DNA of 47,858 bases from an uncultured Rhizobiaceae group bacterium (GTDB lineage: Bacteria; Pseudomonadota; Alphaproteobacteria; Rhizobiales; Rhizobiaceae), in NCBI GenBank assembly GCA_938030595.1, contig CALHIB010000003.1, forward strand, positions 1-47,858. The letters are read 5' to 3'. This document shows, in pieces, positions 1 to 47,858 of the stretch. Positions within the stretch are counted from its first letter, which is position 1; each line of letters opens with the position of its first letter. A program made the position numbers and the translations under genes. Below the pieces are notes generated by a model. That model saw only the letters and a list, made by a program, of their open reading frames with translations, ran no database searches and was not told the origin of the DNA.

Positions 1-1139
1 GGAGAAACGCCTAAAGAATAAGCTTCTTCATCCATAGAGATTTCATTTGTTTTACCGTCTTTACCCATAAAACAAATACGCGGGAGCGCGTTCTCACGCT
101 CCATCCAAATCACCCAATCCTTATAAGCGCTGCATGAAATAATCATGCGCCCAGCTTCATGAGGAATGAAATCTTTCCAGTTTCCCATCGAAGGTTTTTC
201 GACAGCTGTTTCAACAATTTTGAAGTCGACTGCACCATTTGCATTGGTTTGAATGAGAAAACGATCTCCTTGATGCTCAAGTGAATATTCCAAACCATCT
301 TGTCGCTCTTGTATCAGCATAGGTTCGGCTTCAACATCATCAGTTGGAATGATACGCAATTCATCTTGATCATTCATGCCAGCAGACAAAATAACATAAG
401 CGTCCGAACGTGTTTTACCGACACCGCAATAAAAACGAGGATCTTTTTCTTCGTAGACTAGGACATCTTTATCAGGGGATGTGCCCAGCGTGTGGCGAAA
501 GATTTTTGATGGGCGGTGGTTTTCATCAACACGACTGTAAAACAAGGTTGTTTCATTCGCCCAAGTAGCTGACCCAACATCCTTGATTTCCACATCGCGG
601 TCTTTGCCCGTGTCTAAATCACGGAAGGTTAGTGCATAATATTCTGCACCCGATGTATCACGGCTCCATGCCAAGACTGAATGACTTGGGTCTTCATCGA
701 CAAAGCCGATTTCAAAATATTCTTTGCCATCAGCTTCCTTGTTTATATCAAGCAGGACTTCCTCTTCGCCACCATCGCGAGGCGAACGGATGCGAATTGG
801 ATGCTCTCCGCCTTCTACGTATTTCCAGGAATAGGCAAAAGGGCCATCTTTTACAGGAATAGAACTGTCATCTTCCTTTATGCGCCCGCGCATCTCAGCA
901 ATTAATGTTTCCTGCAAATTTTTTGTATCAGCCATAGCGGCTTCATAATATTCATTTTCGCTGTTGAGATAGTTTTTGATATCTTCTGGCAATTTCTTGG
1001 GCTCACGCATCGCCTCTTGCCAATTTTCAGCCCTAAGCCAGAAGTAATCGTCCTTCAGGGTAACACCATGGAACTCAGTAATGTGAGTTTTTTTGGCGGC
1101 CGAGGGGGCGCCTTTGATAGACGGGAAACGCGTTGTCAT
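1..1139 (-). CDS. ptrB: Oligopeptidase B (S9A prolyl-oligopeptidase family), N-terminal beta-propeller part; partial, C-terminus lies beyond the left edge
   Basis: Absent from the supplied ORF track because it has no stop in the window. My reverse-strand translation from the ATG at 1139-1137 stays open to position 1: MTTRFPSIKGAPSAAKKTHITEFHGVTLKDDYFWLRAENW...NYLNSENEYYEAAM...DGPFAYSWKY... This is a typical oligopeptidase B N-terminus. It starts 17 nt downstream of msrB on the same strand. Confidence 0.8.
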   Translation of the reverse strand, partial: MTTRFPSIKGAPSAAKKTHITEFHGVTLKDDYFWLRAENWQEAMREPKKLPEDIKNYLNSENEYYEAAMADTKNLQETLIAEMRGRIKEDDSSIPVKDGPFAYSWKYVEGGEHPIRIRSPRDGGEEEVLLDINKEADGKEYFEIGFVDEDPSHSVLAWSRDTSGAEYYALTFRDLDTGKDRDVEIKDVGSATWANETTLFYSRVDENHRPSKIFRHTLGTSPDKDVLVYEEKDPRFYCGVGKTRSDAYVILSAGMNDQDELRIIPTDDVEAEPMLIQERQDGLEYSLEHQGDRFLIQTNANGAVDFKIVETAVEKPSMGNWKDFIPHEAGRMIISCSAYKDWVIWMERENALPRICFMGKDGKTNEISMDEEAYSLGVS

Positions 1140-1156
1140 GGAAAAAATCCGTTATA

Positions 1157-1555
1157 TTATTGATCGTCAGCTATAAAATCTAAAGCATGGCCATTCATGC
1201 AATATCTTTGCCCTGTTGGTTGTGGTCCATCATTAAATACATGCCCCAGATGTGCTTCGCAATCATGACAACGAATTTCTACACGAGTCATAAAAAAAGA
1301 TCTGTCTTTATGTTCAGAAACAGAATTTTCTTCCATAGGCTCATAAAAACTTGGCCAACCAGTGCCTGAGTCAAACTTTGCAGCAGTGCGGAACAAATTA
1401 TTTCCACAACAAACACATGTGAAAGTGCCATCTCTATGTTCATCTTGATGTGGGCCTGTAAACGCACGTTCGGTACCATGTTCTCGCGTCACATGATATT
1501 GCTCTGGCGTAAGCTGTTCACGCCATTCGGCATCTGTTTTTGATATTTTTGACAT
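1157..1555 (-). CDS. msrB: Peptide-methionine (R)-S-oxide reductase MsrB
   Basis: 132 aa with two CxxC pairs ([21 protein letters not shown]), GWPSF and a RYCMNG catalytic region, all typical of SelR/MsrB. Confidence 0.95.
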
Positions 1556-1937
1556 TGTTTTTATTGGCTTATTTTACTGAGTTGATCTTGCTTAATTACC
1601 TTTGGATATAAAACTAATCCATAGATAACTATATGAATATATATTGGCGCACTGGTCGACTTCTTCAATAGCAAAGCTAAAGATGGCATTAACAATAAAA
1701 ATTAGAAGCGCTAATCTATCATTAATATTTCTTGACACCTTTATTTTGCCAAACTATTGAAATAACCAGATCGTAATTTGAAAATAGAAGTAAGCAAATA
1801 TCAGATCACCATTTATATATTTGAGTATTGGAAATCTGGATTTGCTAAATATCATTATTTTACAACATTACGATTCTTGAGTTTAGTTTTATAGGCTGGC
1901 TGCAATGCTTAGGTATTGCTTGTAACTGGAGAGAAAA

Positions 1938-2390
1938 ATGGAAAACCTAACGAGCGCATCTGAAAATAGCGCAGATAATTATGATACAGTATTGGAATTG
2001 GCGTCTGAAGTCGTTGCTGCTTATGTTGGCAATAATTCTGTGTCTACAACTGAATTACCTGCTTTGATTGGCGAAGTTTATGATGCTTTGAATAAAGCAA
2101 GCAAAAACAAGTCTGTTGGCGGTGTAAGCAACACTAGACCTGCTGTACCAATCAAAAAATCAATGACAGATGACTATTTGATTTGTCTTGAAGATGGCAA
2201 AAAATTTAAATCATTAAAACGTCACTTGCGTAGTCATTACGATATTTCTCCAGAGGAGTATCGTGAAAAGTGGGGACTTCCATTAGATTATCCAATGGTT
2301 GCACCAAACTACGCGAAAGCTCGATCGCAATTAGCTAAGACTATGGGTCTTGGTAGAAAACCTGGTCAAAAAATTAAAAAGAAAAGCTGA
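1938..2390 (+). CDS. mucR: MucR/Ros family zinc-finger transcriptional regulator
   Basis: 150 aa. Contains the Ros/MucR signature ...DDYLICLEDGKKFKSLKRHLRSHYDISPEEYREKWGLPLDYPMVAPNYA... It has a GGAGAG RBS and a long AT-rich 380-bp upstream region. Confidence 0.95.
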   Translation: MENLTSASENSADNYDTVLELASEVVAAYVGNNSVSTTELPALIGEVYDALNKASKNKSVGGVSNTRPAVPIKKSMTDDYLICLEDGKKFKSLKRHLRSHYDISPEEYREKWGLPLDYPMVAPNYAKARSQLAKTMGLGRKPGQKIKKKS

Positions 2391-2407
2391 TTTTAAATAA
2401 GCAATTT

Positions 2408-2749
2408 TTAAGCGCAGGGATTTTCCAAATCCCTGCGTTTTTTTATTAGTTCCCTCTGCAATCTGCGTAACTCAATATGCCGTGTGAAATTGTAGTGAGC
2501 AGAATTTTTAAGTGATTTTTTTTGCTCACTCAAAATGTGTGAGTTAACAATAAGAAGAATACGTCCCAAACTGCTCAGTGTGCTGAGTTGATCTTCTTTA
2601 CATACCAATCCCACCAAGCTCTTAATTCTACTTGCAGTTGCTTTTGATGTAGCAGAAATTTTGTCACTCTGCTTCACGTACATGAGCGCTGATGCTTTAA
2701 CAGCATCCAAGAGTTCTTTAGAGAACTGATTATTTTTCAAATATTTCAC
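2408..2749 (-). CDS. Hypothetical 113-aa protein, divergent from the GafY-like gene
   Basis: ORF only; I recognise no motif. Its last 4 codons (NPCA) run through the mucR terminator hairpin, so it could be a real small gene or a spurious ORF. Confidence 0.35.
   Translation of the reverse strand: MKYLKNNQFSKELLDAVKASALMYVKQSDKISATSKATASRIKSLVGLVCKEDQLSTLSSLGRILLIVNSHILSEQKKSLKNSAHYNFTRHIELRRLQRELIKKRRDLENPCA
2413..2444 (+). terminator. Intrinsic terminator after mucR
   Basis: Perfect 11-bp stem CGCAGGGATTT/AAATCCCTGCG with a 3-nt loop, followed by T7 (2438-2444). Confidence 0.75.
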
Positions 2750-2900
2750 CCCACGAGTTTCAGTTTATTGTCCGTTACAAATCAGGGCGGGGAATTTTTA
2801 ATAGATGTCTAAAATCAAATATTCTGGTTAAGTAACTGTCTTTATTAAGAAAAAAATTAAACTCAATTGATAACGACTAGAATAGTTTTCCCCATAGTCA

Positions 2901-2929
2901 TTGATTTACTCTAGTAATAGGAATATATT
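2901..2929 (+). promoter_or_regulatory. Candidate sigma70-type promoter for the GafY-like gene
   Basis: TTGATT (2901-2906), 17-nt spacer, TATATT (2924-2929). GGGGAGAG RBS and the ATG at 2951 lie just downstream. Confidence 0.4.
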
Positions 2930-2950
2930 CATATTGGGGAGAGAAAAGTA

Positions 2951-3427
2951 ATGAATGCACCAGCACTATGTTGTGTTTCGGCACATCAAACAAACAATAG
3001 AAAGTCATTTAAACGGCATAGTAAAGTAAAAGGGAGCATGACACCAAATATTCATAGCTATGGTATAACATCATTGAACAAGCCTGGTGATAGATTATTG
3101 GCAACGTTTGTGAACCAAATGGTTGCTTCTGCGTATGAAATACCTTCGCAAAGACTATTAAAAGATGATCGCGGCACTGCCAAAGCAACACGAGCTAGGC
3201 AAATTTCAATATATTTAATGCACACTGGATTATCATTTTCTCTCTCAAAGATTTCCCGTATCTATAGAAAAGATCGCACAACAATAGGATATGCATGCCG
3301 TGTGGTTGAAGATTTGAGAGATACTCCAGCTTTCGATGATCGGTTGATTGAGTTAGAAGAAACAATAAACACAGTCTTGATATTAGCTGCATATATCCCT
3401 GAAAATGGGGGGCAAAATGCAAAATAA
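2951..3427 (+). CDS. Small DnaA-domain-IV-like helix-turn-helix protein with no AAA+ module; candidate GafY-like GTA activator subunit
   Basis: 158 aa. The C-terminal half, RARQISIYLMHTGLSFSLSKISRIYRKDRTTIGYACRVVEDLRD, matches the DnaA C-terminal DNA-binding signature. Strong RBS. Overlaps the next ORF. Confidence 0.75.
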   Translation: MNAPALCCVSAHQTNNRKSFKRHSKVKGSMTPNIHSYGITSLNKPGDRLLATFVNQMVASAYEIPSQRLLKDDRGTAKATRARQISIYLMHTGLSFSLSKISRIYRKDRTTIGYACRVVEDLRDTPAFDDRLIELEETINTVLILAAYIPENGGQNAK

Positions 3428-4238
3428 AGCCAAGCAGGAAGAGCTGCGACATTCACTTAGATTGCTAAAATTACTCTCTAAACGTTTCAAGACAGGCCTT
3501 GAATATCGGATGGAAGAAGACGTTGCTATAATTGTTTTAAATGAAAATCAATATCGCTTTAGTTATGACCTTATAAGGAAACTATGTGACAAAAAATACT
3601 TGGTTACATTCCCTAATGTAATAAAAATTACTGATTCAGGTACGGCTTATTTAAAGAAACAGTTAAATCCGGATTCGCTTCTTGCAAGTGCAGATAATCA
3701 CATTGCGGAAACGACTATCATTCATGATCGTCAATATCATCAAGTTCAGATGAACATGAATGAATCGCCTTTGCTGAGGTTATTTTCACGAAAAACAAAA
3801 AACGGTACAAGTTATATCACCATGGAAGAGTTTCAAGCCGGCGAGCGTTTGCGTCAGGACTTTGAGCGCGGACAATTACAACCAAAGATTACTGCAAGTT
3901 TGCAAGGCTCGATGGGTTCTGCAGGCAGGGCGGGTAGAAGTAGTGTCGAGGAGATTACAGATTTTGCACTGGACGCAAGAAAGCGTGTTGGTAAGGCAAT
4001 AGAGAACCTTGGCCCTGAATTATCAGGAGTTACTCTGGATATATGTTGTTTCTTGAAAGGTTTGGAGAGTGTAGAGCGTGAAAGAGCATGGCCACCTCGC
4101 TCAGCAAAACTGATGCTCAAAACTGCTCTTGCATTGCTGGCCAGACATTATGGAATTTCCGGATATGAAAACCAGCGTACGAATAAACACACTTCATGGG
4201 GAGGAGCTGATTATCGACCAACCATAAACCGTACCTAA
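3405..4238 (+). CDS. Conserved alphaproteobacterial protein (DUF6456-like C-terminal region); candidate GafZ-like partner
   Basis: 277 aa. The more likely start is the ATG at 3417, which follows a GGGGGG RBS. Motifs: FQAGERLRQDFERGQLQPKITASL and WPPRSAKLMLKTALALLARHYG. Translationally coupled to 2951..3427. Confidence 0.7.
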   Translation: MGGKMQNKAKQEELRHSLRLLKLLSKRFKTGLEYRMEEDVAIIVLNENQYRFSYDLIRKLCDKKYLVTFPNVIKITDSGTAYLKKQLNPDSLLASADNHIAETTIIHDRQYHQVQMNMNESPLLRLFSRKTKNGTSYITMEEFQAGERLRQDFERGQLQPKITASLQGSMGSAGRAGRSSVEEITDFALDARKRVGKAIENLGPELSGVTLDICCFLKGLESVERERAWPPRSAKLMLKTALALLARHYGISGYENQRTNKHTSWGGADYRPTINRT

Positions 4239-4648
4239 TTCAATGCGTCTGTGGCATGGGTCTTGATACGTTCAACCAGCGATCGTAAACCATTCGATCG
4301 CTGGGGAGTGATATGTTCTGATAAATCAATCGAGTCAAAAATTTGTCTTTCATCAGTAGCAAGAATGTCTGAAGCTTTTTTATCAGAAAAAATTGCAATG
4401 GTGATTGCCACAAGGCCACTTACGATATGAGCATCGGAAGCGCCTTTGAAGCTTAATACAGGGTCTGTGCCGGATGATTTTTCAGAAGTAACCCAAACCT
4501 GGCTAACGCATCCTTGAACTTTATTAGCTGCAGTTTGCTCTTCTTCAGGAAAATCGGGAAGCGCACCTCCCAATTCAATCAGGTATTTGTAGCGATCATC
4601 CCAATCATCCAAAAACTGAAAGTTTTCAATTATCTCTTCAATATCCAT
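4235..4648 (-). CDS. sufE: SufE-family cysteine desulfuration (sulfur acceptor) protein
   Basis: 137 aa. Has DDWDDRYKYLIELG, VQGCVSQVW (active Cys) and the typical C-terminal LTPQRSNGLRSL-type region. Confidence 0.9.
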   Translation of the reverse strand: MDIEEIIENFQFLDDWDDRYKYLIELGGALPDFPEEEQTAANKVQGCVSQVWVTSEKSSGTDPVLSFKGASDAHIVSGLVAITIAIFSDKKASDILATDERQIFDSIDLSEHITPQRSNGLRSLVERIKTHATDALN

Positions 4649-4713
4649 TTTAACATCGACCCTGATTTGTATCAGCTAAGTATATAGGACGGATGAAGCT
4701 GGATTGGTAATAT

Positions 4714-5034
4714 TTATTTTTGAATAGAGCTTGTTTTTATCTGATCAACTTCGGTGGATGAATTGCCAGCATCTTGTTGGTCAGTAAACTTACTCAGTGT
4801 ACCACGAACAGTCATCATAGCACTTTGTGCCAACGCTTTCCCTGTAATACAAGTTTCGACATTACGTTCACAAAATGAAGAAATATCTGAATAGATAGAA
4901 TGAGCTGCACTAAAAGTGTCGTAGGTTGTTATTTCAGCAGTTGGTACTGTCTTTTGGTTTGCGCTCTTCTCTCTAATGGTCTCTGCAGGCAAAAGAACTG
5001 CTGCAAGGCCAAGCGCTATGATTAATCTAAACAT
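4714..5034 (-). CDS. Small secreted protein (DUF5330-like)
   Basis: 106 aa. N-terminal signal/anchor MFRLIIALGLAAVLLPA and conserved Cys pair FCERNVETC. Confidence 0.55.
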   Translation of the reverse strand: MFRLIIALGLAAVLLPAETIREKSANQKTVPTAEITTYDTFSAAHSIYSDISSFCERNVETCITGKALAQSAMMTVRGTLSKFTDQQDAGNSSTEVDQIKTSSIQK

Positions 5035-5278
5035 TTATATTCACCTGTCTCCCGTTCTCTGCATGTATAACAGGGAAGGTTTAAGTCCCATTTTAGGAAT
5101 GTTAGGGAATTTGATTCAAATTTTATAAATTGCGTTTACTATGGTTTTGGAAAGGTTCTGTTTACCATGACTTGAGAAAGCCTTGCTTTATAGCGGGTTT
5201 TTGGTGATTTCTTATCCATAAAACGCTGGCATTAGGATTCCATTAAATACGTTGTGTAACCAATCTTGCTAACCATAA

Positions 5279-6607
5279 TTGGCGAGTAATGTTTTGAGTA
5301 ACGCTTTTAAAAGATCATTGAATAAACTGACAAGTGTTGTCGGGATCCAGCATCATAGCACCTGTGTGCTAGATGAAGGTAATAATTTTTTATCAGCTGA
5401 GGTATGTGCAGTTTTAAATAGCATGCCCGATAACACATCACTTCATACAGCAAATGGAGATGCTGTCTGGGTATCGAAAAATGCAAAGAAAACATTTACG
5501 GCGACTTCACCAAACTTGCTTGGAAAAGCATTTTTTGATGCAGCAAATCCGCAGGATAAGCTAAAGATTTTTAAAGCCTTTTCTGATTGCGCAAATTTGG
5601 GAGAAACTCAATCAATAGTCTTTCGCGCGCAGCAACAAGTCAACACAGGCAATGTTGAAGCTTATACATATGAATTGAGGATTTCTGCTTATCAGTATGA
5701 TAATCAAGAACTGTATTTGGCCTTGATACGCGATATCACTACTGAACAATGTGAGCTTGATAGAGCTCATAAAGAAATCAAGCAAGCCAACGCATCTAAC
5801 AGTACCAAAAGCTTGTTTTTATCAAATATGAGCCACGAATTGCGCACGCCATTAAATGCAATCATTGGTTTTTCACAAATGTTGATGGGTGAGGCAGCTC
5901 TTGTTATTTCTGAAGACAAGAAAACAGAATATGCTGAACATATTAATCAGTCAGCAAATCATCTTTTAAATATTATCAATGATGTTCTTGATTTATCTAA
6001 AATTGAAGCTGGCAAATTTCAGATTATTCCAGAAGTCCTCAATGTCTCGCAAGAGCTTGAGTCAACTCTAAAATTGATGGACCCCCTTGCAAGCAAAGCA
6101 AAGCTTTCAATTAAGACTGAAATTGCCGACGAACTGCCAAATATTACTGCTGATCCACGTGCCTTACGTCAGATAATTATGAATTTGGTTGCCAACGCGA
6201 TTAAATTTTCAACAGAACACAGTCAAGTTAAAGTCACATTGAAACGAGACAGACGAAAAATAAGACTTGAGGTTGCTGACAATGGTTTGGGTATGAAACC
6301 GGAAGCTGTTGAGCAACTTGGCAAGTCATTTTTTCAAGTAGAGCAAACTGCATCAAGACGTTTTGAAGGAACAGGACTTGGGCTTTCAATCGTGTTTGGT
6401 CTTATTAAGCTCCATGATGGCACTATCAGTTTCAGGAGCAAACTGGAACAAGGGACAACTGTATCTGTTGAACTGCCAATATCTAACCAAAAATCTATTC
6501 CTGTCCCATCAGATCCGGATGAGGCAATTGTTTTCCTGAATGAGGCGAGGGAGCCTAATTTACTAAGAAAACTCGATAAAATTCCAACTGTTCGTAAAGC
6601 GGGGTAA
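5279..6607 (+). CDS. PAS-containing sensor histidine kinase (PleC/DivJ-type H-box)
   Basis: H-box FLSNMSHELRTPLNAIIGFSQML, N-box IIMNLVANAIKFS, G-boxes DNGLGM and GTGLGLSIV. The called start is a TTG, so the true start is uncertain. Confidence 0.85.
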   Translation: MASNVLSNAFKRSLNKLTSVVGIQHHSTCVLDEGNNFLSAEVCAVLNSMPDNTSLHTANGDAVWVSKNAKKTFTATSPNLLGKAFFDAANPQDKLKIFKAFSDCANLGETQSIVFRAQQQVNTGNVEAYTYELRISAYQYDNQELYLALIRDITTEQCELDRAHKEIKQANASNSTKSLFLSNMSHELRTPLNAIIGFSQMLMGEAALVISEDKKTEYAEHINQSANHLLNIINDVLDLSKIEAGKFQIIPEVLNVSQELESTLKLMDPLASKAKLSIKTEIADELPNITADPRALRQIIMNLVANAIKFSTEHSQVKVTLKRDRRKIRLEVADNGLGMKPEAVEQLGKSFFQVEQTASRRFEGTGLGLSIVFGLIKLHDGTISFRSKLEQGTTVSVELPISNQKSIPVPSDPDEAIVFLNEAREPNLLRKLDKIPTVRKAG

Positions 6608-6611
6608 GTCT

Positions 6612-7400
6612 ATGCAACTTATAAAACAAACATCATCATTATTATTACGAGCAGTGATAGAAAAGCCAGGAAGTGCAGCTGGGCTCGTAGTTTTTGGTTT
6701 GGGTTTTGCCTTGGTAGCGGGCAATGCACTTTATTCCCAAGAAGGTCAACATCAAGATCCATTATGGTCAACTGCTAAGGAAACTGAGAGACTTTCAGAA
6801 AACTATGAGCCAGAAATCGCAAAAGTTAGTCGCAAGAATACTATAACCAGAAGTGTTCTTACACAGCGCATTAGTTTGAAAAATGTGCCAGTACCAACTA
6901 TTAGCCCTGTAAGAAGCAAATCTGTTGCCGCGCATTCTTCCCTGGTGAGAGATGTCCAGTCTGTTCTAGCAGATATTGGTTTCTACACAGGCAAGGTCGA
7001 CGGCATTTACGGCAGCGGAACTAAAGCCGCAATTATGAAATTCCAAGAGCGTTCTGGTATCATTCCGAACGGTGAAGCAAGTTATGGTTTGTTGAGCAAC
7101 TTGAAATCAGTTCAGGCTGTAACAGGCACGCAACAAACTGCAAGCGTTCAACCCAAACAAACGGGTGCAAGTGCCTTGCCGCAAGTATTGGTCTTTGATG
7201 CGGAAACGGTTGCTCGTATTCAAACCGGACTAAAAGAAAACTTTGGTGATGAAAACATCAGTATTGATGGTGTTATGGGTAGCCAAACGAAGAATGCCAT
7301 TAAGCGCTTTCAACAACGTTTCAAGTTGCCTGTATCAGGCGATCTGGATAATAAGACACTTGAAAAGATGTTATCTGTAGGCATATTAGCGAGCATCTAA
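6612..7400 (+). CDS. Membrane-anchored protein with two peptidoglycan-binding (PG_binding_1) repeats
   Basis: N-terminal TM segment AAGLVVFGLGFALVAGNALY. Two repeats of the type GKVDGIYGSGTKAAIMKFQERSGIIPNG and IDGVMGSQTKNAIKRFQQRFKLPVSG. Confidence 0.8.
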   Translation: MQLIKQTSSLLLRAVIEKPGSAAGLVVFGLGFALVAGNALYSQEGQHQDPLWSTAKETERLSENYEPEIAKVSRKNTITRSVLTQRISLKNVPVPTISPVRSKSVAAHSSLVRDVQSVLADIGFYTGKVDGIYGSGTKAAIMKFQERSGIIPNGEASYGLLSNLKSVQAVTGTQQTASVQPKQTGASALPQVLVFDAETVARIQTGLKENFGDENISIDGVMGSQTKNAIKRFQQRFKLPVSGDLDNKTLEKMLSVGILASI

Positions 7401-7435
7401 CTTTACCAGCTTGGTGTAAGCATAAAGGACAGAAA

Positions 7436-7777
7436 ATGCGTTTAACCAGTGCCATGTGGTTCGCAGTCTTCATGCGATCTGAAAGTGCACGAGGCGCTTA
7501 TGTATCGGTTATCAAATCAGGAGCCCAGCAAGCAGGAGCCTTATTTGTGATAGAAAATCATCTCAACGGATTATTCAACCTTTACGCGCCTGCTCCCCAA
7601 GCATTCTTTGATGAAGACAGCGACGGTGACCGCAAGTTTGAATGCGTTCTAAAAAATGCCAGTGAAGCTGAAATTGATGCTTATATGGATAAGCAAAAGC
7701 ACTTTGACCCAGACCTTTGGATCATTGAAACTGAATCAGGAAGTGGCGACCTTTCATTGGTAATCACTGAGACTTAA
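7436..7777 (+). CDS. DUF1491 family protein
   Basis: 113 aa. The pattern MRLTSAMWFAVFMR...GAYVSVIKSGAQQAGALFV...LYAPAPQ...FDPDLWIIE matches my recollection of this alphaproteobacterial family. Confidence 0.65.
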   Translation: MRLTSAMWFAVFMRSESARGAYVSVIKSGAQQAGALFVIENHLNGLFNLYAPAPQAFFDEDSDGDRKFECVLKNASEAEIDAYMDKQKHFDPDLWIIETESGSGDLSLVITET

Positions 7778-7787
7778 CCTAAACATA

Positions 7788-8942
7788 TTATGCGATTAAT
7801 TTTTCTTCCTGATAGGAGGCGTTGTTATCCTGTTTTTGCCTAAGCAGAATTGCGCGTCTGTCTCTTGCTGCCAGAGAAAGAGCGTAGCGTGTTGTGGATT
7901 TATCTTCACCATCGTGGAAAAACTCTCTTGAGAAATCAGCGCCAAGTTTTGTAAAGTATACAAGGCAATGTTCACGATTGAGGTTTTTATACTTTTCCAT
8001 CACAACTTTGAAAATCTTTGCATTTCTTCCGATGTTGCGGTTTAGCATTAATAATATTCTGGCCGCACTAATTTCTCTAATTTCCATGGCACAAAGGAGG
8101 CTGGCCAACATGCCTGCATCCTGGTTCGCAAGAAGCTTAATAGTTGTTTGATGTTTCAAGCCGCAAAAGTGTTCAACCGATTTTGCAAAACTGGATAGGT
8201 CACTAAAACGGGCACTTGCTAATAATTGGTGTTCTATTTGTTTTTGCGTGATTTTCGTAAACGTCGATTTTGCAGGTTTGCCTGCAGGCTTTCGTCCTAG
8301 TTTTCCACCTACATTTGCTAATTGTAATAATGAGGCAGATAGGTCTTTTGATTTTGGTGATACCGAAGGTTTTTCAAGTTTTACATGTGAATGTGTAATT
8401 GTTTCTGCTGGCTGTTCCACCCATTTATTTGAGCTTGTTGGTGCATTGATCAGTTCAAGAATTTTCGGGTTTTCCACCAAAGCACGATTTGAATTTAGAG
8501 CATGATAAATTTGCCTGTTTTCATCATCTAACTTCAACAAGGCTTTAATAGTTGATGCATCAAGGTCAACCCGTCTTGCAATGACTTTACCATGCTCAAT
8601 CGAACATTTTTCAACAATCAGGTTAAGGTCAGCTGGTTGTAAAACGGGTGAATATAACAACGGAAGATTCGCAATTGCTATCTCTTCCAAGGCAAAAAAG
8701 ATGATTATTGGCTTCGGCGCATATTCGCAAGCGCTCAAATTTTTTGCAATAACTTTACGCTCACGATTATCTGTATTCAAAATTAGTGTGTAAAACTGCT
8801 CTTTGAATGAAGATACATCATGCTTTGTTGGTCGAATAAGAGTGCTAAATCTACTCGATAAATCAACCAAGGCAGAGCAATTTCTCTTTGCCTTTACATG
8901 TCTGTTATTTGTTCTTTTTTCTATAGATAATATATCTTGCAA
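7788..8942 (-). CDS. DUF2336-like conserved alphaproteobacterial protein
   Basis: 384 aa and helical-repeat-like, e.g. RKVIAKNLSACEYAPKPIIIFFALEEIAIANLPLLYSPVLQPADLNLIV. The family assignment is from memory only. Confidence 0.55.
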   Translation of the reverse strand: MQDILSIEKRTNNRHVKAKRNCSALVDLSSRFSTLIRPTKHDVSSFKEQFYTLILNTDNRERKVIAKNLSACEYAPKPIIIFFALEEIAIANLPLLYSPVLQPADLNLIVEKCSIEHGKVIARRVDLDASTIKALLKLDDENRQIYHALNSNRALVENPKILELINAPTSSNKWVEQPAETITHSHVKLEKPSVSPKSKDLSASLLQLANVGGKLGRKPAGKPAKSTFTKITQKQIEHQLLASARFSDLSSFAKSVEHFCGLKHQTTIKLLANQDAGMLASLLCAMEIREISAARILLMLNRNIGRNAKIFKVVMEKYKNLNREHCLVYFTKLGADFSREFFHDGEDKSTTRYALSLAARDRRAILLRQKQDNNASYQEEKLIA

Positions 8943-9118
8943 GGCCCCATCTTCCTATCAAGTGATTCTATATAAACTATTCTTCCATTAAAAATGTTTA
9001 CAACCTGTTAACCATGTTTGGTTTTTATAAAAGGAACGATTCATTTTTTATTTTCTTTGAAAATGGATTTTAGAATACACCCATAAGAACCTTTGGTTCT
9101 TTTAATTGGAGAAACTGA

Positions 9119-9289
9119 ATGAGTAATATTCTAAAGTTTCCACTGCAACGCGTACAAAGACGATCATATGAAATGCCGGAAATTTCACATGAAGCAGATA
9201 TTTTAGTGTTTGAAGGTGTGCGTTATGAAAAAGCTAGCCTTGAAGAAAAGGTTCTTCGCCGCAAGAAAAGATCAAAAATCAAATCTTAA
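9119..9289 (+). CDS. Unlisted small ORF (56 aa), hypothetical
   Basis: GGAGA RBS 6 nt upstream of the ATG. Sequence MSNILKFPLQRVQRRSYEMPEISHEADILVFEGVRYEKASLEEKVLRRKKRSKIKS. Below the 60-aa cutoff of the track. Confidence 0.4.
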   Translation: MSNILKFPLQRVQRRSYEMPEISHEADILVFEGVRYEKASLEEKVLRRKKRSKIKS

Positions 9290-9864
9290 GCATCAGGCAC
9301 AATCGCAATATTTGTGTTGTACGGCATGCACTTAGCGCTTTTTAAAAAATCATCAGAGTGTGTCTGCCAGCTGGGATCAGGCACCAGGGCACGCAGGAGT
9401 ACAAAACCCTTCATATTCTGACTTTCAACCAGAATAGATGATTCAATTTCTTCTGGTTGTGTTTGCCGGATATCAGCCATTTGAATAGGGTTTACAATCA
9501 CCACTCTAAGTTCATTTTTAATAGCTGTACGGTCATTCATGCTGTAAATGATTTTACCGGTTTCATCAAAAACTGACGCAGACCAAAAAGTCTTTGCTTC
9601 ATTTCCAATAATCTGGATTGCTGTTTTCGTCAGATCAAACTTGCAAACGGAAAGTTTTAAATACGGATCACTGGTGGAAATGCCAAATGCATTGCCATCA
9701 CCAATATGATAAAATTGGTGCGTGTCCAATTTTGCAGCAATCTGCTTTGCAGCATCTTTTGACCCTAGTGACGGTATCAACAAAATGATAACGATATGAA
9801 TAATACCAGCAAGGATTAAGCTGCATACTCCAAGATATATTAGTCGAGTTTTCATTCCTGACAC
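9286..9864 (-). CDS. Membrane-anchored conserved protein (partner of a DUF1214/DUF1254-type pair)
   Basis: 192 aa with N-terminal TM LIYLGVCSLILAGIIHIVIILLIP. Overlaps the upstream gene by 13 nt, which suggests an operon. Confidence 0.6.
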   Translation of the reverse strand: MSGMKTRLIYLGVCSLILAGIIHIVIILLIPSLGSKDAAKQIAAKLDTHQFYHIGDGNAFGISTSDPYLKLSVCKFDLTKTAIQIIGNEAKTFWSASVFDETGKIIYSMNDRTAIKNELRVVIVNPIQMADIRQTQPEEIESSILVESQNMKGFVLLRALVPDPSWQTHSDDFLKSAKCMPYNTNIAIVPDA

Positions 9865-10433
9865 CCAATTAACTTGATGCGTGGCATCTGCGGATCAATT
9901 ACACCTGAATTGCTAGTAATCGGTGTATCATACAACCGCAAAATCAGTTTGAAATCTCCGCTGCCTTTTGTGATCATCCAATTGCCTGATCTCGGTGTGC
10001 TGCTAATTTTTATAACAAAAGATGAATCCGGGTATCGAACTAAATTACCTGAATAAAGAGCTGATTTTTGGGCTGCATCATTCACAACTAAATTTCCAGC
10101 ATCATCATATGCAGATAAAGTCCAAAGCCTGGCAGAAGAAGTTTGACCAGCTACTTCGTAATTACATTCTTTTGATAGACGCTTTCCATCTTGATCATTG
10201 ATTGCTTCAAAAGCCAAGCCTTCTGCTGCACCCAACGGAATGGTACCATCGCTCGTTGCCTTGGCGCTTGTATAGGGATCGACCTGGGCACCACCAACAA
10301 ATGGCCATGCTGACCAAGGGCCGGTATTAACTGCGCCAATTCCATGCGTACGTTGCAAAGCAAAGTTTGCACTTATGCCACCCAGGAGCAGCCCAATAAA
10401 TAATACGATTGCAGCATTGATAATGATACGCAT
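9852..10433 (-). CDS. DUF1214-like membrane-anchored protein
   Basis: 193 aa with N-terminal TM IIINAAIVLFIGLLLGGI and motifs GPWSAWPFVGG...DPYTSA. Family call is from memory. Confidence 0.6.
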   Translation of the reverse strand: MRIIINAAIVLFIGLLLGGISANFALQRTHGIGAVNTGPWSAWPFVGGAQVDPYTSAKATSDGTIPLGAAEGLAFEAINDQDGKRLSKECNYEVAGQTSSARLWTLSAYDDAGNLVVNDAAQKSALYSGNLVRYPDSSFVIKISSTPRSGNWMITKGSGDFKLILRLYDTPITSNSGVIDPQMPRIKLIGCQE

Positions 10434-10473
10434 AGAATTATTGCTTAATACTTTGGTTGGACGATATTATTAT

Positions 10474-12663
10474 TCATTGTGTTGAAGTATCCGAATTTTC
10501 AAAGTTTGCAATCTCACCATTAAGTTTAAGCTTTTTTGCACCTTGAAATATTTTTTCCAACGCTCTCAAACGCTCTTCTGATTGCTTGGATAAAAGCTTT
10601 GGTCTTAGAGGCTGCGTTTCGGTTTCTTCCGGGCGGGGTACCACGTTATTAACAGGTTCATCTGATCTGCCAGGTAGTGGGTTTTCTATGTATGGTATGG
10701 GGCGTAGTTCAAGATTTTTATGGGCATAGGTCATAAACTTCTGCCAGGTCATTGCCGGCAGGCGCCCGCCAGTTAAGCGTCTGGTGGGTTGATAGTTGTC
10801 ATTACCAAACCAAACCGCCGAAACATAATTGCCCGTATATCCTACAAACCATGCATCACGGTAAGCTTGAGTTGTACCGGTTTTACCAGCCGCACGAATA
10901 CCATTTAAGGCAGCACGTTTTGCCGTGCCCCATTCTGGTATCTGTGCCATCATTTTATTCATGGCTGCGACTGTGTCTTCCTTTAGTACCTGCGGGGCTG
11001 CCTTTGCGTCTTCGCGAATGTCAAAGAGTATATTGCCAGATGTATCCAGTATTTGAGACACACCAAATCGATTTAATTTTTTCCCGCCGGTCATAAATGT
11101 TCCATAACCAGATGCCATTTCAAGAACGGTAACACCATTTGACCCGAGAACCATCGGTGGATTAACGACCATCTCGGATTCGATGCCCATATCCCGAGCA
11201 GTTTTTACCAAGCGGTCACCACCCAGTGGTTTCAGGCCATCACGACCAAGGTACATTTTCACGGGAACAGTATTAATGGATTTCACCAGTGCTGTAGTCA
11301 TATCCATACGGCCACGGAAATTTGGTGTGTAGTTGCGTGGGCACCAGTTTCTGCCAAACCTTACAACACAAACCCGTCCATCCGTAACTCTTGTTTTTTC
11401 ATTATAACCAAAGTTGTTGATGGATGAAGCATAGACAAATGGTTTGAATGAAGAACCTGGTTGGCGTTTTGAAAGCGTCGCCCGATTAAACTGACTTTGT
11501 CCGTAATCGCGGCCACCCACCATGGCACGTACAGCGCCCTCGTGGTCAATAACAACCATCGCAGCATCTCTCACACCGTATTGTGTGCCAAATTGACGAA
11601 GATGCGTTTCAACAGATTCTTCTGCTGCTTTTTGCAGGTCGAGATCAACTGTAGATTTAACAACCAGATTTCTTGTTTTGAATTTAACGGCAGTTTTGCG
11701 AACTTCATCATATGCCCAATCAAGGAAATAGTTAGGTCCCTGTAGGTCTTCTCTAGGCACAACGCTGGCGGGTTCACGTCTGGCTCTGATAACTTGTCCT
11801 TCGGTCATAAACCCGGCCTGCACCATGTTGGTAAGGACTTCGTTTGCACGTGCGCGAGCTGCAGGTAGATTGATGTGCGGGGCGTATTTCCCCGGAGCTT
11901 TATATAATCCAGCAAGCATGGCGGCTTCTGCCAGAGTTACATCTTTGATGTTTTTATCAAAATAATACTGAGCTGCCGCCGCAATACCAAAGTTGCCGCC
12001 ACCCATGTAAGCGCGGTCAATGTAAAGTTTGAGAATTTCTTTCTTAGACAAGTTTGTCTCAAGCCATAATGACAGAAATGCTTCCTTGATTTTTCTATCC
12101 AGAGTTCGCTCATTGGTCAGAAATAGGTTTTTGGCAAGCTGCTGCGTTATGGTACTACCGCCTTGAACCACAGAATTTGCACGAACATTTTCAGCCATTG
12201 CGCGAACCAAGCCTAAAAAGTCGATGCCAATATGTTCGAAGAAGCGTCGATCTTCTGTTGAAAGCACTGCCTTGATAAAATGATCAGGCAGAGCGTCCAG
12301 TTCTTCTGCTGCGTTTTGGCGAATGCCGCGGCGGCCGATTTCCTTGCCATTTCTATCTAAAAACAGAACAGAATAATCATCCTGACTGCGCCAGTCTTTT
12401 TGGGTTTCCTCGAAAGCGGGAAGGGCAAGAGCCAGCATAGCTATAGAGCCTAGAACCCCAAGCGTAATACTTTCATCAAAAATCTCGACCAGGAACCGTT
12501 TGAAACCTTTTACACGAAATTTTCTGAAGAAAATGGTTATACTTTCCCAGCGTTCACCCGCGTCGGAGAACATGCGGTAGAGCGATGAATCAATCCAGGA
12601 ATCGATATCAAGTAGCTTGTTCCAACCGCCACTTTTTTTCTGATTTTTAAATGGATCACGCAA
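10474..12663 (-). CDS. Class A penicillin-binding protein (PBP1A family; transglycosylase/transpeptidase)
   Basis: GT51 motifs EDRRFFEHIGID, GGSTITQQLAKN and RKIKE. Transpeptidase motifs SSFKP and KTGTT. Confidence 0.95.
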   Translation of the reverse strand: MRDPFKNQKKSGGWNKLLDIDSWIDSSLYRMFSDAGERWESITIFFRKFRVKGFKRFLVEIFDESITLGVLGSIAMLALALPAFEETQKDWRSQDDYSVLFLDRNGKEIGRRGIRQNAAEELDALPDHFIKAVLSTEDRRFFEHIGIDFLGLVRAMAENVRANSVVQGGSTITQQLAKNLFLTNERTLDRKIKEAFLSLWLETNLSKKEILKLYIDRAYMGGGNFGIAAAAQYYFDKNIKDVTLAEAAMLAGLYKAPGKYAPHINLPAARARANEVLTNMVQAGFMTEGQVIRARREPASVVPREDLQGPNYFLDWAYDEVRKTAVKFKTRNLVVKSTVDLDLQKAAEESVETHLRQFGTQYGVRDAAMVVIDHEGAVRAMVGGRDYGQSQFNRATLSKRQPGSSFKPFVYASSINNFGYNEKTRVTDGRVCVVRFGRNWCPRNYTPNFRGRMDMTTALVKSINTVPVKMYLGRDGLKPLGGDRLVKTARDMGIESEMVVNPPMVLGSNGVTVLEMASGYGTFMTGGKKLNRFGVSQILDTSGNILFDIREDAKAAPQVLKEDTVAAMNKMMAQIPEWGTAKRAALNGIRAAGKTGTTQAYRDAWFVGYTGNYVSAVWFGNDNYQPTRRLTGGRLPAMTWQKFMTYAHKNLELRPIPYIENPLPGRSDEPVNNVVPRPEETETQPLRPKLLSKQSEERLRALEKIFQGAKKLKLNGEIANFENSDTSTQ

Positions 12664-12799
12664 ACGGATTGTTCCTTATTTCTCAATTCAGGTATTTCTA
12701 TAACATAATTGATAGCGTTTGAATGGAAAAATCATCATATGACTTTATAGTTTCTCAAATTCTGGTAAACGCCAGTTACAACAAATCTGGAAGTAAATT

Positions 12800-13258
12800 A
12801 TGGCAGATCGCCCATTTTGGAAAACAAAAACGCTAGAACAAATGTCTAAGACTGAGTGGGAGTCGCTTTGCGATGGTTGTGGCAAGTGTTGTCTTAACAA
12901 GCTGGAGGACTGGGATACTGCTGAAATTTACTGGACTAATATCGGTTGTGAACTTCTTGATTGCGATAGTTGTCGCTGTAAGGATTATGGTAATCGCTTT
13001 GAGCTGGTTTCTGATTGCATCCAACTGACACCCGAAACTGTTCGTAGTTTGACCTGGCTGCCTCCTACCTGCGCATACCGTTTGGTACGAGATGGCGAAG
13101 ACCTTTTTGATTGGCACCCGCTCATATCAGGTGATCCAGAAACGGTTCATAAAGCGGGTATAAGTGTGAAAGGCAGAGCCATTCCTGACGATGGAAAACC
13201 TGCAGAAGAATACGAAGATAACTTGGTAGATTGGCCCAGAGAGATTTATATTCCTTAA
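12800..13258 (+). CDS. ycgN: YcgN/UPF0260 family Cys-cluster protein
   Basis: 152 aa. Has [18 protein letters not shown]...[12 protein letters not shown], characteristic of YcgN. Confidence 0.85.
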
Positions 13259-13378
13259 ACGGATTTCACAGGCTTAAGATTTTTAATGTCGTTTGCAGCA
13301 AGTGTTCCTGGCAATCCACTAGAGCCATACACGCCAATTGGGTTATGATTTTCATCAAGTGCCAACGATTCGTTTTCG

Positions 13379-13999
13379 ATGTTAGGAAGATGCTGCGTGT
13401 CTATTGAGCTTTCGCCTTTACCTGCAATTGGTTTTGCCACTGAACCACTCCCAACCCGTGATGGGTTTCGTTTTACACTTACGACGTTACTCTCAACATT
13501 GTTAAATGATGCAGAGCAAATGTTTGGCCCACGTGACATGTCTTATACGCCAGTGGGAATTGAGTTTTACGGAAATAGACCACAAGTCTGGTATCCCGGT
13601 ACCAATAAACATATATCAATAATCTTAACAGATAGTGCGCGTGAAGACCCAGCGCAGGCCATTTTTCAATTAGCGCATGAAGTGATGCACCTACTATCGC
13701 CAACAGGCGGAGCAAATGCCCCTGTAATCGAAGAAGGGTTAAGCGCCTTATTCCAACAACGTGCCAACGAAGTTTATGATCTAGATCTACATCTTGTAGC
13801 AGTGCCTTATGTCAAGGCAACAGAGCTGGCAAATATGCTCTTGAAAGGTGAGCCTAGTATTATAAAGCGTTTGAGAAAAATTGAGCCTGCCTTTCATAAA
13901 TGGACACCACGATTTTTAGTTTCAGAGGCAAGGATATCTCGCGCTTTGGCAGAAGAACTATGTGAGCCATTTATAGATTTTGAAACTCGAGAAAAATAA
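13379..13999 (+). CDS. Orphan HEXXH zinc-metallopeptidase-like protein
   Basis: QLAHEVMHLLSP, with EEGLS 13-14 residues downstream of the motif's second His as a possible third ligand. The start is ambiguous: the first 47 codons overlap an antisense ORF, and alternative starts are TTG 13499 and ATG 13520. Confidence 0.55.
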   Translation: MLGRCCVSIELSPLPAIGFATEPLPTRDGFRFTLTTLLSTLLNDAEQMFGPRDMSYTPVGIEFYGNRPQVWYPGTNKHISIILTDSAREDPAQAIFQLAHEVMHLLSPTGGANAPVIEEGLSALFQQRANEVYDLDLHLVAVPYVKATELANMLLKGEPSIIKRLRKIEPAFHKWTPRFLVSEARISRALAEELCEPFIDFETREK

Positions 14000-14023
14000 T
14001 TTCAAAATAATAGGAATTTATTC

Positions 14024-14052
14024 TTGACACCGAAACGGTGTTGGGGTACATT
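14024..14052 (+). promoter_or_regulatory. Candidate sigma70-type promoter of the GTA cluster
   Basis: TTGACA (14024-14029), 17-nt spacer, TACATT (14047-14052). The spacer contains the inverted repeat CACCGaaaCGGTG. Confidence 0.5.
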
Positions 14053-14123
14053 ATTTATACGATCGGAGAAGTGCGGATAGCACTCTTTGAGCCTTAAATC
14101 ATACATTTGTATTTTGCTTAATT

Positions 14124-14157
14124 AGCTGCCTTTTCTATAGGTGGCTTTTTTGCGTTT
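14124..14157 (+). terminator. Candidate intrinsic terminator in the GTA leader, upstream of g1
   Basis: 7-bp stem AGCUGCC/GGUGGCU (two G-U pairs) with a 9-nt loop, followed by TTTTTTGCGTTT. Lies about 40 nt upstream of the g1 start. Confidence 0.45.
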
Positions 14158-14192
14158 AAGTATCTCATACTGTTTCAAACGGGGAATATGTT

Positions 14193-14492
14193 TTGTCAGA
14201 TGAACCAAGTCAACTGGAAGAAATCGCAATTAAATTTCGTAACAAATTACTTGATAAGGTTTCTAAATTTGAAGACGTGGAAGCGGATGAAGCAATCTCT
14301 TCTGAGCAGCAATTAAAATCGTATATGGGATTTTTCAAGTTACTTCAAAGTTTGGAAGAAATGATAAAACGGGTGCAACAAGAACGTGAAAAAAAGTCTG
14401 ACAGGGGAGTGGATATATTGGAATTCCGCCGAGAGCTTGAAGAACAAATTGCCAAACTTGTCGACGCAAAAACTCAGGCAATTATTCCTTGA
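14193..14492 (+). CDS. g1-position small acidic coiled-coil protein (possible GTA small terminase-like protein)
   Basis: 99 aa with a TTG start preceded by GGGGAA. The assignment rests on its position directly upstream of TerL; no motif was recognised. Confidence 0.5.
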   Translation: MSDEPSQLEEIAIKFRNKLLDKVSKFEDVEADEAISSEQQLKSYMGFFKLLQSLEEMIKRVQQEREKKSDRGVDILEFRRELEEQIAKLVDAKTQAIIP

Positions 14493-15750
14493 GGAGTTAG
14501 ACGAAAAAGCAATCGAGGTCATTAAGGCTGACTGGCCGTTATGGGCGAGATTAAAACAAAGGCCTCCACTATGCGACTGGCGGACATGGCTAGTTTTGGG
14601 AGGACGTGGCGCAGGCAAAACAAGAACCGGAGCTGAGTGGCTTAAGGGGGTTGCAATGGCAGACCCGCATTATCCAGGCTCAAGTGGCGGCAGGATAGCG
14701 CTGGTAGGAACAAGCTATGATGACATGCGTGATGTCATGGTTGAAGGAGAATCCGGATTACTCGCAATCCATAAAAAATCAGAACGCCCGCAATGGATTG
14801 CCTCTCGAAAAGAGCTAATTTGGTCTAATGGTACGATTGGAAAATTGTTCTCTTCAATCAACCCTGAAGGGCTGAGGGGGAGTCAATTTGGAGCTGTATG
14901 GTGCGATGAAATCTGCAAGTGGCAAAATCTGCAACAAACTTGGGACATGCTACAATTTTGTTTAAGGTTGGGAAAAAATCCAAGGCAGGTTGTGACAACC
15001 ACACCCAAGCCCTTAAAGCTTTTGAAGGCGCTGATCAAAGATCCAACAACCATAACAGTGCGTTCCACAACATCAGAGAATGCGAGCAATTTGGCTGACG
15101 GGTTTTTAGAGTATGTTGAAGGAATATACTCAGGCACCCGCTTAGGCAGGCAAGAGCTTGAAGGTGAAATTATTGAAAACAATGAATATGCATTGTGGCG
15201 TAGGGAACAAATTGAAGCATCCAGATTAGACAAGCCAGCACAAATAAATCGCATCGTCATCGCAGTTGATCCGCCAGCTGGCTCAAATTCCAAGTCAGCA
15301 TCTTGTGGTATTATTGCCGCTGGCATTTTGCCTGATGGGAAGTGTTGTGTCCTGGAAGACAGAACAATATCCAAGGCCACGCCAGATCGGTGGGCAGCGG
15401 AAGTTGTTGCACTTTATCAATTGTTGGAAGCTGATTTGATTGTTGCTGAGGTAAACCAGGGTGGTGACATGGTAAAAACGGTCATTCATACGATCGATCC
15501 AACAGTACCAGTGCGTTCAGTACATGCAAGTCGTGGCAAGTGGATAAGAGCTGAACCAGTAGCGCTTTTGTATGAGCGGGGACGAGTTTTCCATGCAGAA
15601 AAATTTGCAGAACTTGAAGACCAAATGTGCGCCTTTACACCAGATGGAATAGCAGATGGTGTCTCGCCTGATCGGGTAGATGCGCTTGTTTGGGCAATTA
15701 CAGAACTGGCGCTCACTAAACGCAGCGAACCTCGCGTACGCAGTGCATAA
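14386..15750 (+). CDS. GTA/phage terminase large subunit (g2)
   Basis: DWPLWARLKQRPP...WLVLGGRGAGKTRTGAEW (Walker A), plus a C-terminal nuclease region. The called GTG start overlaps g1 by 107 nt. The real start may be TTG 14437, 14449 or 14458. Confidence 0.93.
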   Translation: MKKSLTGEWIYWNSAESLKNKLPNLSTQKLRQLFLEELDEKAIEVIKADWPLWARLKQRPPLCDWRTWLVLGGRGAGKTRTGAEWLKGVAMADPHYPGSSGGRIALVGTSYDDMRDVMVEGESGLLAIHKKSERPQWIASRKELIWSNGTIGKLFSSINPEGLRGSQFGAVWCDEICKWQNLQQTWDMLQFCLRLGKNPRQVVTTTPKPLKLLKALIKDPTTITVRSTTSENASNLADGFLEYVEGIYSGTRLGRQELEGEIIENNEYALWRREQIEASRLDKPAQINRIVIAVDPPAGSNSKSASCGIIAAGILPDGKCCVLEDRTISKATPDRWAAEVVALYQLLEADLIVAEVNQGGDMVKTVIHTIDPTVPVRSVHASRGKWIRAEPVALLYERGRVFHAEKFAELEDQMCAFTPDGIADGVSPDRVDALVWAITELALTKRSEPRVRSA

Positions 15751-15774
15751 ATTCAACAAATAACGGGATTAATA

Positions 15775-16947
15775 ATGAACCGATTTTTTAACTGGTTGAA
15801 ATCATCAACCAATACACATGCACGTCTGGAAGAAAAACAATCTACCGGTTCGTTAATTGCTTTTCATTCCGCAGGCAATGCAATTTGGTCTGCAATGGAT
15901 GGCGGTGATCTGGCAGGACAAGCCTTTGCACGCAATCCGGTAGTGTATCGTTGTATTAGAATGATCAGTGAAGCAGCTGGTTCATTACCCTTTATGGTAC
16001 GCGAGGAAAGGGTGGAAGTGCATGAGCATCCGCTTCTTGAAGTTTTATCAAAGCCAAATGCGCGTCAATCTGGACCTAAATTTCTTGAGGCCATGTATGG
16101 TCATTTGTTGATTGCAGGAAATGTCTATTTGACAAAAATAGAAGTTGCCGAACAACTTCGTGAAATTCATATTCTGGATCCTGCTAAAGTACGCCCGGTT
16201 TTGGATGAAAAAGGTTGGCCAAAGTTCTATGAATATGTTTCGGGGTCAGTTGTAACCCGTTATGATCTAAGCGAGATTTTACATCTGGCTTTATTTAATC
16301 CATCAGATGATATTAACGGTCTCTCACCTTTGTCTTCAGCGCATATGGCTTTGGATATTCATAACGCTGCAAGCAATTGGAACAAAGCTTTATTGGACAA
16401 CTCGGCTCGCCCTTCAGGAGCGTTGGTTTATGCATCATCCGCAGGTGAGAATTTGACTGACGATCAATTTAATCGCCTAAAAAATGAACTGGAAGAAGGC
16501 TACACTGGCTCAACCAGAGCAGGACGTCCTATGCTGCTGGAAGGTGGGCTTGATTGGAAGGCCATGGGATATAGTCCGCGTGATATGGACTTCATGCAGG
16601 CAAAAAATGGTGCAGCACGTGAAATTGCTTTGGCTTTTGGGGTGCCTCCAATGTTGTTGGGAATTCCAGGTGATAATACTTATTCAAACTATCAAGAAGC
16701 CAATCGTGCATTTTGGCGACAAACTGTTTTACCGCTAGCGAATAAAACGTCTTGCGATATGGGAAATTGGCTTGCCAGTGATTTTACTGGAAACCTCACA
16801 CTCATTCCGAATGTTGAAATGGTTGATGCTTTGGCATCAGATCGGGAAGGGTTATGGGCACGTTTGGGGCAGGCAGATTTCCTCACCGCAAATGAAAAGC
16901 GGGAAGCTTTGGGTTATCTCCCGATGGATGACGAAGGCATCGTTTAG
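15775..16947 (+). CDS. HK97-family phage portal protein (g3)
   Basis: 390 aa. Has AFARNPVVYRCIRMISEAAGSLPF, the central ...SPRDMDFMQAKNGAAREIALAFGVPPMLLG... and a typical portal C-terminus. Confidence 0.95.
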   Translation: MNRFFNWLKSSTNTHARLEEKQSTGSLIAFHSAGNAIWSAMDGGDLAGQAFARNPVVYRCIRMISEAAGSLPFMVREERVEVHEHPLLEVLSKPNARQSGPKFLEAMYGHLLIAGNVYLTKIEVAEQLREIHILDPAKVRPVLDEKGWPKFYEYVSGSVVTRYDLSEILHLALFNPSDDINGLSPLSSAHMALDIHNAASNWNKALLDNSARPSGALVYASSAGENLTDDQFNRLKNELEEGYTGSTRAGRPMLLEGGLDWKAMGYSPRDMDFMQAKNGAAREIALAFGVPPMLLGIPGDNTYSNYQEANRAFWRQTVLPLANKTSCDMGNWLASDFTGNLTLIPNVEMVDALASDREGLWARLGQADFLTANEKREALGYLPMDDEGIV

Positions 16948-16948
16948 A

Positions 16949-17284
16949 ATGTCTGTTTCTTTTACAAACCCTAGTGAGATTCCGGAACAAGTTTGGATAT
17001 TTATTGCGAAAGTCATTGGTGCAATTTGTGGGTCTGCAATATCTATAGCGTATTTATTACCCGCCAACAGGCGTGAAGCGTTCACACGATTTTTTGTTGG
17101 CATTACGATCGGAATGATTTTTGGAACATCAGCCGGCATTAAGCTTGCTGACTATTTGAGTATATCTGATCGCATGTCTGAAATCGAAATAGCTCTGTCA
17201 GGGGCTGCGGTCGCAAGCCTTTGTGCCTGGTGGGGGCTGGGTGCTCTCAATCGCCTCACATCGCGGCTGGGCGTTACAAAATAA
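16949..17284 (+). CDS. Small three-TM membrane protein at the g3.5 position
   Basis: The ATG at 16949 lies 1 nt after the portal stop. The track's 16772 start overlaps the portal gene and is unlikely. Hydrophobic segments: VWIFIAKVIGAICGSAISIAYLL, FFVGITIGMIFGTSAGIKLA, IALSGAAVASLCAWWGLGAL. Confidence 0.6.
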   Translation: MSVSFTNPSEIPEQVWIFIAKVIGAICGSAISIAYLLPANRREAFTRFFVGITIGMIFGTSAGIKLADYLSISDRMSEIEIALSGAAVASLCAWWGLGALNRLTSRLGVTK

Positions 17285-17296
17285 ATTTTTGATAAC

Positions 17297-17989
17297 ATGG
17301 AGAATAGCATGAAACAACGAGGGCTAATGGCTCAGCGTGAGACTAAATTTGCGCCTGTTACTGTCCAGGACATAAAACTTGATGGCAGCTTTTCAGGCTA
17401 TGCAAGTGTCTTTGGTGCTGTGGACCAAGGTAATGACATGGTGGCAAAGGGGGCGTTTGCAAATTCTTTGAAAAACCGAAAGCCCACAGACATACGCATG
17501 TTATTCCAGCATGACCCTGATCAGCCAATTGGATGCTGGAAAAAAATCATTGAAGATAAAAAAGGTCTGTACGTTGAAGGTAAGATTACACGCGGTGTGA
17601 GGCGCAGTGAAGAAGTCTTGGAGCTTATGCGAGAAGGTGCTTTGGATGGGCTATCCATTGGTTTCAAAACAAAGCGCGCGCGGGTAAATCCCGCAACAAA
17701 AATACGTACAATTTTGGCAGCAGACCTTTGGGAAATTTCCATTGTTACATTTCCGCTTCTTGAAGAAGCGCGGATTGAAACGGTGAAGAGTTTCAGAAAA
17801 AACAAACTTCCAACTCAACGAGAATTTGAACGATGGCTAACGCGGGATGCGGGGCTGTCGAGGCGTGAAGCAAAGATGATTATTTCAAATGGCTTCAACG
17901 CACTCCACGCTAAGCAGGATGCGAGCGTGGAACCAACCCTTGCAGACAAGATCCGCAAGGCAACACAAACCCTATCTTGCTTAAGATAA
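17297..17989 (+). CDS. HK97-family prohead protease (g4)
   Basis: FSGYASVFGAVDQGNDMVAKGAF...MLFQHD...PIG...GLSIGF, typical of S78 prohead proteases. An alternative ATG at 17309 follows a GGAGA RBS. Confidence 0.93.
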   Translation: MENSMKQRGLMAQRETKFAPVTVQDIKLDGSFSGYASVFGAVDQGNDMVAKGAFANSLKNRKPTDIRMLFQHDPDQPIGCWKKIIEDKKGLYVEGKITRGVRRSEEVLELMREGALDGLSIGFKTKRARVNPATKIRTILAADLWEISIVTFPLLEEARIETVKSFRKNKLPTQREFERWLTRDAGLSRREAKMIISNGFNALHAKQDASVEPTLADKIRKATQTLSCLR

Positions 17990-18004
17990 ACAAGGACATA
18001 AAAT

Positions 18005-19264
18005 ATGAAAACACAAATCAAACGCGCACCAGAAGCAAAAGCTGCAACCGGTCAAGCGCAAGATGTTGCAGAATGCTTCGATGAGTTTATGGAAGCATTT
18101 GAAGCCTTCAAGGAAACCAATGATGAACGCTTGGCACAAGTTGAAAATCAGGTTTCCGAAGATGTCGTTACGGTTGAAAAGATGAACCGTATCAATAAGG
18201 CGCTTGATGAACAAAAGTCCCTGATGGACAACTTGCTACTTAAAGGCAAACGTCCGTCTGTTGGTGGCACCGCAGTGACATCAATTGTAGGCATTGAACA
18301 CAAACAGGCGTTTAATGATTATATTCGCGGCGGTCGTGAAGATGGTCTTCGTCGCCATGAACAAAAAGCGCTTTCTTATGGTTCTGATGCTGATGGTGGC
18401 TACTTGGTACCAGATGAAACTGCTACTGAAATTGGCCGCCGTCTGGCGCTTGGTTCACCAATTCGCTCAATTGCTGGTGTGCAACTTGTTTCATCGTCAG
18501 TTTATAAAAAACCATTTGCAGTAACTGGACCTGCCACAGGATGGGCCTCTGAAACAGAAATCCGTTCAGAAACAGCTTCTCCAACCTTGTCTGAACTTCA
18601 ATTCCCAACCATGGAACTTTATGCAATGCCGGCAGCAACGTCTCAACTGTTGGATGATGCAGCTGTTGACATTGATGCCTGGATTGCAAGTGAAGTGGAA
18701 CAAGCTTTTGCAGAACAGGAAAGTGCAGCCTTTATTAATGGTGATGGCGTTAACAAACCACGTGGGTTCTTAACGCATTCTACCGTTGATGAAAGCAATT
18801 GGTCTTGGGGTAATCTTGGTACTGTTTCTACAGGCAACGATGGTGCCTTTGCAGATGAAGATGCCTCTGACACACTTGTTGATACGATCTATTCGTTGAA
18901 AGCAGGTCATCGTCAGAATGCAAATTGGGTCATGAACCGCAAGACACAAGCTGAAGTCCGTAAACTCAAGGATGCCGACGGTAATTACCTATGGCAAGCA
19001 CCTGCCGCAGTTGGGCAATCAGCGAGTCTGATGGGCTTTGGCGTTGTGGAAGCAGAGGATATGCCGGACATGGCAGCAAACAGTCTTTCAATGGCTTTTG
19101 GTGATTTCAACCGCGGCTATTTGATTGTTGATCGTGCAGGGGTTCGTGTTCTGCGTGATCCTTACTCAGCTAAACCCTATGTCTTGTTCTATACGACCAA
19201 GCGTGTTGGTGGTGGTGTTCAGGATTTTGATGCCATTAAACTTGTAAAATTCGGTACAAACTAA
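18005..19264 (+). CDS. HK97-family major capsid protein (g5)
   Basis: 419 aa with an N-terminal coiled-coil delta/scaffold-like region, then ...GGYLVPDE...ELYAMPAATSQLLDDAAVDIDAWI...FINGDGVNKPRGFL... Confidence 0.95.
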   Translation: MKTQIKRAPEAKAATGQAQDVAECFDEFMEAFEAFKETNDERLAQVENQVSEDVVTVEKMNRINKALDEQKSLMDNLLLKGKRPSVGGTAVTSIVGIEHKQAFNDYIRGGREDGLRRHEQKALSYGSDADGGYLVPDETATEIGRRLALGSPIRSIAGVQLVSSSVYKKPFAVTGPATGWASETEIRSETASPTLSELQFPTMELYAMPAATSQLLDDAAVDIDAWIASEVEQAFAEQESAAFINGDGVNKPRGFLTHSTVDESNWSWGNLGTVSTGNDGAFADEDASDTLVDTIYSLKAGHRQNANWVMNRKTQAEVRKLKDADGNYLWQAPAAVGQSASLMGFGVVEAEDMPDMAANSLSMAFGDFNRGYLIVDRAGVRVLRDPYSAKPYVLFYTTKRVGGGVQDFDAIKLVKFGTN

Positions 19265-19312
19265 CAACGTCTCCTCCCTCGTTGTTGCCCTATATTGGGC
19301 ATGTACTGAACT

Positions 19313-19343
19313 GGCCCCGTCAAAATTTGGCGGGGCTTTTCTT
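19313..19343 (+). terminator. Intrinsic terminator immediately after the capsid gene, inside the GTA cluster
   Basis: Stem GCCCCGUC/GGCGGGGC (8 bp, one G-U) with a 7-nt loop, followed by TTTTCTT. Sits in the 100-nt capsid-g6 gap. Confidence 0.6.
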
Positions 19344-19364
19344 ATTCTTAATCAGGAAAACCAA

Positions 19365-19934
19365 ATGCCATTAGCTATCCTAACGCCTCCTGAGGCCAAT
19401 CCTGTAAGCCTTCCACAAATCAAACGCCATTTGCGTATCGATCATGCGGAAGATGATGAATATTTGATCGAAATTGCCGAGGCTGCGACATTGCATGTCG
19501 AAGCGTTAATTGGTCAATCACTCATCACTAGAACAGTACGCCAATTCGTAGATACGGTTCCTGCCAGTCGCAGTATTCCCTTGGAAGCATGGCCGATTAA
19601 CAATGTACAAGAAGTTCGAGGCTATGATCTGGAGGGTAATCCTAATCTGATTTCGGCGGATCATTACATGCTAGATAATCGAATGGATCCTGCTGCGTTA
19701 GTGTTAAATACAAATGTTAACTTCAACGCGTTTTCCAATGGTTTGGAAATTGACCTGGTTATCGGTTATGGCGAAACCGGGGTTGATATTCCCTCAAATA
19801 TCACGCGCGCAATTTTGGTACTGATTGCTCATTGGTATGAATTCAGAGGAACGCTACCAGCTGGTGATGAAACTGCCCTAATTCCTGATGGTTTAAACGT
19901 ACTTTTGGCACCTGTGAGAAAGGTGCATCTATGA
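19365..19934 (+). CDS. Head-tail connector / gp6-like head completion protein (g6)
   Basis: 189 aa. PVSLPQIKRHLRIDHAEDDEYLIEIAEAATLHVEALIGQSLITRT is typical of Phage_connect_1-type proteins. Confidence 0.85.
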   Translation: MPLAILTPPEANPVSLPQIKRHLRIDHAEDDEYLIEIAEAATLHVEALIGQSLITRTVRQFVDTVPASRSIPLEAWPINNVQEVRGYDLEGNPNLISADHYMLDNRMDPAALVLNTNVNFNAFSNGLEIDLVIGYGETGVDIPSNITRAILVLIAHWYEFRGTLPAGDETALIPDGLNVLLAPVRKVHL

Positions 19935-20266
19935 CAAAAATCAAAACCTATGATGCAGGACGATTTAATCGCCAACTCACTATCGAAAATGAAGTAGAGC
20001 TAGCAGATGGATGCGGTGGCTATGTCTCTCGTTATGAAGCGCAAGATACAGTTTGGGCTCATTTGTGCCCACTGCGTTCATCAAGTGTTGCACGGGCAGA
20101 TAATTCAGTAACCGAACTAACGCATCGTATCTTGATAAGATTTCGCCCAAACATCTCAGGCACCACGCGTTTTATAACAGGTAGCAGGAAATTTGAGGTT
20201 CAAACAGTAAGAGATCCTGATGAAACACGCCGGTATCTTGAGTGCGATTGTATCGAACGCAAATGA
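19931..20266 (+). CDS. Head-tail adaptor / head closure protein (g7)
   Basis: 111 aa. RFNRQLTIENEVELADGCGGYVSRYEAQDTVWAHLCPL...HRILIRFRPNI fits the Phage_H_T_join pattern. Shares a 4-nt overlap with g6. Confidence 0.85.
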   Translation: MTKIKTYDAGRFNRQLTIENEVELADGCGGYVSRYEAQDTVWAHLCPLRSSSVARADNSVTELTHRILIRFRPNISGTTRFITGSRKFEVQTVRDPDETRRYLECDCIERK

Positions 20267-20403
20267 GCAAACTATCAATAAAAATCACACAATTAGATCT
20301 GTCTCGCCTGCTTAAAAACTTAAGGTCAAATCAGAACCTAAATCGTAATACTCGCAAGAAATCAATTTTGCGGACAAGAAAATCAAACAGGAAAATTAGA
20401 TGA
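20263..20403 (+). CDS. Unlisted 46-aa highly basic ORF filling the g7-g8 gap
   Basis: MSKLSIKITQLDLSRLLKNLRSNQNLNRNTRKKSILRTRKSNRKIR. Its ATG overlaps the g7 stop (ATGA) and its TGA overlaps the g8 ATG (ATGA). Confidence 0.35.
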   Translation: MSKLSIKITQLDLSRLLKNLRSNQNLNRNTRKKSILRTRKSNRKIR

Positions 20404-20810
20404 CTCATCCGGCATTGGCATTGCAAGCGGCAATGTTTTCAAGACTTGATACTTCAAGTGAGCTGACAGTTTTACTCGGAGAGAGCTTTGTTTTTGATGA
20501 TGTACCCAAGTCAAAAAGCTTGCCTTACATCGTCTTTGCTGAATCCATACACAATGATTGGAGTACGGGTTCAGAGGAAGGCATGGAGCATTTTATCTCC
20601 CTTAATATCTGGTCGGACCAAAATGGACGCAAGGAAGCCATGACAATCGCACAGGCTGTCATCAATGCATTCAAGGATTTGCCAAGACTTCTTAATGATC
20701 ACGTACTCATAAATTTTGCCCATGAATTTACCGAGATTTCAAAAGACCAAGACACCGAACTGTTTTTGGCAAAAGTAAGCTTTAGAGCGGTTACTGAACC
20801 GCAAGAATAA
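20400..20810 (+). CDS. DUF3168-type tail completion/terminator protein (g8)
   Basis: 136 aa. ALQAAMFSRLDTSSELTVLLGESFVFDDVPKSKSLPYIVFAE matches the DUF3168 N-terminus, and it sits directly before the tail tube gene. Confidence 0.8.
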   Translation: MTHPALALQAAMFSRLDTSSELTVLLGESFVFDDVPKSKSLPYIVFAESIHNDWSTGSEEGMEHFISLNIWSDQNGRKEAMTIAQAVINAFKDLPRLLNDHVLINFAHEFTEISKDQDTELFLAKVSFRAVTEPQE

Positions 20811-20832
20811 TTTAATAAAAAGGAACAAACAT

Positions 20833-21246
20833 ATGGTTGCTCAAAAGGGTAAAGACCTGCTGTTGAAACTGAACTCTGATGGCAATGGTTTTGTAACGAT
20901 TGCGGGTCTCAGAGCTAGACAAATCTCGTTTAATGCAGAAACGGTTGACACAACAGATTCAGAATCAGCCGGCCGCTGGCGTGAACTATTGGCTGGTGCA
21001 GGCTTAAGGCGTACTTCCATTACTGGTGCTGGCATTTTTAAAGACGCGCAAAGCGATGAATTGGTTAAATCAACCTTCTTTGGAGCAAGCATTGTGCCTT
21101 GGCAAATTATTATACCTGATTTTGGTACTGTCGAAGGTTTATTCCAAATTGTATCACTTGAATATGCTGGGCAGCATGATGGTGAAGTTACATTTGACAT
21201 TGCCTTGGAATCCGCAGGTGAAATTTCGTTTGAAAGTATCAACTAA
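20833..21246 (+). CDS. Major tail (tube) protein, TP901-1-like (g9)
   Basis: 137 aa. KGKDLLLKLNSDGNGFVTIAGLRARQISFNAETVDTTDSES...WRELL..AG.RS.SITGAGIFKD. Confidence 0.9.
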   Translation: MVAQKGKDLLLKLNSDGNGFVTIAGLRARQISFNAETVDTTDSESAGRWRELLAGAGLRRTSITGAGIFKDAQSDELVKSTFFGASIVPWQIIIPDFGTVEGLFQIVSLEYAGQHDGEVTFDIALESAGEISFESIN

Positions 21247-21566
21247 TGGTCAATGCATTAAGGGGTGAAATTAGTGCTGATCTTGATGGTAAATCCTGGA
21301 CGCTATGCCTGACGCTAGGCGCGCTTGCTTGTCTGGAAAATGATCTGGGTGTTTCAAATCTAAATGAGCTTACAGAAAGGTTTTCAAACGGAAAACTAAG
21401 TGCGTCTGATATTTTAAATATCATCAAGGCAGGTCTTTCAGGTGGCGGCTATACGCTAACAACTCAAGAGATTGCTGATATGCGAGTAGAGGGCGGCGTT
21501 AGTGGCTATGTACAAATAGCCGCCAATTTACTCGAAGCTACATTTTCACCAAATCGCGATGAGTAA
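21246..21566 (+). CDS. GTA tail assembly chaperone-like protein (g10)
   Basis: 106 aa. GEISADLDGKSWTLCLTLGALACLENDLG matches the family annotated as gene transfer agent family protein. Confidence 0.8.
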   Translation: MVNALRGEISADLDGKSWTLCLTLGALACLENDLGVSNLNELTERFSNGKLSASDILNIIKAGLSGGGYTLTTQEIADMRVEGGVSGYVQIAANLLEATFSPNRDE

Positions 21567-21762
21567 AACTTCGCCACTTCCCTGGTCTCAACTCATGGCA
21601 TTTGGTCTTGGATACTTAAAACTTGCCCCCCATGTTTTTTGGTCAATGACCTTAAGAGAAATGGACTCTGCAATTGAAGGTTGTTTTGGAAAGACCATGA
21701 AACCAGGTTTCCCATCCAGATTGGCCGTCAACGATCTAATGGCTGAGTACCCAGATGAATAA
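21559..21762 (+). CDS. g10.1 / rcc01693-family small tail assembly protein
   Basis: 67 aa. LPWSQLMAFGLGYLKLAPHVFWSMTLREMDSAIEG. Has its own ATG, which overlaps the g10 end (ATGAGTAA). Confidence 0.75.
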   Translation: MSKTSPLPWSQLMAFGLGYLKLAPHVFWSMTLREMDSAIEGCFGKTMKPGFPSRLAVNDLMAEYPDE

Positions 21763-21776
21763 ATGGAAAAGAAACA

Positions 21777-22373
21777 ATGAATGATAACACCGTAACAGTT
21801 GATGTCTCGGCAGATACCAAGCAATTTGATCAGGCAATGGATGCATTAAACAATAGCACCAAAGATTTTGGTCGTGTCTTTTCTTCAACCATCAGTAGGG
21901 CCATTACATCTGGCAAAGGGTTCGAGGATACATTGCGCTCAATTGGGCAAAGATTTGCAGATTTGGCACTTAATCAAGCTTTAAAACCCTTGGAGAATAT
22001 TTTTAGTAACTTATTGGGTTCGGCAGTGGGCGCAGTTGGTGGTGGCATTGGCATACCAGGATTTGCCAAAGGCGGATTATTTGCAAATCAGTCTTTGGTG
22101 CCATTTGCAAATGGAGGCGTTGTGTCCAGCCCAACCCCTTTTGGTTTTGGACAACGATTGGGCGTAATGGGCGAGGCAGGGCCAGAAGCAATTATGCCAC
22201 TTAAGAGAGGCTCAGATGGCAAGCTTGGTGTAGCGTCAGCAACAAGTTCCGGCAATGCAATGAACGTGGTTTTTAATGTAAACGCGAACGACGCTGCAAG
22301 CTTCAAACGTTCTGAAGGTCAGATCACCGCAATGCTTGCAAGAGCAGTTTCACGCGGTCAGAGAAACTTATAA
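21777..22373 (+). CDS. Short tail tape measure protein (g11)
   Basis: 198 aa. Has a Gly-rich centre and FANGGVVSSPTPFGFGQRLGVMGEAGPEAIMPLKRGSDGKLGV, typical of GTA tape measure proteins. Confidence 0.8.
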   Translation: MNDNTVTVDVSADTKQFDQAMDALNNSTKDFGRVFSSTISRAITSGKGFEDTLRSIGQRFADLALNQALKPLENIFSNLLGSAVGAVGGGIGIPGFAKGGLFANQSLVPFANGGVVSSPTPFGFGQRLGVMGEAGPEAIMPLKRGSDGKLGVASATSSGNAMNVVFNVNANDAASFKRSEGQITAMLARAVSRGQRNL

Positions 22374-22390
22374 TTCAATAAAGGTTTGAT

Positions 22391-23038
22391 ATGAATTCAA
22401 ATACTTCATTTCATGAAGTAAGGTTTCCCACCGACCTTGCTTTAGGTGCTTCTGGTGGGCCAATACGTCGTACAGAAGTGATAACGCTTGGATCTGGAAA
22501 AGAACAGAGAAACTCAAGATGGGCACACTCAAGAAGAAGATACAATGCAGGTTACGGCATAAAGACAATAGAAGATTTGCAAACTGTTATAGAATTTTTT
22601 GAAGAGAGACGGGGTCGTTTGTATGGCTTTAGATTTAAAGACCCTTTAGATTTTAAATCTTCAAAAGCGGGCAAAGACATTACAGCTTATGATCAAACGA
22701 TTGGTCATGGTGACGGAGAAAAACGAACTTTCCAACTCATAAAAAGATATGGTGATGAGCAAACAGGCTATGTTCGCAGCATTAAAAAACCCGCCACAGG
22801 ACAACTCGCATTATCTATTAATGATACTGCAGTCACTGAAGATCAATACAGCGTTGACTGGAATTCTGGTTTAATTGAATTTAATTCAAACTCAATTCCA
22901 CAGAGTGATACGACTATCAAAGCAGGGTATGAATTTGATATTCCTGTACGGTTTGATGCCGATGAAATTTCTATCAACTTAACGCATTTTGAAGTGGGCG
23001 ATATTCCTTCAATACCATTGGTGGAGTTGTTGGTATGA
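22391..23038 (+). CDS. Distal tail protein, DUF2460/TIGR02217 family (g12)
   Basis: FHEVRFPTDLALGASGGPIRRTEVITLGSGKEQRNSRWAHSRRRYNAGYG is diagnostic for GTA g12. Confidence 0.9.
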   Translation: MNSNTSFHEVRFPTDLALGASGGPIRRTEVITLGSGKEQRNSRWAHSRRRYNAGYGIKTIEDLQTVIEFFEERRGRLYGFRFKDPLDFKSSKAGKDITAYDQTIGHGDGEKRTFQLIKRYGDEQTGYVRSIKKPATGQLALSINDTAVTEDQYSVDWNSGLIEFNSNSIPQSDTTIKAGYEFDIPVRFDADEISINLTHFEVGDIPSIPLVELLV

Positions 23039-23925
23039 AACAGATCTCACCGCAATTGAAAGCTCACATCTCAAACGAAACAACAACCCTTTGCAGGTGC
23101 TGGATTTTAAAGACAAAGCAGGGTGAAAGACTTGGCTTTACTGACCATGATGAAAATATATTACTAGAGGATGTAATCTGCGAAAGAGATGCAGGAGTTG
23201 AAGCAAGCAGTATTGAAGAGCGTCTAGGCCTTAATACGGATACAAACGAAGTTTCAGGTGCATTACAATCTTTGTATATTACCGCTGAAGATATCAACGC
23301 TGGTAAATACGATAACGCAGAAATATCAACTTACATTGTCAATTGGAAAAGGCCTTCAGAGTACTTTCTGGATCAGGTTTCCCTAGTCGGTGAAATTACC
23401 CAAGAAGATCATCATTACAGGATGGAATTGAGAAGCTTTACATCTCAGCTGGATCAAACAAAAGGTAATCACTTCATCAAAAGGTGCCAAGCAAACTTGG
23501 GGGATGAGAGGTGCAAATTATCTTTAAACGCAAGTAATTTTTCTGCGCTTGGCAAAGTTATTCAGGTTAAGACTAATGTTATCGTATGGGTGTCGGGTTT
23601 AAGTTCATTTGATAGCGGTTGGTTCCGTGGTGGTCATCTGAGTTGGACGACTGGAGAAAACGAAAGTCAAAAAATCGAAATTTCAGAGCATATTAAGCTT
23701 GATGAAATTGCTATCCTTCACCTATGGCAACCCATGCCAAATAAAATCAATTTGGAAGACAGTTTTTTAATAAAAGTTGGCTGTAACAAAGAATTTTTAA
23801 CGTGTTCTGAAAAGTTTTCAAACACCCAGAACTTCAGAGGGTTTCCTCACATGCCTGGTAATTCGTTCGTTGTGAGTTATGCGGGTAATTCAGACAATTT
23901 TGACGGTGGTCCAATCATCAAATGA
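23035..23925 (+). CDS. Baseplate hub protein, DUF2163 plus BR0599-type C-terminus (g13)
   Basis: TTLCRCWILKTKQGERLGFTDHDENI, and a C-terminal Cys-rich region ...CQANLGDERCK...CNKEFLTCSEKFSNTQNFRGFPHMPG. Confidence 0.9.
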   Translation: MKQISPQLKAHISNETTTLCRCWILKTKQGERLGFTDHDENILLEDVICERDAGVEASSIEERLGLNTDTNEVSGALQSLYITAEDINAGKYDNAEISTYIVNWKRPSEYFLDQVSLVGEITQEDHHYRMELRSFTSQLDQTKGNHFIKRCQANLGDERCKLSLNASNFSALGKVIQVKTNVIVWVSGLSSFDSGWFRGGHLSWTTGENESQKIEISEHIKLDEIAILHLWQPMPNKINLEDSFLIKVGCNKEFLTCSEKFSNTQNFRGFPHMPGNSFVVSYAGNSDNFDGGPIIK

Positions 23926-24386
23926 GAGAAAAAAGTTTAAGAAATAAAGTGGTTCGTGAGGCCCGCTTGTGGATTGGCACGCCTTATCTACACCAAGCGT
24001 CTGTTCGTGGGCATGGTGCAGATTGCTTGGGATTGGTACGTGGCGTTTGGCGAAAATGCATTGGTGAAGAGCCTGAGGCACTCCCTGAATACAGTGCTGA
24101 TTGGGGAGAGGTATCGGCACGTGAAAATATGCTCGAAGCTGCACAAAAGTGGTTTGTAGCGATTGACAAGGATCAAGCAATAGCTGGCGATTTATTGTTA
24201 TTCAGATGGAAAAACGCAAGCATTATTAAACACGCTGGCATCTTAACGAGCCCTTTGCGACATAAGCCAAATTTCATTCACGCCTACGAAAAAGCTGGTG
24301 TCGTTGAAACGACACTTGGCAATCAATGGAAATCAAGGGTGGTTGCTTGTTTTAGATTTCCATCTTCAGACATTATCAGAAAGTAA
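23922..24386 (+). CDS. NlpC/P60-family cell-wall peptidase (g14)
   Basis: ARLWIGTPYLHQASVRGHGADCLGLVRGVW (catalytic Cys) ...IKHAGIL...FIHAY. Confidence 0.9.
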   Translation: MREKSLRNKVVREARLWIGTPYLHQASVRGHGADCLGLVRGVWRKCIGEEPEALPEYSADWGEVSARENMLEAAQKWFVAIDKDQAIAGDLLLFRWKNASIIKHAGILTSPLRHKPNFIHAYEKAGVVETTLGNQWKSRVVACFRFPSSDIIRK

Positions 24387-24389
24387 CCT

Positions 24390-27300
24390 ATGGCAACAGT
24401 TGTATTACAGACAGTAGGCGCGGCCATTGGAGGCGCAATTGCCGGGCCATTTGGTGCGATATTAGGTCGAGCAGCAGGTGCTGCGGCAGGTTATGCAATT
24501 GATCAAACCTACCTTACAAAAGATCAGGTAATCCAGGGCCCGCGCCTTGAAAGTTCAAGAATCCTTTCTTCTGTTGAAGGTGCCCCAATACCAAAAATAT
24601 ACGGTAGAAACCGCATTTCCGGTCAGGTGATATGGGCGACAAGGTTTGAGGAAGTTGCAAATACACAAAAATCTGGCGGCAAAGGAACTGGTAGTTCTTC
24701 CAGTGCCACAAGTTTTTCTTACTTTGCAAATTTTGCCATTGGCTTATGTGAAGGTCCAATATCGGGGGTTCGAAGAATATGGGCTGATGGCCAAGAGTTG
24801 GATTTAACAAAAATCGAATTTCGTTTTTACAATGGAAACGAAGAACAAGAGCCTGACCCATTGATTGAGGCAAAGCAGGGGATAGGCAATACTCCAGCGT
24901 TTCGTGGAACAGCATATGTAGTCTTTGAAAGCCTGCCATTGGAAAACTACGGAAACAGAATTCCACAACTGTCTTTTGAAGTTATAAGAGTAATTGGCAA
25001 GCTTGAAACAGCAATTAAATCCATCACGGTAATACCAGGCTCGACGGAATTCGGATACGATCCGGAACTTGTTACAAGCGGTGGTGAAAACGAAGTTTAC
25101 AACGCGCATAATCGGCATGTTTCAATCGCTAGTTCCAATTGGAAAGCTTCAATTGATGAGTTGCAAATGGTATGTCCAAATTTGGAATCCGTTTCGCTTG
25201 TGGTAGCGTGGTTTGGTACAGATATAAGAGCTGCCGAGTGTATAATACAGCCAGGTGTAACAACCCAAATAGGCATTAAATGGCGGGTCAATAATCTGCG
25301 TCGTCATGAAGCTCATTTAATCTCACAGGTAGATGACCGACCTGCCTTTGGTGGAACACCTGATGATGATGCCGTATTGCGCGCCATTGCTGATCTAAAA
25401 GCGCGTGGCTTAAAAGTTGTCCTTTATCCGTTTATTATGATGGATATTCCAAACAATAATTCATTACCCGACCTTTCAGGAACAGGTGAACAACCAGCCT
25501 ATCCTTGGCGCGGCGAAATATCTTGTTTCCCTAAGCCTGGTGTTGAAAATACAGCTGATAAAACTGCTTCTGCAAGAGCTCAGCTAGAAACATTCAAGGA
25601 GCAGTATAATAAATTTATACTACATTATGCCAATCTTTGCGATCAGGCTGGAGGGGTCGATGGCTTTCTCATCGGTTCGGAATTAAGAGGCCTCTCAAGA
25701 GTAAGAGACAATCTGGGCAAGTTTCCATTTGTAGAAACTTTAATTGAGCTTGCCAGTCAGTGTAGAGCCATTCTTGGGAACTCTACGACCATTACATATG
25801 GAGCAGATTGGACAGAGTATTTCGGTTATCAACCGCAAGATGGCAGTGGCGATGTTTTATTCAATCTTGATGATCTTTGGGCATCGCCAGCGATAGATGT
25901 GATTGGCATAGATAATTATATGCCATTGTCTGATTGGCGAGATGAAGGCGACCCACAGAACAATCTTGCAACTTCAAATCACAATATTGATTATCTGAAA
26001 TCCAACATAGCACGCGAAGAAGGTTATGATTGGTATTATCAAAGTGAAGAAGATCGCTTAAACGGATCACGCACAGAAATAACCGATGGGCAAGGTGAAC
26101 CTTGGATATACCGTTACAAGGATATTCATTCCTGGTGGTCCAACTCGCATTATCATAGAAAGAATGGCATTCGCGAGACATCTCCAACCAATTGGGTGCC
26201 TAACTCCAAACCGATATTCTTTACAGAATTAGGATGTCCCGCAGTTGATAAAGGCACAAACCAACCAAATGTTTTCCATGACCCGAAATCAGCGCAATCA
26301 GCTTTGCCATATTTTTCTTCGGGTGGCCGCGATGATTTAATCCAAAGGAGATATTTGGAAGCCAATTATGAATTTTGGAGTGATCCTCAAAACAATCCGG
26401 TATCCAGTATTTATCAAGGGAGTATGGTTGATGTAGAAAACATGTCACCTTGGACTTGGGATGCGAGGCCGTTTCCATGGTTCCCATTGCAACTGGATGT
26501 TTGGAGTGATGGTGATAATTGGCATAAAGGCCACTGGCTGACAGGCCGACTTGGTGGAGCTTCTTTGCAGGATTTGATTGAAACCATCTTGGGTGATTTT
26601 GGATACATAAACTTCGAAGTTAAACTGGATGGTATTTTGGATGGGTATATTATTCCAAATCAGGCATCTGCTCGTTCAGCAATAGAGCCACTTTTAAGAT
26701 TGTATAATATTCAGGTGTTTGAAGAAAATGGCGTACTAATAATCAAGGATCGTCATTATGCAGATACGATTGAAATAAACGCTGAGCAATTGGTTCAAGA
26801 GGAAGGCGAGTTTGAAAAGACAACAAAACGCGATAATGAATTGGAACTTCCTGTAGAGGCGATCGTAACGCACGGTTCAATTTTTGGCGATTATGAAGAA
26901 ACTGCTACGAAGTCACGTCGACTGGAAGGAGGAAGCGATCGCCAAATAAGTTTGCAGGCACCTATTACAATGCCGGAAACATCAGCAAGAAAGCTGGCAG
27001 ACAAGAACCTTAGAGAAAGTTGGCTCGGGCGGCAGGAATGCAATGTTTCTTTATCCATCAGTGAAATGGAAGTAACGCCAGGAGACATTATAAAATTCTC
27101 GAACTCTCTTGGAGAAAAATGGCAGGTAAATAGTGTTGAGAGAAATCTGGCACAAAAGCTGTCCCTATCTTCAGTTGTTGATTTTCCAATTTTATCAGAA
27201 AATGAAACAACAACTTCTTATGCAAGTATTGTCCCGAGTTTTTATGGCAAACCAAATGTTGTATTTTTGGACTTACCGCTTTTAAATTCCAAAGACCAAA

Positions 27301-28190
27301 GCAAAGCGATTTCACATGTCATGATTTCTGCCTCACCTTGGGCTGGAAACTACAATATTTTTTCTTCATTTGAGGAAGACGGATATACAAGGCGCGCAAC
27401 AGTTTCATCACGTGCTACGATGGGTAATTCAAGTAATATTATTTCCAAAGGACCAATTGGGCGGTGGGACTATGAAAATTACCTGATTGTATCATTATTC
27501 ACAGGTAGTTTTGAAAGTGTTTCAAGACTTGGAATACTTAACGGAGCGAATGTCATTGCACTTGAATGCAATGATGGCAGCTATGAACTCGTTCAATTCT
27601 CTCATGCAGAATTATTATCTGATGGAAAGTGGAAGCTATCCAAGCTTCTAAGAGCACAACTTGGTACAGATCCGGAAATGAATGCAGGTTCATTTGAAGG
27701 TGCAAACGTAATTTTGCTTAATGAGGCAGTATTTCCTCTGGAGTTAAACGATAGCGAAATAGGAATTTCTCAGAATTGGCGAGTAGGGCCAGTAAATGAG
27801 AATAATTCATCGGCCAGTTATTCCAAGCTTGTACACACAAATAATGTACGCAGCAGATTACCACTAAGTCCTGTCCATTTGCGATCTGAAAAACTTGGAG
27901 CTGGCTATGAGTTCTCTTGGGTCAGGCGAGGTCGTATTAATGCAGATGTCTGGGAAGGTAGTGAAATTCCTTTGGATGCGGCAAGCGAGAAATATCAGGT
28001 AACCATATTAGATATGCAGGGTGAAGTGAAACGTGAATACAGTACGTTCACACCGTCTACTTTATATACTGAGCAAATGTTGACGACTGATCTTGGAGCC
28101 ATGGCAACTCATTTTACTGTTCAAGTTGCTCAAATAAATAATAACGGGTTAGTAGGGTCCCCCTCAAAACTTCCAATACAAATAACTTAA
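24390..28190 (+). CDS. GTA host-specificity / baseplate megaprotein (g15), with a TIM-barrel-like glycoside-hydrolase-like region
   Basis: 1266 aa. Gly/Ala-rich N-terminus, then IYGRNRISGQVIWATRF...YFANFAIGLCEGPISGVRRIWADG. The large central domain and C-terminal phage-tail-like domain follow the RcGTA g15 pattern. Confidence 0.93.
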   Translation: MATVVLQTVGAAIGGAIAGPFGAILGRAAGAAAGYAIDQTYLTKDQVIQGPRLESSRILSSVEGAPIPKIYGRNRISGQVIWATRFEEVANTQKSGGKGTGSSSSATSFSYFANFAIGLCEGPISGVRRIWADGQELDLTKIEFRFYNGNEEQEPDPLIEAKQGIGNTPAFRGTAYVVFESLPLENYGNRIPQLSFEVIRVIGKLETAIKSITVIPGSTEFGYDPELVTSGGENEVYNAHNRHVSIASSNWKASIDELQMVCPNLESVSLVVAWFGTDIRAAECIIQPGVTTQIGIKWRVNNLRRHEAHLISQVDDRPAFGGTPDDDAVLRAIADLKARGLKVVLYPFIMMDIPNNNSLPDLSGTGEQPAYPWRGEISCFPKPGVENTADKTASARAQLETFKEQYNKFILHYANLCDQAGGVDGFLIGSELRGLSRVRDNLGKFPFVETLIELASQCRAILGNSTTITYGADWTEYFGYQPQDGSGDVLFNLDDLWASPAIDVIGIDNYMPLSDWRDEGDPQNNLATSNHNIDYLKSNIAREEGYDWYYQSEEDRLNGSRTEITDGQGEPWIYRYKDIHSWWSNSHYHRKNGIRETSPTNWVPNSKPIFFTELGCPAVDKGTNQPNVFHDPKSAQSALPYFSSGGRDDLIQRRYLEANYEFWSDPQNNPVSSIYQGSMVDVENMSPWTWDARPFPWFPLQLDVWSDGDNWHKGHWLTGRLGGASLQDLIETILGDFGYINFEVKLDGILDGYIIPNQASARSAIEPLLRLYNIQVFEENGVLIIKDRHYADTIEINAEQLVQEEGEFEKTTKRDNELELPVEAIVTHGSIFGDYEETATKSRRLEGGSDRQISLQAPITMPETSARKLADKNLRESWLGRQECNVSLSISEMEVTPGDIIKFSNSLGEKWQVNSVERNLAQKLSLSSVVDFPILSENETTTSYASIVPSFYGKPNVVFLDLPLLNSKDQSKAISHVMISASPWAGNYNIFSSFEEDGYTRRATVSSRATMGNSSNIISKGPIGRWDYENYLIVSLFTGSFESVSRLGILNGANVIALECNDGSYELVQFSHAELLSDGKWKLSKLLRAQLGTDPEMNAGSFEGANVILLNEAVFPLELNDSEIGISQNWRVGPVNENNSSASYSKLVHTNNVRSRLPLSPVHLRSEKLGAGYEFSWVRRGRINADVWEGSEIPLDAASEKYQVTILDMQGEVKREYSTFTPSTLYTEQMLTTDLGAMATHFTVQVAQINNNGLVGSPSKLPIQIT

Positions 28191-28208
28191 CTAAACAAGG
28201 AAAACTCA

Positions 28209-28415
28209 ATGGTTGAAGAAAAGAACTGGTATGAATCGAAGACAATATGGGGCGCATTACTTGCTGTTGGCGCATCGTTTATGGGCACGCTAGGTATCAG
28301 CGTTGATACAGTTGCGCAAACTGACTTGGCTGATGCGCTGATTCAATTGATAGGTGCAATTGGTGCTATGATTGCAATATATGGAAGACTTTCTGCAACA
28401 GATATTATTTCATAG
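28209..28415 (+). CDS. Two-TM small membrane protein, holin-like
   Basis: 68 aa. TM1 TIWGALLAVGASFMGTLGI, TM2 LADALIQLIGAIGAMIAIYG. AAGGAA RBS. Starts 18 nt after the g15 stop. Confidence 0.55.
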   Translation: MVEEKNWYESKTIWGALLAVGASFMGTLGISVDTVAQTDLADALIQLIGAIGAMIAIYGRLSATDIIS

Positions 28416-28419
28416 TAGA

Positions 28420-28641
28420 ATGTTTGGGTTTTTAAATTTGTTATTCGCATTTTTTTCTCAGGTCATAAGAATTATAGAAAACTACAGAACCGAGAAAAAT
28501 AGAAAACTAGACCAGAAACGAAATGCAAAGGCTGATGCCTATGATCACCTTCAAAAAGCGCTCAGGGCTAGGAATACTGCTCGCAGGTCTAATGCCGCTG
28601 ATAAGCTCATGTCAGACGATGGCTACCAGCGAAAGCAATGA
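28420..28641 (+). CDS. N-terminally anchored, highly charged small protein (i-spanin-like)
   Basis: 73 aa from the ATG at 28420, 4 nt after the holin-like stop. The track's 28372 start overlaps the previous gene. MFGFLNLLFAFFSQVIRII is followed by a Lys/Arg/Asp-rich helical tail ending DDGYQRKQ. Confidence 0.45.
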   Translation: MFGFLNLLFAFFSQVIRIIENYRTEKNRKLDQKRNAKADAYDHLQKALRARNTARRSNAADKLMSDDGYQRKQ

Positions 28642-28759
28642 AGCAAATTGGGTTTGTTTAGCGTTTGCACCCATTACATGGTCTAAAAAGGACACGAAAG
28701 AAAGCTTGAAGCAGATAAAACAACACAATGCGGTGTGGGCCGCATTGTGTAACGTATAA
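28541..28759 (+). CDS. Small lipoprotein in an overlapping reading frame (o-spanin-like)
   Basis: MITFKKRSGLGILLAGLMPLISSC has a lipobox (ISS|C). The mature part is about 47 aa with two further Cys. It overlaps the previous ORF by 101 nt in the +1 frame. Alternative ATGs at 28523 and 28535. Confidence 0.5.
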   Translation: MITFKKRSGLGILLAGLMPLISSCQTMATSESNEANWVCLAFAPITWSKKDTKESLKQIKQHNAVWAALCNV

Positions 28760-28812
28760 ATTTTCAAGAAATATTCATTTTTGGTTCAGAAGGAGCATGT
28801 TATACAGTTTCC

Positions 28813-29052
28813 ATGAAATTACTAATATCAATACCATTGGCCATATTTTCTGTTGTATTATTGTCTACATCTGCCCATGCAGATGCGTGCAGCAATGCCG
28901 CGCGTGGCATGGTTAATAGTGATCCGAAAGCGACATTGTTATCTGTGAAGTCAGTTAAAAATGGTAGTGGTAAAGTGACATGCGAAGCGCGAATTAAAAT
29001 TTCATCTGGAAGTCAGCCGCCACGTATCGTTGTCAAAAAATTTAAACCATAA
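28813..29052 (+). CDS. Small secreted protein upstream of the response regulator (FeuN-like position)
   Basis: 79 aa. Signal peptide MKLLISIPLAIFSVVLLSTSAHA, two Cys in the mature part. Sits 19 nt upstream of the RR gene. Confidence 0.55.
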   Translation: MKLLISIPLAIFSVVLLSTSAHADACSNAARGMVNSDPKATLLSVKSVKNGSGKVTCEARIKISSGSQPPRIVVKKFKP

Positions 29053-29071
29053 ATTCTATAGGAACTAAGCA

Positions 29072-29734
29072 GTGCGAATATTAATTGTCGAAGATGACTT
29101 GGAATTAAATCGTCAATTGGAAGAAGCTTGCCTCGAAGCAGGTTATGTTGTCGATAAAGCGCACGATGGTGAAGAAGGGCATTTCTTAGGAGACACAGAA
29201 CCTTATGATGCCGTAATTTTAGACATTGGCTTGCCTGTCATGGATGGCATTACAATCTTAGAACAATGGCGCAAAGCTGAACGCAAAATGCCAGTTCTAA
29301 TGTTAACGGCCAGAGATCGATGGAGTGATAAAGTTTCTGGAATTGATGCAGGAGCAGATGATTACCTAGCAAAACCATTTCACATTGAAGAAGTGTTAGC
29401 GCGTCTTCGTGCATTGATCCGTCGTTCCAACGGACATGCTTCCTCAGAACTGAGTTGTGGTGATATTGTTTTGGACACCAGAACATCAAAAGTTACCTAC
29501 AAAGACAAGCCAGTTAAACTTACATCACATGAGCTTAGATTGCTGTCGTATCTTTTGCATCATCCAGGCGAAATTATTTCCAGAACGGAATTAACAGAGC
29601 ATCTGTATGACCAAGACTTTGACAAAGATTCGAACACGATCGAAGTTTTTGTCGGGCGATTACGCAAAAAGTTGAATACTGATTTTGTAGAAACAGTACG
29701 CGGTCTAGGATACAGACTGCAAGAAGCCGAATGA
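29072..29734 (+). CDS. OmpR-family response regulator (FeuP-like by synteny with cycHJKL)
   Basis: GTG start. MRILIVEDD...DAVILDIGLPVMDG...ARDRWSDKVSGIDAGADDYLAKPF, plus a winged-helix C-terminus ...VRGLGYRL. Confidence 0.93.
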   Translation: MRILIVEDDLELNRQLEEACLEAGYVVDKAHDGEEGHFLGDTEPYDAVILDIGLPVMDGITILEQWRKAERKMPVLMLTARDRWSDKVSGIDAGADDYLAKPFHIEEVLARLRALIRRSNGHASSELSCGDIVLDTRTSKVTYKDKPVKLTSHELRLLSYLLHHPGEIISRTELTEHLYDQDFDKDSNTIEVFVGRLRKKLNTDFVETVRGLGYRLQEAE

Positions 29735-31119
29735 ATTCATCACTCCTAGATCGTATTAGTTTTTTGCCAAACACACTTGCGGCGCGTTTGTTTATATTAT
29801 CCTCGCTAGCGGCAATTTTGGGTGTCTTAATCGTAGCATTTGTTATTTTACAAGAATATAGACAAAATGCTGAAGCGCGCTTGAATGAAGTTCTTATAGC
29901 AAATGTTTTTAATTTGATGGGAACATTTGAAGTTGATCAAAACGGAAAACTCATGGGCTTACCCGACCTTGGGGATTCGCGTTACAATTTATTTGATTCT
30001 GGATATTATTGGTCAGTACAAAAAATATCAGATGAGAAATCACGCATAGCCAGTATCTCTCTAGCAGATCAAAAAATTATAATTCCACCAACTGCCGAGC
30101 TGGATCAAACTTTTCAACGCAGTTTCGAAATGGAAGATAAAATAGGTCAAATGCTTCAGGGGCTAGAAGCGCAAGTGTTTCTTGGGGAAGGCGATGAACT
30201 TTACAGTTTTCGCATTACTGCTAACAAAAGTTCTTTGAATGAAGAGATTACAGGATTTTTGTGGCGATTGGCATCCATTCTCTCAATCTTTGCATTTTCG
30301 ATGGTTCTGGCAACTTATTTGCTTGTTCGCTTAGGTTTAAAACCAATATCTAGAGCTGTGGAAATGCTTGGTAAGGTAAGAACAGGTGAAGCTTCAAGAA
30401 TTGATGGGCATTATCCTGACGAGATTGCGCCATTAATTGCTCAGACAAACGCTCTGATTGAATCAAATAATACAATTGTTGAACGTGCCAGAACTCAAGT
30501 AGGCAATCTGGCTCATTCCTTAAAGACACCATTAGCTGTCATGCAAAATGAGCTGCCAAAATTATCAAAAGAAAAGCAACCGATTTTCAAAGAGCAAGTC
30601 GATACAATGCGCAACCAAGTGCAAGTTTATCTTGATCGCGCGCGTATTTCAGCACGAAGCTCAACATCGATAGCAAATACTCCACTTTTTCCCGTGCTGG
30701 AAAAGCTTTCAAATGTGGTGTCCAAACTCAACCCAGCAACTGATATTGATAGTGATTTTGACGATGAAGGATTGATTTTTGAAGGTGAAGAACACGACCT
30801 GCAAGAAATTTTTGGAAACCTGATTGAGAATGCAGCCAAATATGCAAAAACGGCCATGAAAATCAGTGCAGGCTTGTCTAAGGGCAGGTTGGAAATAACG
30901 GTTGAAGATGATGGTTCCGGCATGTCTGCCCAAGATATAAAAAAAGCAGAAAAACGTGGAGGTCGCGTCGATGAGGGAAAGGTTGGCTGGGGACTTGGTC
31001 TGTCGATCGTAAGAGACATCGTCGATGAATATGATGGAAGTTTCAAACTCTCAAAATCCCCGATGGGTGGATTAAAAGCTGTTGTGCTCCTTCCAGGTAG
31101 AAAAGAGAAAAGCCATTAA
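29731..31119 (+). CDS. Membrane sensor histidine kinase (FeuQ-like by synteny)
   Basis: Two TM segments flank a periplasmic domain of about 150 aa. HAMP domain, H-box NLAHSLKTPLAV, N-box FGNLIENAAKYA, G-boxes DDGSGM and GWGLGLSIV. Shares a 4-nt overlap with the RR gene. Confidence 0.9.
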   Translation: MNSSLLDRISFLPNTLAARLFILSSLAAILGVLIVAFVILQEYRQNAEARLNEVLIANVFNLMGTFEVDQNGKLMGLPDLGDSRYNLFDSGYYWSVQKISDEKSRIASISLADQKIIIPPTAELDQTFQRSFEMEDKIGQMLQGLEAQVFLGEGDELYSFRITANKSSLNEEITGFLWRLASILSIFAFSMVLATYLLVRLGLKPISRAVEMLGKVRTGEASRIDGHYPDEIAPLIAQTNALIESNNTIVERARTQVGNLAHSLKTPLAVMQNELPKLSKEKQPIFKEQVDTMRNQVQVYLDRARISARSSTSIANTPLFPVLEKLSNVVSKLNPATDIDSDFDDEGLIFEGEEHDLQEIFGNLIENAAKYAKTAMKISAGLSKGRLEITVEDDGSGMSAQDIKKAEKRGGRVDEGKVGWGLGLSIVRDIVDEYDGSFKLSKSPMGGLKAVVLLPGRKEKSH

Positions 31120-31184
31120 ATTTTCCTAATTTAGACAATTTCAACATCTATTGTTTAAACAGGCTGAGGATAAGGATAAATACG

Positions 31185-31652
31185 ATGCGTACATTAAAGA
31201 AATCACTAATAGCAACCATGATGATAAGCACTGCACTATTAGCTGGTTGCCAGGCAAGTAATGAAACAATCGGTCAAGCAACAGGGGCAATTGCTGGTGG
31301 TGTGTTAGGTAATCAGGTTGGCGGTGGTTCTGGTCGTGTCGTGGCAACGATTGCAGGTGCTTTGGCAGGCGGGGTAATTGGCGGCAGTATTGGCCGCGGC
31401 CTTGATACGCGCAGCAGAGATGCAGCACTTGCGGCAGAGTATAATGCATTAGAAAGAGGTTCTGCAGGTAAACCTGTTGCATGGCAGGGATCAAATGGAA
31501 CATACGGCCAAGTGGTGCCACAACAGCCTTATCAAGTGGGCAGTCAGAACTGTCGTCGCTATACCCACACGATTTACATTGATGGTGCACCACAAGAAGC
31601 CAGCGGAACAGCCTGCCGTAACCCTGATGGTACTTGGCAGCCGCTTAGTTAA
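31185..31652 (+). CDS. 17-kDa surface antigen-type lipoprotein (glycine-zipper outer-membrane lipoprotein)
   Basis: Lipobox LLAGC. Gly-zipper GAIAGGVLGNQVGGGSGRVVATIAGALAGGVIGGSIG. C-terminal Cys pair ...CRRYTHTIYIDG...GTACRNPDGTW. Confidence 0.85.
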   Translation: MRTLKKSLIATMMISTALLAGCQASNETIGQATGAIAGGVLGNQVGGGSGRVVATIAGALAGGVIGGSIGRGLDTRSRDAALAAEYNALERGSAGKPVAWQGSNGTYGQVVPQQPYQVGSQNCRRYTHTIYIDGAPQEASGTACRNPDGTWQPLS

Positions 31653-31774
31653 GAATTACCAACTCTTACTTCACATTATCTCTCAACTATTTGATTGTGG
31701 CAAAGCGTCCGACAAGCACTTTAATCAATCATTCAGCTTTTGTTTTTGCAAACTATTAGGTACATAGATTTGCA

Positions 31775-32899
31775 ATGACATTTTGGATTTTGACACTCAT
31801 ATTATCACTGTTGGCAATGGGGTTTGTATGCTTTCCCTTAATGCGCTCCAATGTCAGTATCAGAACTGAATTGGAAAGTGAGCATACACTTTATCAAGCC
31901 AGGTTGCTGGAAATTGAAAAAGACCTTGAATTGGGTCGCCTCGACGAAGTTTCTGCACAAGCCGCCAAATCTGAAGAAGCGCGCAAGTTGATTAAATCTT
32001 CTGAGGTGGAAGCGCATTCAACCGTGTCGCATAAAAATAGAGCGTTAGTGATACTAGCAGCACTTTCCCTACCAATATTTTCTCTTCCCTATTATTATTC
32101 TACAGGTTCACACCAAGTTGTTAACAGTACCGTCGTACAAGTTGATGATGGCGATCAGTTATCCATAGAAGACCTTTTAAAGGTTGCAGAAAAGCGACTT
32201 CAATCCAACCCTGACGATGTTGATGGCTGGAAGGTTGTCGTGCCAGTTTATATGCGCATGAAGCGATATCAGGATGCTGAAAACGCTTACCAGAATATAC
32301 TGAGAGTTGAAGGTCGATCTGCTGAATATCTTTTAAAACTAGCAGATGTTTATATAGAGCAAGAGCAAGGCCAGATAAATGACAAGGCAAAATCTTTGAT
32401 AACTGAAGTTTTATCCGTTGATAAAGAAAATGCCATTGCCAAATTCTATACAGGAATCATTGAGCTGCAAAATGATAATTTGGAGGGGACAAGGCAAATT
32501 TGGCAAACCATGATCGATGGCGCTAAAGGTGACGAAGAATGGCTACCTGTAATCAAAGGAAGACTGGCTGAACTAGGGACTTTAGAAAAACCAGAAGTTT
32601 CAGAACCTGATTTTAATCAGGAGACAGCTAACGCCATTCAGGAAATGAACCCTGAAGACCGTTTGGAGGCTATTGGCCAAATGGTTGCTAACCTTGCCGA
32701 CAAACTGGAAGCTAATCCAAATAACAAAGCTGGTTGGCAGCGTTTGATTAGGTCGTATTTAACACTTGGGCGAAATGACGAGGCCAAGACTGCTGGCGAA
32801 ACGGCTGCAAAACAATTCCCTGAAGACGAAGCATTTTTAGCCTCAATTCAAAACATGCTACGCTCTGTAGAAAACTCACAAGAGGGAGCTGCCCAATGA
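31775..32899 (+). CDS. ccmI: Cytochrome c biogenesis protein CcmI (CycH)
   Basis: N-terminal TM pair, then a TPR-like periplasmic domain. Lies directly upstream of ccmE-ccmF-ccmH with a 4-nt overlap. Confidence 0.85.
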   Translation: MTFWILTLILSLLAMGFVCFPLMRSNVSIRTELESEHTLYQARLLEIEKDLELGRLDEVSAQAAKSEEARKLIKSSEVEAHSTVSHKNRALVILAALSLPIFSLPYYYSTGSHQVVNSTVVQVDDGDQLSIEDLLKVAEKRLQSNPDDVDGWKVVVPVYMRMKRYQDAENAYQNILRVEGRSAEYLLKLADVYIEQEQGQINDKAKSLITEVLSVDKENAIAKFYTGIIELQNDNLEGTRQIWQTMIDGAKGDEEWLPVIKGRLAELGTLEKPEVSEPDFNQETANAIQEMNPEDRLEAIGQMVANLADKLEANPNNKAGWQRLIRSYLTLGRNDEAKTAGETAAKQFPEDEAFLASIQNMLRSVENSQEGAAQ

Positions 32900-33348
32900 C
32901 ACGTAAACAAAAACGCTTTGCCGGAATTGGTATTATTGGCGCAGTCATTGGACTTGCCGTACTTTTGGTAAGTATTGCCCTTAGAGATGAAATTGTATTC
33001 TTTTATGATCCCACTGAAGTGGTTAGTGGAACGAAAGTATCTCCCGGGCAAAATTTCAGGATAGGCGGGTTGGTCGAAGAGGGTAGTGTTGTTAAGCAGG
33101 ATACTAAAATTTCATTTGTTGTAACGGATGGCGAAAATAGTGTGCCAATCAGTTTCGAAGGAATTTTACCTGACTTGTTTCGCGAAGGCCAAGGCATCAT
33201 CGCTGAAGGTGCAATGGATACACAGGGACAGTTTATTGCGCAAAATATTTTGGCCAAACATGATGAGAATTATATTCCAAAAGAACTAGAAGACGTTATG
33301 AAAGATAAAGATGTCTGGAAGGGCAAGAAAAGCGAGCCAAACTCATGA
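32896..33348 (+). CDS. ccmE: Cytochrome c maturation haem chaperone CcmE (CycJ)
   Basis: N-terminal anchor, FRIGGLVEEGSV, and AKHDENYIPKE with the haem-binding His. Confidence 0.95.
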   Translation: MTRKQKRFAGIGIIGAVIGLAVLLVSIALRDEIVFFYDPTEVVSGTKVSPGQNFRIGGLVEEGSVVKQDTKISFVVTDGENSVPISFEGILPDLFREGQGIIAEGAMDTQGQFIAQNILAKHDENYIPKELEDVMKDKDVWKGKKSEPNS

Positions 33349-35324
33349 TTGCCGAACTTGGACATTATGCACTTATATTGGCACTTGCTCTCACATTAGT
33401 GCAGTCAGTTATTCCGTTTTGGGGTGCACGCAAAGGTGATGAAGTTTTGATGGCCTCTGGAACGACAACCGCCATTGCAGGTTTTCTTGCAATATCTCTG
33501 TCGTTTGCAGCGCTGACTTATGCATATGTTACTTCTGATTTTTCACTTACTAATGTTTGGCAGAACTCGCATTCTGCAAAGCCGATGCTTTATAAAGTAA
33601 CCGGCGTATGGGGAAATCATGAAGGTTCAATGTTGCTTTGGGTTTTGATCCTCGCTCTGTTTTCTGCATTACTTGCGGCATTTGCAAGGAACTTGCCTTC
33701 GAGACTGAAAGCGGATGTCTTAGCCGTTCAAGGCTGGGTAACACTTGCCTTCTTGTTGTTTATATTATTGACCTCAAATCCGTTTGATCGCCTTCCTCAA
33801 ACGCCTGTTGAAGGACGCGATTTAAATCCTATTCTTCAAGACATTGGACTGGCAATTCATCCGCCGCTTCTTTATGTGGGTTACGTTGGATTTTCCCTGA
33901 CATTTTCCTTTGCAGTTGCGGCGATGATCTCTGGGCGCATTGATGGTGCCTGGGCAAGATTTGTAAGGCCTTGGGCGCTTGTTGCTTGGGTTTTCCTGAC
34001 GGCTGGAATAGCGATGGGCTCTTATTGGGCATACTACGAGCTGGGTTGGGGCGGCTGGTGGTTCTGGGATCCGGTAGAAAACGCGTCCTTTATGCCATGG
34101 CTTGTCGGAACAGCACTGATACATTCTGCTCTGGTAATGGAAAAACGTGATGCGCTTAAGATTTGGACTATTCTTTTGGCGCTTCTGACATTTTCTCTAT
34201 CATTGCTGGGAACCTTTATTGTCCGCTCAGGCGTTCTTACATCAGTGCATAGCTTTGCATCTGATCCGGCGCGTGGCGTTTTCATATTGATGATCCTGTT
34301 GATTTTTATTGGTGGTTCCCTAACACTTTTTGCAATCCGCGCGAATGTTCTTCAGCAAGGCGGTTTATTCCAACCCATATCGCGGGAAGGAGCGCTGGTT
34401 TTTAATAACCTTTTCCTAACCGTTTCCTGTGCAACGGTAATTCTTGGAACTTTATATCCTCTGTTCCTGGAAGCTTTGGATGGTTCAAAAATATCTGTAG
34501 GCCCACCTTATTTTAATCTGACTTTTGGTCCGCTTATGATCCCATTACTATTGGTCATTCCTCTTGGGCCTTTAATGTCATGGAAGCGCGCTGATTTATT
34601 GGCTGTGTTGCAGAGGCTATATTTTATTGCAGGTGTATCATTGCTATCTGTGATTCTAGCACTTGCCTTTACGCAAGACAGTCCAGTTTTGGCCTCTCTT
34701 GCTATTGGCTTGGGTGTTTGGGTCATGTTGGGCAGCATGGCTGAGCTATTTCAACGCTCAGGATTGCCAAAAGCAGATTTGAAAACGGCTTTCGCACGTT
34801 TATCAGGATTGCCTCGATCTACTTGGGGGACAGCTTTTGCACATTTTGGTGTTGGTTTGATGGTTTTAGGCGTAGTTGGCGCAACTGCGTTCAGCGAAGA
34901 AAAAGGTATTTCAGCTCTTAAAGGCGATACAATTGAAATTGCTGGCTTTACACTTACACATGCAGGAACAAGACAAGAGCAGGGGCCTAATTATATTCAG
35001 GACTCACTTTTGGTATCTGTCAGTCGCGGTGGTGTAGAAGAATTGAAACTAACACCGGCCAAACGTTTTTATACTGGTCACGGAACTGCAACGACAGAAG
35101 CATCCATTAAGACGTATTGGTTCTCGCAGCTTTATGTATCGGTTGGAGATACAGATGAAGAAGGACGCACAGTTTTGCGTGCCTGGTGGAAGTCGCAAGT
35201 CTTGTTTGTATGGCTTGGGCCAATTTTGATGGCTTTCGGTGGTTGCCTGTCGTTAACCGATAGGCGGTTACGTGTTGGTGCACCTAAAACTTCAAAAGTA
35301 AGACGTGAGCTTTCCAATGCGTAA
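33345..35324 (+). CDS. ccmF: Cytochrome c haem lyase subunit CcmF (CycK)
   Basis: 659 aa polytopic protein with the WGGWWFWDPVENASFMPW tryptophan-rich motif. Confidence 0.95.
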   Translation: MIAELGHYALILALALTLVQSVIPFWGARKGDEVLMASGTTTAIAGFLAISLSFAALTYAYVTSDFSLTNVWQNSHSAKPMLYKVTGVWGNHEGSMLLWVLILALFSALLAAFARNLPSRLKADVLAVQGWVTLAFLLFILLTSNPFDRLPQTPVEGRDLNPILQDIGLAIHPPLLYVGYVGFSLTFSFAVAAMISGRIDGAWARFVRPWALVAWVFLTAGIAMGSYWAYYELGWGGWWFWDPVENASFMPWLVGTALIHSALVMEKRDALKIWTILLALLTFSLSLLGTFIVRSGVLTSVHSFASDPARGVFILMILLIFIGGSLTLFAIRANVLQQGGLFQPISREGALVFNNLFLTVSCATVILGTLYPLFLEALDGSKISVGPPYFNLTFGPLMIPLLLVIPLGPLMSWKRADLLAVLQRLYFIAGVSLLSVILALAFTQDSPVLASLAIGLGVWVMLGSMAELFQRSGLPKADLKTAFARLSGLPRSTWGTAFAHFGVGLMVLGVVGATAFSEEKGISALKGDTIEIAGFTLTHAGTRQEQGPNYIQDSLLVSVSRGGVEELKLTPAKRFYTGHGTATTEASIKTYWFSQLYVSVGDTDEEGRTVLRAWWKSQVLFVWLGPILMAFGGCLSLTDRRLRVGAPKTSKVRRELSNA

Positions 35325-35778
35325 GGCGTTCCTAATTTTAGTTTTGGTTTTCAGCATGATCCCGCAAGCTTTTGCGGTCAATCCTGATGAAGTTTTAGAT
35401 AACCCAGTATTGGAGCAACGTGCTCGTGAATTATCTGTCGGCATTCGGTGTCTTGTTTGTCAAAACCAATCAATCGATGATTCTGATGCGCAGCTTGCCC
35501 GAGATTTAAGAATATTGGTCAGAGAGAAATTAGTTGAAGGACTAACAGATGAGCAAATTCTTGACTATCTAGTTGATCGATACGGTGAATTTGTATTGTT
35601 GAAACCAAGACTTACTCTTCAAACCATATTGCTTTGGATATTACCCTTTCTGGCTCTGATAATTGGCGCATTCGTTGCCTATAAAACTTTTGGAAAAGCT
35701 AAACGCAAACCAATATCTGCATCGCAAACTCTCTCGCAAGATGAACAAGAAAAACTTGATAAAATTCTTAGTGAATAG
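35305..35778 (+). CDS. ccmH: Cytochrome c biogenesis protein CcmH (CycL)
   Basis: Signal peptide, the LRCLVCQNQSIDDSDA motif and a C-terminal TM. Confidence 0.9.
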   Translation: MSFPMRKAFLILVLVFSMIPQAFAVNPDEVLDNPVLEQRARELSVGIRCLVCQNQSIDDSDAQLARDLRILVREKLVEGLTDEQILDYLVDRYGEFVLLKPRLTLQTILLWILPFLALIIGAFVAYKTFGKAKRKPISASQTLSQDEQEKLDKILSE

Positions 35779-35833
35779 CTTGTAGTATTTTTCTTTCAGA
35801 GTAACCTGTTCCTGCAAACAAAGGAGCACGAGA

Positions 35834-37063
35834 ATGAATAGCACTACTCAGCGGGTCGATTTTGATGGTAGCCAAGGCGCAAAACTATCAGCAAGACTGG
35901 ATATGCCTGCTGGCGCAATTAAATCTTATGCAATTTTTGCCCATTGCTTTACCTGTTCCAAGGACCTCCATGCAACCAAGAGAATATCCGCAGAGCTTTC
36001 ACGCCAAGGCATCGCTGTGTTACGATTTGATTTTACAGGGCTCGGTAATAGTAAAGGTGATTTTGCTTCAACCAATTTTTCATCCAATCGTGAAGATTTA
36101 ATTGTCGCTGCTGATTATTTAAGAGAAAATTTTGAAGCGCCCAGTCTTTTGATAGGGCATTCTTTGGGTGGTGCCGCAGTGCTTTCGATTGCCGAAGAAA
36201 TTCCAGAGGTGAGCGCCGTAGCAACGATTGGCGCACCATCAGAAGCAAAACACGTTGTTCACAATTTCGGCGTCAAGATTGATGAGATTCAGGATGCTGG
36301 CGAAGCAACTGTCTCATTAGGAGGTAGAGACTTTTCTATCAGAAAACAGTTTCTTGATGATCTTGAAGCAAATGATGTTCTTGAAAAAGTTTCTCGCCTG
36401 AAGAAGCCATTATTGGTTTTACATTCTCCCATTGATCAGACTGTCGGCATTGAAAATGCTACACAGATTTTTGTTGCCGCCAAACATCCAAAAAGCTTTG
36501 TGTCCCTGGATAATGCAGATCATCTGGTTACCCATGATAAGGATGCGGACTTTGTTGCGTCAATAATTTCGGCATGGGCAATCAGGTATATTTCCGACCA
36601 AACTACATATGTAGATGCAGAGACATCAAACGACGTAATTGTAACCGAGACAGGACTTGGTAAATTCCAGAATAAAATTTCAGCAGGTCAGCATCAATTA
36701 TTAGGCGATGAGCCAAAATCTGTCGGAGGATTGGACAGTGGGCCGTCACCCTATGACTATTTGGCTGCAGCACTTGGTACATGTACTTCCATGACAATGC
36801 GAATGTATGCCGATTTTAAAAAATTCGATGTTGGAAAAATTTCCGTCGCAGTTTCACATAAGAAAATTCATGCAAAAGACTGCCAAGAGTGCACCGATGA
36901 AGAGCGTGCAGGTGGTGGGAAAATTGATGTCTTTGAGCGAAAAATAGAAGTTGAAGGGCTGGATGATCCGGAACTGTCAGAAAAACTACTGAAAATCGCT
37001 GATAAATGCCCGGTTCATAAAACACTTGAAAATGGCGCCAAGGTAGAAACGAACATTAAATAA
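35834..37063 (+). CDS. Fusion protein: alpha/beta hydrolase domain plus OsmC/Ohr-family domain
   Basis: The N-terminal half has the nucleophile elbow GHSLGG. The C-terminal 140 aa (GLDSGPSPYDYLAAALGTCTSMTMRMYA...CPVHKTL) is OsmC-like. AAGGAG RBS. Confidence 0.85.
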   Translation: MNSTTQRVDFDGSQGAKLSARLDMPAGAIKSYAIFAHCFTCSKDLHATKRISAELSRQGIAVLRFDFTGLGNSKGDFASTNFSSNREDLIVAADYLRENFEAPSLLIGHSLGGAAVLSIAEEIPEVSAVATIGAPSEAKHVVHNFGVKIDEIQDAGEATVSLGGRDFSIRKQFLDDLEANDVLEKVSRLKKPLLVLHSPIDQTVGIENATQIFVAAKHPKSFVSLDNADHLVTHDKDADFVASIISAWAIRYISDQTTYVDAETSNDVIVTETGLGKFQNKISAGQHQLLGDEPKSVGGLDSGPSPYDYLAAALGTCTSMTMRMYADFKKFDVGKISVAVSHKKIHAKDCQECTDEERAGGGKIDVFERKIEVEGLDDPELSEKLLKIADKCPVHKTLENGAKVETNIK

Positions 37064-37171
37064 CATTACAAAAGTTTAATTTAGCGTCCATAAAACTGTA
37101 ATCTGAAAGTTCCTACATAGGGTTCAACAGCAAACGCAAAGTTTGCATGAATTACCTAAGAGGAACTATTT

Positions 37172-38647
37172 ATGACTACAAAATCTACTTCTACAAAACA
37201 TTTTCGTAATGTGTTGCTTGCCTCGGCAATGGCATTTGGTTTCGCGGGTTATGCAGCCGGGCACACAAACTTGCTTTCAATTACTCCCTCATATGCCGAT
37301 GCTGTTAAAGTACAAGCGCCAGCAGCTTTTTCTTTTGGAGACGTAGTGGAAGCTGTCTCACCTGCGGTTGTTAGTGTTCGTGTTGAACAGACAATTCAGC
37401 CTGCAAGTGCAGAAGGTGACTTTCAATTCGATCGTCGTGGCCGTGATTTTCTCGAAAAATTCTTTAACAACAGAGGTGGAAACAAGCGAGATTTCCGCCG
37501 TGGCCAAGCGCCTAGAAAGGGTAATTCGCAAGGTTCCGGTTTCTTTGTGTCAGATGATGGTTACGTCGTGACCAACAATCATGTCATTGAAGGTGGTTCA
37601 AAATTCACGGTTGTATTGTCTGATGGAAAAGAATTGGAAGCATCCTTGATTGGTACTGACCCAAGAACAGATCTTGCAGTTTTAAAAGTCGAGGCTGATG
37701 ACAAGTTCACCTATGTAGACTTTGGTTCAAAACGTCCCCGTACAGGCGATTGGGTTGTGGCTGTTGGTAATCCGTTTGGCCTTGGTGGCACTGTTACTGC
37801 TGGCATTGTTTCTGCACACGGTCGTGATATTGGCGCAAGTCGCTATGATGATTTCATCCAGATTGATGCCGCAGTAAACAAAGGTAACTCCGGTGGGCCA
37901 ACATTTAACCTAAGTGGCGAAGTCATCGGCGTGAACACCGCTATATTCTCGCCATCGGGTGGTAATGTGGGTATTGCGTTCGCTGTCCCTGCCAAGCTCG
38001 CAGATGAAGTTGTAACGGATCTAATTCAAAACGGTTCTGTGACGCGCGGATGGTTGGGCGTGCAAATTCAACCTGTCACACCAGAGATATCGGAATCACT
38101 TGGATTGGAGCTTGCAGAAGGTGCGATTGTCACTTCGCCCCAAGAAGGAAGCCCTGCAGCAGAAGCTGGTATTAAATCTGGCGATGTTATTACAGCAGTT
38201 GATGAAGCAGCCGTAAAAAGTCCCAAGGAACTTGCCCGTGTCATCGCTGGTTATGAACCTGAATCAAAAATTGATCTCAAGGTTTGGCGTGATGATAACT
38301 ATCAGGATATTACCGTTACACTTGGCAAGCTTGAAGAGACACAAGTAGCAACTGCGGTAGCGCCACAAGACGGTAAGAAACGCAACTTAAAACGCCTTGG
38401 TCTTCAACTTGAAGAAACCTCTGATGGAATTGCAGTTCTGGATGTACGTCCAGGCAGTAAAGCTGCAGAAAGGGGCTTGCGTCCAGGAGATGTGATCTTA
38501 TCTATCAATGGTGAAGACGTGGATAACTTCAAGGCATTGCGTGGTGGTATGAAGTCTGCGCGTCAATCAGGCAGAAAATCCGCCTTGCTTGAAGTGCGAC
38601 GTCAAGACCAGACAGTCTTTATCCCGGTTCCTGTAGGACGCGGATAA
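37172..38647 (+). CDS. degP: Periplasmic serine endoprotease DegP/HtrA (Do family) with two PDZ domains
   Basis: Catalytic-triad context TNNHV...DLAVLKV...GNSGGP, followed by two PDZ regions. Confidence 0.95.
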   Translation: MTTKSTSTKHFRNVLLASAMAFGFAGYAAGHTNLLSITPSYADAVKVQAPAAFSFGDVVEAVSPAVVSVRVEQTIQPASAEGDFQFDRRGRDFLEKFFNNRGGNKRDFRRGQAPRKGNSQGSGFFVSDDGYVVTNNHVIEGGSKFTVVLSDGKELEASLIGTDPRTDLAVLKVEADDKFTYVDFGSKRPRTGDWVVAVGNPFGLGGTVTAGIVSAHGRDIGASRYDDFIQIDAAVNKGNSGGPTFNLSGEVIGVNTAIFSPSGGNVGIAFAVPAKLADEVVTDLIQNGSVTRGWLGVQIQPVTPEISESLGLELAEGAIVTSPQEGSPAAEAGIKSGDVITAVDEAAVKSPKELARVIAGYEPESKIDLKVWRDDNYQDITVTLGKLEETQVATAVAPQDGKKRNLKRLGLQLEETSDGIAVLDVRPGSKAAERGLRPGDVILSINGEDVDNFKALRGGMKSARQSGRKSALLEVRRQDQTVFIPVPVGRG

Positions 38648-38652
38648 CTCAT

Positions 38653-38734
38653 ACATCCTTCTTGTTCTCCCCCTCCAAAGAAGGATGTGTCTTGCGGCAG
38701 GCTATTCCCCCAATAGTCTGCCGCTATTTTCTTT
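38653..38734 (+). terminator. Tandem hairpins / intrinsic terminator after degP
   Basis: Hairpin 1: ACATCCTTCTT/AAGAAGGATGT (11 bp, 38653-38688). Hairpin 2: GCGGCAGGCTATT-CCCCC-AATAGTCTGCCGC (13 bp, one mismatch, 38694-38724), followed by TATTTTCTTT. Confidence 0.65.
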
Positions 38735-38766
38735 CCATGACGCATTAATTTGTATAAATTTATTCC

Positions 38767-39453
38767 ATGAAAATATTAATTGTAGAAGATGACGAAGAAG
38801 CAGCAAAATTCCTGATCAAGGGATTTGGCGAAGCTGGCCATAACCCAATCCACGCTGCAGATGGTGAAACAGGTTTGCACCTTGCCAAGACAGAAGATTT
38901 CGATGTTTTGATTTTGGATAGAATGTTGCCAAAACTAGATGGCTTAAGCCTGCTTAAGCAGGTAAGAGCAGAAGATAATCATACACCTGCACTGATATTA
39001 TCCGCGCTTGGTGCGGTTGATGACAGGGTAGAGGGCTTGCGCTCAGGCGGAGATGATTATCTTACTAAACCCTATGCATTTTCAGAGCTTCTAGCGCGGG
39101 TAGAAGTCTTGGCCAAGCGAACTGGCAATGATGACAGTGAAACTACTTTGAAAGTAGGTGAACTGGAACTTGATCGTCTGTCACGTGAAGTGAGCCGTGA
39201 AGGCCAGAAGATACTTCTGCAACCGCGTGAATTCAGATTGCTTGCTTACTTGATGAAAAATGCAGGTACAGTCGTGACAAGAACCATGTTGCTTGAAAAA
39301 GTTTGGGACTATCATTTCGACCCTCAGACCAATGTGATTGATGTTCATATTTCCCGATTGCGTGGCAAGATTGATAAAGACTTTGACGAGCCGATGCTGC
39401 TCACCATCCGTGGGGCAGGTTACAAATTACAAGAACCTGAAAAAGCTGGCTGA
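38767..39453 (+). CDS. OmpR-family response regulator
   Basis: MKILIVEDD...DVLILDRMLPKLDG...GGDDYLTKPYAFSEL, plus a winged-helix C-terminus ...IRGAGYKL. Confidence 0.93.
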   Translation: MKILIVEDDEEAAKFLIKGFGEAGHNPIHAADGETGLHLAKTEDFDVLILDRMLPKLDGLSLLKQVRAEDNHTPALILSALGAVDDRVEGLRSGGDDYLTKPYAFSELLARVEVLAKRTGNDDSETTLKVGELELDRLSREVSREGQKILLQPREFRLLAYLMKNAGTVVTRTMLLEKVWDYHFDPQTNVIDVHISRLRGKIDKDFDEPMLLTIRGAGYKLQEPEKAG

Positions 39454-40838
39454 TGTTATCCAAGCTCTCCTCCCTTCTACGCGTGACAGCTGTAAGGCTT
39501 TCGATAATTTACACTGTTATTTTCGGTGTGTTAGCGATTGGCATTGTGTTTTATATGACGGGTGCAACGGTCAATGTTTTGCGCGAACAATATCAGGCTT
39601 CAATTGATAATGAAGTAACAGGGCTTGCACGAATTTATCGACGTGGTGGTGTCAATCAACTGATACGTACGCTTGATAGAAGAGCGCGAGCGCCAGGTGC
39701 AAATCTCTACGTTGTAACAAATCCACAAGGTCAAATAATTGCTGGTAATGTCCCCCAAATGCAAAGGGGTATTATGCGTAAAATTGGCTGGACCAAACGT
39801 GCTTTTAGATATCAGCGATTTGATGATCAAAGCGATACAGAGCACCGTGCGATCGCGCGTGTTCTGGAAGTTCCAAACGGTATGCGCATACTCGTTGGCC
39901 GTGATGTCAGCGAGTATGAAGATATTACAAAAATTGTTGGCGGCGGTTTTAAGCTTGCCTTGGGTACAATGGTAGCGCTCGGATTGCTCACGTGGTTCTT
40001 TGTTGGTCGTGGTGCGCTAAAGCGGATTGATCAGGTTTCAAAGTCGTCACAACGGATTATGGGAGGTGATAAATCTGAGCGCCTTCCTGTGACGGGAAGT
40101 AATGATGAGTTTGATCGTTTATCCGAAAATCTCAACACCATGCTAGATCAAATCAATCACCTTGATGATGGCGTAAAGCAAATGTCAGATAATATTGCGC
40201 ATGATCTGAAAACACCGATTACGCGATTGCGCAATAAGGCTGAAGAAGCTTTTTCCTTGGAGAAAAAACCGGAAGAACAACAGGAAAAGATTGCTGATAT
40301 TATTGATGACTGTGACAGTATTGTAAAAACCTTCGATGCGCTTTTAATGATTTCTCGTGTCGAGTCTGGTTCAACAGTTGCAAAACTGGAACCTTTAAAG
40401 GCATCAGATATTTTAACCGACGTTTATGAATTGTATGAAGCTTTGGTGGAGGACGATGGTAAACACTTGACCATTGAACTGTCGTTGCCAGATAATTTGA
40501 TGATTAAAGGCAACCGTGAACTACTGTCTCAAGCGATCTCAAACCTGATTGATAACGCCATTAAATATGGTGGAGAACGCATAAGCCTTGTGGGTACTCA
40601 TGCGAGTGACACGCTTGAGATTAGCGTCATTGACAATGGCGCAGGCATTCAGGAAGAAGATAGAACAAGGGTTGTAGAACGATTTGTAAGGCTGGATAAG
40701 TCGCGCAACAAGTCAGGTAATGGTTTGGGATTATCGTTGGTTAAAGCGATTTGTGATATCCACAAGGCAAGCTTGCGGCTTGATGACAATCAACCAGGCT
40801 TGATTGTGTCTATGAAAATTCCTGTTATGGATCAATAA
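39453..40838 (+). CDS. Membrane sensor histidine kinase, partner of 38767..39453
   Basis: Two TM segments plus HAMP. H-box NIAHDLKTPIT, N-box ISNLIDNAIKYG, G-boxes DNGAGI and GNGLGLSLV. Its start overlaps the RR stop. Confidence 0.9.
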   Translation: MLSKLSSLLRVTAVRLSIIYTVIFGVLAIGIVFYMTGATVNVLREQYQASIDNEVTGLARIYRRGGVNQLIRTLDRRARAPGANLYVVTNPQGQIIAGNVPQMQRGIMRKIGWTKRAFRYQRFDDQSDTEHRAIARVLEVPNGMRILVGRDVSEYEDITKIVGGGFKLALGTMVALGLLTWFFVGRGALKRIDQVSKSSQRIMGGDKSERLPVTGSNDEFDRLSENLNTMLDQINHLDDGVKQMSDNIAHDLKTPITRLRNKAEEAFSLEKKPEEQQEKIADIIDDCDSIVKTFDALLMISRVESGSTVAKLEPLKASDILTDVYELYEALVEDDGKHLTIELSLPDNLMIKGNRELLSQAISNLIDNAIKYGGERISLVGTHASDTLEISVIDNGAGIQEEDRTRVVERFVRLDKSRNKSGNGLGLSLVKAICDIHKASLRLDDNQPGLIVSMKIPVMDQ

Positions 40839-40839
40839 G

Positions 40840-43731
40840 ATGAGCAACGAACTTGAATCAATTCCAAAGCCACTTCAAGTGTTTGATGAAGAGAATTATT
40901 CACGATTAATATCCGATATAGCCCAATCATTAGCTCCCCAAAACATTGACCATGAAGGTTTTATTCAATTCCTTGCAAAGGTTTCACAGCTCTCACCCTA
41001 CCTCAAGGATTGTATTTTTAAAGAAGCAGATTTTCTAAGCAGTTTGTTTGAACACGGCTATGAAGTAAGCGCCCAAAACATTTTGGATGAAGCGGCTTCA
41101 TTGGGTTTGAACATACAAGACGAAGCTGAATTCATGGTCAGTATTCGCGTTGCAAAAAGAAGGTTGGCGCTTTTATGCGGGCTTGCTGATTTAGGCGAGT
41201 GGTGGAATGGAGACCGTGTCACAACAGCACTCTCTAGCTTTGCAAGGGTGGCCTTATCAGCGAGTCTGGATTTTGTTTTATTACAAAATCATAATCAGGA
41301 AAAACTAGTCTTGGAAAACCCGGATAAGCCACAAGAAGAATGTGGTTTCATTATTTTGGGCATGGGCAAGTTTGGTGCAAATGAGCTAAATTACTCTAGC
41401 GATATTGATCTGATTTTTATCTTCGATGACGCTGCAAAAGTTACGCTGAATACTGATGACCCTGTTAGCCTCTTGTCGCGCATGGCCAAGCAATTGATTA
41501 AATTGATGCAAGAGCGTACCGGCGATGGATATGTATTTCGCATGGACATACGCTTGCGTCCTGACCCTTCCTCAACCCCCCTCGTGATACCCCTTGTTGC
41601 TGCTTTGAATTATTACGAAGGCCAGGGGCAGAATTGGGAACGTGCGGCCATGATCAAGGCACGTGCTGTTGCGGGTGATATAAAAGCAGGTGAAGCTTTT
41701 TTGGCAGAGCTGTCGCCATTTATCTGGCGCAAGTATCTGGATTTTGCAGCCATCAACGATGTGCAATCTATCAAGCGGCAAATTCACGCTCATAAAGGCC
41801 ATGGTGAAATTGCTGTGCATGGACACAACATAAAGTTGGGGCGTGGCGGTATTCGCGAAATAGAATTTTTTGCGCAGACACAGCAATTAATAGCTGGCGG
41901 GCGCAACATACTCTTGCGTGAAAATGAAACAATTGCGGCACTTCAAGCTTTGAAAGAAAGTAACTGGATTGAAGAAACTGCAGTCTTAGAATTAACACAA
42001 GCTTATTGGTTCTTGCGTGACGTCGAGCATCGTTTGCAGATGGTGAATGATGCTCAAACTCATATTTTGCCAGAGACAAAAGAAGATCTTAAACGCATAG
42101 CTTTCATGTCGGGTGAAGCAGATGTAGAGCAGTTTTCAAAAGCCATCCGATTTACATTGGAAATAGTTGAGAAACATTATTCAGAACTTTTCGAGGCAGC
42201 AGAAAATCTGAGTAGTGATACAGGTAATTTGGTTTTTACCGGTGATGATGAAGACCCGGAAACACTCAATACATTAAAAGAAATGGGTTTTGATCGCCCT
42301 AGCGAAATCATGAAAATCGTAAAGGCTTGGCACAAGGCAAAAATACCTGCGCTAAGAGCAACGCAAGCGCGTGAACTACTAACCGAACTTGTACCAGACT
42401 TGTTAAAATCATTTTCAACAGCAAGCAATCCGGACGAAGTGGTGTTTACCTTTGATCGCTTTTTGTCTGGCCTTCCCGCCGGTATTCAGTTGTTTTCAAT
42501 TTTGAAAAACAATTCAGGCCTTTCAAAGCTCCTCATAAACATCCTTAGTGCGGCGCCACGCTTGGCTAATCAGATTTCACAAAAACCCCATGTCTTTGAT
42601 TCCATGATCGATCCGCAATTTGCAGAAGGTGCATTGTCCAAGGAAACACTCAGTGAAATTTTATCTGCAACTTTGAAGCATTCGGATGGATATGAAATTG
42701 CTTTGGATGAAGCACGTCGTTTCTTTGGCCAAACTCAATTCATGATCGGGTGTCAGTTTTTTGCAGGCACATTATCTGCAGGAAAAACGGCAAAGGCATT
42801 TTCCAGTCTGGCCGAAGTGATGATTAATGCCATGCTGGAATTGGTTATCAACGAATTTGCAAAGCGCCACGGAAAAGTCAAAGGAGCAAGAATCTGCATT
42901 CTGGGGATGGGGCGTCTGGGTAGTGAGGAGTTGACGGCTACCTCAGATTTGGACTTGATCTTCCTGTATGATTTTGATGATCAGGTTGAGGCTTCTGATG
43001 GCGAAAAACCACTTGCAACATCGCTATATTTCATAAGACTAATGCAACGCTTTATTTCTGCCATGAGTTCACCTACTGCAGAAGGTAAACTCTTTGAACT
43101 TGATTTCAGATTGCGCCCCTCTGGCAATGCAGGGCCTTTGGCGACCCATGTTGGTGGCTTTATGCGATATCAAAAAGAAGATGCCTGGGTCTGGGAGGCG
43201 CAATCGCTTACACGTGCAAGGGCTGTGGCAGGTAATGCGGGTTTATGCCGTGAAGTTGAGCAGGAAATACCCAACATTCTTTCCATCCATCAAAAGCGTG
43301 AAGGGCTTGAAAAGGAAATTTTTGATATGCGCAAGCGTATTGAAAAAGAGAAAGGATCCAAAAATGTTTGGGCGGTTAAAAGTGTTGCCGGCGGCCTTCT
43401 TGATGTTGAGTTTATTGCACAATGGCTGGCTATCAAGAATACGAATATTGGAAAAACCGGCACAAGAGATATTCTTCAAAATGCAAAATCTGCTGCGCTT
43501 ACATCATCCATAAGGGATAAATTGCTAGAAGCTTTTGATCTCTATAATATACTTTTGCAGCTCCAGCGCGTCTGTCTGGATGGTGAGTTCGAAGTAAAAA
43601 GTTCTTCTCAGGGATTTATAGAAATTCTCTGTTCCAGTATGGATATGCCAGATTTAACTTCTGCCGAAGCACACTTGAAAACAATGCAAAAAGAAGTTCG
43701 CCAAATTTTTCATTCTCTTTTGAAAACATAA
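40840..43731 (+). CDS. glnE: Bifunctional glutamine synthetase adenylyltransferase/adenylyl-removing enzyme GlnE
   Basis: 963 aa with two nucleotidyltransferase modules (GMGKFGANELNYSSDIDLIF and GMGRLGSEELTATSDLDLIF). Confidence 0.95.
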   Translation: MSNELESIPKPLQVFDEENYSRLISDIAQSLAPQNIDHEGFIQFLAKVSQLSPYLKDCIFKEADFLSSLFEHGYEVSAQNILDEAASLGLNIQDEAEFMVSIRVAKRRLALLCGLADLGEWWNGDRVTTALSSFARVALSASLDFVLLQNHNQEKLVLENPDKPQEECGFIILGMGKFGANELNYSSDIDLIFIFDDAAKVTLNTDDPVSLLSRMAKQLIKLMQERTGDGYVFRMDIRLRPDPSSTPLVIPLVAALNYYEGQGQNWERAAMIKARAVAGDIKAGEAFLAELSPFIWRKYLDFAAINDVQSIKRQIHAHKGHGEIAVHGHNIKLGRGGIREIEFFAQTQQLIAGGRNILLRENETIAALQALKESNWIEETAVLELTQAYWFLRDVEHRLQMVNDAQTHILPETKEDLKRIAFMSGEADVEQFSKAIRFTLEIVEKHYSELFEAAENLSSDTGNLVFTGDDEDPETLNTLKEMGFDRPSEIMKIVKAWHKAKIPALRATQARELLTELVPDLLKSFSTASNPDEVVFTFDRFLSGLPAGIQLFSILKNNSGLSKLLINILSAAPRLANQISQKPHVFDSMIDPQFAEGALSKETLSEILSATLKHSDGYEIALDEARRFFGQTQFMIGCQFFAGTLSAGKTAKAFSSLAEVMINAMLELVINEFAKRHGKVKGARICILGMGRLGSEELTATSDLDLIFLYDFDDQVEASDGEKPLATSLYFIRLMQRFISAMSSPTAEGKLFELDFRLRPSGNAGPLATHVGGFMRYQKEDAWVWEAQSLTRARAVAGNAGLCREVEQEIPNILSIHQKREGLEKEIFDMRKRIEKEKGSKNVWAVKSVAGGLLDVEFIAQWLAIKNTNIGKTGTRDILQNAKSAALTSSIRDKLLEAFDLYNILLQLQRVCLDGEFEVKSSSQGFIEILCSSMDMPDLTSAEAHLKTMQKEVRQIFHSLLKT

Positions 43732-43760
43732 AAAAAACCCCGAACTATAAAAGTTCGGGG
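43731..43760 (-). terminator. Intrinsic terminator for the minus-strand kinase gene (possibly bidirectional with glnE)
   Basis: Perfect 8-bp stem CCCCGAAC/GTTCGGGG with a 7-nt loop. Read on the minus strand it is followed by T8. On the plus strand it is preceded by A8, which overlaps the glnE stop. Confidence 0.8.
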
Positions 43761-43784
43761 CATAGTTGGCAGGGTAAACTGTAA

Positions 43785-46136
43785 TTATTGGGTTTCTTTA
43801 TCCAAGTTGCTATGAGCTTGGGAAATTGGAATTCTCAAGGATACGATTGTACCCTTGTTGTTCATTGAACGGATTTTCATCGCGCCACCATGCATCTCTG
43901 CCAGGGAACGGGAAATTGCCAGACCAAGTCCTGAACCTTTATGGCTTTTGGTGAATTGGTTTTGAACTTGCTCGAACGGCTTGCCGAGTTTTTTCAGGTC
44001 TTTCTTGGAGATGCCGATGCCATCATCTTCCAGTGAGATTGTAATGCAATTGCCGCGCTTACGAGCACGAATTTGAATACGCCCACCATCATTTGAAAAT
44101 TTCACAGCATTGGAAAGCAGGTTAATCAAAATCTGTTTTATGGCACGGCGATCAGCTTCAAGATTGAGTTTGGAAGAAACACTGTCTTCGATATTCAGGT
44201 TGCGTTCCTGCGATTGGTGCGAAACAATCCGCATCGTTTCTTCGATCATCTCATTGAGATTGAAAGTCTCATAGTTTAATTCAAACCGACCTGCTTCAAT
44301 TTTTGACATATCCAAAACATCATTAATCATGCCGAGAAGGTAGCTGCCGCTTTCATAGATGTCGTGTGCGTATTCTTCGTATTTTGCAGAACCGAGTGGC
44401 CCAAACATACCTTCGTTCATGATTTCCGAAAAACCGATAATAGCATTAAGTGGTGTGCGAAGTTCATGCGAAATATTGGCAAGAAATTCTGACTTCGTCT
44501 GATTGGCTGCTTCTGCGCGCTGCGTTTCTGCAGCGTATTTCTCAGCCATTTCAGCAAGCTTGCGTTTTTGATCTTCAAGCGTAATACGCGACTTCTCCAA
44601 ATCAGAGACGGTTGCCATCAAGCGTTTTTCTGATTCCATCAGTTTGGTTTCATGAAGCTTAATCGGTGTAATATCTGTACCGACTGAAACAAACCCGCCG
44701 TCTTTGGTGTGACGTTCATTAATTTGAAGCCAACGCCCATCATCCAGTTGTACTTCCAGTGTTCTGGTACTTTCATCCTCATCTAGGCTGCGTAATTTCT
44801 GATTGCTTACTTGTGGCGATGTTGCTTGCTTCATTACAGCGTCATATGGCATTCCGGCACTTAACCAGTTTGGATCGAGCTGGTGCAACTGCTGATACTT
44901 TGAATTACACATCACAAGACGTTTTTCATCATCCCACAAAACAAAAGCTTCCGGCAAGTTCTCAATAGCATCATGCAGGCGCATGTCTTTTTGATAGCTT
45001 GCCTGCTCCATAATGCGTTGATCTGTAATATCTTCCGCAATACCCACAAGGCGAGGTCGCGAACCTTCAATACCGGCAAGTTCGACTTTTAATCGGATCC
45101 AGCACCAATCGCCCATTCCGTTCTGCATTCTAAATATTTGCTCAACATGAGTTAAATTCTGTTCCAGCACACGACAAGCAAGGGAATATAAATCAACATC
45201 ATCTGGATGAACCAGCTTGGAAACCTCTGCAAACCCGATAATCTCTTCACGCGGTTTCATGCCCAAGAGTTCAAACATCGACTTGGACCAGTAAAATTGC
45301 CCTCTCGACAAATCCCAATCCCACAGTCCGCAACCGCCACGCATAAGTGCTGTATCAAAGCGGTTTTGAACTTCGGAATATATACCATCAGCCTCACGCG
45401 CTCTCGCACTCTGGGCAAAATAGGCGTATAAAATAACAAGCAGAATGGATGAAGTTCCGACAAACAATGTCACATTCAAGGAAACATTCTGACGCCATTT
45501 TTCAAAAATAAAGCTTTCAGGCTGAACCAGCGTCACACCACCAAAAGGTTTGCCTAATATGCGATGCACACCAATTGCTGGCTCCCCAATCGCAGTGGTG
45601 ATGCTTCTGGCCTCTGCTCGCTCACCAAAAGTCGTAAGTAAAAGAACATCACCCAAGATGGCATCAAGTGGCTGGCCATGAATTTCTGGACGATATGGAA
45701 TACTGGCAATGATAGAACCTGCACGATTGGTCAAAACAACGTTGCGACCGTTAGAGCGGTATTTTGCGGGGATTGTATCCGAGATTAAGTTTTGCAGTTT
45801 ATTTGGCGTCGGTAATTGCTCGTCGGGCAAAGGAATGGCAAAGAGTTTTTGCTCGATCAATTCTGCAATATAATGCATCTCTGTGTTAACTTGGCTGCGA
45901 ATGACATCAGCTTGTGATTGCAAGGACATCCATCTTGCAGCACCTGCAATGACCAGGAATAAAACAATTAACGCCGGGACTAACCGACGTAAAAATGTTT
46001 CTGATTTCAGTAAATTTTCATAAGCAGGATGGCTCAATTGTCTGGCGTAGCCTGCAACTACTGTTGCAGAACTATCGCCTTTCAATCGCAATAAACCCTT
46101 ACGGTGTCGCACATGATGCGCCTCCGTCTGAGACAT
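43785..46136 (-). CDS. Membrane PAS-domain sensor histidine kinase with PleC/DivJ-type H-box (PleC-like architecture)
   Basis: 783 aa. Two TM segments bracket a periplasmic loop of about 170 aa, followed by PAS repeats. H-box FLANISHELRTPLNAIIGFSE, N-box LINLLSNAVKFS, G-boxes DDGIGI and GSGLGLAISR. Confidence 0.9.
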   Translation of the reverse strand: MSQTEAHHVRHRKGLLRLKGDSSATVVAGYARQLSHPAYENLLKSETFLRRLVPALIVLFLVIAGAARWMSLQSQADVIRSQVNTEMHYIAELIEQKLFAIPLPDEQLPTPNKLQNLISDTIPAKYRSNGRNVVLTNRAGSIIASIPYRPEIHGQPLDAILGDVLLLTTFGERAEARSITTAIGEPAIGVHRILGKPFGGVTLVQPESFIFEKWRQNVSLNVTLFVGTSSILLVILYAYFAQSARAREADGIYSEVQNRFDTALMRGGCGLWDWDLSRGQFYWSKSMFELLGMKPREEIIGFAEVSKLVHPDDVDLYSLACRVLEQNLTHVEQIFRMQNGMGDWCWIRLKVELAGIEGSRPRLVGIAEDITDQRIMEQASYQKDMRLHDAIENLPEAFVLWDDEKRLVMCNSKYQQLHQLDPNWLSAGMPYDAVMKQATSPQVSNQKLRSLDEDESTRTLEVQLDDGRWLQINERHTKDGGFVSVGTDITPIKLHETKLMESEKRLMATVSDLEKSRITLEDQKRKLAEMAEKYAAETQRAEAANQTKSEFLANISHELRTPLNAIIGFSEIMNEGMFGPLGSAKYEEYAHDIYESGSYLLGMINDVLDMSKIEAGRFELNYETFNLNEMIEETMRIVSHQSQERNLNIEDSVSSKLNLEADRRAIKQILINLLSNAVKFSNDGGRIQIRARKRGNCITISLEDDGIGISKKDLKKLGKPFEQVQNQFTKSHKGSGLGLAISRSLAEMHGGAMKIRSMNNKGTIVSLRIPISQAHSNLDKETQ

Positions 46137-46265
46137 CGCAGGCCTCCTCGTTTGTTCAATAATTTCAGCCGCCGCCGTGCTGCCGAATCAGTACCACAAT
46201 GAATCATCTGGAATCCCCTTGTCCAGCCCTGTTAATGATTTATTTACTTGGGAAGCAAAATAAAT

Positions 46266-47858
46266 TTAACCGGCAAGCGTTCTTCCCAAAATATCAGCTG
46301 TATCACGCGATAATTCACCAGACTTTTCAATTTTGCGCAGCGCTGCTTCTGCAAGTTTTCTGCGTGCTGGTTCTAAAGAGCGATATGATCTAAAAGCCGT
46401 CAGCATACGGGCTGTAACTTGTGGGTTGATTTTATCAAGTTTGATAAGCGCATCTGCCATCAACATGTAGCCTTTGCCATTGGCAGCGTTAAACGCAGTT
46501 TGATTACCCATAGCGAAAACACCAAGCAGAGAACGAAAGCGGTTAGGATTGTTAAACGTAAAATCCTCGTGCTTCATCAGCTTGCGAACACTCGTAATGG
46601 TCGAAGCTGAAGGTTTGGACGCCTGCACGGCAAACCATTTGTCCAGCACAATATGATCTTTGTGGTAACGCTTGTAAAAATGAGCAAGCACTTGCTCGCG
46701 TTCTGCTTTGTTTGGATGGTGATGTACGATTGTTCTAAGGGCGTTAAAGCGATCTGTCATGTTGTCAGATTTTTTATAATCACGAACAATATCGCTTAAT
46801 GCCGATTTGGATTTACTGGCAACACCATAAGCCATAACAAGACCGCGAAGACTGCGTTTGCCGGCTTCTTCAGCACTTGCAGAATATGTTGCGGAACTTT
46901 TTATTGAAGAAAGCAGTTTTTTGCGTGATGGTTCAAAGGTTTTCCCAAGCGCTGTCGTAAGTGCAGATAGTGATTTTGAAATTGCGTCCGGGTTTACATT
47001 CTTGCCAACGGATTGAGCCAAGTCGCCTTCACTTGGTAGCGATAATATTGTTGCGCGATAAGCCGCCTCAAGATTTTCATCAAGAAGAATATTTAACGAG
47101 ATATCAAGAAACTTCGGGTCGATTTTCATAGGCTTACCCGCTTGAATTGATCGACATCCTGCTAGCAGAAGTTTGGTTGCATAGTTTTGATATGCCTGCC
47201 ATCGGCTAAAGGTATCTGTGTCGTTGGCTGCCAGAAATGCCAAGTCAGTTGACGATTGGCGGTAGTCAATTTCTATAGGGGCAGTAAAGCCACGATTTAG
47301 GCTTAGAACAGGGCGCTCTTTAATCCCACTAAAGACAACCTTATGCTTGCGCTTTGTTAAATGTAAGATGTCGCCTTGATACTCAGCACCTGTAACTATG
47401 TCAGGTTTGATATCTTTGCCATTAGAACCAATCAAGCCAATTTTTTGAGGAATATAAACTGGCAGTTTGCGCTTTTGCCCGGGCGTTGATGGAGTGAATT
47501 GTTCGAACTCCAAAACAAAGCTTTCCTTGGATTTGTCATAGCTCGAAGAAACGTTTAGGAGTGGTGTGCCTGCTTGTGAGTACCAAAGGGAAAACTGTGA
47601 CAAGTCAACTTTGGCGGCTTTCTCAAAACAGATAAGAAATTCTTCTATTGTAGCTGCATCCCCGTCATGGCGCTTTAAATAAAGATCCATACCTTTTTTA
47701 AATTTCTTTTCACCCAAAATGGTAGCCAACATGCGAATAAGCTCTGCACCTTTTTGGTAGACCGTAGCGGTATAGAAATTGTTGATCTCACGGTAGGTTT
47801 CAGGGCGAACAGGATGAGCCAATGGGCCTGCATCTTCAGGGAACTGACCTGCCTTCAA
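46266..47858 (-). CDS. pepN: Aminopeptidase N (M1 family), C-terminal part; partial, N-terminus lies beyond the right edge
   Basis: The 530 aa start after the catalytic domain (...AGPLAHPVRPETY...FYTATVYQKGAELIRML...) and continue through the ERAP1-like C-terminal domain typical of PepN. Confidence 0.93.
   Translation of the reverse strand: MKAGQFPEDAGPLAHPVRPETYREINNFYTATVYQKGAELIRMLATILGEKKFKKGMDLYLKRHDGDAATIEEFLICFEKAAKVDLSQFSLWYSQAGTPLLNVSSSYDKSKESFVLEFEQFTPSTPGQKRKLPVYIPQKIGLIGSNGKDIKPDIVTGAEYQGDILHLTKRKHKVVFSGIKERPVLSLNRGFTAPIEIDYRQSSTDLAFLAANDTDTFSRWQAYQNYATKLLLAGCRSIQAGKPMKIDPKFLDISLNILLDENLEAAYRATILSLPSEGDLAQSVGKNVNPDAISKSLSALTTALGKTFEPSRKKLLSSIKSSATYSASAEEAGKRSLRGLVMAYGVASKSKSALSDIVRDYKKSDNMTDRFNALRTIVHHHPNKAEREQVLAHFYKRYHKDHIVLDKWFAVQASKPSASTITSVRKLMKHEDFTFNNPNRFRSLLGVFAMGNQTAFNAANGKGYMLMADALIKLDKINPQVTARMLTAFRSYRSLEPARRKLAEAALRKIEKSGELSRDTADILGRTLAG

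Follow-up and report, generated by a model that had tools for sequence, protein, structure and literature searches.

A GafY/GafZ-type gene pair, its locus and its candidate regulatory elements beside an RcGTA-type cluster in an uncultured Hyphomicrobiales bacterium

The closest described relatives of the gene pair considered here are GafY (CCNA_01111, formerly HdaB) and GafZ (CCNA_01112) of Caulobacter, which are encoded by adjacent genes in the same order. In that organism, GafY interacts with RpoD, and GafZ forms an elongation complex with NusA, NusG and NusE that reads through terminators; the Caulobacter ZBE is a palindrome situated between the -35 and -10 elements (PMC11150451). The Caulobacter RogA operator, GGAA-N4-TTCC, is located at the core PgafYZ promoter, and 494 of 759 GafZ homologues have an adjacent GafY (Gozzi et al. 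2022, PMC9632790). In R. capsulatus, GafA (Rcc01865) is one polypeptide of 382 aa in place of two proteins. Sherlock & Fogg (2022) interpreted GafA as an omega-dependent activator and not as an anti-terminator, and they described a split gafA with mucR 5' and sufE 3' across the Hyphomicrobiales (PMC9638019).

Here, we analyzed a DNA stretch of 47,858 nucleotides (the window) from a member of the Hyphomicrobiales that is uncultured and has a moderately low GC content (42%). The window has exactly the arrangement given by Sherlock & Fogg, a small DnaA-like gene followed by a 22-32 kDa DUF6456 'gafA' (PMC9638019). A preliminary description of the window had treated this pair as a discovery; the split pair with its mucR and sufE neighbors had already been published, and its presence is a correct but ordinary finding for the Hyphomicrobiales. 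The background of that description was accurate, both for the division into GafY and GafZ in Caulobacter with GafZ as an anti-terminator (PMC11150451) and for the DnaA-like N-terminus of GafA (PMC9638019). The conserved promoter elements and the small divergent gene reported below were not found described in the sections of Sherlock & Fogg consulted here.

Homology and domain architecture of the gene pair

The two genes of the pair, ORF1 and ORF2, are as follows.

2951 to 3427, + strand: gafY-like gene, 158 aa; DnaA domain-IV-type HTH, without an AAA+ module
3417 to 4238, + strand: gafZ-like gene, 273 aa; N-terminal alpha/beta domain and C-terminal DUF6456

The GafY, GafZ and GafA reference sequences come from a machine reading of Supplementary Fig. 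8 in Tran & Le (2024), the GafY reference with a few residues missing. In pairwise BLASTP, C. crescentus GafY matched ORF1 with 40% identity over 96 aa (E 4e-21). The sole Pfam match of ORF1 was Bac_DnaA_C (E 4.7e-11, residues 54-118), and in a PDB sequence search it matched solved DnaA structures in their domain IV (E 1.8e-5). The HTH of this type without an AAA+ module, as originally noted, is therefore present, and the peptides quoted at the time (RARQISIYLMHTGLSFSLSKISRIYRKDRTTIGYACRVVEDLRD, ERLRQDFERGQLQPKITASL and WPPRSAKLMLKTALALLARHYG) were all found in the ORF translations. ORF1 is thus a small protein that contains DnaA domain IV only and is directly similar to GafY, as are members of the GafY family. 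NCBIfam returned sub-threshold matches only (PRK06030 'hypothetical protein', DnaA); the TIGR00362 DnaA model, whose cutoff is 343.9 bits, scored 40.5 bits and was covered at positions 350-422 alone. A true DnaA or an Hda paralogue was also considered and was rejected because ORF1 lacks the AAA+ domain; at 158 aa, it has neither the AAA+ domain III nor the domains I-II of a DnaA initiator. Homologues of ORF1 are 152-161 aa long and share its start. Caulobacter GafY has 122 aa; ORF1 carries an extra, poorly conserved N-terminal stretch of ~45 aa. Similarity to the N-terminus of R. capsulatus GafA was marginal (BLASTP E 0.46), and the HTH of GafA matches Pfam HTH_23, not Bac_DnaA_C.

ORF2 matched Pfam DUF6456 at E 8.5e-43 over profile positions 2-135 of 136, and the same model matched published GafZ at 9.4e-44 and GafA at 3.9e-56. 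In BLASTP, ORF2 was 32% identical to GafZ over 137 aa (E 1e-16) and 33% identical to R. capsulatus GafA over 200 aa (E 6e-25). The GafA match covered its C-terminal half; only GafA residues from about 176 on, which include part of the central region, align with the N-terminal domain of ORF2. The DUF6456 motifs AGERLRxDFE and CCFLxGLE...RSxK..L..AL..L..HY are common to ORF2 and GafA, and a joint alignment of ORF2, its homologues, GafZ and GafA contained 22 invariant columns. A full C-terminal DUF6456 and direct similarity, both hallmarks of the GafZ/GafA family, are therefore found in ORF2. No named NCBIfam family was matched by ORF2, and a PDB sequence search found neither a relative nor a solved GafZ structure. 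An AlphaFold2 model of ORF2 (mean pLDDT, 71) was confident only for an alpha/beta domain at residues 1-85, and a Foldseek search of this model against the PDB gave no match below E 0.1, which leaves both a winged helix and a sigma-4-like C-terminus unconfirmed. The 'winged-helix-like' N-terminus first ascribed to ORF2 is thus unsupported.

The homology to GafA and GafYZ that had been anticipated was found in each of the three comparisons, ORF1 with GafY, ORF2 with GafZ and ORF2 with GafA, by BLASTP and through common Pfam families. The families of ORF1 and ORF2 are those of published GafY and GafZ, and the pair resembles its Caulobacter counterparts in consisting of a DnaA domain-IV-only GafY and a GafZ with a C-terminal DUF6456 (identities, 40% and 32%). 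Both the homology and the domain architecture are established by these comparisons.

The two ORFs are as first described, with ORF2 overlapping ORF1. The gafY gene ends at 3427, and the ATG at 3417, the gafZ start shared by homologues, gives an overlap of 11 nt; an alternative upstream ATG at 3405 would give 277 aa. The start at 3417 agrees with a 273-aa database protein (P0001), and the overlap is also 11 nt in the closest genome (L001). As in a gafYZ operon, gafY lies directly 5' of gafZ on the same strand, in the window and in L001 alike, and the overlap suggests that the two genes are translationally coupled.

Conserved neighborhood and the GTA cluster

Unlike the Caulobacter pair, the pair in the window is neighbored by mucR and sufE, with the GTA cluster merely ~10 kb away. 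The features surrounding it are listed here.

1938 to 2390, + strand: mucR (Ros/MucR zinc-finger regulator), conserved upstream neighbor; Pfam ROS_MUCR E 4.5e-49
2408 to 2749, - strand: small divergent gene (113 aa) whose family is conserved but has no name
2410 to 2440, no strand assigned: strong hairpin terminator, 14-bp stem; dG -20 kcal/mol, z -6.6
4235 to 4648, - strand: sufE, conserved convergent downstream neighbor; Pfam SufE E 4.3e-43
14193 to 28190, + strand: RcGTA-type structural cluster, from a g1-like gene to g15 GTA_TIM (Pfam); presumed target
19313 to 19337, + strand: strong hairpin resembling an intrinsic terminator, immediately 3' of the capsid gene; 11-bp stem with 7 GC pairs

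The Pfam matches confirmed the placement of the pair between mucR and sufE, the flanks expected of a split-gafA locus. Related loci were collected by a scan of genome contigs; none of the best 80 came from Bartonella, Caulobacter or Rhodobacter capsulatus. The order mucR-gafY-gafZ-sufE was kept in nearly all of these 80 loci and is thereby established. The window comes from an unsampled lineage; the closest genome among these loci, L001, shares merely 68% GafZ identity.

The terminator at 2410-2440 sits between the convergent mucR and 113-aa genes. As the end of the 113-aa ORF overlaps this terminator, a spurious ORF was considered; that reading was rejected because in 62 of 70 loci iterative hmmsearch found a member of the family in the interval from mucR to gafY. 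The protein is 39% identical to an ORF of L001 (E 1e-22) and matched no Pfam or NCBIfam family. A tie between GTA control and MucR-type silencing, which the preliminary description had drawn from synteny, is unsupported.

The GTA cluster reported at 14-28 kb was recovered as a complete RcGTA-type set by Pfam. Its families comprise terminase, portal, S78 protease, capsid, connector, head completion, tail completion and tail tube, followed by GTA-gp10, DUF2460, hub, NlpC/P60 and GTA_TIM. The cluster begins 9.8 kb 3' of the pair, so an RcGTA-type cluster co-occurs with the pair in the same genome, as expected of gafYZ. About 29 related loci had a GTA-type promoter 6-10.6 kb 3' of gafZ. The hairpin after the capsid gene (dG -20.4 kcal/mol, z -5.4) was seen in this window alone.

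Elements of the gafYZ and GTA promoters

Two elements were identified in front of the pair and five in front of the GTA cluster.

2901 to 2929, + strand: putative sigma-70 gafYZ promoter, TTGATT-17-TATATT, from a consensus scan only
2920 to 2931, no strand assigned: RogA-type operator GGAATATATTCA, which differs from GGAA-N4-TTCC at one position and overlaps the -10 element of the putative gafYZ promoter
14013 to 14024, no strand assigned: second RogA-type box GGAATTTATTCT, directly adjoining the -35 element of the GTA promoter
14024 to 14052, + strand: putative GTA cluster promoter, TTGACA-17-TACATT, the best match of the region (10/12)
14027 to 14041, no strand assigned: perfect inverted repeat ACACCG-AAA-CGGTGT between the -35 and -10 elements; candidate site for GafZ
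14056 to 14073, + strand: conserved element TATACGATCGGAGAAGTG (consensus TATCGTCGGAAAAGTG), located at the predicted transcription start or shortly 3' of it, from a 20-locus alignment
14124 to 14152, + strand: terminator-like leader hairpin with a T6 run, 41 nt 5' of the first GTA gene; dG -10.2 kcal/mol, z -2.2

A Shine-Dalgarno sequence (SD, GGGGAGAG) and an ATG follow within 22 nt 3' of the putative gafYZ promoter, and this region is conserved in L001. The predicted box GGAATATATTCA supplies, by sequence match, a candidate RogA operator at the gafYZ core promoter, the position that GGAA-N4-TTCC has in Caulobacter. Of 76 loci, 66 had a RogA-type box with at most one mismatch at the same place before gafY; the background frequency is 0.14 per 350 nt. 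The 14-mer ATAGGAATWTATTC occurred exactly twice in the window, at gafY and at the GTA promoter; this statistic is post hoc, as the pattern was taken from those two sites. Because GGAA-N4-TTCC with one mismatch was not enriched in the whole window (27 observed versus 21 expected), the case for the box rests on the 14-mer and on conservation across genomes. Among the ORFs of the 47.9-kb window, no RogA-like gene (HTH plus S24) was found. CtrA was also considered as the reader of the shared motif and was rejected: its full box, TTAA-N7-TTAA, has a single match in the window, which lies within a GTA gene and at neither promoter.

The second box is conserved beside TTGACA in 20 loci from several genera. 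In these 20 loci, TTGAC is invariant and the -10 element is weak (TAGnGT or TACATT). The spacer inverted repeat is unique in the window and is conserved as CCGwrACGGTG in the same 20 loci. Box, TTGACA and spacer repeat are thus jointly conserved in 20 GTA promoters, and the genomes concerned range from 40-64% GC. A -35/-10 palindrome at the GTA promoter is a further likeness to Caulobacter, where the ZBE (GCGCCCG-CTGGCGC) and the window repeat (CACCG-N3-CGGTG) are alike in position and symmetry but dissimilar in sequence. The -10-like TATCGT within the 14056-14073 element may be comparable to sigma-dependent pause elements. Consensus -35, spacer palindrome, -10-like start-site element and putative leader terminator might together resemble a lambda-Q-like layout.

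A terminator-like structure early in the GTA transcript is likewise shared with Caulobacter, although the window has a simple and weak hairpin in the leader, 5' of the first gene, and in Caulobacter three 150-bp repeats follow gtaT. Hairpins of different sequence were also present at this position in L001 and in a second related locus (L003). Leader hairpins with dG of -10 or lower were found in 15 of 27 loci, compared with 39 of 153 control segments (25%); ~40% of the loci lacked one. Neither Rfam, at its gathering thresholds, nor a tRNA scan gave a match anywhere in the window, and the GTA leader therefore holds no known RNA element.

RogA has not been detected at the GTA promoter in Caulobacter, whereas in the window a RogA-type box abuts the GTA -35 element; the second box may therefore bind another protein. 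GafY itself could be that protein, acting through a GGAA-N4-TTCY site on its own promoter and on the GTA promoter in place of a RogA operator, a possibility that we regard as real but rather doubtful. In Caulobacter ChIP, GafY was found at PgafYZ and at the GTA promoter and RogA at PgafYZ only (PMC9632790), a distribution that agrees with the location of the 14-mer at precisely these two promoters in the window. Furthermore, the box at the GTA promoter would be centered near -42, a classical activator position. However, the motif is identical to the RogA operator published for Caulobacter (GGAA-N4-TTCC; PMC9632790), and the mapped Caulobacter GafY element (with ACTATG, -123 to -113) is unrelated to the box in both sequence and position. 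At gafY, the box overlaps the -10 element and the start region, which is a repressor position. A dimeric LexA/cI-like protein suits a 12-bp palindrome better than does a DnaA domain-IV monomer.

Proposed regulation, alternative readings and implications

Given their homology to the Caulobacter proteins, it is quite likely that the two genes are GafY/GafZ orthologues, a split GafA, which act on the GTA cluster by Caulobacter-like repression, activation and anti-termination. As had been proposed, the cluster at 14-28 kb would have this pair as its cognate regulator, a view backed by the shared, conserved promoter elements. The mechanism is put forward because of the homology with Caulobacter, and we infer from it the assignment of proteins to elements, termination at the hairpins and control of the cluster by the pair. 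A RogA-like (LexA/cI-type) repressor bound to GGAA-N4-TTCC over the gafYZ core promoter would keep the operon silent. Once repression was lifted, GafY, a small DnaA domain-IV-type DNA-binding protein, would activate GTA-related promoters, and GafZ would bind the -35/-10 inverted repeat of the GTA promoter (14.02-14.05 kb) and join RNA polymerase. The polymerase so modified would pass the hairpin in the leader, at 14.12 kb, and the one after the capsid gene, at 19.3 kb, and we propose that the entire 14-kb cluster would be transcribed as a result of this read-through.

Lambda Q and P. aeruginosa AlpA, with which Tran & Le compared GafZ, offer a functional analogy through the candidate site between -35 and -10 and the predicted terminator soon after the promoter; they share neither sequence nor structural similarity with the pair (no significant Foldseek match in the PDB). 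The Foldseek search of the ORF2 model against the PDB likewise provided no structural backing for any mechanism.

It is improbable that the pair acts instead like R. capsulatus GafA, by recruiting RNA polymerase to GTA promoters through omega or as an alternative-sigma-like factor without anti-termination, so that the hairpins would be attenuators or irrelevant. ORF2 does fit GafA better than GafZ, with a match that extends into the central region, and the weak -10 element of the conserved GTA promoter suits the need for an activator. According to Sherlock & Fogg, the GafA central region binds Rpo-omega and its C-terminal part binds -10/-35 DNA (PMC9638019). The omega-binding central loops are mostly missing from the split form; according to Tran & Le, the central region is the least conserved, and GafZ-RpoZ co-IP is absent in Caulobacter. 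An activator alone would leave unexplained both the leader hairpins, which recur at GTA promoters with unrelated stems, and the strong hairpin inside the cluster. The activator and anti-termination models are moreover compatible with each other, and Tran & Le note that GafA too may hold unrecognised anti-termination activity.

Least likely of all is that ORF1 is an HdaB-type replication regulator with an incidental DUF6456 neighbor: its Caulobacter orthologue CCNA_01111, to which it is 40% identical with the DnaA domain-IV fold signature kept, was initially described as HdaB by Frandi & Collier on the basis of HdaA interaction and over-initiation upon overexpression, with HdaB proteins of at least three Alphaproteobacteria acting likewise (PMC7049699), but Gozzi et al. 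trace these phenotypes to GTA induction and propose no replication role at oriC (PMC9632790), and gafY overlaps gafZ in one operon, has an operator-like box in common with the GTA promoter and, in about 29 related loci, accompanies GTA promoters as part of the gafYZ pair.

Within the preferred GafY/GafZ reading, we tentatively suggest that the gafYZ and GTA promoters are both controlled through the same RogA-type operator, in a feed-forward double repression. As part of the same joint reading, and with equal reserve, the GTA promoter layout might constitute a lambda-Q-like late switch and the ~100-aa divergent protein a third component. If this joint reading were true, the wiring in this branch of the Hyphomicrobiales would differ from that in Caulobacter.

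The present understanding of GTA control stands and is not overturned by these findings. The 'hypothetical/DUF6456' gene pair of an uncultured Rhizobiaceae-like lineage can now be named, and from its annotation one would expect regulation of the adjacent RcGTA-type cluster, which for that reason is probably functional. The Hyphomicrobiales include Brucella, Mesorhizobium and Agrobacterium relatives, in which GTA production has hardly been studied. The promoter layout, conserved at 40-64% GC, offers mutable targets with which the Caulobacter model can be tested in this order.

Identity of the overlapping gene pair

The preliminary description had interpreted two overlapping genes as a split GafY/GafZ-type regulator of the GTA cluster at 14-28 kb, and both open reading frames were found where it had placed them.

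The gene pair and its surroundings
1938-2390 (+): mucR, upstream flank
2408-2749 (-): 113-aa ORF divergent from gafY; conserved, unnamed small-protein family
2410-2440: perfect 14-bp hairpin flanked on each side by T-runs, between mucR and the convergent 113-aa gene; dG -20, z -6.6
2951-3427 (+): gafY-like ORF1, 158 aa; Bac_DnaA_C
3417 (alternative ATG, 3405) to 4238 (+): gafZ-like ORF2, 273 aa from 3417; DUF6456
4235-4648 (-): sufE, downstream flank
4714-13258: housekeeping-type genes between gafZ and the GTA cluster (DUF5330, histidine kinase, peptidoglycan-binding protein, DUF1491, DUF2336-like protein, DUF1214, PBP1a, ykgJ)
14193-28190: complete RcGTA-type cluster, by Pfam content

ORF1 is preceded by a Shine-Dalgarno-like GGGGAGAG, and its sole Pfam match is Bac_DnaA_C, the DnaA C-terminal helix-turn-helix (E value, 4.7e-11; residues 54-118); among solved DnaA structures, it matched domain IV (E value, 1.8e-5). 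A role as replication initiator was rejected because its score on the DnaA equivalog model, 40.5 bits, lies far under the cutoff of 343.9. Homologues of ORF1 in the database (n = 44) are 140 to 168 aa long, mostly 152 to 161 aa, and the start methionine is common to them in an 18-sequence alignment, while the first ~45 residues of the family are weakly conserved. ORF2 covers the DUF6456 profile end to end (Pfam E value, 8.5e-43). Its ATG at 3417 is the start common to homologues, corresponds to the gafZ start in the closest genome among the matches listed, and yields the 273-aa product found as database protein P0001. From this start, the two genes overlap by 11 nt, the same length as at L001, the locus of that closest genome.

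Reference sequences of GafY, GafZ, and GafA were taken from Supplementary Fig. 8 of Tran & Le 2024, with a few residues missing. In BLASTP comparisons, ORF1 matched GafY (40% identity over 96 aa; E value, 4e-21), and ORF2 matched both GafZ (32% over 137 aa; 1e-16) and GafA (33% over 200 aa; 6e-25), the latter alignment reaching the GafA central region. Against the GafA N terminus, ORF1 gave an E value of only 0.46, yet the helix-turn-helix was aligned in register. In Pfam, the published proteins and the window ORFs match the same models, namely DUF6456 for GafZ and GafA and Bac_DnaA_C for GafY. When ORF2 was aligned jointly with 13 homologues, GafZ, and GafA, 22 columns were invariant, and these include both ORF2 motifs quoted in the preliminary description. 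A PDB search with ORF2 returned no GafZ or GafA structure. The BLASTP, Pfam, and invariant-column matches therefore make homology to GafA and GafYZ detectable, in agreement with the original proposal, and judged by sequence comparison ORF1 and ORF2 are homologues of GafY and GafZ.

Conservation of the locus

Sherlock & Fogg 2022 (PMC9638019) describe the Hyphomicrobiales "gafA" as a DUF6456 protein of 22 to 32 kDa; its gene usually follows a small DnaA-like gene, the locus being flanked by mucR on the upstream side and sufE on the downstream side. Of the 759 GafZ homologues counted by Gozzi et al. 2022 (PMC9632790), 494 have GafY next to them, and fused forms are rarer than split ones. In a scan of one genome per species, at least 594 stretches encode ORF2 relatives; the best 80 of these all come from Hyphomicrobiales-type genomes, and nearly all of the 80 have the order mucR-gafY-gafZ-sufE. 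The window itself has a GC content of 42.4%. The closest genome among the matches listed is an uncultured Rhizobiaceae MAG (GafZ identity, 68%), whose identical synteny spans 20 kb and takes in the beginning of the GTA cluster ~10 kb downstream. L001 keeps the genes from DUF5330 through ykgJ in the same order, so the distance from regulator to cluster is an inherited feature and not the result of a recent juxtaposition. In ~29 loci, a GTA-type promoter lies 6 to 10.6 kb downstream of gafZ, so that proximity of regulator and cluster is conserved. The pair is a correctly identified member of a known regulator family in its published arrangement, new in coming from an unsampled lineage. One related locus, L045 (JAHREI010000009.1), was deposited as "Bacillus subtilis strain SK6B4" yet carries the alphaproteobacterial mucR-gafY-gafZ-sufE locus; at 85 to 90% identity to Pseudochrobactrum kiredjianiae (L032), the contig very probably reflects contamination or a labelling error in the public assembly.

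The neighbour mucR is conserved and transcribed in the gafYZ direction, and it is set apart from the pair by the strong terminator at 2410-2440 and the small gene; the tie to MucR-type silencing suggested in the preliminary description gains no support from these data. The hairpin at 2410-2440 shares sequence with the final codons of the 113-aa ORF and is probably a bidirectional terminator. The 113-aa ORF shares 39% identity (E value, 1e-22) with the ORF at the equivalent L001 site, and an iterative profile search placed its family in the mucR-gafY interval, pointing away from gafY, in 62 of 70 related loci. The family has the C-terminal consensus RERLKGxRRHWSYDLNRHIALKQALDRL and matched no model in Pfam or NCBIfam; its conservation shows the 113-aa ORF to be a real gene.

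Elements at the gafYZ and GTA promoters

Elements at the two promoters and in the GTA cluster
2917-2930: 14-mer, copy 1, overlapping the predicted gafYZ promoter at its -10
14010-14023: 14-mer, copy 2, abutting the -35 of the best-matching promoter ahead of the GTA cluster
14027-14041: perfect inverted repeat ACACCG-AAA-CGGTGT in the promoter spacer, unique in the window
14056-14073: conserved element TATCGTCGGAAAAGTG (consensus of 20 loci), located at the predicted start of GTA transcription or just past it
14124-14152: terminator-like leader hairpin; dG -10.2, z -2.2
19313-19337: strong intrinsic-terminator-like hairpin within the GTA cluster, directly behind the major capsid gene; dG -20.4 kcal/mol, z -5.4

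Shared and conserved DNA elements support a link between the pair and the cluster. The 14-mer ATAGGAATWTATTC occurs exactly twice in the 47.9 kb and in 0 of 100 shuffles, a post hoc statistic because the pattern was derived from these two sites. Its core, GGAA-N4-TTCC, is the inverted repeat of the RogA-bound core promoter of Caulobacter gafYZ (Gozzi et al., PMC9632790). Other genomes lend independent support: in a 350-nt stretch upstream of gafY, 66 of 76 loci have the box when one mismatch is allowed (background, 0.14 per 350 nt) and 25 of 76 have it exactly (background, 0.0036), tightly clustered in position. A RogA-like gene was sought within the window, and none was found. The box common to both promoters might instead be a GafY site, a reading favored by the absence of RogA from the Caulobacter GTA promoter (PMC9632790).

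In most loci, TTGTTCACA precedes the RogA-type box of gafY by ~21 to 24 nt; at that position the window has TTTTCCCCA (2888-2896) and the related locus L008 has TTATCCACG. The element looks like a -35 hexamer (TTCACA) as well as a DnaA box, matching TTATCCACA at 7 to 8 of 9 positions, and the DnaA-like GafY could bind there.

Twenty GTA promoters from Mesorhizobium, Aminobacter, Nitratireductor, Ahrensia, and several MAGs (40 to 64% GC) were aligned, giving the consensus ATAGGAATTTATTC-TTGACA-CCGTrACGGTG-nTTTGG-TAGnGT-n5-TATCGTCGGAAAAGTG, with a consensus -35, a weak -10, and an inverted repeat in the spacer. In Caulobacter, GafY works with IHF and RpoD, and GafZ, an anti-terminator, is loaded at a palindrome that lies between -35 and -10 (Tran & Le 2024, PMC11150451). 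The repeat at 14027-14041 mirrors the position of this GafZ-binding element but differs from it in sequence. A pausing or loading signal is one possible role for the element at 14056-14073, which opens with a -10-like hexamer. The ykgJ-like CxxCxxCC gene is followed, ahead of the GTA promoter, by a 206-aa ORF (13379-13999, +) with an HExxH motif (AHEVMH), overlapped by an ORF at 13255-13539 (-). A family search with the 206-aa ORF gave no match, and it is absent from L001 and L003, the loci of the closest listed genomes, where nothing separates ykgJ from the GTA promoter; it appears to be an insertion specific to this lineage, immediately preceding the promoter.

A candidate regulatory scheme

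With homology, gene arrangement, and element conservation observed, the best reading carries the Caulobacter model over to this organism by analogy. We infer all of its binding and termination steps: a RogA-like repressor would act on the gafYZ core promoter, GafY would be the activator, and GafZ would load at the spacer palindrome, leading RNA polymerase to resist terminators. A leader hairpin with dG of -10 or lower within ~135 nt of the start was present in 15 of 27 loci versus 39 of 153 control segments, and those of L001 and L003 sit where the window's hairpin does but have different stems; this is suggestive of a leader hairpin that is recurrent, though not universal, at GTA loci. An omega-dependent activator acting without anti-termination, as proposed for GafA (PMC9638019), is a rival to this scheme. 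A further rival is an HdaB-type replication role for ORF1 (PMC7049699), which has been reinterpreted by Gozzi et al. (PMC9632790). The promoter grammar and the small divergent gene, both conserved, add modestly to the known picture.

Follow-up and report, generated by a model that had tools for sequence, protein, structure and literature searches.

A predicted GafZ-type antitermination checkpoint ahead of the first gene of an RcGTA-type cluster in a Rhizobiaceae group bacterium

Background

Why should a strong-looking promoter be followed by an intrinsic terminator before the first gene of a GTA cluster? GTA production kills the producing cell, and the structural genes therefore need a tight off state. 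To our knowledge, antitermination by GafZ has been shown so far only in Caulobacter, in a system whose terminator, built of repeats, is unusual and whose promoter depends on activators. The leader analysed here was originally predicted to be either an antitermination checkpoint, at which a GafZ-like factor loads at the promoter and carries RNA polymerase through the terminator, or the source of a discrete small RNA. We examined the locus itself, the corresponding loci of its relatives and the candidate regulators encoded nearby.

Results

The GTA cluster and its putative regulators

The stretch of DNA that was analysed (47,858 nt from an uncultured Rhizobiaceae group bacterium, henceforth the window) contains a complete RcGTA-type cluster of about 14 kb (g1–g15, 14193–28190), which comprises g1 and the genes for the large terminase, portal, protease, capsid, connector and tail proteins and the GTA TIM-barrel host-specificity protein (features are listed in Table 1). 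As originally predicted, the ribosome-binding site and the TTG start of g1 follow the leader hairpin; both are kept in relatives, in which genes at the g1 position code for 99–124 aa. The same-strand upstream neighbours of the GTA promoter are ycgN (12800–13258) and an ORF of 206 aa (13379–13999), for which no Pfam or NCBIfam match was found. In close relatives the ORF position between ycgN and the GTA promoter is variable: it holds about 200 aa in several of them and 99 aa in L129, and is absent from L128. At the other end of the cluster, a 68-aa ORF with hydrophobic stretches (28210–28416), which may encode a membrane or holin-like protein, lies directly 3' of g15, and an inverted repeat (28723–28750) is found in the 0.9-kb gap between g15 and a response-regulator gene. 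Searches of the window revealed no tRNA gene and no Rfam family.

Table 1. Features of the GTA control region, the regulator genes and the cluster, in window coordinates
Feature	Position	Strand	Details
Second copy of the TAGGAAT-N-TATTC box	2918–2930	+	21 nt upstream of the gafY ATG
GafY-like protein, DnaA domain-IV-type HTH	2951–3427	+	PF08299, E = 4.7e-11
GafZ-like protein (DUF6456), predicted antiterminator	3405–4238	+	PF20057, E = 8.5e-43
Box TAGGAATTTATTC, candidate operator	14011–14023	+	abuts the -35; G in 74/77 and A in 75/77 aligned promoters
-35 hexamer TTGACA	14024–14029	+	TTGAC in 77/77, final A in 65/77 aligned promoters
Palindrome CACCG-AAA-CGGTG, predicted GafZ-binding element	14028–14040	+	CACCGaaaCGGTG; single copy in the window
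-10 hexamer TACATT	14047–14052	+	T1 in 73/77, A2 in 77/77, T6 in 71/77
-10-like hexamer TACGAT (NANNNT)	14058–14063	+	5 bp after the -10; spans the predicted start site
5' leader stem-loop	14063–14090	+	5' arm is the conserved block CGGAGAAGTGCGG
Leader intrinsic terminator (predicted)	14124–14157	+	8-bp stem, 7-nt loop, tail TTTTTGCGTTT
Ribosome-binding site GGGGAA and g1	14181–14492	+	RBS 14181–14186; TTG start 14193; 99 aa; small-terminase-position gene
Second intrinsic terminator (predicted)	19313–19346	+	follows the capsid gene (end 19264) and precedes the head-tail connector gene (start 19365)

The proteins encoded at 2951–4238, which the original prediction had singled out as possible factors, were identified by their Pfam matches as a GafY-like and a GafZ-like protein (DUF6456, GafA family). 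The two genes are adjacent, with an overlap of 23 nt, and the pair sits 10 kb upstream of the GTA leader. The GafY-like protein matches also DnaA domain IV in the PDB, in agreement with the literature, where GafY is described as homologous to that domain, and the DUF6456 annotation is carried by GafA homologues (Sherlock & Fogg 2022, PMC9638019). For the GafZ-like protein more than 3,400 homologues were found, while no sequence match was obtained in the PDB; a Foldseek comparison of its AlphaFold (AF2) model (pLDDT 71.6) with the PDB returned nothing better than E = 0.2. Thus, the protein appears to lack detectable sequence or fold similarity to Q proteins, which as regards the fold is a weak negative, because the C-terminal half of the model is of low confidence. 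A gene of the Ros/MucR regulator family (1938–2390), on the strand of gafY and about 560 bp in front of it, is followed by a hairpin with a T-run (about 2414–2446); MucR proteins silence AT-rich DNA in alphaproteobacteria.

A promoter module conserved across Hyphomicrobiales

The original prediction of a promoter composed of TTGACA, a 17-nt spacer and TACATT was borne out: the site matches 10 of the 12 consensus positions and is the best one between 12.5 and 16 kb. Counts of such patterns are of limited value, as seven sites with the same score of 10/12 occur between 14 and 34 kb and the numbers in the window do not exceed chance, neither for promoter-like sites (11 vs 7.0 expected from shuffles) nor for terminator-like sites (3 vs 3.5 expected). 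The case for the promoter and the hairpin rests therefore on the relatives. A genome scan with TerL, the large terminase, yielded 80 loci, all from Hyphomicrobiales-type alphaproteobacteria, the nearest of which belong to uncultured Rhizobiaceae MAGs (84% and 78% identity), and look-ups by protein identity added eight closer contigs with the promoter region (79–97% TerL identity).

When the leader was used as a BLAST query, only the promoter core aligned between genera. A PWM scan identified the module in about 68–70 of the approximately 71 genome loci that have upstream DNA, the exceptions being one or two weak cases, and 77 GTA promoters from many Hyphomicrobiales genera could be aligned; cultured relatives with this promoter include Kaistia, Pseudaminobacter and Mesorhizobium. 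The order of elements is the TAGGAA box, TTGACA, the palindrome, the -10 and, exactly 5 bp later, a second hexamer of the form NANNNT. The module sits upstream of different genes and remains AT-rich where the genome has a GC content of about 63%; its conservation is therefore regulatory rather than coding. Exact-pattern scans for TTGACACCGAAACGGTNTT were uninformative outside this set of loci, with 46 metagenome loci that were all chance matches in unrelated contexts and none in viral contigs. A search for IHF sites in the 170 bp upstream of the promoter found nothing convincing; one match with a single mismatch occurs at 13861.

The A and T of the second hexamer are present in 77 of 77 promoters and the C that follows it in 76. 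It is a candidate sigma-dependent pause element, by analogy with the known systems compared below; its invariant A could be merely the initiating nucleotide and not a part of such an element. We considered also whether TACGAT might be the true -10 and rejected this assignment, since the sole -35-like string upstream of it (TTGGGG, 14041–14046) is only 11 nt away.

The palindrome was originally placed inside the spacer. It is indeed present there, not wholly within the spacer though, as its first two bases are at the same time the last two of the -35 hexamer. With one copy in the window against 0.51 expected, it is not significant by itself; across the promoters, its core CG..CG is conserved in 76–77 of 77. 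The third position of the palindrome changes symmetrically (C..G in 24 promoters, G..C in 31, asymmetric in 19; Fisher p = 5e-5 with kinship ignored), as expected for a site bound by a dimer. Its location between the -35 and the -10 is the same as that of the GafZ-binding element (ZBE) of Caulobacter; the sequences differ, and hence position is what suggests that GafZ may bind it. The possibility that an extended palindrome hairpin (14022–14046) serves as a terminator of the upstream gene was rejected, on account of the lack of conservation of the extension and the scarcity of T in the tail.

The box next to the -35 has the consensus TAGGAA-N5-TC(C) across the promoters. Exact copies of the window's version occur at two sites in the window only, the other one being located in front of gafY, where it overlaps the -10 of a promoter-like site (TTGATT-17-TATATT, 2901–2929). 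The TAGGAAT-N-TATTC box may be an operator shared by the GTA promoter and gafY, with GafY or a RogA-like repressor as the candidate binder.

The leader RNA

Downstream of the promoter, the sequence of the clade is near-invariant to about +25 and then diverges until the ribosome-binding site and TTG start of g1; from about +22 to the terminator, the body of the leader lacks conservation even where TerL identity is 83–86%. The conserved beginning forms the 5' arm of a predicted stem-loop, and equivalent 5' hairpins form in the clade members and in L003–L005; over the 77 loci, this region exceeds controls with shuffled 3' halves in structure (mean z of -0.96). Stabilisation of the mRNA and a part in loading are possibilities for its role. 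The leader had no Rfam match at the gathering threshold or at lenient E-values, and each of its three reading frames is broken by stops, with no conserved leader ORF. RNAalifold, applied to a MAFFT (i.e. not structural) alignment of nine leaders, returned no consensus structure and no alternative pairing, a null result that reflects the alignment, since MAFFT leaves the divergent stems out of register. The string GCACTCTTTGAG (14080–14091) resembles the boxA consensus; it is not conserved in L001, L128 and L129, and the resemblance is therefore probably due to chance.

Predicted terminators in the leader and within the cluster

The hairpin and T tract of the original prediction were found as described, including the two G-U pairs: the arms AGCUGCCU (14124–14131) and AGGUGGCU (14139–14146) form 8 bp and are followed by an interrupted T tract (TTTTT-GCG-TTT). 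The suggested check of stem stability with RNAfold gave -10.2 kcal/mol for the hairpin (z = -2.0, 8 of 200 shuffles as stable), which is modest, and -28.5 kcal/mol for the leader as a whole (14058–14165, z = -2.4). The predicted terminated RNA, from about 14059 to about 14150–14157, would be 92–99 nt long, close to the roughly 100 nt originally proposed.

In nine of the 12 clade members a hairpin with a T tract is located 67–74 nt after the -10. The stems are of 7–11 bp, perfect or with a single bulge (-9.6 to -13.2 kcal/mol), they comprise at least five unrelated sequences, and when the variable leader was shuffled 300 times with dinucleotides preserved, each of these terminators was equalled in just 0–6 cases. 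L133, L134 and L003 lack a canonical leader terminator by the rule used. A covariance model derived from three hairpins of near-identical sequence proved too sequence-specific: L001 and L128 were the sole loci it detected, and these weakly. Stems were therefore tabulated for each sequence with RNAfold.

Within the wider set of 68 loci, 18 carry terminators of -12 kcal/mol or stronger in the 160 nt that follow the -10 (1.84 per kb, compared with 0.36 per kb in the same-strand terminase and portal coding DNA; p ~6e-9 with kinship ignored), with predicted 3' ends from +45 to +160, and none on the antisense strand. Enrichment in the first 160 nt of the leader is approximately 5–8-fold. The effect is confined to the neighbourhood of the promoter and to stronger hairpins: a relaxed rule applied to the whole stretch from the promoter to TerL revealed no enrichment (1.08 vs 0.98 per kb). 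The quality of the -10 shows a marginal association with the presence of a terminator (p = 0.04). Since three clade members and about two thirds of the wider loci have no canonical leader terminator by the rule used, it is not an obligatory part of the module; the predicted promoter-proximal terminator is a recurrent, non-obligatory companion of the promoter. In Prosthecomicrobium pneumaticum, the interval from the conserved GTA promoter (529) to the terminase gene (3001) harbours a ~296-bp repeat in about five tandem copies (L064:650–1920). Every copy contains the GC-rich inverted repeat CCCTCCCCCCACAAGGGGGGAGGG, and the layout is reminiscent of Caulobacter terGTA with its three 150-bp repeats. 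In Kaistia sp. (L019:2250–2364) a 23-nt sequence is repeated in tandem about five times within the long interval that separates the GTA promoter from the terminase gene.

The second terminator of the window, located within the cluster, is much stronger in its predicted structure (11-bp stem with 7 G-C pairs, -20.4 kcal/mol, z = -5.1, 0 of 200 shuffles as stable). Its stem is identical in L137 and L138, while the loop varies. Given a strong predicted terminator after the capsid gene, expression of g6–g15 would need read-through or antitermination.

Discussion

Proposed mechanism

We propose that the region 14011–14192 is the GTA control region and that it probably works as a lambda-Q-like antitermination checkpoint of the GafZ type. 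This is the first of the two readings originally offered, and it is supported by the GafYZ-like genes, the palindrome at the position of the ZBE, the NANNNT hexamer, the conserved terminator and the second terminator. The steps, i.e. the start site, termination at the hairpin, binding of GafZ to the palindrome, pausing at TACGAT and read-through, are predicted from the sequence as follows. RNA polymerase with the housekeeping sigma factor would start near 14059 from the TTGACA-17-TACATT promoter. In the absence of the activators, transcripts would stop at the leader terminator, giving the RNA of about 92–99 nt and leaving g1 and the genes behind it silent, and read-through from the upstream same-strand genes would be stopped there as well. 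Once GafY and GafZ are made, GafZ would bind the palindrome between the -35 and the -10 and load onto polymerase that is held briefly at the -10-like hexamer TACGAT. The modified polymerase would then pass both the leader terminator and the terminator behind the capsid gene, so that the whole 14-kb cluster could be expressed.

Alternative explanations

The hairpin could instead be mainly an insulator or attenuator for transcription coming from ycgN and the 206-aa ORF, with the cluster controlled by activation of the promoter (GafY-type) and passive read-through, and with no dedicated antitermination. No other terminator is present between the end of the upstream ORF (13999) and the GTA promoter, the palindrome itself apart, the hairpin is weak enough to leak, many relatives do without a leader terminator, and GafY-dependent activation is a major layer of control in Caulobacter. 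However, leader terminators are about equally frequent behind same-strand (11/32) and opposite-strand (8/36) ORFs, as far as crude ORF calls can tell, and they cluster just 3' of the conserved promoter, not just after upstream stop codons. Moreover, a terminator of -20 kcal/mol within the operon would be hard to pass passively, and the window has both a homologue of GafZ and a palindrome located like the ZBE; we therefore regard this explanation as unlikely. The other reading of the original prediction, a stand-alone trans-acting sRNA with the conserved 5' block or the hairpin as its seed, fares worse. The promoter and the terminator do bound a discrete unit of 92–99 nt, and its first ~20 nt, which form the 5' arm of the hairpin, are highly conserved. 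Yet the body of the RNA is variable in close relatives, the Rfam searches gave no match, and the unit is always found directly 5' of g1. The 5' block is retained also where terminators lie anywhere from +45 to +160 or are absent, which fits a signal in the DNA or for polymerase better than the body of an sRNA. Such a regulator is thus not supported and seems highly improbable; the ~95-nt terminated RNA would be an expected by-product of the checkpoint.

Could the leader be a cis-acting sensor, i.e. a riboswitch or an attenuator, the latter based either on a leader peptide or on a bound protein and alternative terminator and antiterminator folds? It is structured as a whole, with a 5' hairpin and a terminator, but the analysis of aligned leaders, for what a non-structural alignment is worth, revealed no conserved alternative pairing, and the interrupted reading frames, the lack of an Rfam match and the variable middle part make a sensor extremely improbable. 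Finally, an AT-rich intergenic region might contain promoter-like and terminator-like strings by coincidence, and the pattern counts in the window, including that of the palindrome, are within the range of shuffles. This reading is effectively refuted by the conservation of the promoter module in 77 sequences from many genera, 63% GC genomes among them, by the retention of the terminator as a structure with different stems in the clade, and by the enrichment of terminators in the leaders.

A loading platform for antiterminators?

The checkpoint reading can be extended beyond this locus, as a tentative proposal that we hold to be somewhat less probable than its opposite. The invariant cis-module might be a universal loading platform for antiterminators of the GafZ/GafA type across the GTAs of Hyphomicrobiales, with loading via a sigma-dependent promoter-proximal pause, and different lineages might have independently placed different terminators behind it. 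The parts of the platform would be the TAGGAA box, TTGACA, the symmetric palindrome with its CG core, the -10, the NANNNT hexamer and the conserved block from +6 to +18, which forms the 5' RNA hairpin. The terminators behind it would be the canonical hairpins at +45 to +160, the ~296-bp tandem repeats of Prosthecomicrobium and the 150-bp repeats of Caulobacter. In a bolder version, the conserved 5' hairpin of the nascent RNA would itself be a part of the antitermination complex.

Significance

Together with its approximately 70 relatives, the window suggests that GTA control in Hyphomicrobiales is laid out more as in lambda: the -35 is of the consensus type, the putative operator lies within the spacer, the pause-like hexamer is invariant and, in a quarter to a third of the species, the leader contains a plain intrinsic terminator. 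The cis-element is compact (about 150 bp), and its motif may be used to find GTA promoters and targets of GafZ in genomes. Antitermination is already known in the GTAs of Caulobacter and Bartonella, and the window is a predicted further case. What goes beyond the published work is the invariance of the module across Hyphomicrobiales, especially of NANNNT, the canonical terminator before g1, and the TAGGAA box common to the GTA promoter and the region upstream of gafY. These features are useful hypotheses, none of which would surprise a specialist who knows the papers of 2024–2025.

Comparison with known systems

The late control of phage lambda involves the Q protein, the promoter PR' with the QBE, a sigma-dependent pause, the terminator tR' and 6S RNA. 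The window resembles it in the site for the factor between the -35 and the -10, in the -10-like element at the start of the transcript and in the intrinsic terminator shortly downstream, from which a short terminated RNA would be produced constitutively, as predicted here; presumably, the ~95-nt RNA would be the analogue of 6S RNA. The proposal shares with lambda also the modified polymerase that reads through later terminators of the structural operon. In contrast to lambda, the GafZ-like protein has no detectable similarity to Q, and the element is chromosomal and domesticated.

A close parallel among the regulators is found in the CcGTA of Caulobacter crescentus, which has the same split pair of GafY (DnaA-HTH-like) and GafZ (DUF6456/GafA C-terminal-like), an inverted repeat between the -35 and the -10 of the main GTA promoter, one or more terminators further down the transcription unit, and an RcGTA-type cluster of about 14 kb. 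There, the ZBE is the palindrome between the -35 and the -10 of PgtaT, and GafZ associates with RNAP and NusA/G/E and enables the bypass of terGTA, which consists of three GC-rich repeats of 150 bp after the first gene, and of rrnB T1 (Tran & Le 2024, PMC11150451). The promoters differ in that the -35 of PgtaT is degenerate (AATCAT), and its change to the consensus renders the promoter constitutive and independent of GafYZ (PMC11150451), whereas the window has the consensus TTGACA and its relatives the invariant TTGAC. The operator is CACCG-N3-CGGTG here and GCGCCCG-CTGGCGC in Caulobacter. A canonical hairpin with a T tract precedes the first gene here, and a second one follows the capsid gene, whereas the Caulobacter repeats come after the first gene; the leader is about 135 nt long, compared with 250 nt; and the conserved box is directly adjacent to the -35, whereas the upstream elements of Caulobacter are a GafY site at about -120 and IHF. 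Neither pausing nor a -10-like element is mentioned by Tran & Le (2024, PMC11150451).

In the BaGTA of Bartonella, the minimal promoter PbgtA-K is constitutive, the leader terminator TbgtA-K gives the on/off pattern, and regulation requires both this terminator and a NANNNT hexamer located 5 bp beyond the promoter (Korotaev et al., bioRxiv 10.1101/2024.11.20.624540). The window shares with BaGTA a good promoter followed at 5 bp by NANNNT, a terminator in the untranslated leader, upstream of the structural genes, and the proposal that the on/off behaviour stems from the terminator rather than from the promoter. The differences are that BaGTA belongs to an unrelated GTA lineage, that its antiterminator BrrG is Q21-like and not of the GafZ/DUF6456 type, and that its leader is 864 bp long with a weak, L-shaped terminator (-6 kcal/mol).

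The RcGTA of Rhodobacter capsulatus (Fogg 2019; PMC9638019) has a homologous structural cluster. Its regulator GafA differs from the split pair in being one fused protein; it is reported to act via RNAP omega, and neither a terminator nor antitermination has been demonstrated in its case. [quoted passage not shown] Taken against these systems, the window combines a GafYZ pair with a layout in the style of BaGTA and lambda, in which a consensus -35 and a putative operator within the spacer are followed by NANNNT at +1 and by a canonical leader terminator.

Follow-up and report, generated by a model that had tools for sequence, protein, structure and literature searches.

Three small co-oriented genes that directly follow g15 in an RcGTA-type cluster are, as judged from their sequences, a phage-derived holin-spanin module joined to that cluster. 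We analysed them in a 47,858-nt stretch of DNA of an uncultured Rhizobiaceae group bacterium (contig CALHIB010000003.1, positions 1-47,858, hereafter the window). The reading that we favour, with rather better than even confidence, is that the trio is a remnant of a phage lysis cassette, retained at the 3′ terminus of a domesticated head-tail operon of RcGTA type, where it most likely provides the membrane steps of GTA release; a role in release is likely for this candidate module. Both the gene order and the overlap of the trio match those of phage holin / i-spanin / o-spanin cassettes. The features of the locus are the following:

24390-28190, + strand: g15 (megatron / host-specificity protein), with Pfam matches to GTA_TIM (3.5e-137), Phage-tail_3 and Rcc01698_C
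28209-28415, + strand: ORF1, holin-like protein of 68 aa, with matches to PHROG holin families and two TM helices
28420-28641, + strand: ORF2, i-spanin-like candidate of 73 aa, assigned by its architecture
28541-28759, + strand: ORF3, o-spanin-like putative outer-membrane lipoprotein of 72 aa, with a phrog_1275 match and a lipobox
28723-28750, + strand: inverted repeat, 11 bp and perfect, inside the last ORF3 codons (HNAVWAALC)
28763-28789, + strand: direct repeats TTCA-N7-TTCA-N7-TTCA (core TTCATTTTTGGTTCAG), with one exact match in the window
28813-29052, + strand: ORF4, small secreted protein of 79 aa, FeuN-like by position

Three small genes at 28209-28759 had been proposed in a sequence-only reading of the window, and we reproduced their coordinates, gaps and overlap. 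Precisely, a spacer of 18 nt separates g15 from ORF1, with AAGGA 8-12 nt upstream of the ORF1 ATG, and 4 nt separate ORF1 from ORF2. Three in-frame ATGs, at 28523, 28535 and 28541, could serve as the start of ORF3; the last of these gives the 72-aa product, with AAGG about 10 nt upstream and a 101-nt overlap with ORF2 in the +1 frame. Minus-strand ORFs in the region were rejected as genes (at most 53 aa, without conservation). ORF1, ORF2 and ORF3 all stay open, with their motifs kept although dS is saturated (dS > 1), and for this reason we considered the trio to be more than a chance arrangement.

The cluster to which the trio is joined is complete from g2 to g15. The terminase, portal, protease and capsid genes, g6-g10 and g12-g15 were identified by Pfam, and the g11 tape measure via PHROGs; g15 is the final structural gene of this RcGTA-type head-tail cluster and the anchor point of the trio. 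The genes g2-g15 are collinear and lie in a conserved neighbourhood without integrase or replication genes, as found for RcGTA-type clusters. Flanks of the same kind (regulator/kinase and ccm genes) were found in distant genomes, and 10 kb upstream the window encodes a split GafA-like activator. A scan of a genome-contig collection with g15 gave a single locus. ORF1 was found directly 3′ of g15 in about 125 loci, among them those of the cultured Rhizobium metallidurans and Salaquimonas pukyongi, and where the gap was measured, in 53 loci, it was almost always 12-36 nt. The g15 proteins of ORF1-bearing loci are only about 40% identical. Since the gap is so constant, and since no terminator-like site lies between g15 and ORF1 in the window, the proposed physical attachment of the trio to the GTA operon holds.

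The holin-like nature that had been suggested for the 68-aa, two-TM protein is supported by family matches, by its predicted fold and by the neighbours of its phage relatives. ORF1 matched phrog_34682, which carries a holin label (such PHROG labels being annotations and no experimental findings), at 2.1e-9, and its relatives matched the holin PHROGs 34682 (23 of 30), 4712 (12 of 30) and 297 (7 of 30). The ORF1 family comprises at least 2,357 clusters. Hydropathy peaks at residues 12-32 and 40-60, and the AlphaFold model obtained from a 37-sequence alignment is a two-helix hairpin (helices 11-27 and 34-62, pLDDT 85.5), for which an N-in/C-in topology with an acidic periplasmic loop is likely. 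Searched with Foldseek, this model had no match at E <= 0.001, which is unsurprising for so simple a fold. Two motifs are invariant, namely K-x-W-x-x-SKTIWG and the G-R inside a near-invariant AIYGR. After the latter, the tail is basic in phage relatives (e.g. GR[IV]KA.[DK]K), and it reads GRLSATDIIS, with a net charge of about 0, in the GTA-linked form of the present clade. In the phage genomes, the relatives of ORF1 follow four endolysin types (Peptidase_M15_3, Phage_lysozyme, VanY/M15_4 and GH108), an adjacency that was not found in the window, and are followed by a helical protein of 49-71 aa whose gene is overlapped by a lipoprotein gene. By sequence, ORF1 is therefore a member of a phage holin family, and its holin action is putative.

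The S21 pinholin of phage 21 (class II, two-helix) has about 68-71 aa, a Gly/Ala/Ser-rich first helix and small-residue repeats in the second. Compared with it, ORF1 is similar in size, in its two helices, in its Gly/Ala/Ser-rich first helix and in its small-residue repeats, but it has no dual start and, in the GTA-linked subfamily, its tail is not basic. ORF1 also differs from the R. capsulatus GTA holin rcc00556, which is of the 3-TM type (Pfam PF11351): it had no Pfam match at E <= 1, PF11351 included, and no NCBIfam family.

The third gene encodes the lipoprotein. Its signal has a KKR n-region, a hydrophobic core and the lipobox ISS|C followed by Gln, not Asp, at +2, and the mature part of 49 aa carries two further conserved periplasmic Cys. 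A protein-database search with ORF3 returned nothing, not even the window's own protein, because standard gene callers skip the overlapped frame; relatives were therefore sought by tblastn and with our own HMM on six-frame translations. In this way we matched 14 intact GTA-linked loci and one frameshifted locus (L093; related loci are denoted by L and a number), as well as two phage lipoproteins, one of Alteromonas phage R7M (5e-20), which is unannotated and overlapped inside a lysis cassette, and the other annotated as the putative o-spanin of Proteus phage Myduc (4e-8). ORF3 matched phrog_1275 (Rz-like spanin) at 7e-9, and so did every one of the 13 family members considered (ORF3 and 12 aligned relatives; best E-value 9e-19), while no Pfam or NCBIfam family was found for it. 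The alignment has eight invariant residues, C24, C39, P44, S48, T52, H62, N63 and C70; in the 13 sequences the lipobox Cys is preceded by [GAS] at -1 and never followed by Asp at +2. The single-sequence AlphaFold model of ORF3 is poor (pLDDT 55), and the C-terminal helix that it predicts, as in the T4 o-spanin, is of correspondingly low confidence. A lipoprotein of about 72 aa with LISS|C and two further Cys had been read as o-spanin-like; given the phrog_1275 matches and the agreement with Myduc at the invariant positions, ORF3 is by its sequence a member of a phage o-spanin family, with a putative role at the outer membrane.

In its candidate partner ORF2, the N-terminal segment (residues 2-20) is weakly hydrophobic and is followed by a basic helical tail of about 50 aa (16 K+R, 8 D+E). 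ORF2 has no Cys, and it occupies the same place in 11 loci that were aligned. The motif A-x-Y-x-x-L-x-K-A-x-x-A-R and the C-terminal D-x-[YF]-[RK]-R are conserved. No PHROG (11 relatives checked), Pfam or NCBIfam family was found, tblastn against phages gave no match, and hhalign against R7M gp21 and the Myduc i-spanin gave probabilities of 7% and 2%, neither of them significant. A lipoprotein gene that overlaps, in the +1 frame, the gene of an N-terminally anchored periplasmic protein is the signature of two-component spanins. This overlap is present here, in L001, L092, L094, L095 and L096 and in the phage relatives, and the architecture suggests that ORF2 is a candidate i-spanin. For the 73-aa protein, then, the overlap and the charged tail that had been pointed out as i-spanin-like stand, whereas the anchor proved to be only marginal, homology to known i-spanins was not found, and the putatively periplasmic tail of about 50 aa is short for the bridging expected of an i-spanin. 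The short length had also been regarded as unusual; it is not an oddity of the present genome, as the phage partners of such cassettes have 49-82 aa.

These features of ORF2 leave room for a different reading, which we consider unlikely, in which ORF1 and ORF3 act as proposed and ORF2 is an antiholin-like regulator, peripheral to the membrane or facing the cytoplasm. The N-terminal segment is in fact amphipathic or marginal in several relatives: the Kyte-Doolittle mean over 17 residues is 1.73 for ORF2 and 1.2-2.3 for its relatives (1.2-1.5 in L001 and L094), compared with 1.26 for R7M gp21, 2.2 for the Myduc partner and 2.9 for lambda Rz, so that the anchor is far less hydrophobic than that of lambda Rz. 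The strongly basic tail would favour the cytoplasmic side, and the lack of homology to i-spanins fits as well. However, lambda Rz is likewise basic just after its membrane anchor, and a clear anchor is seen in the Myduc partner, whose lipoprotein is of the ORF3 family. The +1 overlap recurs, moreover, with unrelated lipoprotein families in phage relatives, and ORF2 is conserved at its very C-terminus, where contact with an o-spanin would be made. If ORF2 were such a regulator, outer-membrane disruption would differ from that by Rz/Rz1.

Among known spanins, those closest to the present pair are CPT_Myduc_033/034 and R7M gp21 with its lipoprotein, since ORF3 is of the same family (PHROG 1275) and the partner genes are short (82 and 76 aa) and overlapped at their 3′ end by the lipoprotein gene, as here. 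Unlike the present pair, they sit in phage genomes, where the R7M pair shares its cassette with genes for a holin and a GH108 lysozyme; the holins of these phages lie outside the ORF1 family, and their partner proteins are not detectably homologous to ORF2. The prototypes lambda Rz/Rz1, T4 PseT.3/PseT.2 and P2 LysB/LysC are likewise overlapping +1 genes for an inner-membrane subunit and a lipoprotein, as predicted here, but no sequence similarity to them was found. PDB profile searches gave chance matches only. The periplasmic part of ORF2 (about 50 aa) is also short in comparison with T4 PseT.3 (117 aa in total) and Rz (153 aa). The pattern of periplasmic Cys, none in ORF2 and two in mature ORF3, is the same as in the T4 spanins, and 0 + 2 is the commonest class among 528 spanin systems (PMC6139136).

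The remaining element of a complete lysis system, an endolysin, had been reported as missing, and a Pfam scan agreed: no endolysin domain was found in the window among ORFs of at least 90 aa (all of these except CcmF, 33345-35324, and nested or antisense ORFs were covered). The protein encoded at 6612-7400 was tried as the missing enzyme and rejected, as its PHROG endolysin matches span peptidoglycan-binding repeats only and no catalytic domain was found in it.

Other solutions to GTA release by producer-cell lysis are found in Brachyspira VSH-1, an unrelated GTA lineage with in-cluster lysis genes, and in the LypABC system. The latter is CARD-NLR-like and releases the Caulobacter crescentus GTA without holin or endolysin (PMC13236601). 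Release of the R. capsulatus GTA depends on rcc00555 (endolysin) and rcc00556 (holin), which are unlinked to the head-tail cluster (PMC5721377; PMC13236601). Like the trio, these are phage-type lysis genes alongside an RcGTA-type cluster, with the difference that an endolysin is present there and absent in the window; no spanin for the R. capsulatus GTA was described in the literature searched. Lysis genes adjacent to or within related clusters have been reported: in six large RcGTA-like clusters an rcc00555 endolysin homologue follows the rcc00171 homologue at the 3′ end (PMC5721377), prophage segments of Methylobacterium nodulans end with a lysis gene, and Agrobacterium and Rhizobium clusters have a lysozyme between terminase and portal (PMC11409702). 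These are hydrolases, whereas here a holin/spanin set comes after g15, an arrangement (a holin or holin-spanin set directly after g15) of which we found no mention in the literature searched.

Under the lysis-cassette reading, release would proceed as follows. The trio would be transcribed by read-through from the GTA promoter, and ORF1 would build up in the inner membrane and open or depolarise it at a set time. A wall hydrolase encoded elsewhere would then destroy the peptidoglycan; alternatively, this part could be played from within the cluster, by the NlpC/P60 peptidase g14 or the TIM-barrel region of g15. Finally, a complex of ORF2 in the inner membrane and ORF3, the outer-membrane lipoprotein, would break the outer membrane, and the particles would escape.

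In related genomes, ORF1 is widespread after g15, whereas the spanin pair is restricted to a single clade, which includes the cultured Salaquimonas pukyongi (complete genome CP019044.1). Most Rhizobium-like clusters keep ORF1 without the spanins, and hence the spanin step is dispensable, or replaced, in holin-only genomes. Loss of the pair throughout the Rhizobium-like clade and in L010 would be expected if the trio were a prophage fossil, inherited with the head-tail genes while release is carried out by unlinked genes as in R. capsulatus or Caulobacter, and the frameshift of ORF3 in L093 and the fast evolution of ORF2 (dN/dS 0.2-0.65, a rough value, as dS is saturated and ORF2 partly overlaps ORF3) point the same way. 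In both studied systems the release genes are indeed unlinked (PMC5721377, PMC13236601). Against this, ORF1 is intact, always about 63-72 aa long and under strong purifying selection (dN/dS 0.03-0.2, also rough at saturated dS) across loci whose g15 proteins have diverged so far, and in 14 loci, where dS is saturated, ORF3 has retained the lipobox and all eight invariant positions. A useless membrane-damaging gene on an expressed operon should, besides, decay fast. We therefore hold the fossil explanation to be quite improbable.

On its downstream side the trio borders a response-regulator/kinase unit (29072-31119), to which ORF4 belongs rather than to the lysis module: in every locus it is conserved immediately before the regulator gene, whether or not the spanin pair is present. 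By its position ORF4 may be a FeuN-like protein, a putative assignment that also leans on published work (PMC12486126). The TTCA repeats, of a type bound by OmpR/PhoB-family regulators, lie outside the module and upstream of ORF4 and the two-component genes, and in 53 of 54 related loci a TTCA-N7-TTCA repeat stands between the response-regulator gene and the lysis gene(s). This conserved regulator-type repeat, which belongs to the two-component operon, sets the trio apart from that operon; as the repeat comes after the trio, we rejected the idea that the trio is part of it. The inverted repeat at 28723-28750 may be the transcript-end hairpin of the GTA/lysis unit, or its symmetry may follow from conservation of the peptide encoded there; a similar hairpin was found in L094, a weaker one in L001 and none in high-GC relatives.

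Two genomes bear on whether the trio works for the GTA at all. In L096 the GTA structural genes are deleted while ORF1, ORF2 and ORF3 are intact, and in L093 they are probably deleted, with ORF1 and ORF2 intact and ORF3 frameshifted; the trio thus outlasts the structural genes in these two genomes and may not depend on the GTA. Its persistence there (partial in L093), its constant adjacency to an envelope-stress-type two-component operon and the window's lack of an endolysin would agree with co-option to a GTA-independent job, such as non-lytic export or an envelope function linked to the adjacent FeuPQ-like system. Export of proteins or of vesicles by holin, hydrolase and spanin-type genes is an example of such non-lytic co-option. 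This is the least probable of the explanations considered, and a very unlikely one: in 53 of 54 loci the regulator-type repeat comes after the trio, whose transcription it therefore cannot drive, the spacing to g15 is tight whereas the distance to ORF4 varies, members of the family occur elsewhere in the lysis cassettes of phages, and the L096 deletion, which may be recent, has fused terminase to g15 in frame and so keeps the trio under the control of the GTA promoter.

To our knowledge, GTA exit from Gram-negative producers is known for two species only, with unrelated systems, and we know of no RcGTA-type GTA for which the outer-membrane step has been identified. Tentatively, and as a generalisation that we consider possible but doubtful, RcGTA-type GTAs of Hyphomicrobiales may carry their own cluster-encoded release device, with a holin after g15 in most lineages, a miniature spanin in one clade and no endolysin gene in the cassette, an unlinked enzyme or that of g14/g15 being used instead. 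If true, no system for disrupting the outer membrane would have been linked to an RcGTA-type GTA before this one, and GTA release would have a third route, in addition to LypABC in Caulobacter and the unlinked holin and endolysin of R. capsulatus. Very short candidate spanin partners (49-89 aa) form a class that is defined by this locus and would constrain models of membrane bridging and fusion by spanins; the overlapping lipoprotein gene is one that standard gene callers miss and protein databases lack. As well over 100 genomes have the holin gene attached to g15 and the spanin pair is present in a cultured organism, a part of these genes in GTA release would be directly testable.

The head-tail cluster of the window is complete and of the RcGTA type (gene transfer agent, GTA, of Rhodobacter capsulatus), and three small genes, ORF1 to ORF3, follow g15, its last structural gene. 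Their positions in the earlier, sequence-only reading were confirmed. The features considered were the following:

1938-2390, MucR/Ros regulator
2951-3427, DnaA-type (DnaA-C-type) HTH protein
3405-4238, DUF6456 protein, adjacent to and slightly overlapping the HTH gene
GTA cluster: terminase, portal, DUF6107, protease, capsid, g6 to g10, tape-measure protein, g12, g13
3' part of the cluster: g14 (NlpC/P60 peptidase), then g15 (domains GTA_TIM, Phage-tail_3 and Rcc01698_C), ending at 28190
28209-28415, ORF1, 68 aa, holin-like
28420-28641, ORF2, 73 aa, i-spanin-like candidate
28541-28759, +1 frame, ORF3, 72 aa, o-spanin-like lipoprotein; in-frame ATGs also at 28523 and 28535
28813-29052, small secreted protein, then OmpR-family regulator, PhoQ-like kinase and glycine-zipper protein
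further downstream: ccmI, E, F and H, then an α/β-hydrolase–OsmC protein, then DegP

For ORF3 we considered the ATG at 28541, which is preceded at a distance of about 10 nt by an AAGG and gives the 72-aa product, reproducing the previously described 101-nt overlap with ORF2. The HTH/DUF6456 pair, some 10 kb away on the 5' side of the GTA cluster, looks like a split GTA activator of the GafA type, an arrangement like that of GafY/GafZ in Caulobacter. Two ORFs lie 5' of the terminase gene (13379-13999, 206 aa, and 14193-14492, 99 aa, the second in the g1 position), neither with a Pfam or PHROG family, and two terminator-like hairpins (14022-14046 and 14124-14146) stand between them.

ORF1 had been read as a holin-like protein with two transmembrane (TM) helices, and both parts of this claim were supported: two hydrophobic peaks were seen in the hydropathy profile, the predicted fold was a helical hairpin (helices 11-27 and 34-62; pLDDT 85.5, 37-sequence alignment), and the protein matched the holin family PHROG 34682 (2e-9). 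The first search returned 93 relatives, nearly all of exactly 68 aa, and a profile search gave a family of at least 2,357 clusters, including proteins of Rhizobium, Neorhizobium, Salaquimonas and 'Nitratireductor' MAGs, two of the Neorhizobium members being named 'Holin' by UniRef. The family signature is K-x-W-[YFW]-x-SKTIWG ... A-[IVL]-[YLI]-G-R; among 30 diverse members, 23 matched PHROG 34682, 12 the holin PHROG 4712 and 7 the holin PHROG 297. The gene is found in two settings, either directly after g15 of RcGTA-type clusters or in phages and prophages, where it stands 3' of a Peptidase_M15_3, Phage_lysozyme, VanY/M15_4 or GH108 endolysin and is followed by a gene for a 49-71 aa protein (hydrophobic or amphipathic start, charged tail) whose 3' end is overlapped by a lipoprotein gene. 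Exchange of endolysin types beside one membrane protein is typical holin behaviour. On homology, we assign ORF1 as a putative phage-derived holin.

The translated ORF3 bears out the lipoprotein claim, with a KKR n-region, a hydrophobic core, a lipobox I-S-S-C with Gln at +2, and two Cys besides that of the lipobox. The protein database gave zero matches, and even the window's own product was absent from it, because gene callers skip the overlapped frame. Instead, tblastn against phages retrieved the annotated o-spanin of Proteus phage Myduc (whose i-spanin has 82 aa) and, in Alteromonas phage R7M, a lipoprotein ORF that overlaps its neighbour within a lysis cassette ordered holin, GH108 lysozyme, two small genes, gp21 (76 aa) and lipoprotein. 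The R7M record leaves this o-spanin-type ORF (2501-2740 of the R7M locus) unannotated, and a 90-aa signal-peptide/membrane protein (2106-2378) is encoded just upstream of the i-spanin-like gp21, hence the R7M lysis cassette is larger than its annotation. An HMM built from GTA-linked copies of ORF3 matched 14 intact GTA-linked loci and one frameshifted copy (locus L093), as well as R7M (5e-20) and Myduc (4e-8); in the joint alignment the lipid-attachment Cys, the two further Cys, and Pro, Ser, Thr, His and Asn residues were invariant. All 13 aligned members matched PHROG 1275 (Rz-like spanin), which places ORF3, by homology, in a described o-spanin family.

The o-spanin half of the proposed spanin pair stood on homology, whereas the i-spanin half stood on architecture only. 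ORF2 has no Pfam, NCBIfam or PHROGs family, tblastn against phages gave no match, and profile similarity to R7M gp21 and the Myduc i-spanin was not significant. The charged tail described earlier was found (basic, with no Cys), but the N-terminal segment, read earlier as a TM helix, is only marginally hydrophobic. Position and length (71-89 aa) are conserved, and the motifs A-x-Y-x-x-L-x-K-A-x-x-A-R and, at the C-terminus, D-x-[YF]-[RK]-R are common to 11 loci. Spanin subunits contact each other through their C-termini, so the conserved C-terminus supports an i-spanin role, as do the +1 overlap with the o-spanin gene and the 0 + 2 cysteine pattern of ORF2 and ORF3, the commonest class in a published spanin survey (PMC6139136). 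The weak anchor and the short, very basic tail speak against it. We therefore consider ORF2 a candidate i-spanin-type partner. In one high-GC relative (L012, 3204-3440) an in-frame stop separates the hydrophobic start of ORF2 from its conserved tail, while ORF3 is intact; either the partner gene has been lost there or the stop is a sequencing error.

ORF1 lies directly 3' of g15 in about 55 of 80 metagenome loci, in 70 of 80 IMG/VR loci and in genome loci, Rhizobium metallidurans and Salaquimonas pukyongi being among them. Those 70 IMG/VR 'viral contigs' (within L097-L176) are GTAs, not viruses: RcGTA-type clusters that measure about 14-17 kb and were cut from bacterial genomes, each with its predicted end a few hundred bases past the holin gene. 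The expectation that the trio follows g15 in relatives held widely for ORF1 and in a restricted way for the spanin pair, which, in a neighbour-joining tree of the g15 C-terminus, occurs in one coherent group only (the window, L001, L004-L006, L012, L055, L092 of Salaquimonas, L094 and L095), and also in two further IMG/VR clusters; the Rhizobium-like group has ORF1 without the pair. Agrobacterium and Rhizobium clusters carry a lysozyme between terminase and portal (PMC11409702), and a few clusters carry rcc00555-type endolysins at the 3' end (PMC5721377). It seems that an ancestral prophage lysis set was retained piecemeal, with different parts surviving in different lineages. Recent work emphasises that in R. 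capsulatus the holin-endolysin pair is unlinked, and that Caulobacter has neither holin nor endolysin and uses LypABC (PMC13236601). No mention of a holin or spanins 3' of g15 was found in the literature searched.

The proposed attachment to the GTA operon was upheld, since a gap of 12-36 nt, from g15 stop to ORF1 start, was seen in almost all of the 53 loci measured and no terminator-like site separates the two genes in the window. An 11-bp perfect hairpin (28723-28750) lies in the last ORF3 codons, where it encodes the conserved o-spanin peptide HNAVW-ALC; it has a similar counterpart in L094, a weaker one in L001 and none in high-GC relatives, and it may be a terminator or a coding by-product. 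Just 3' of it, at 28763-28789, is the direct repeat TTCA-N7-TTCA-N7-TTCA, which precedes the gene for the small secreted protein and the regulator and kinase genes. In 53 of 54 related loci TTCA-N7-TTCA (core TTCAT-N5-[GA]TTCAG) stands between the lysis gene(s) and the gene for the small secreted protein, and in high-GC relatives it is read as a recurring 'FICHS' string in spurious ORFs. It has the form expected of an OmpR-family binding site, through which a FeuNPQ-like operon is probably autoregulated. As the repeat is 3' of the trio, the two-component unit has its own control region, which cannot drive the trio.

Because synonymous divergence among the available relatives is saturated, the dN/dS values (0.03-0.2 for ORF1, 0.2-0.44 for ORF3, 0.2-0.65 for ORF2) are rough, and the open overlapping frames and retained motifs at saturated dS are the stronger argument. 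In L096 (640-2060) the terminase N-terminus is fused in frame to the ~90 C-terminal residues of g15, every structural gene is gone, and ORF1, ORF2 and ORF3 are intact. The closest relative, L093 (28-2080), retains a terminase-portal remnant, a 110-aa g15 remnant, and intact ORF1 and ORF2; its ORF3 frameshift may be an error, the assembly being long-read. These two independent large deletions both spare the last ~90-110 g15 codons and the lysis genes. L010, which has no spanin pair, has a split g15. The three loci are compatible either with recent decay or with a function that outlives the GTA.

As previously noted, the cluster has no endolysin: no endolysin-type catalytic domain was found in the window ORFs of at least 90 aa scanned with Pfam (CcmF and nested or antisense ORFs excluded). 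A single wall-binding protein is encoded in the neighbourhood of the cluster (6612-7400, 262 aa, two PG_binding_1 repeats), directly after a histidine kinase; it was rejected as the holin's partner, its matches to several PHROG 'endolysin' families covering the repeats only, with no catalytic domain found.

The trio is a phage-derived holin and spanin-type module attached 3' to a domesticated GTA operon, and most likely forms the membrane part of GTA release. ORF1 to ORF3 would be co-transcribed with the GTA operon and would provide lysis activity for the membrane steps of particle release, with a wall hydrolase that may come from elsewhere or from g14/g15.
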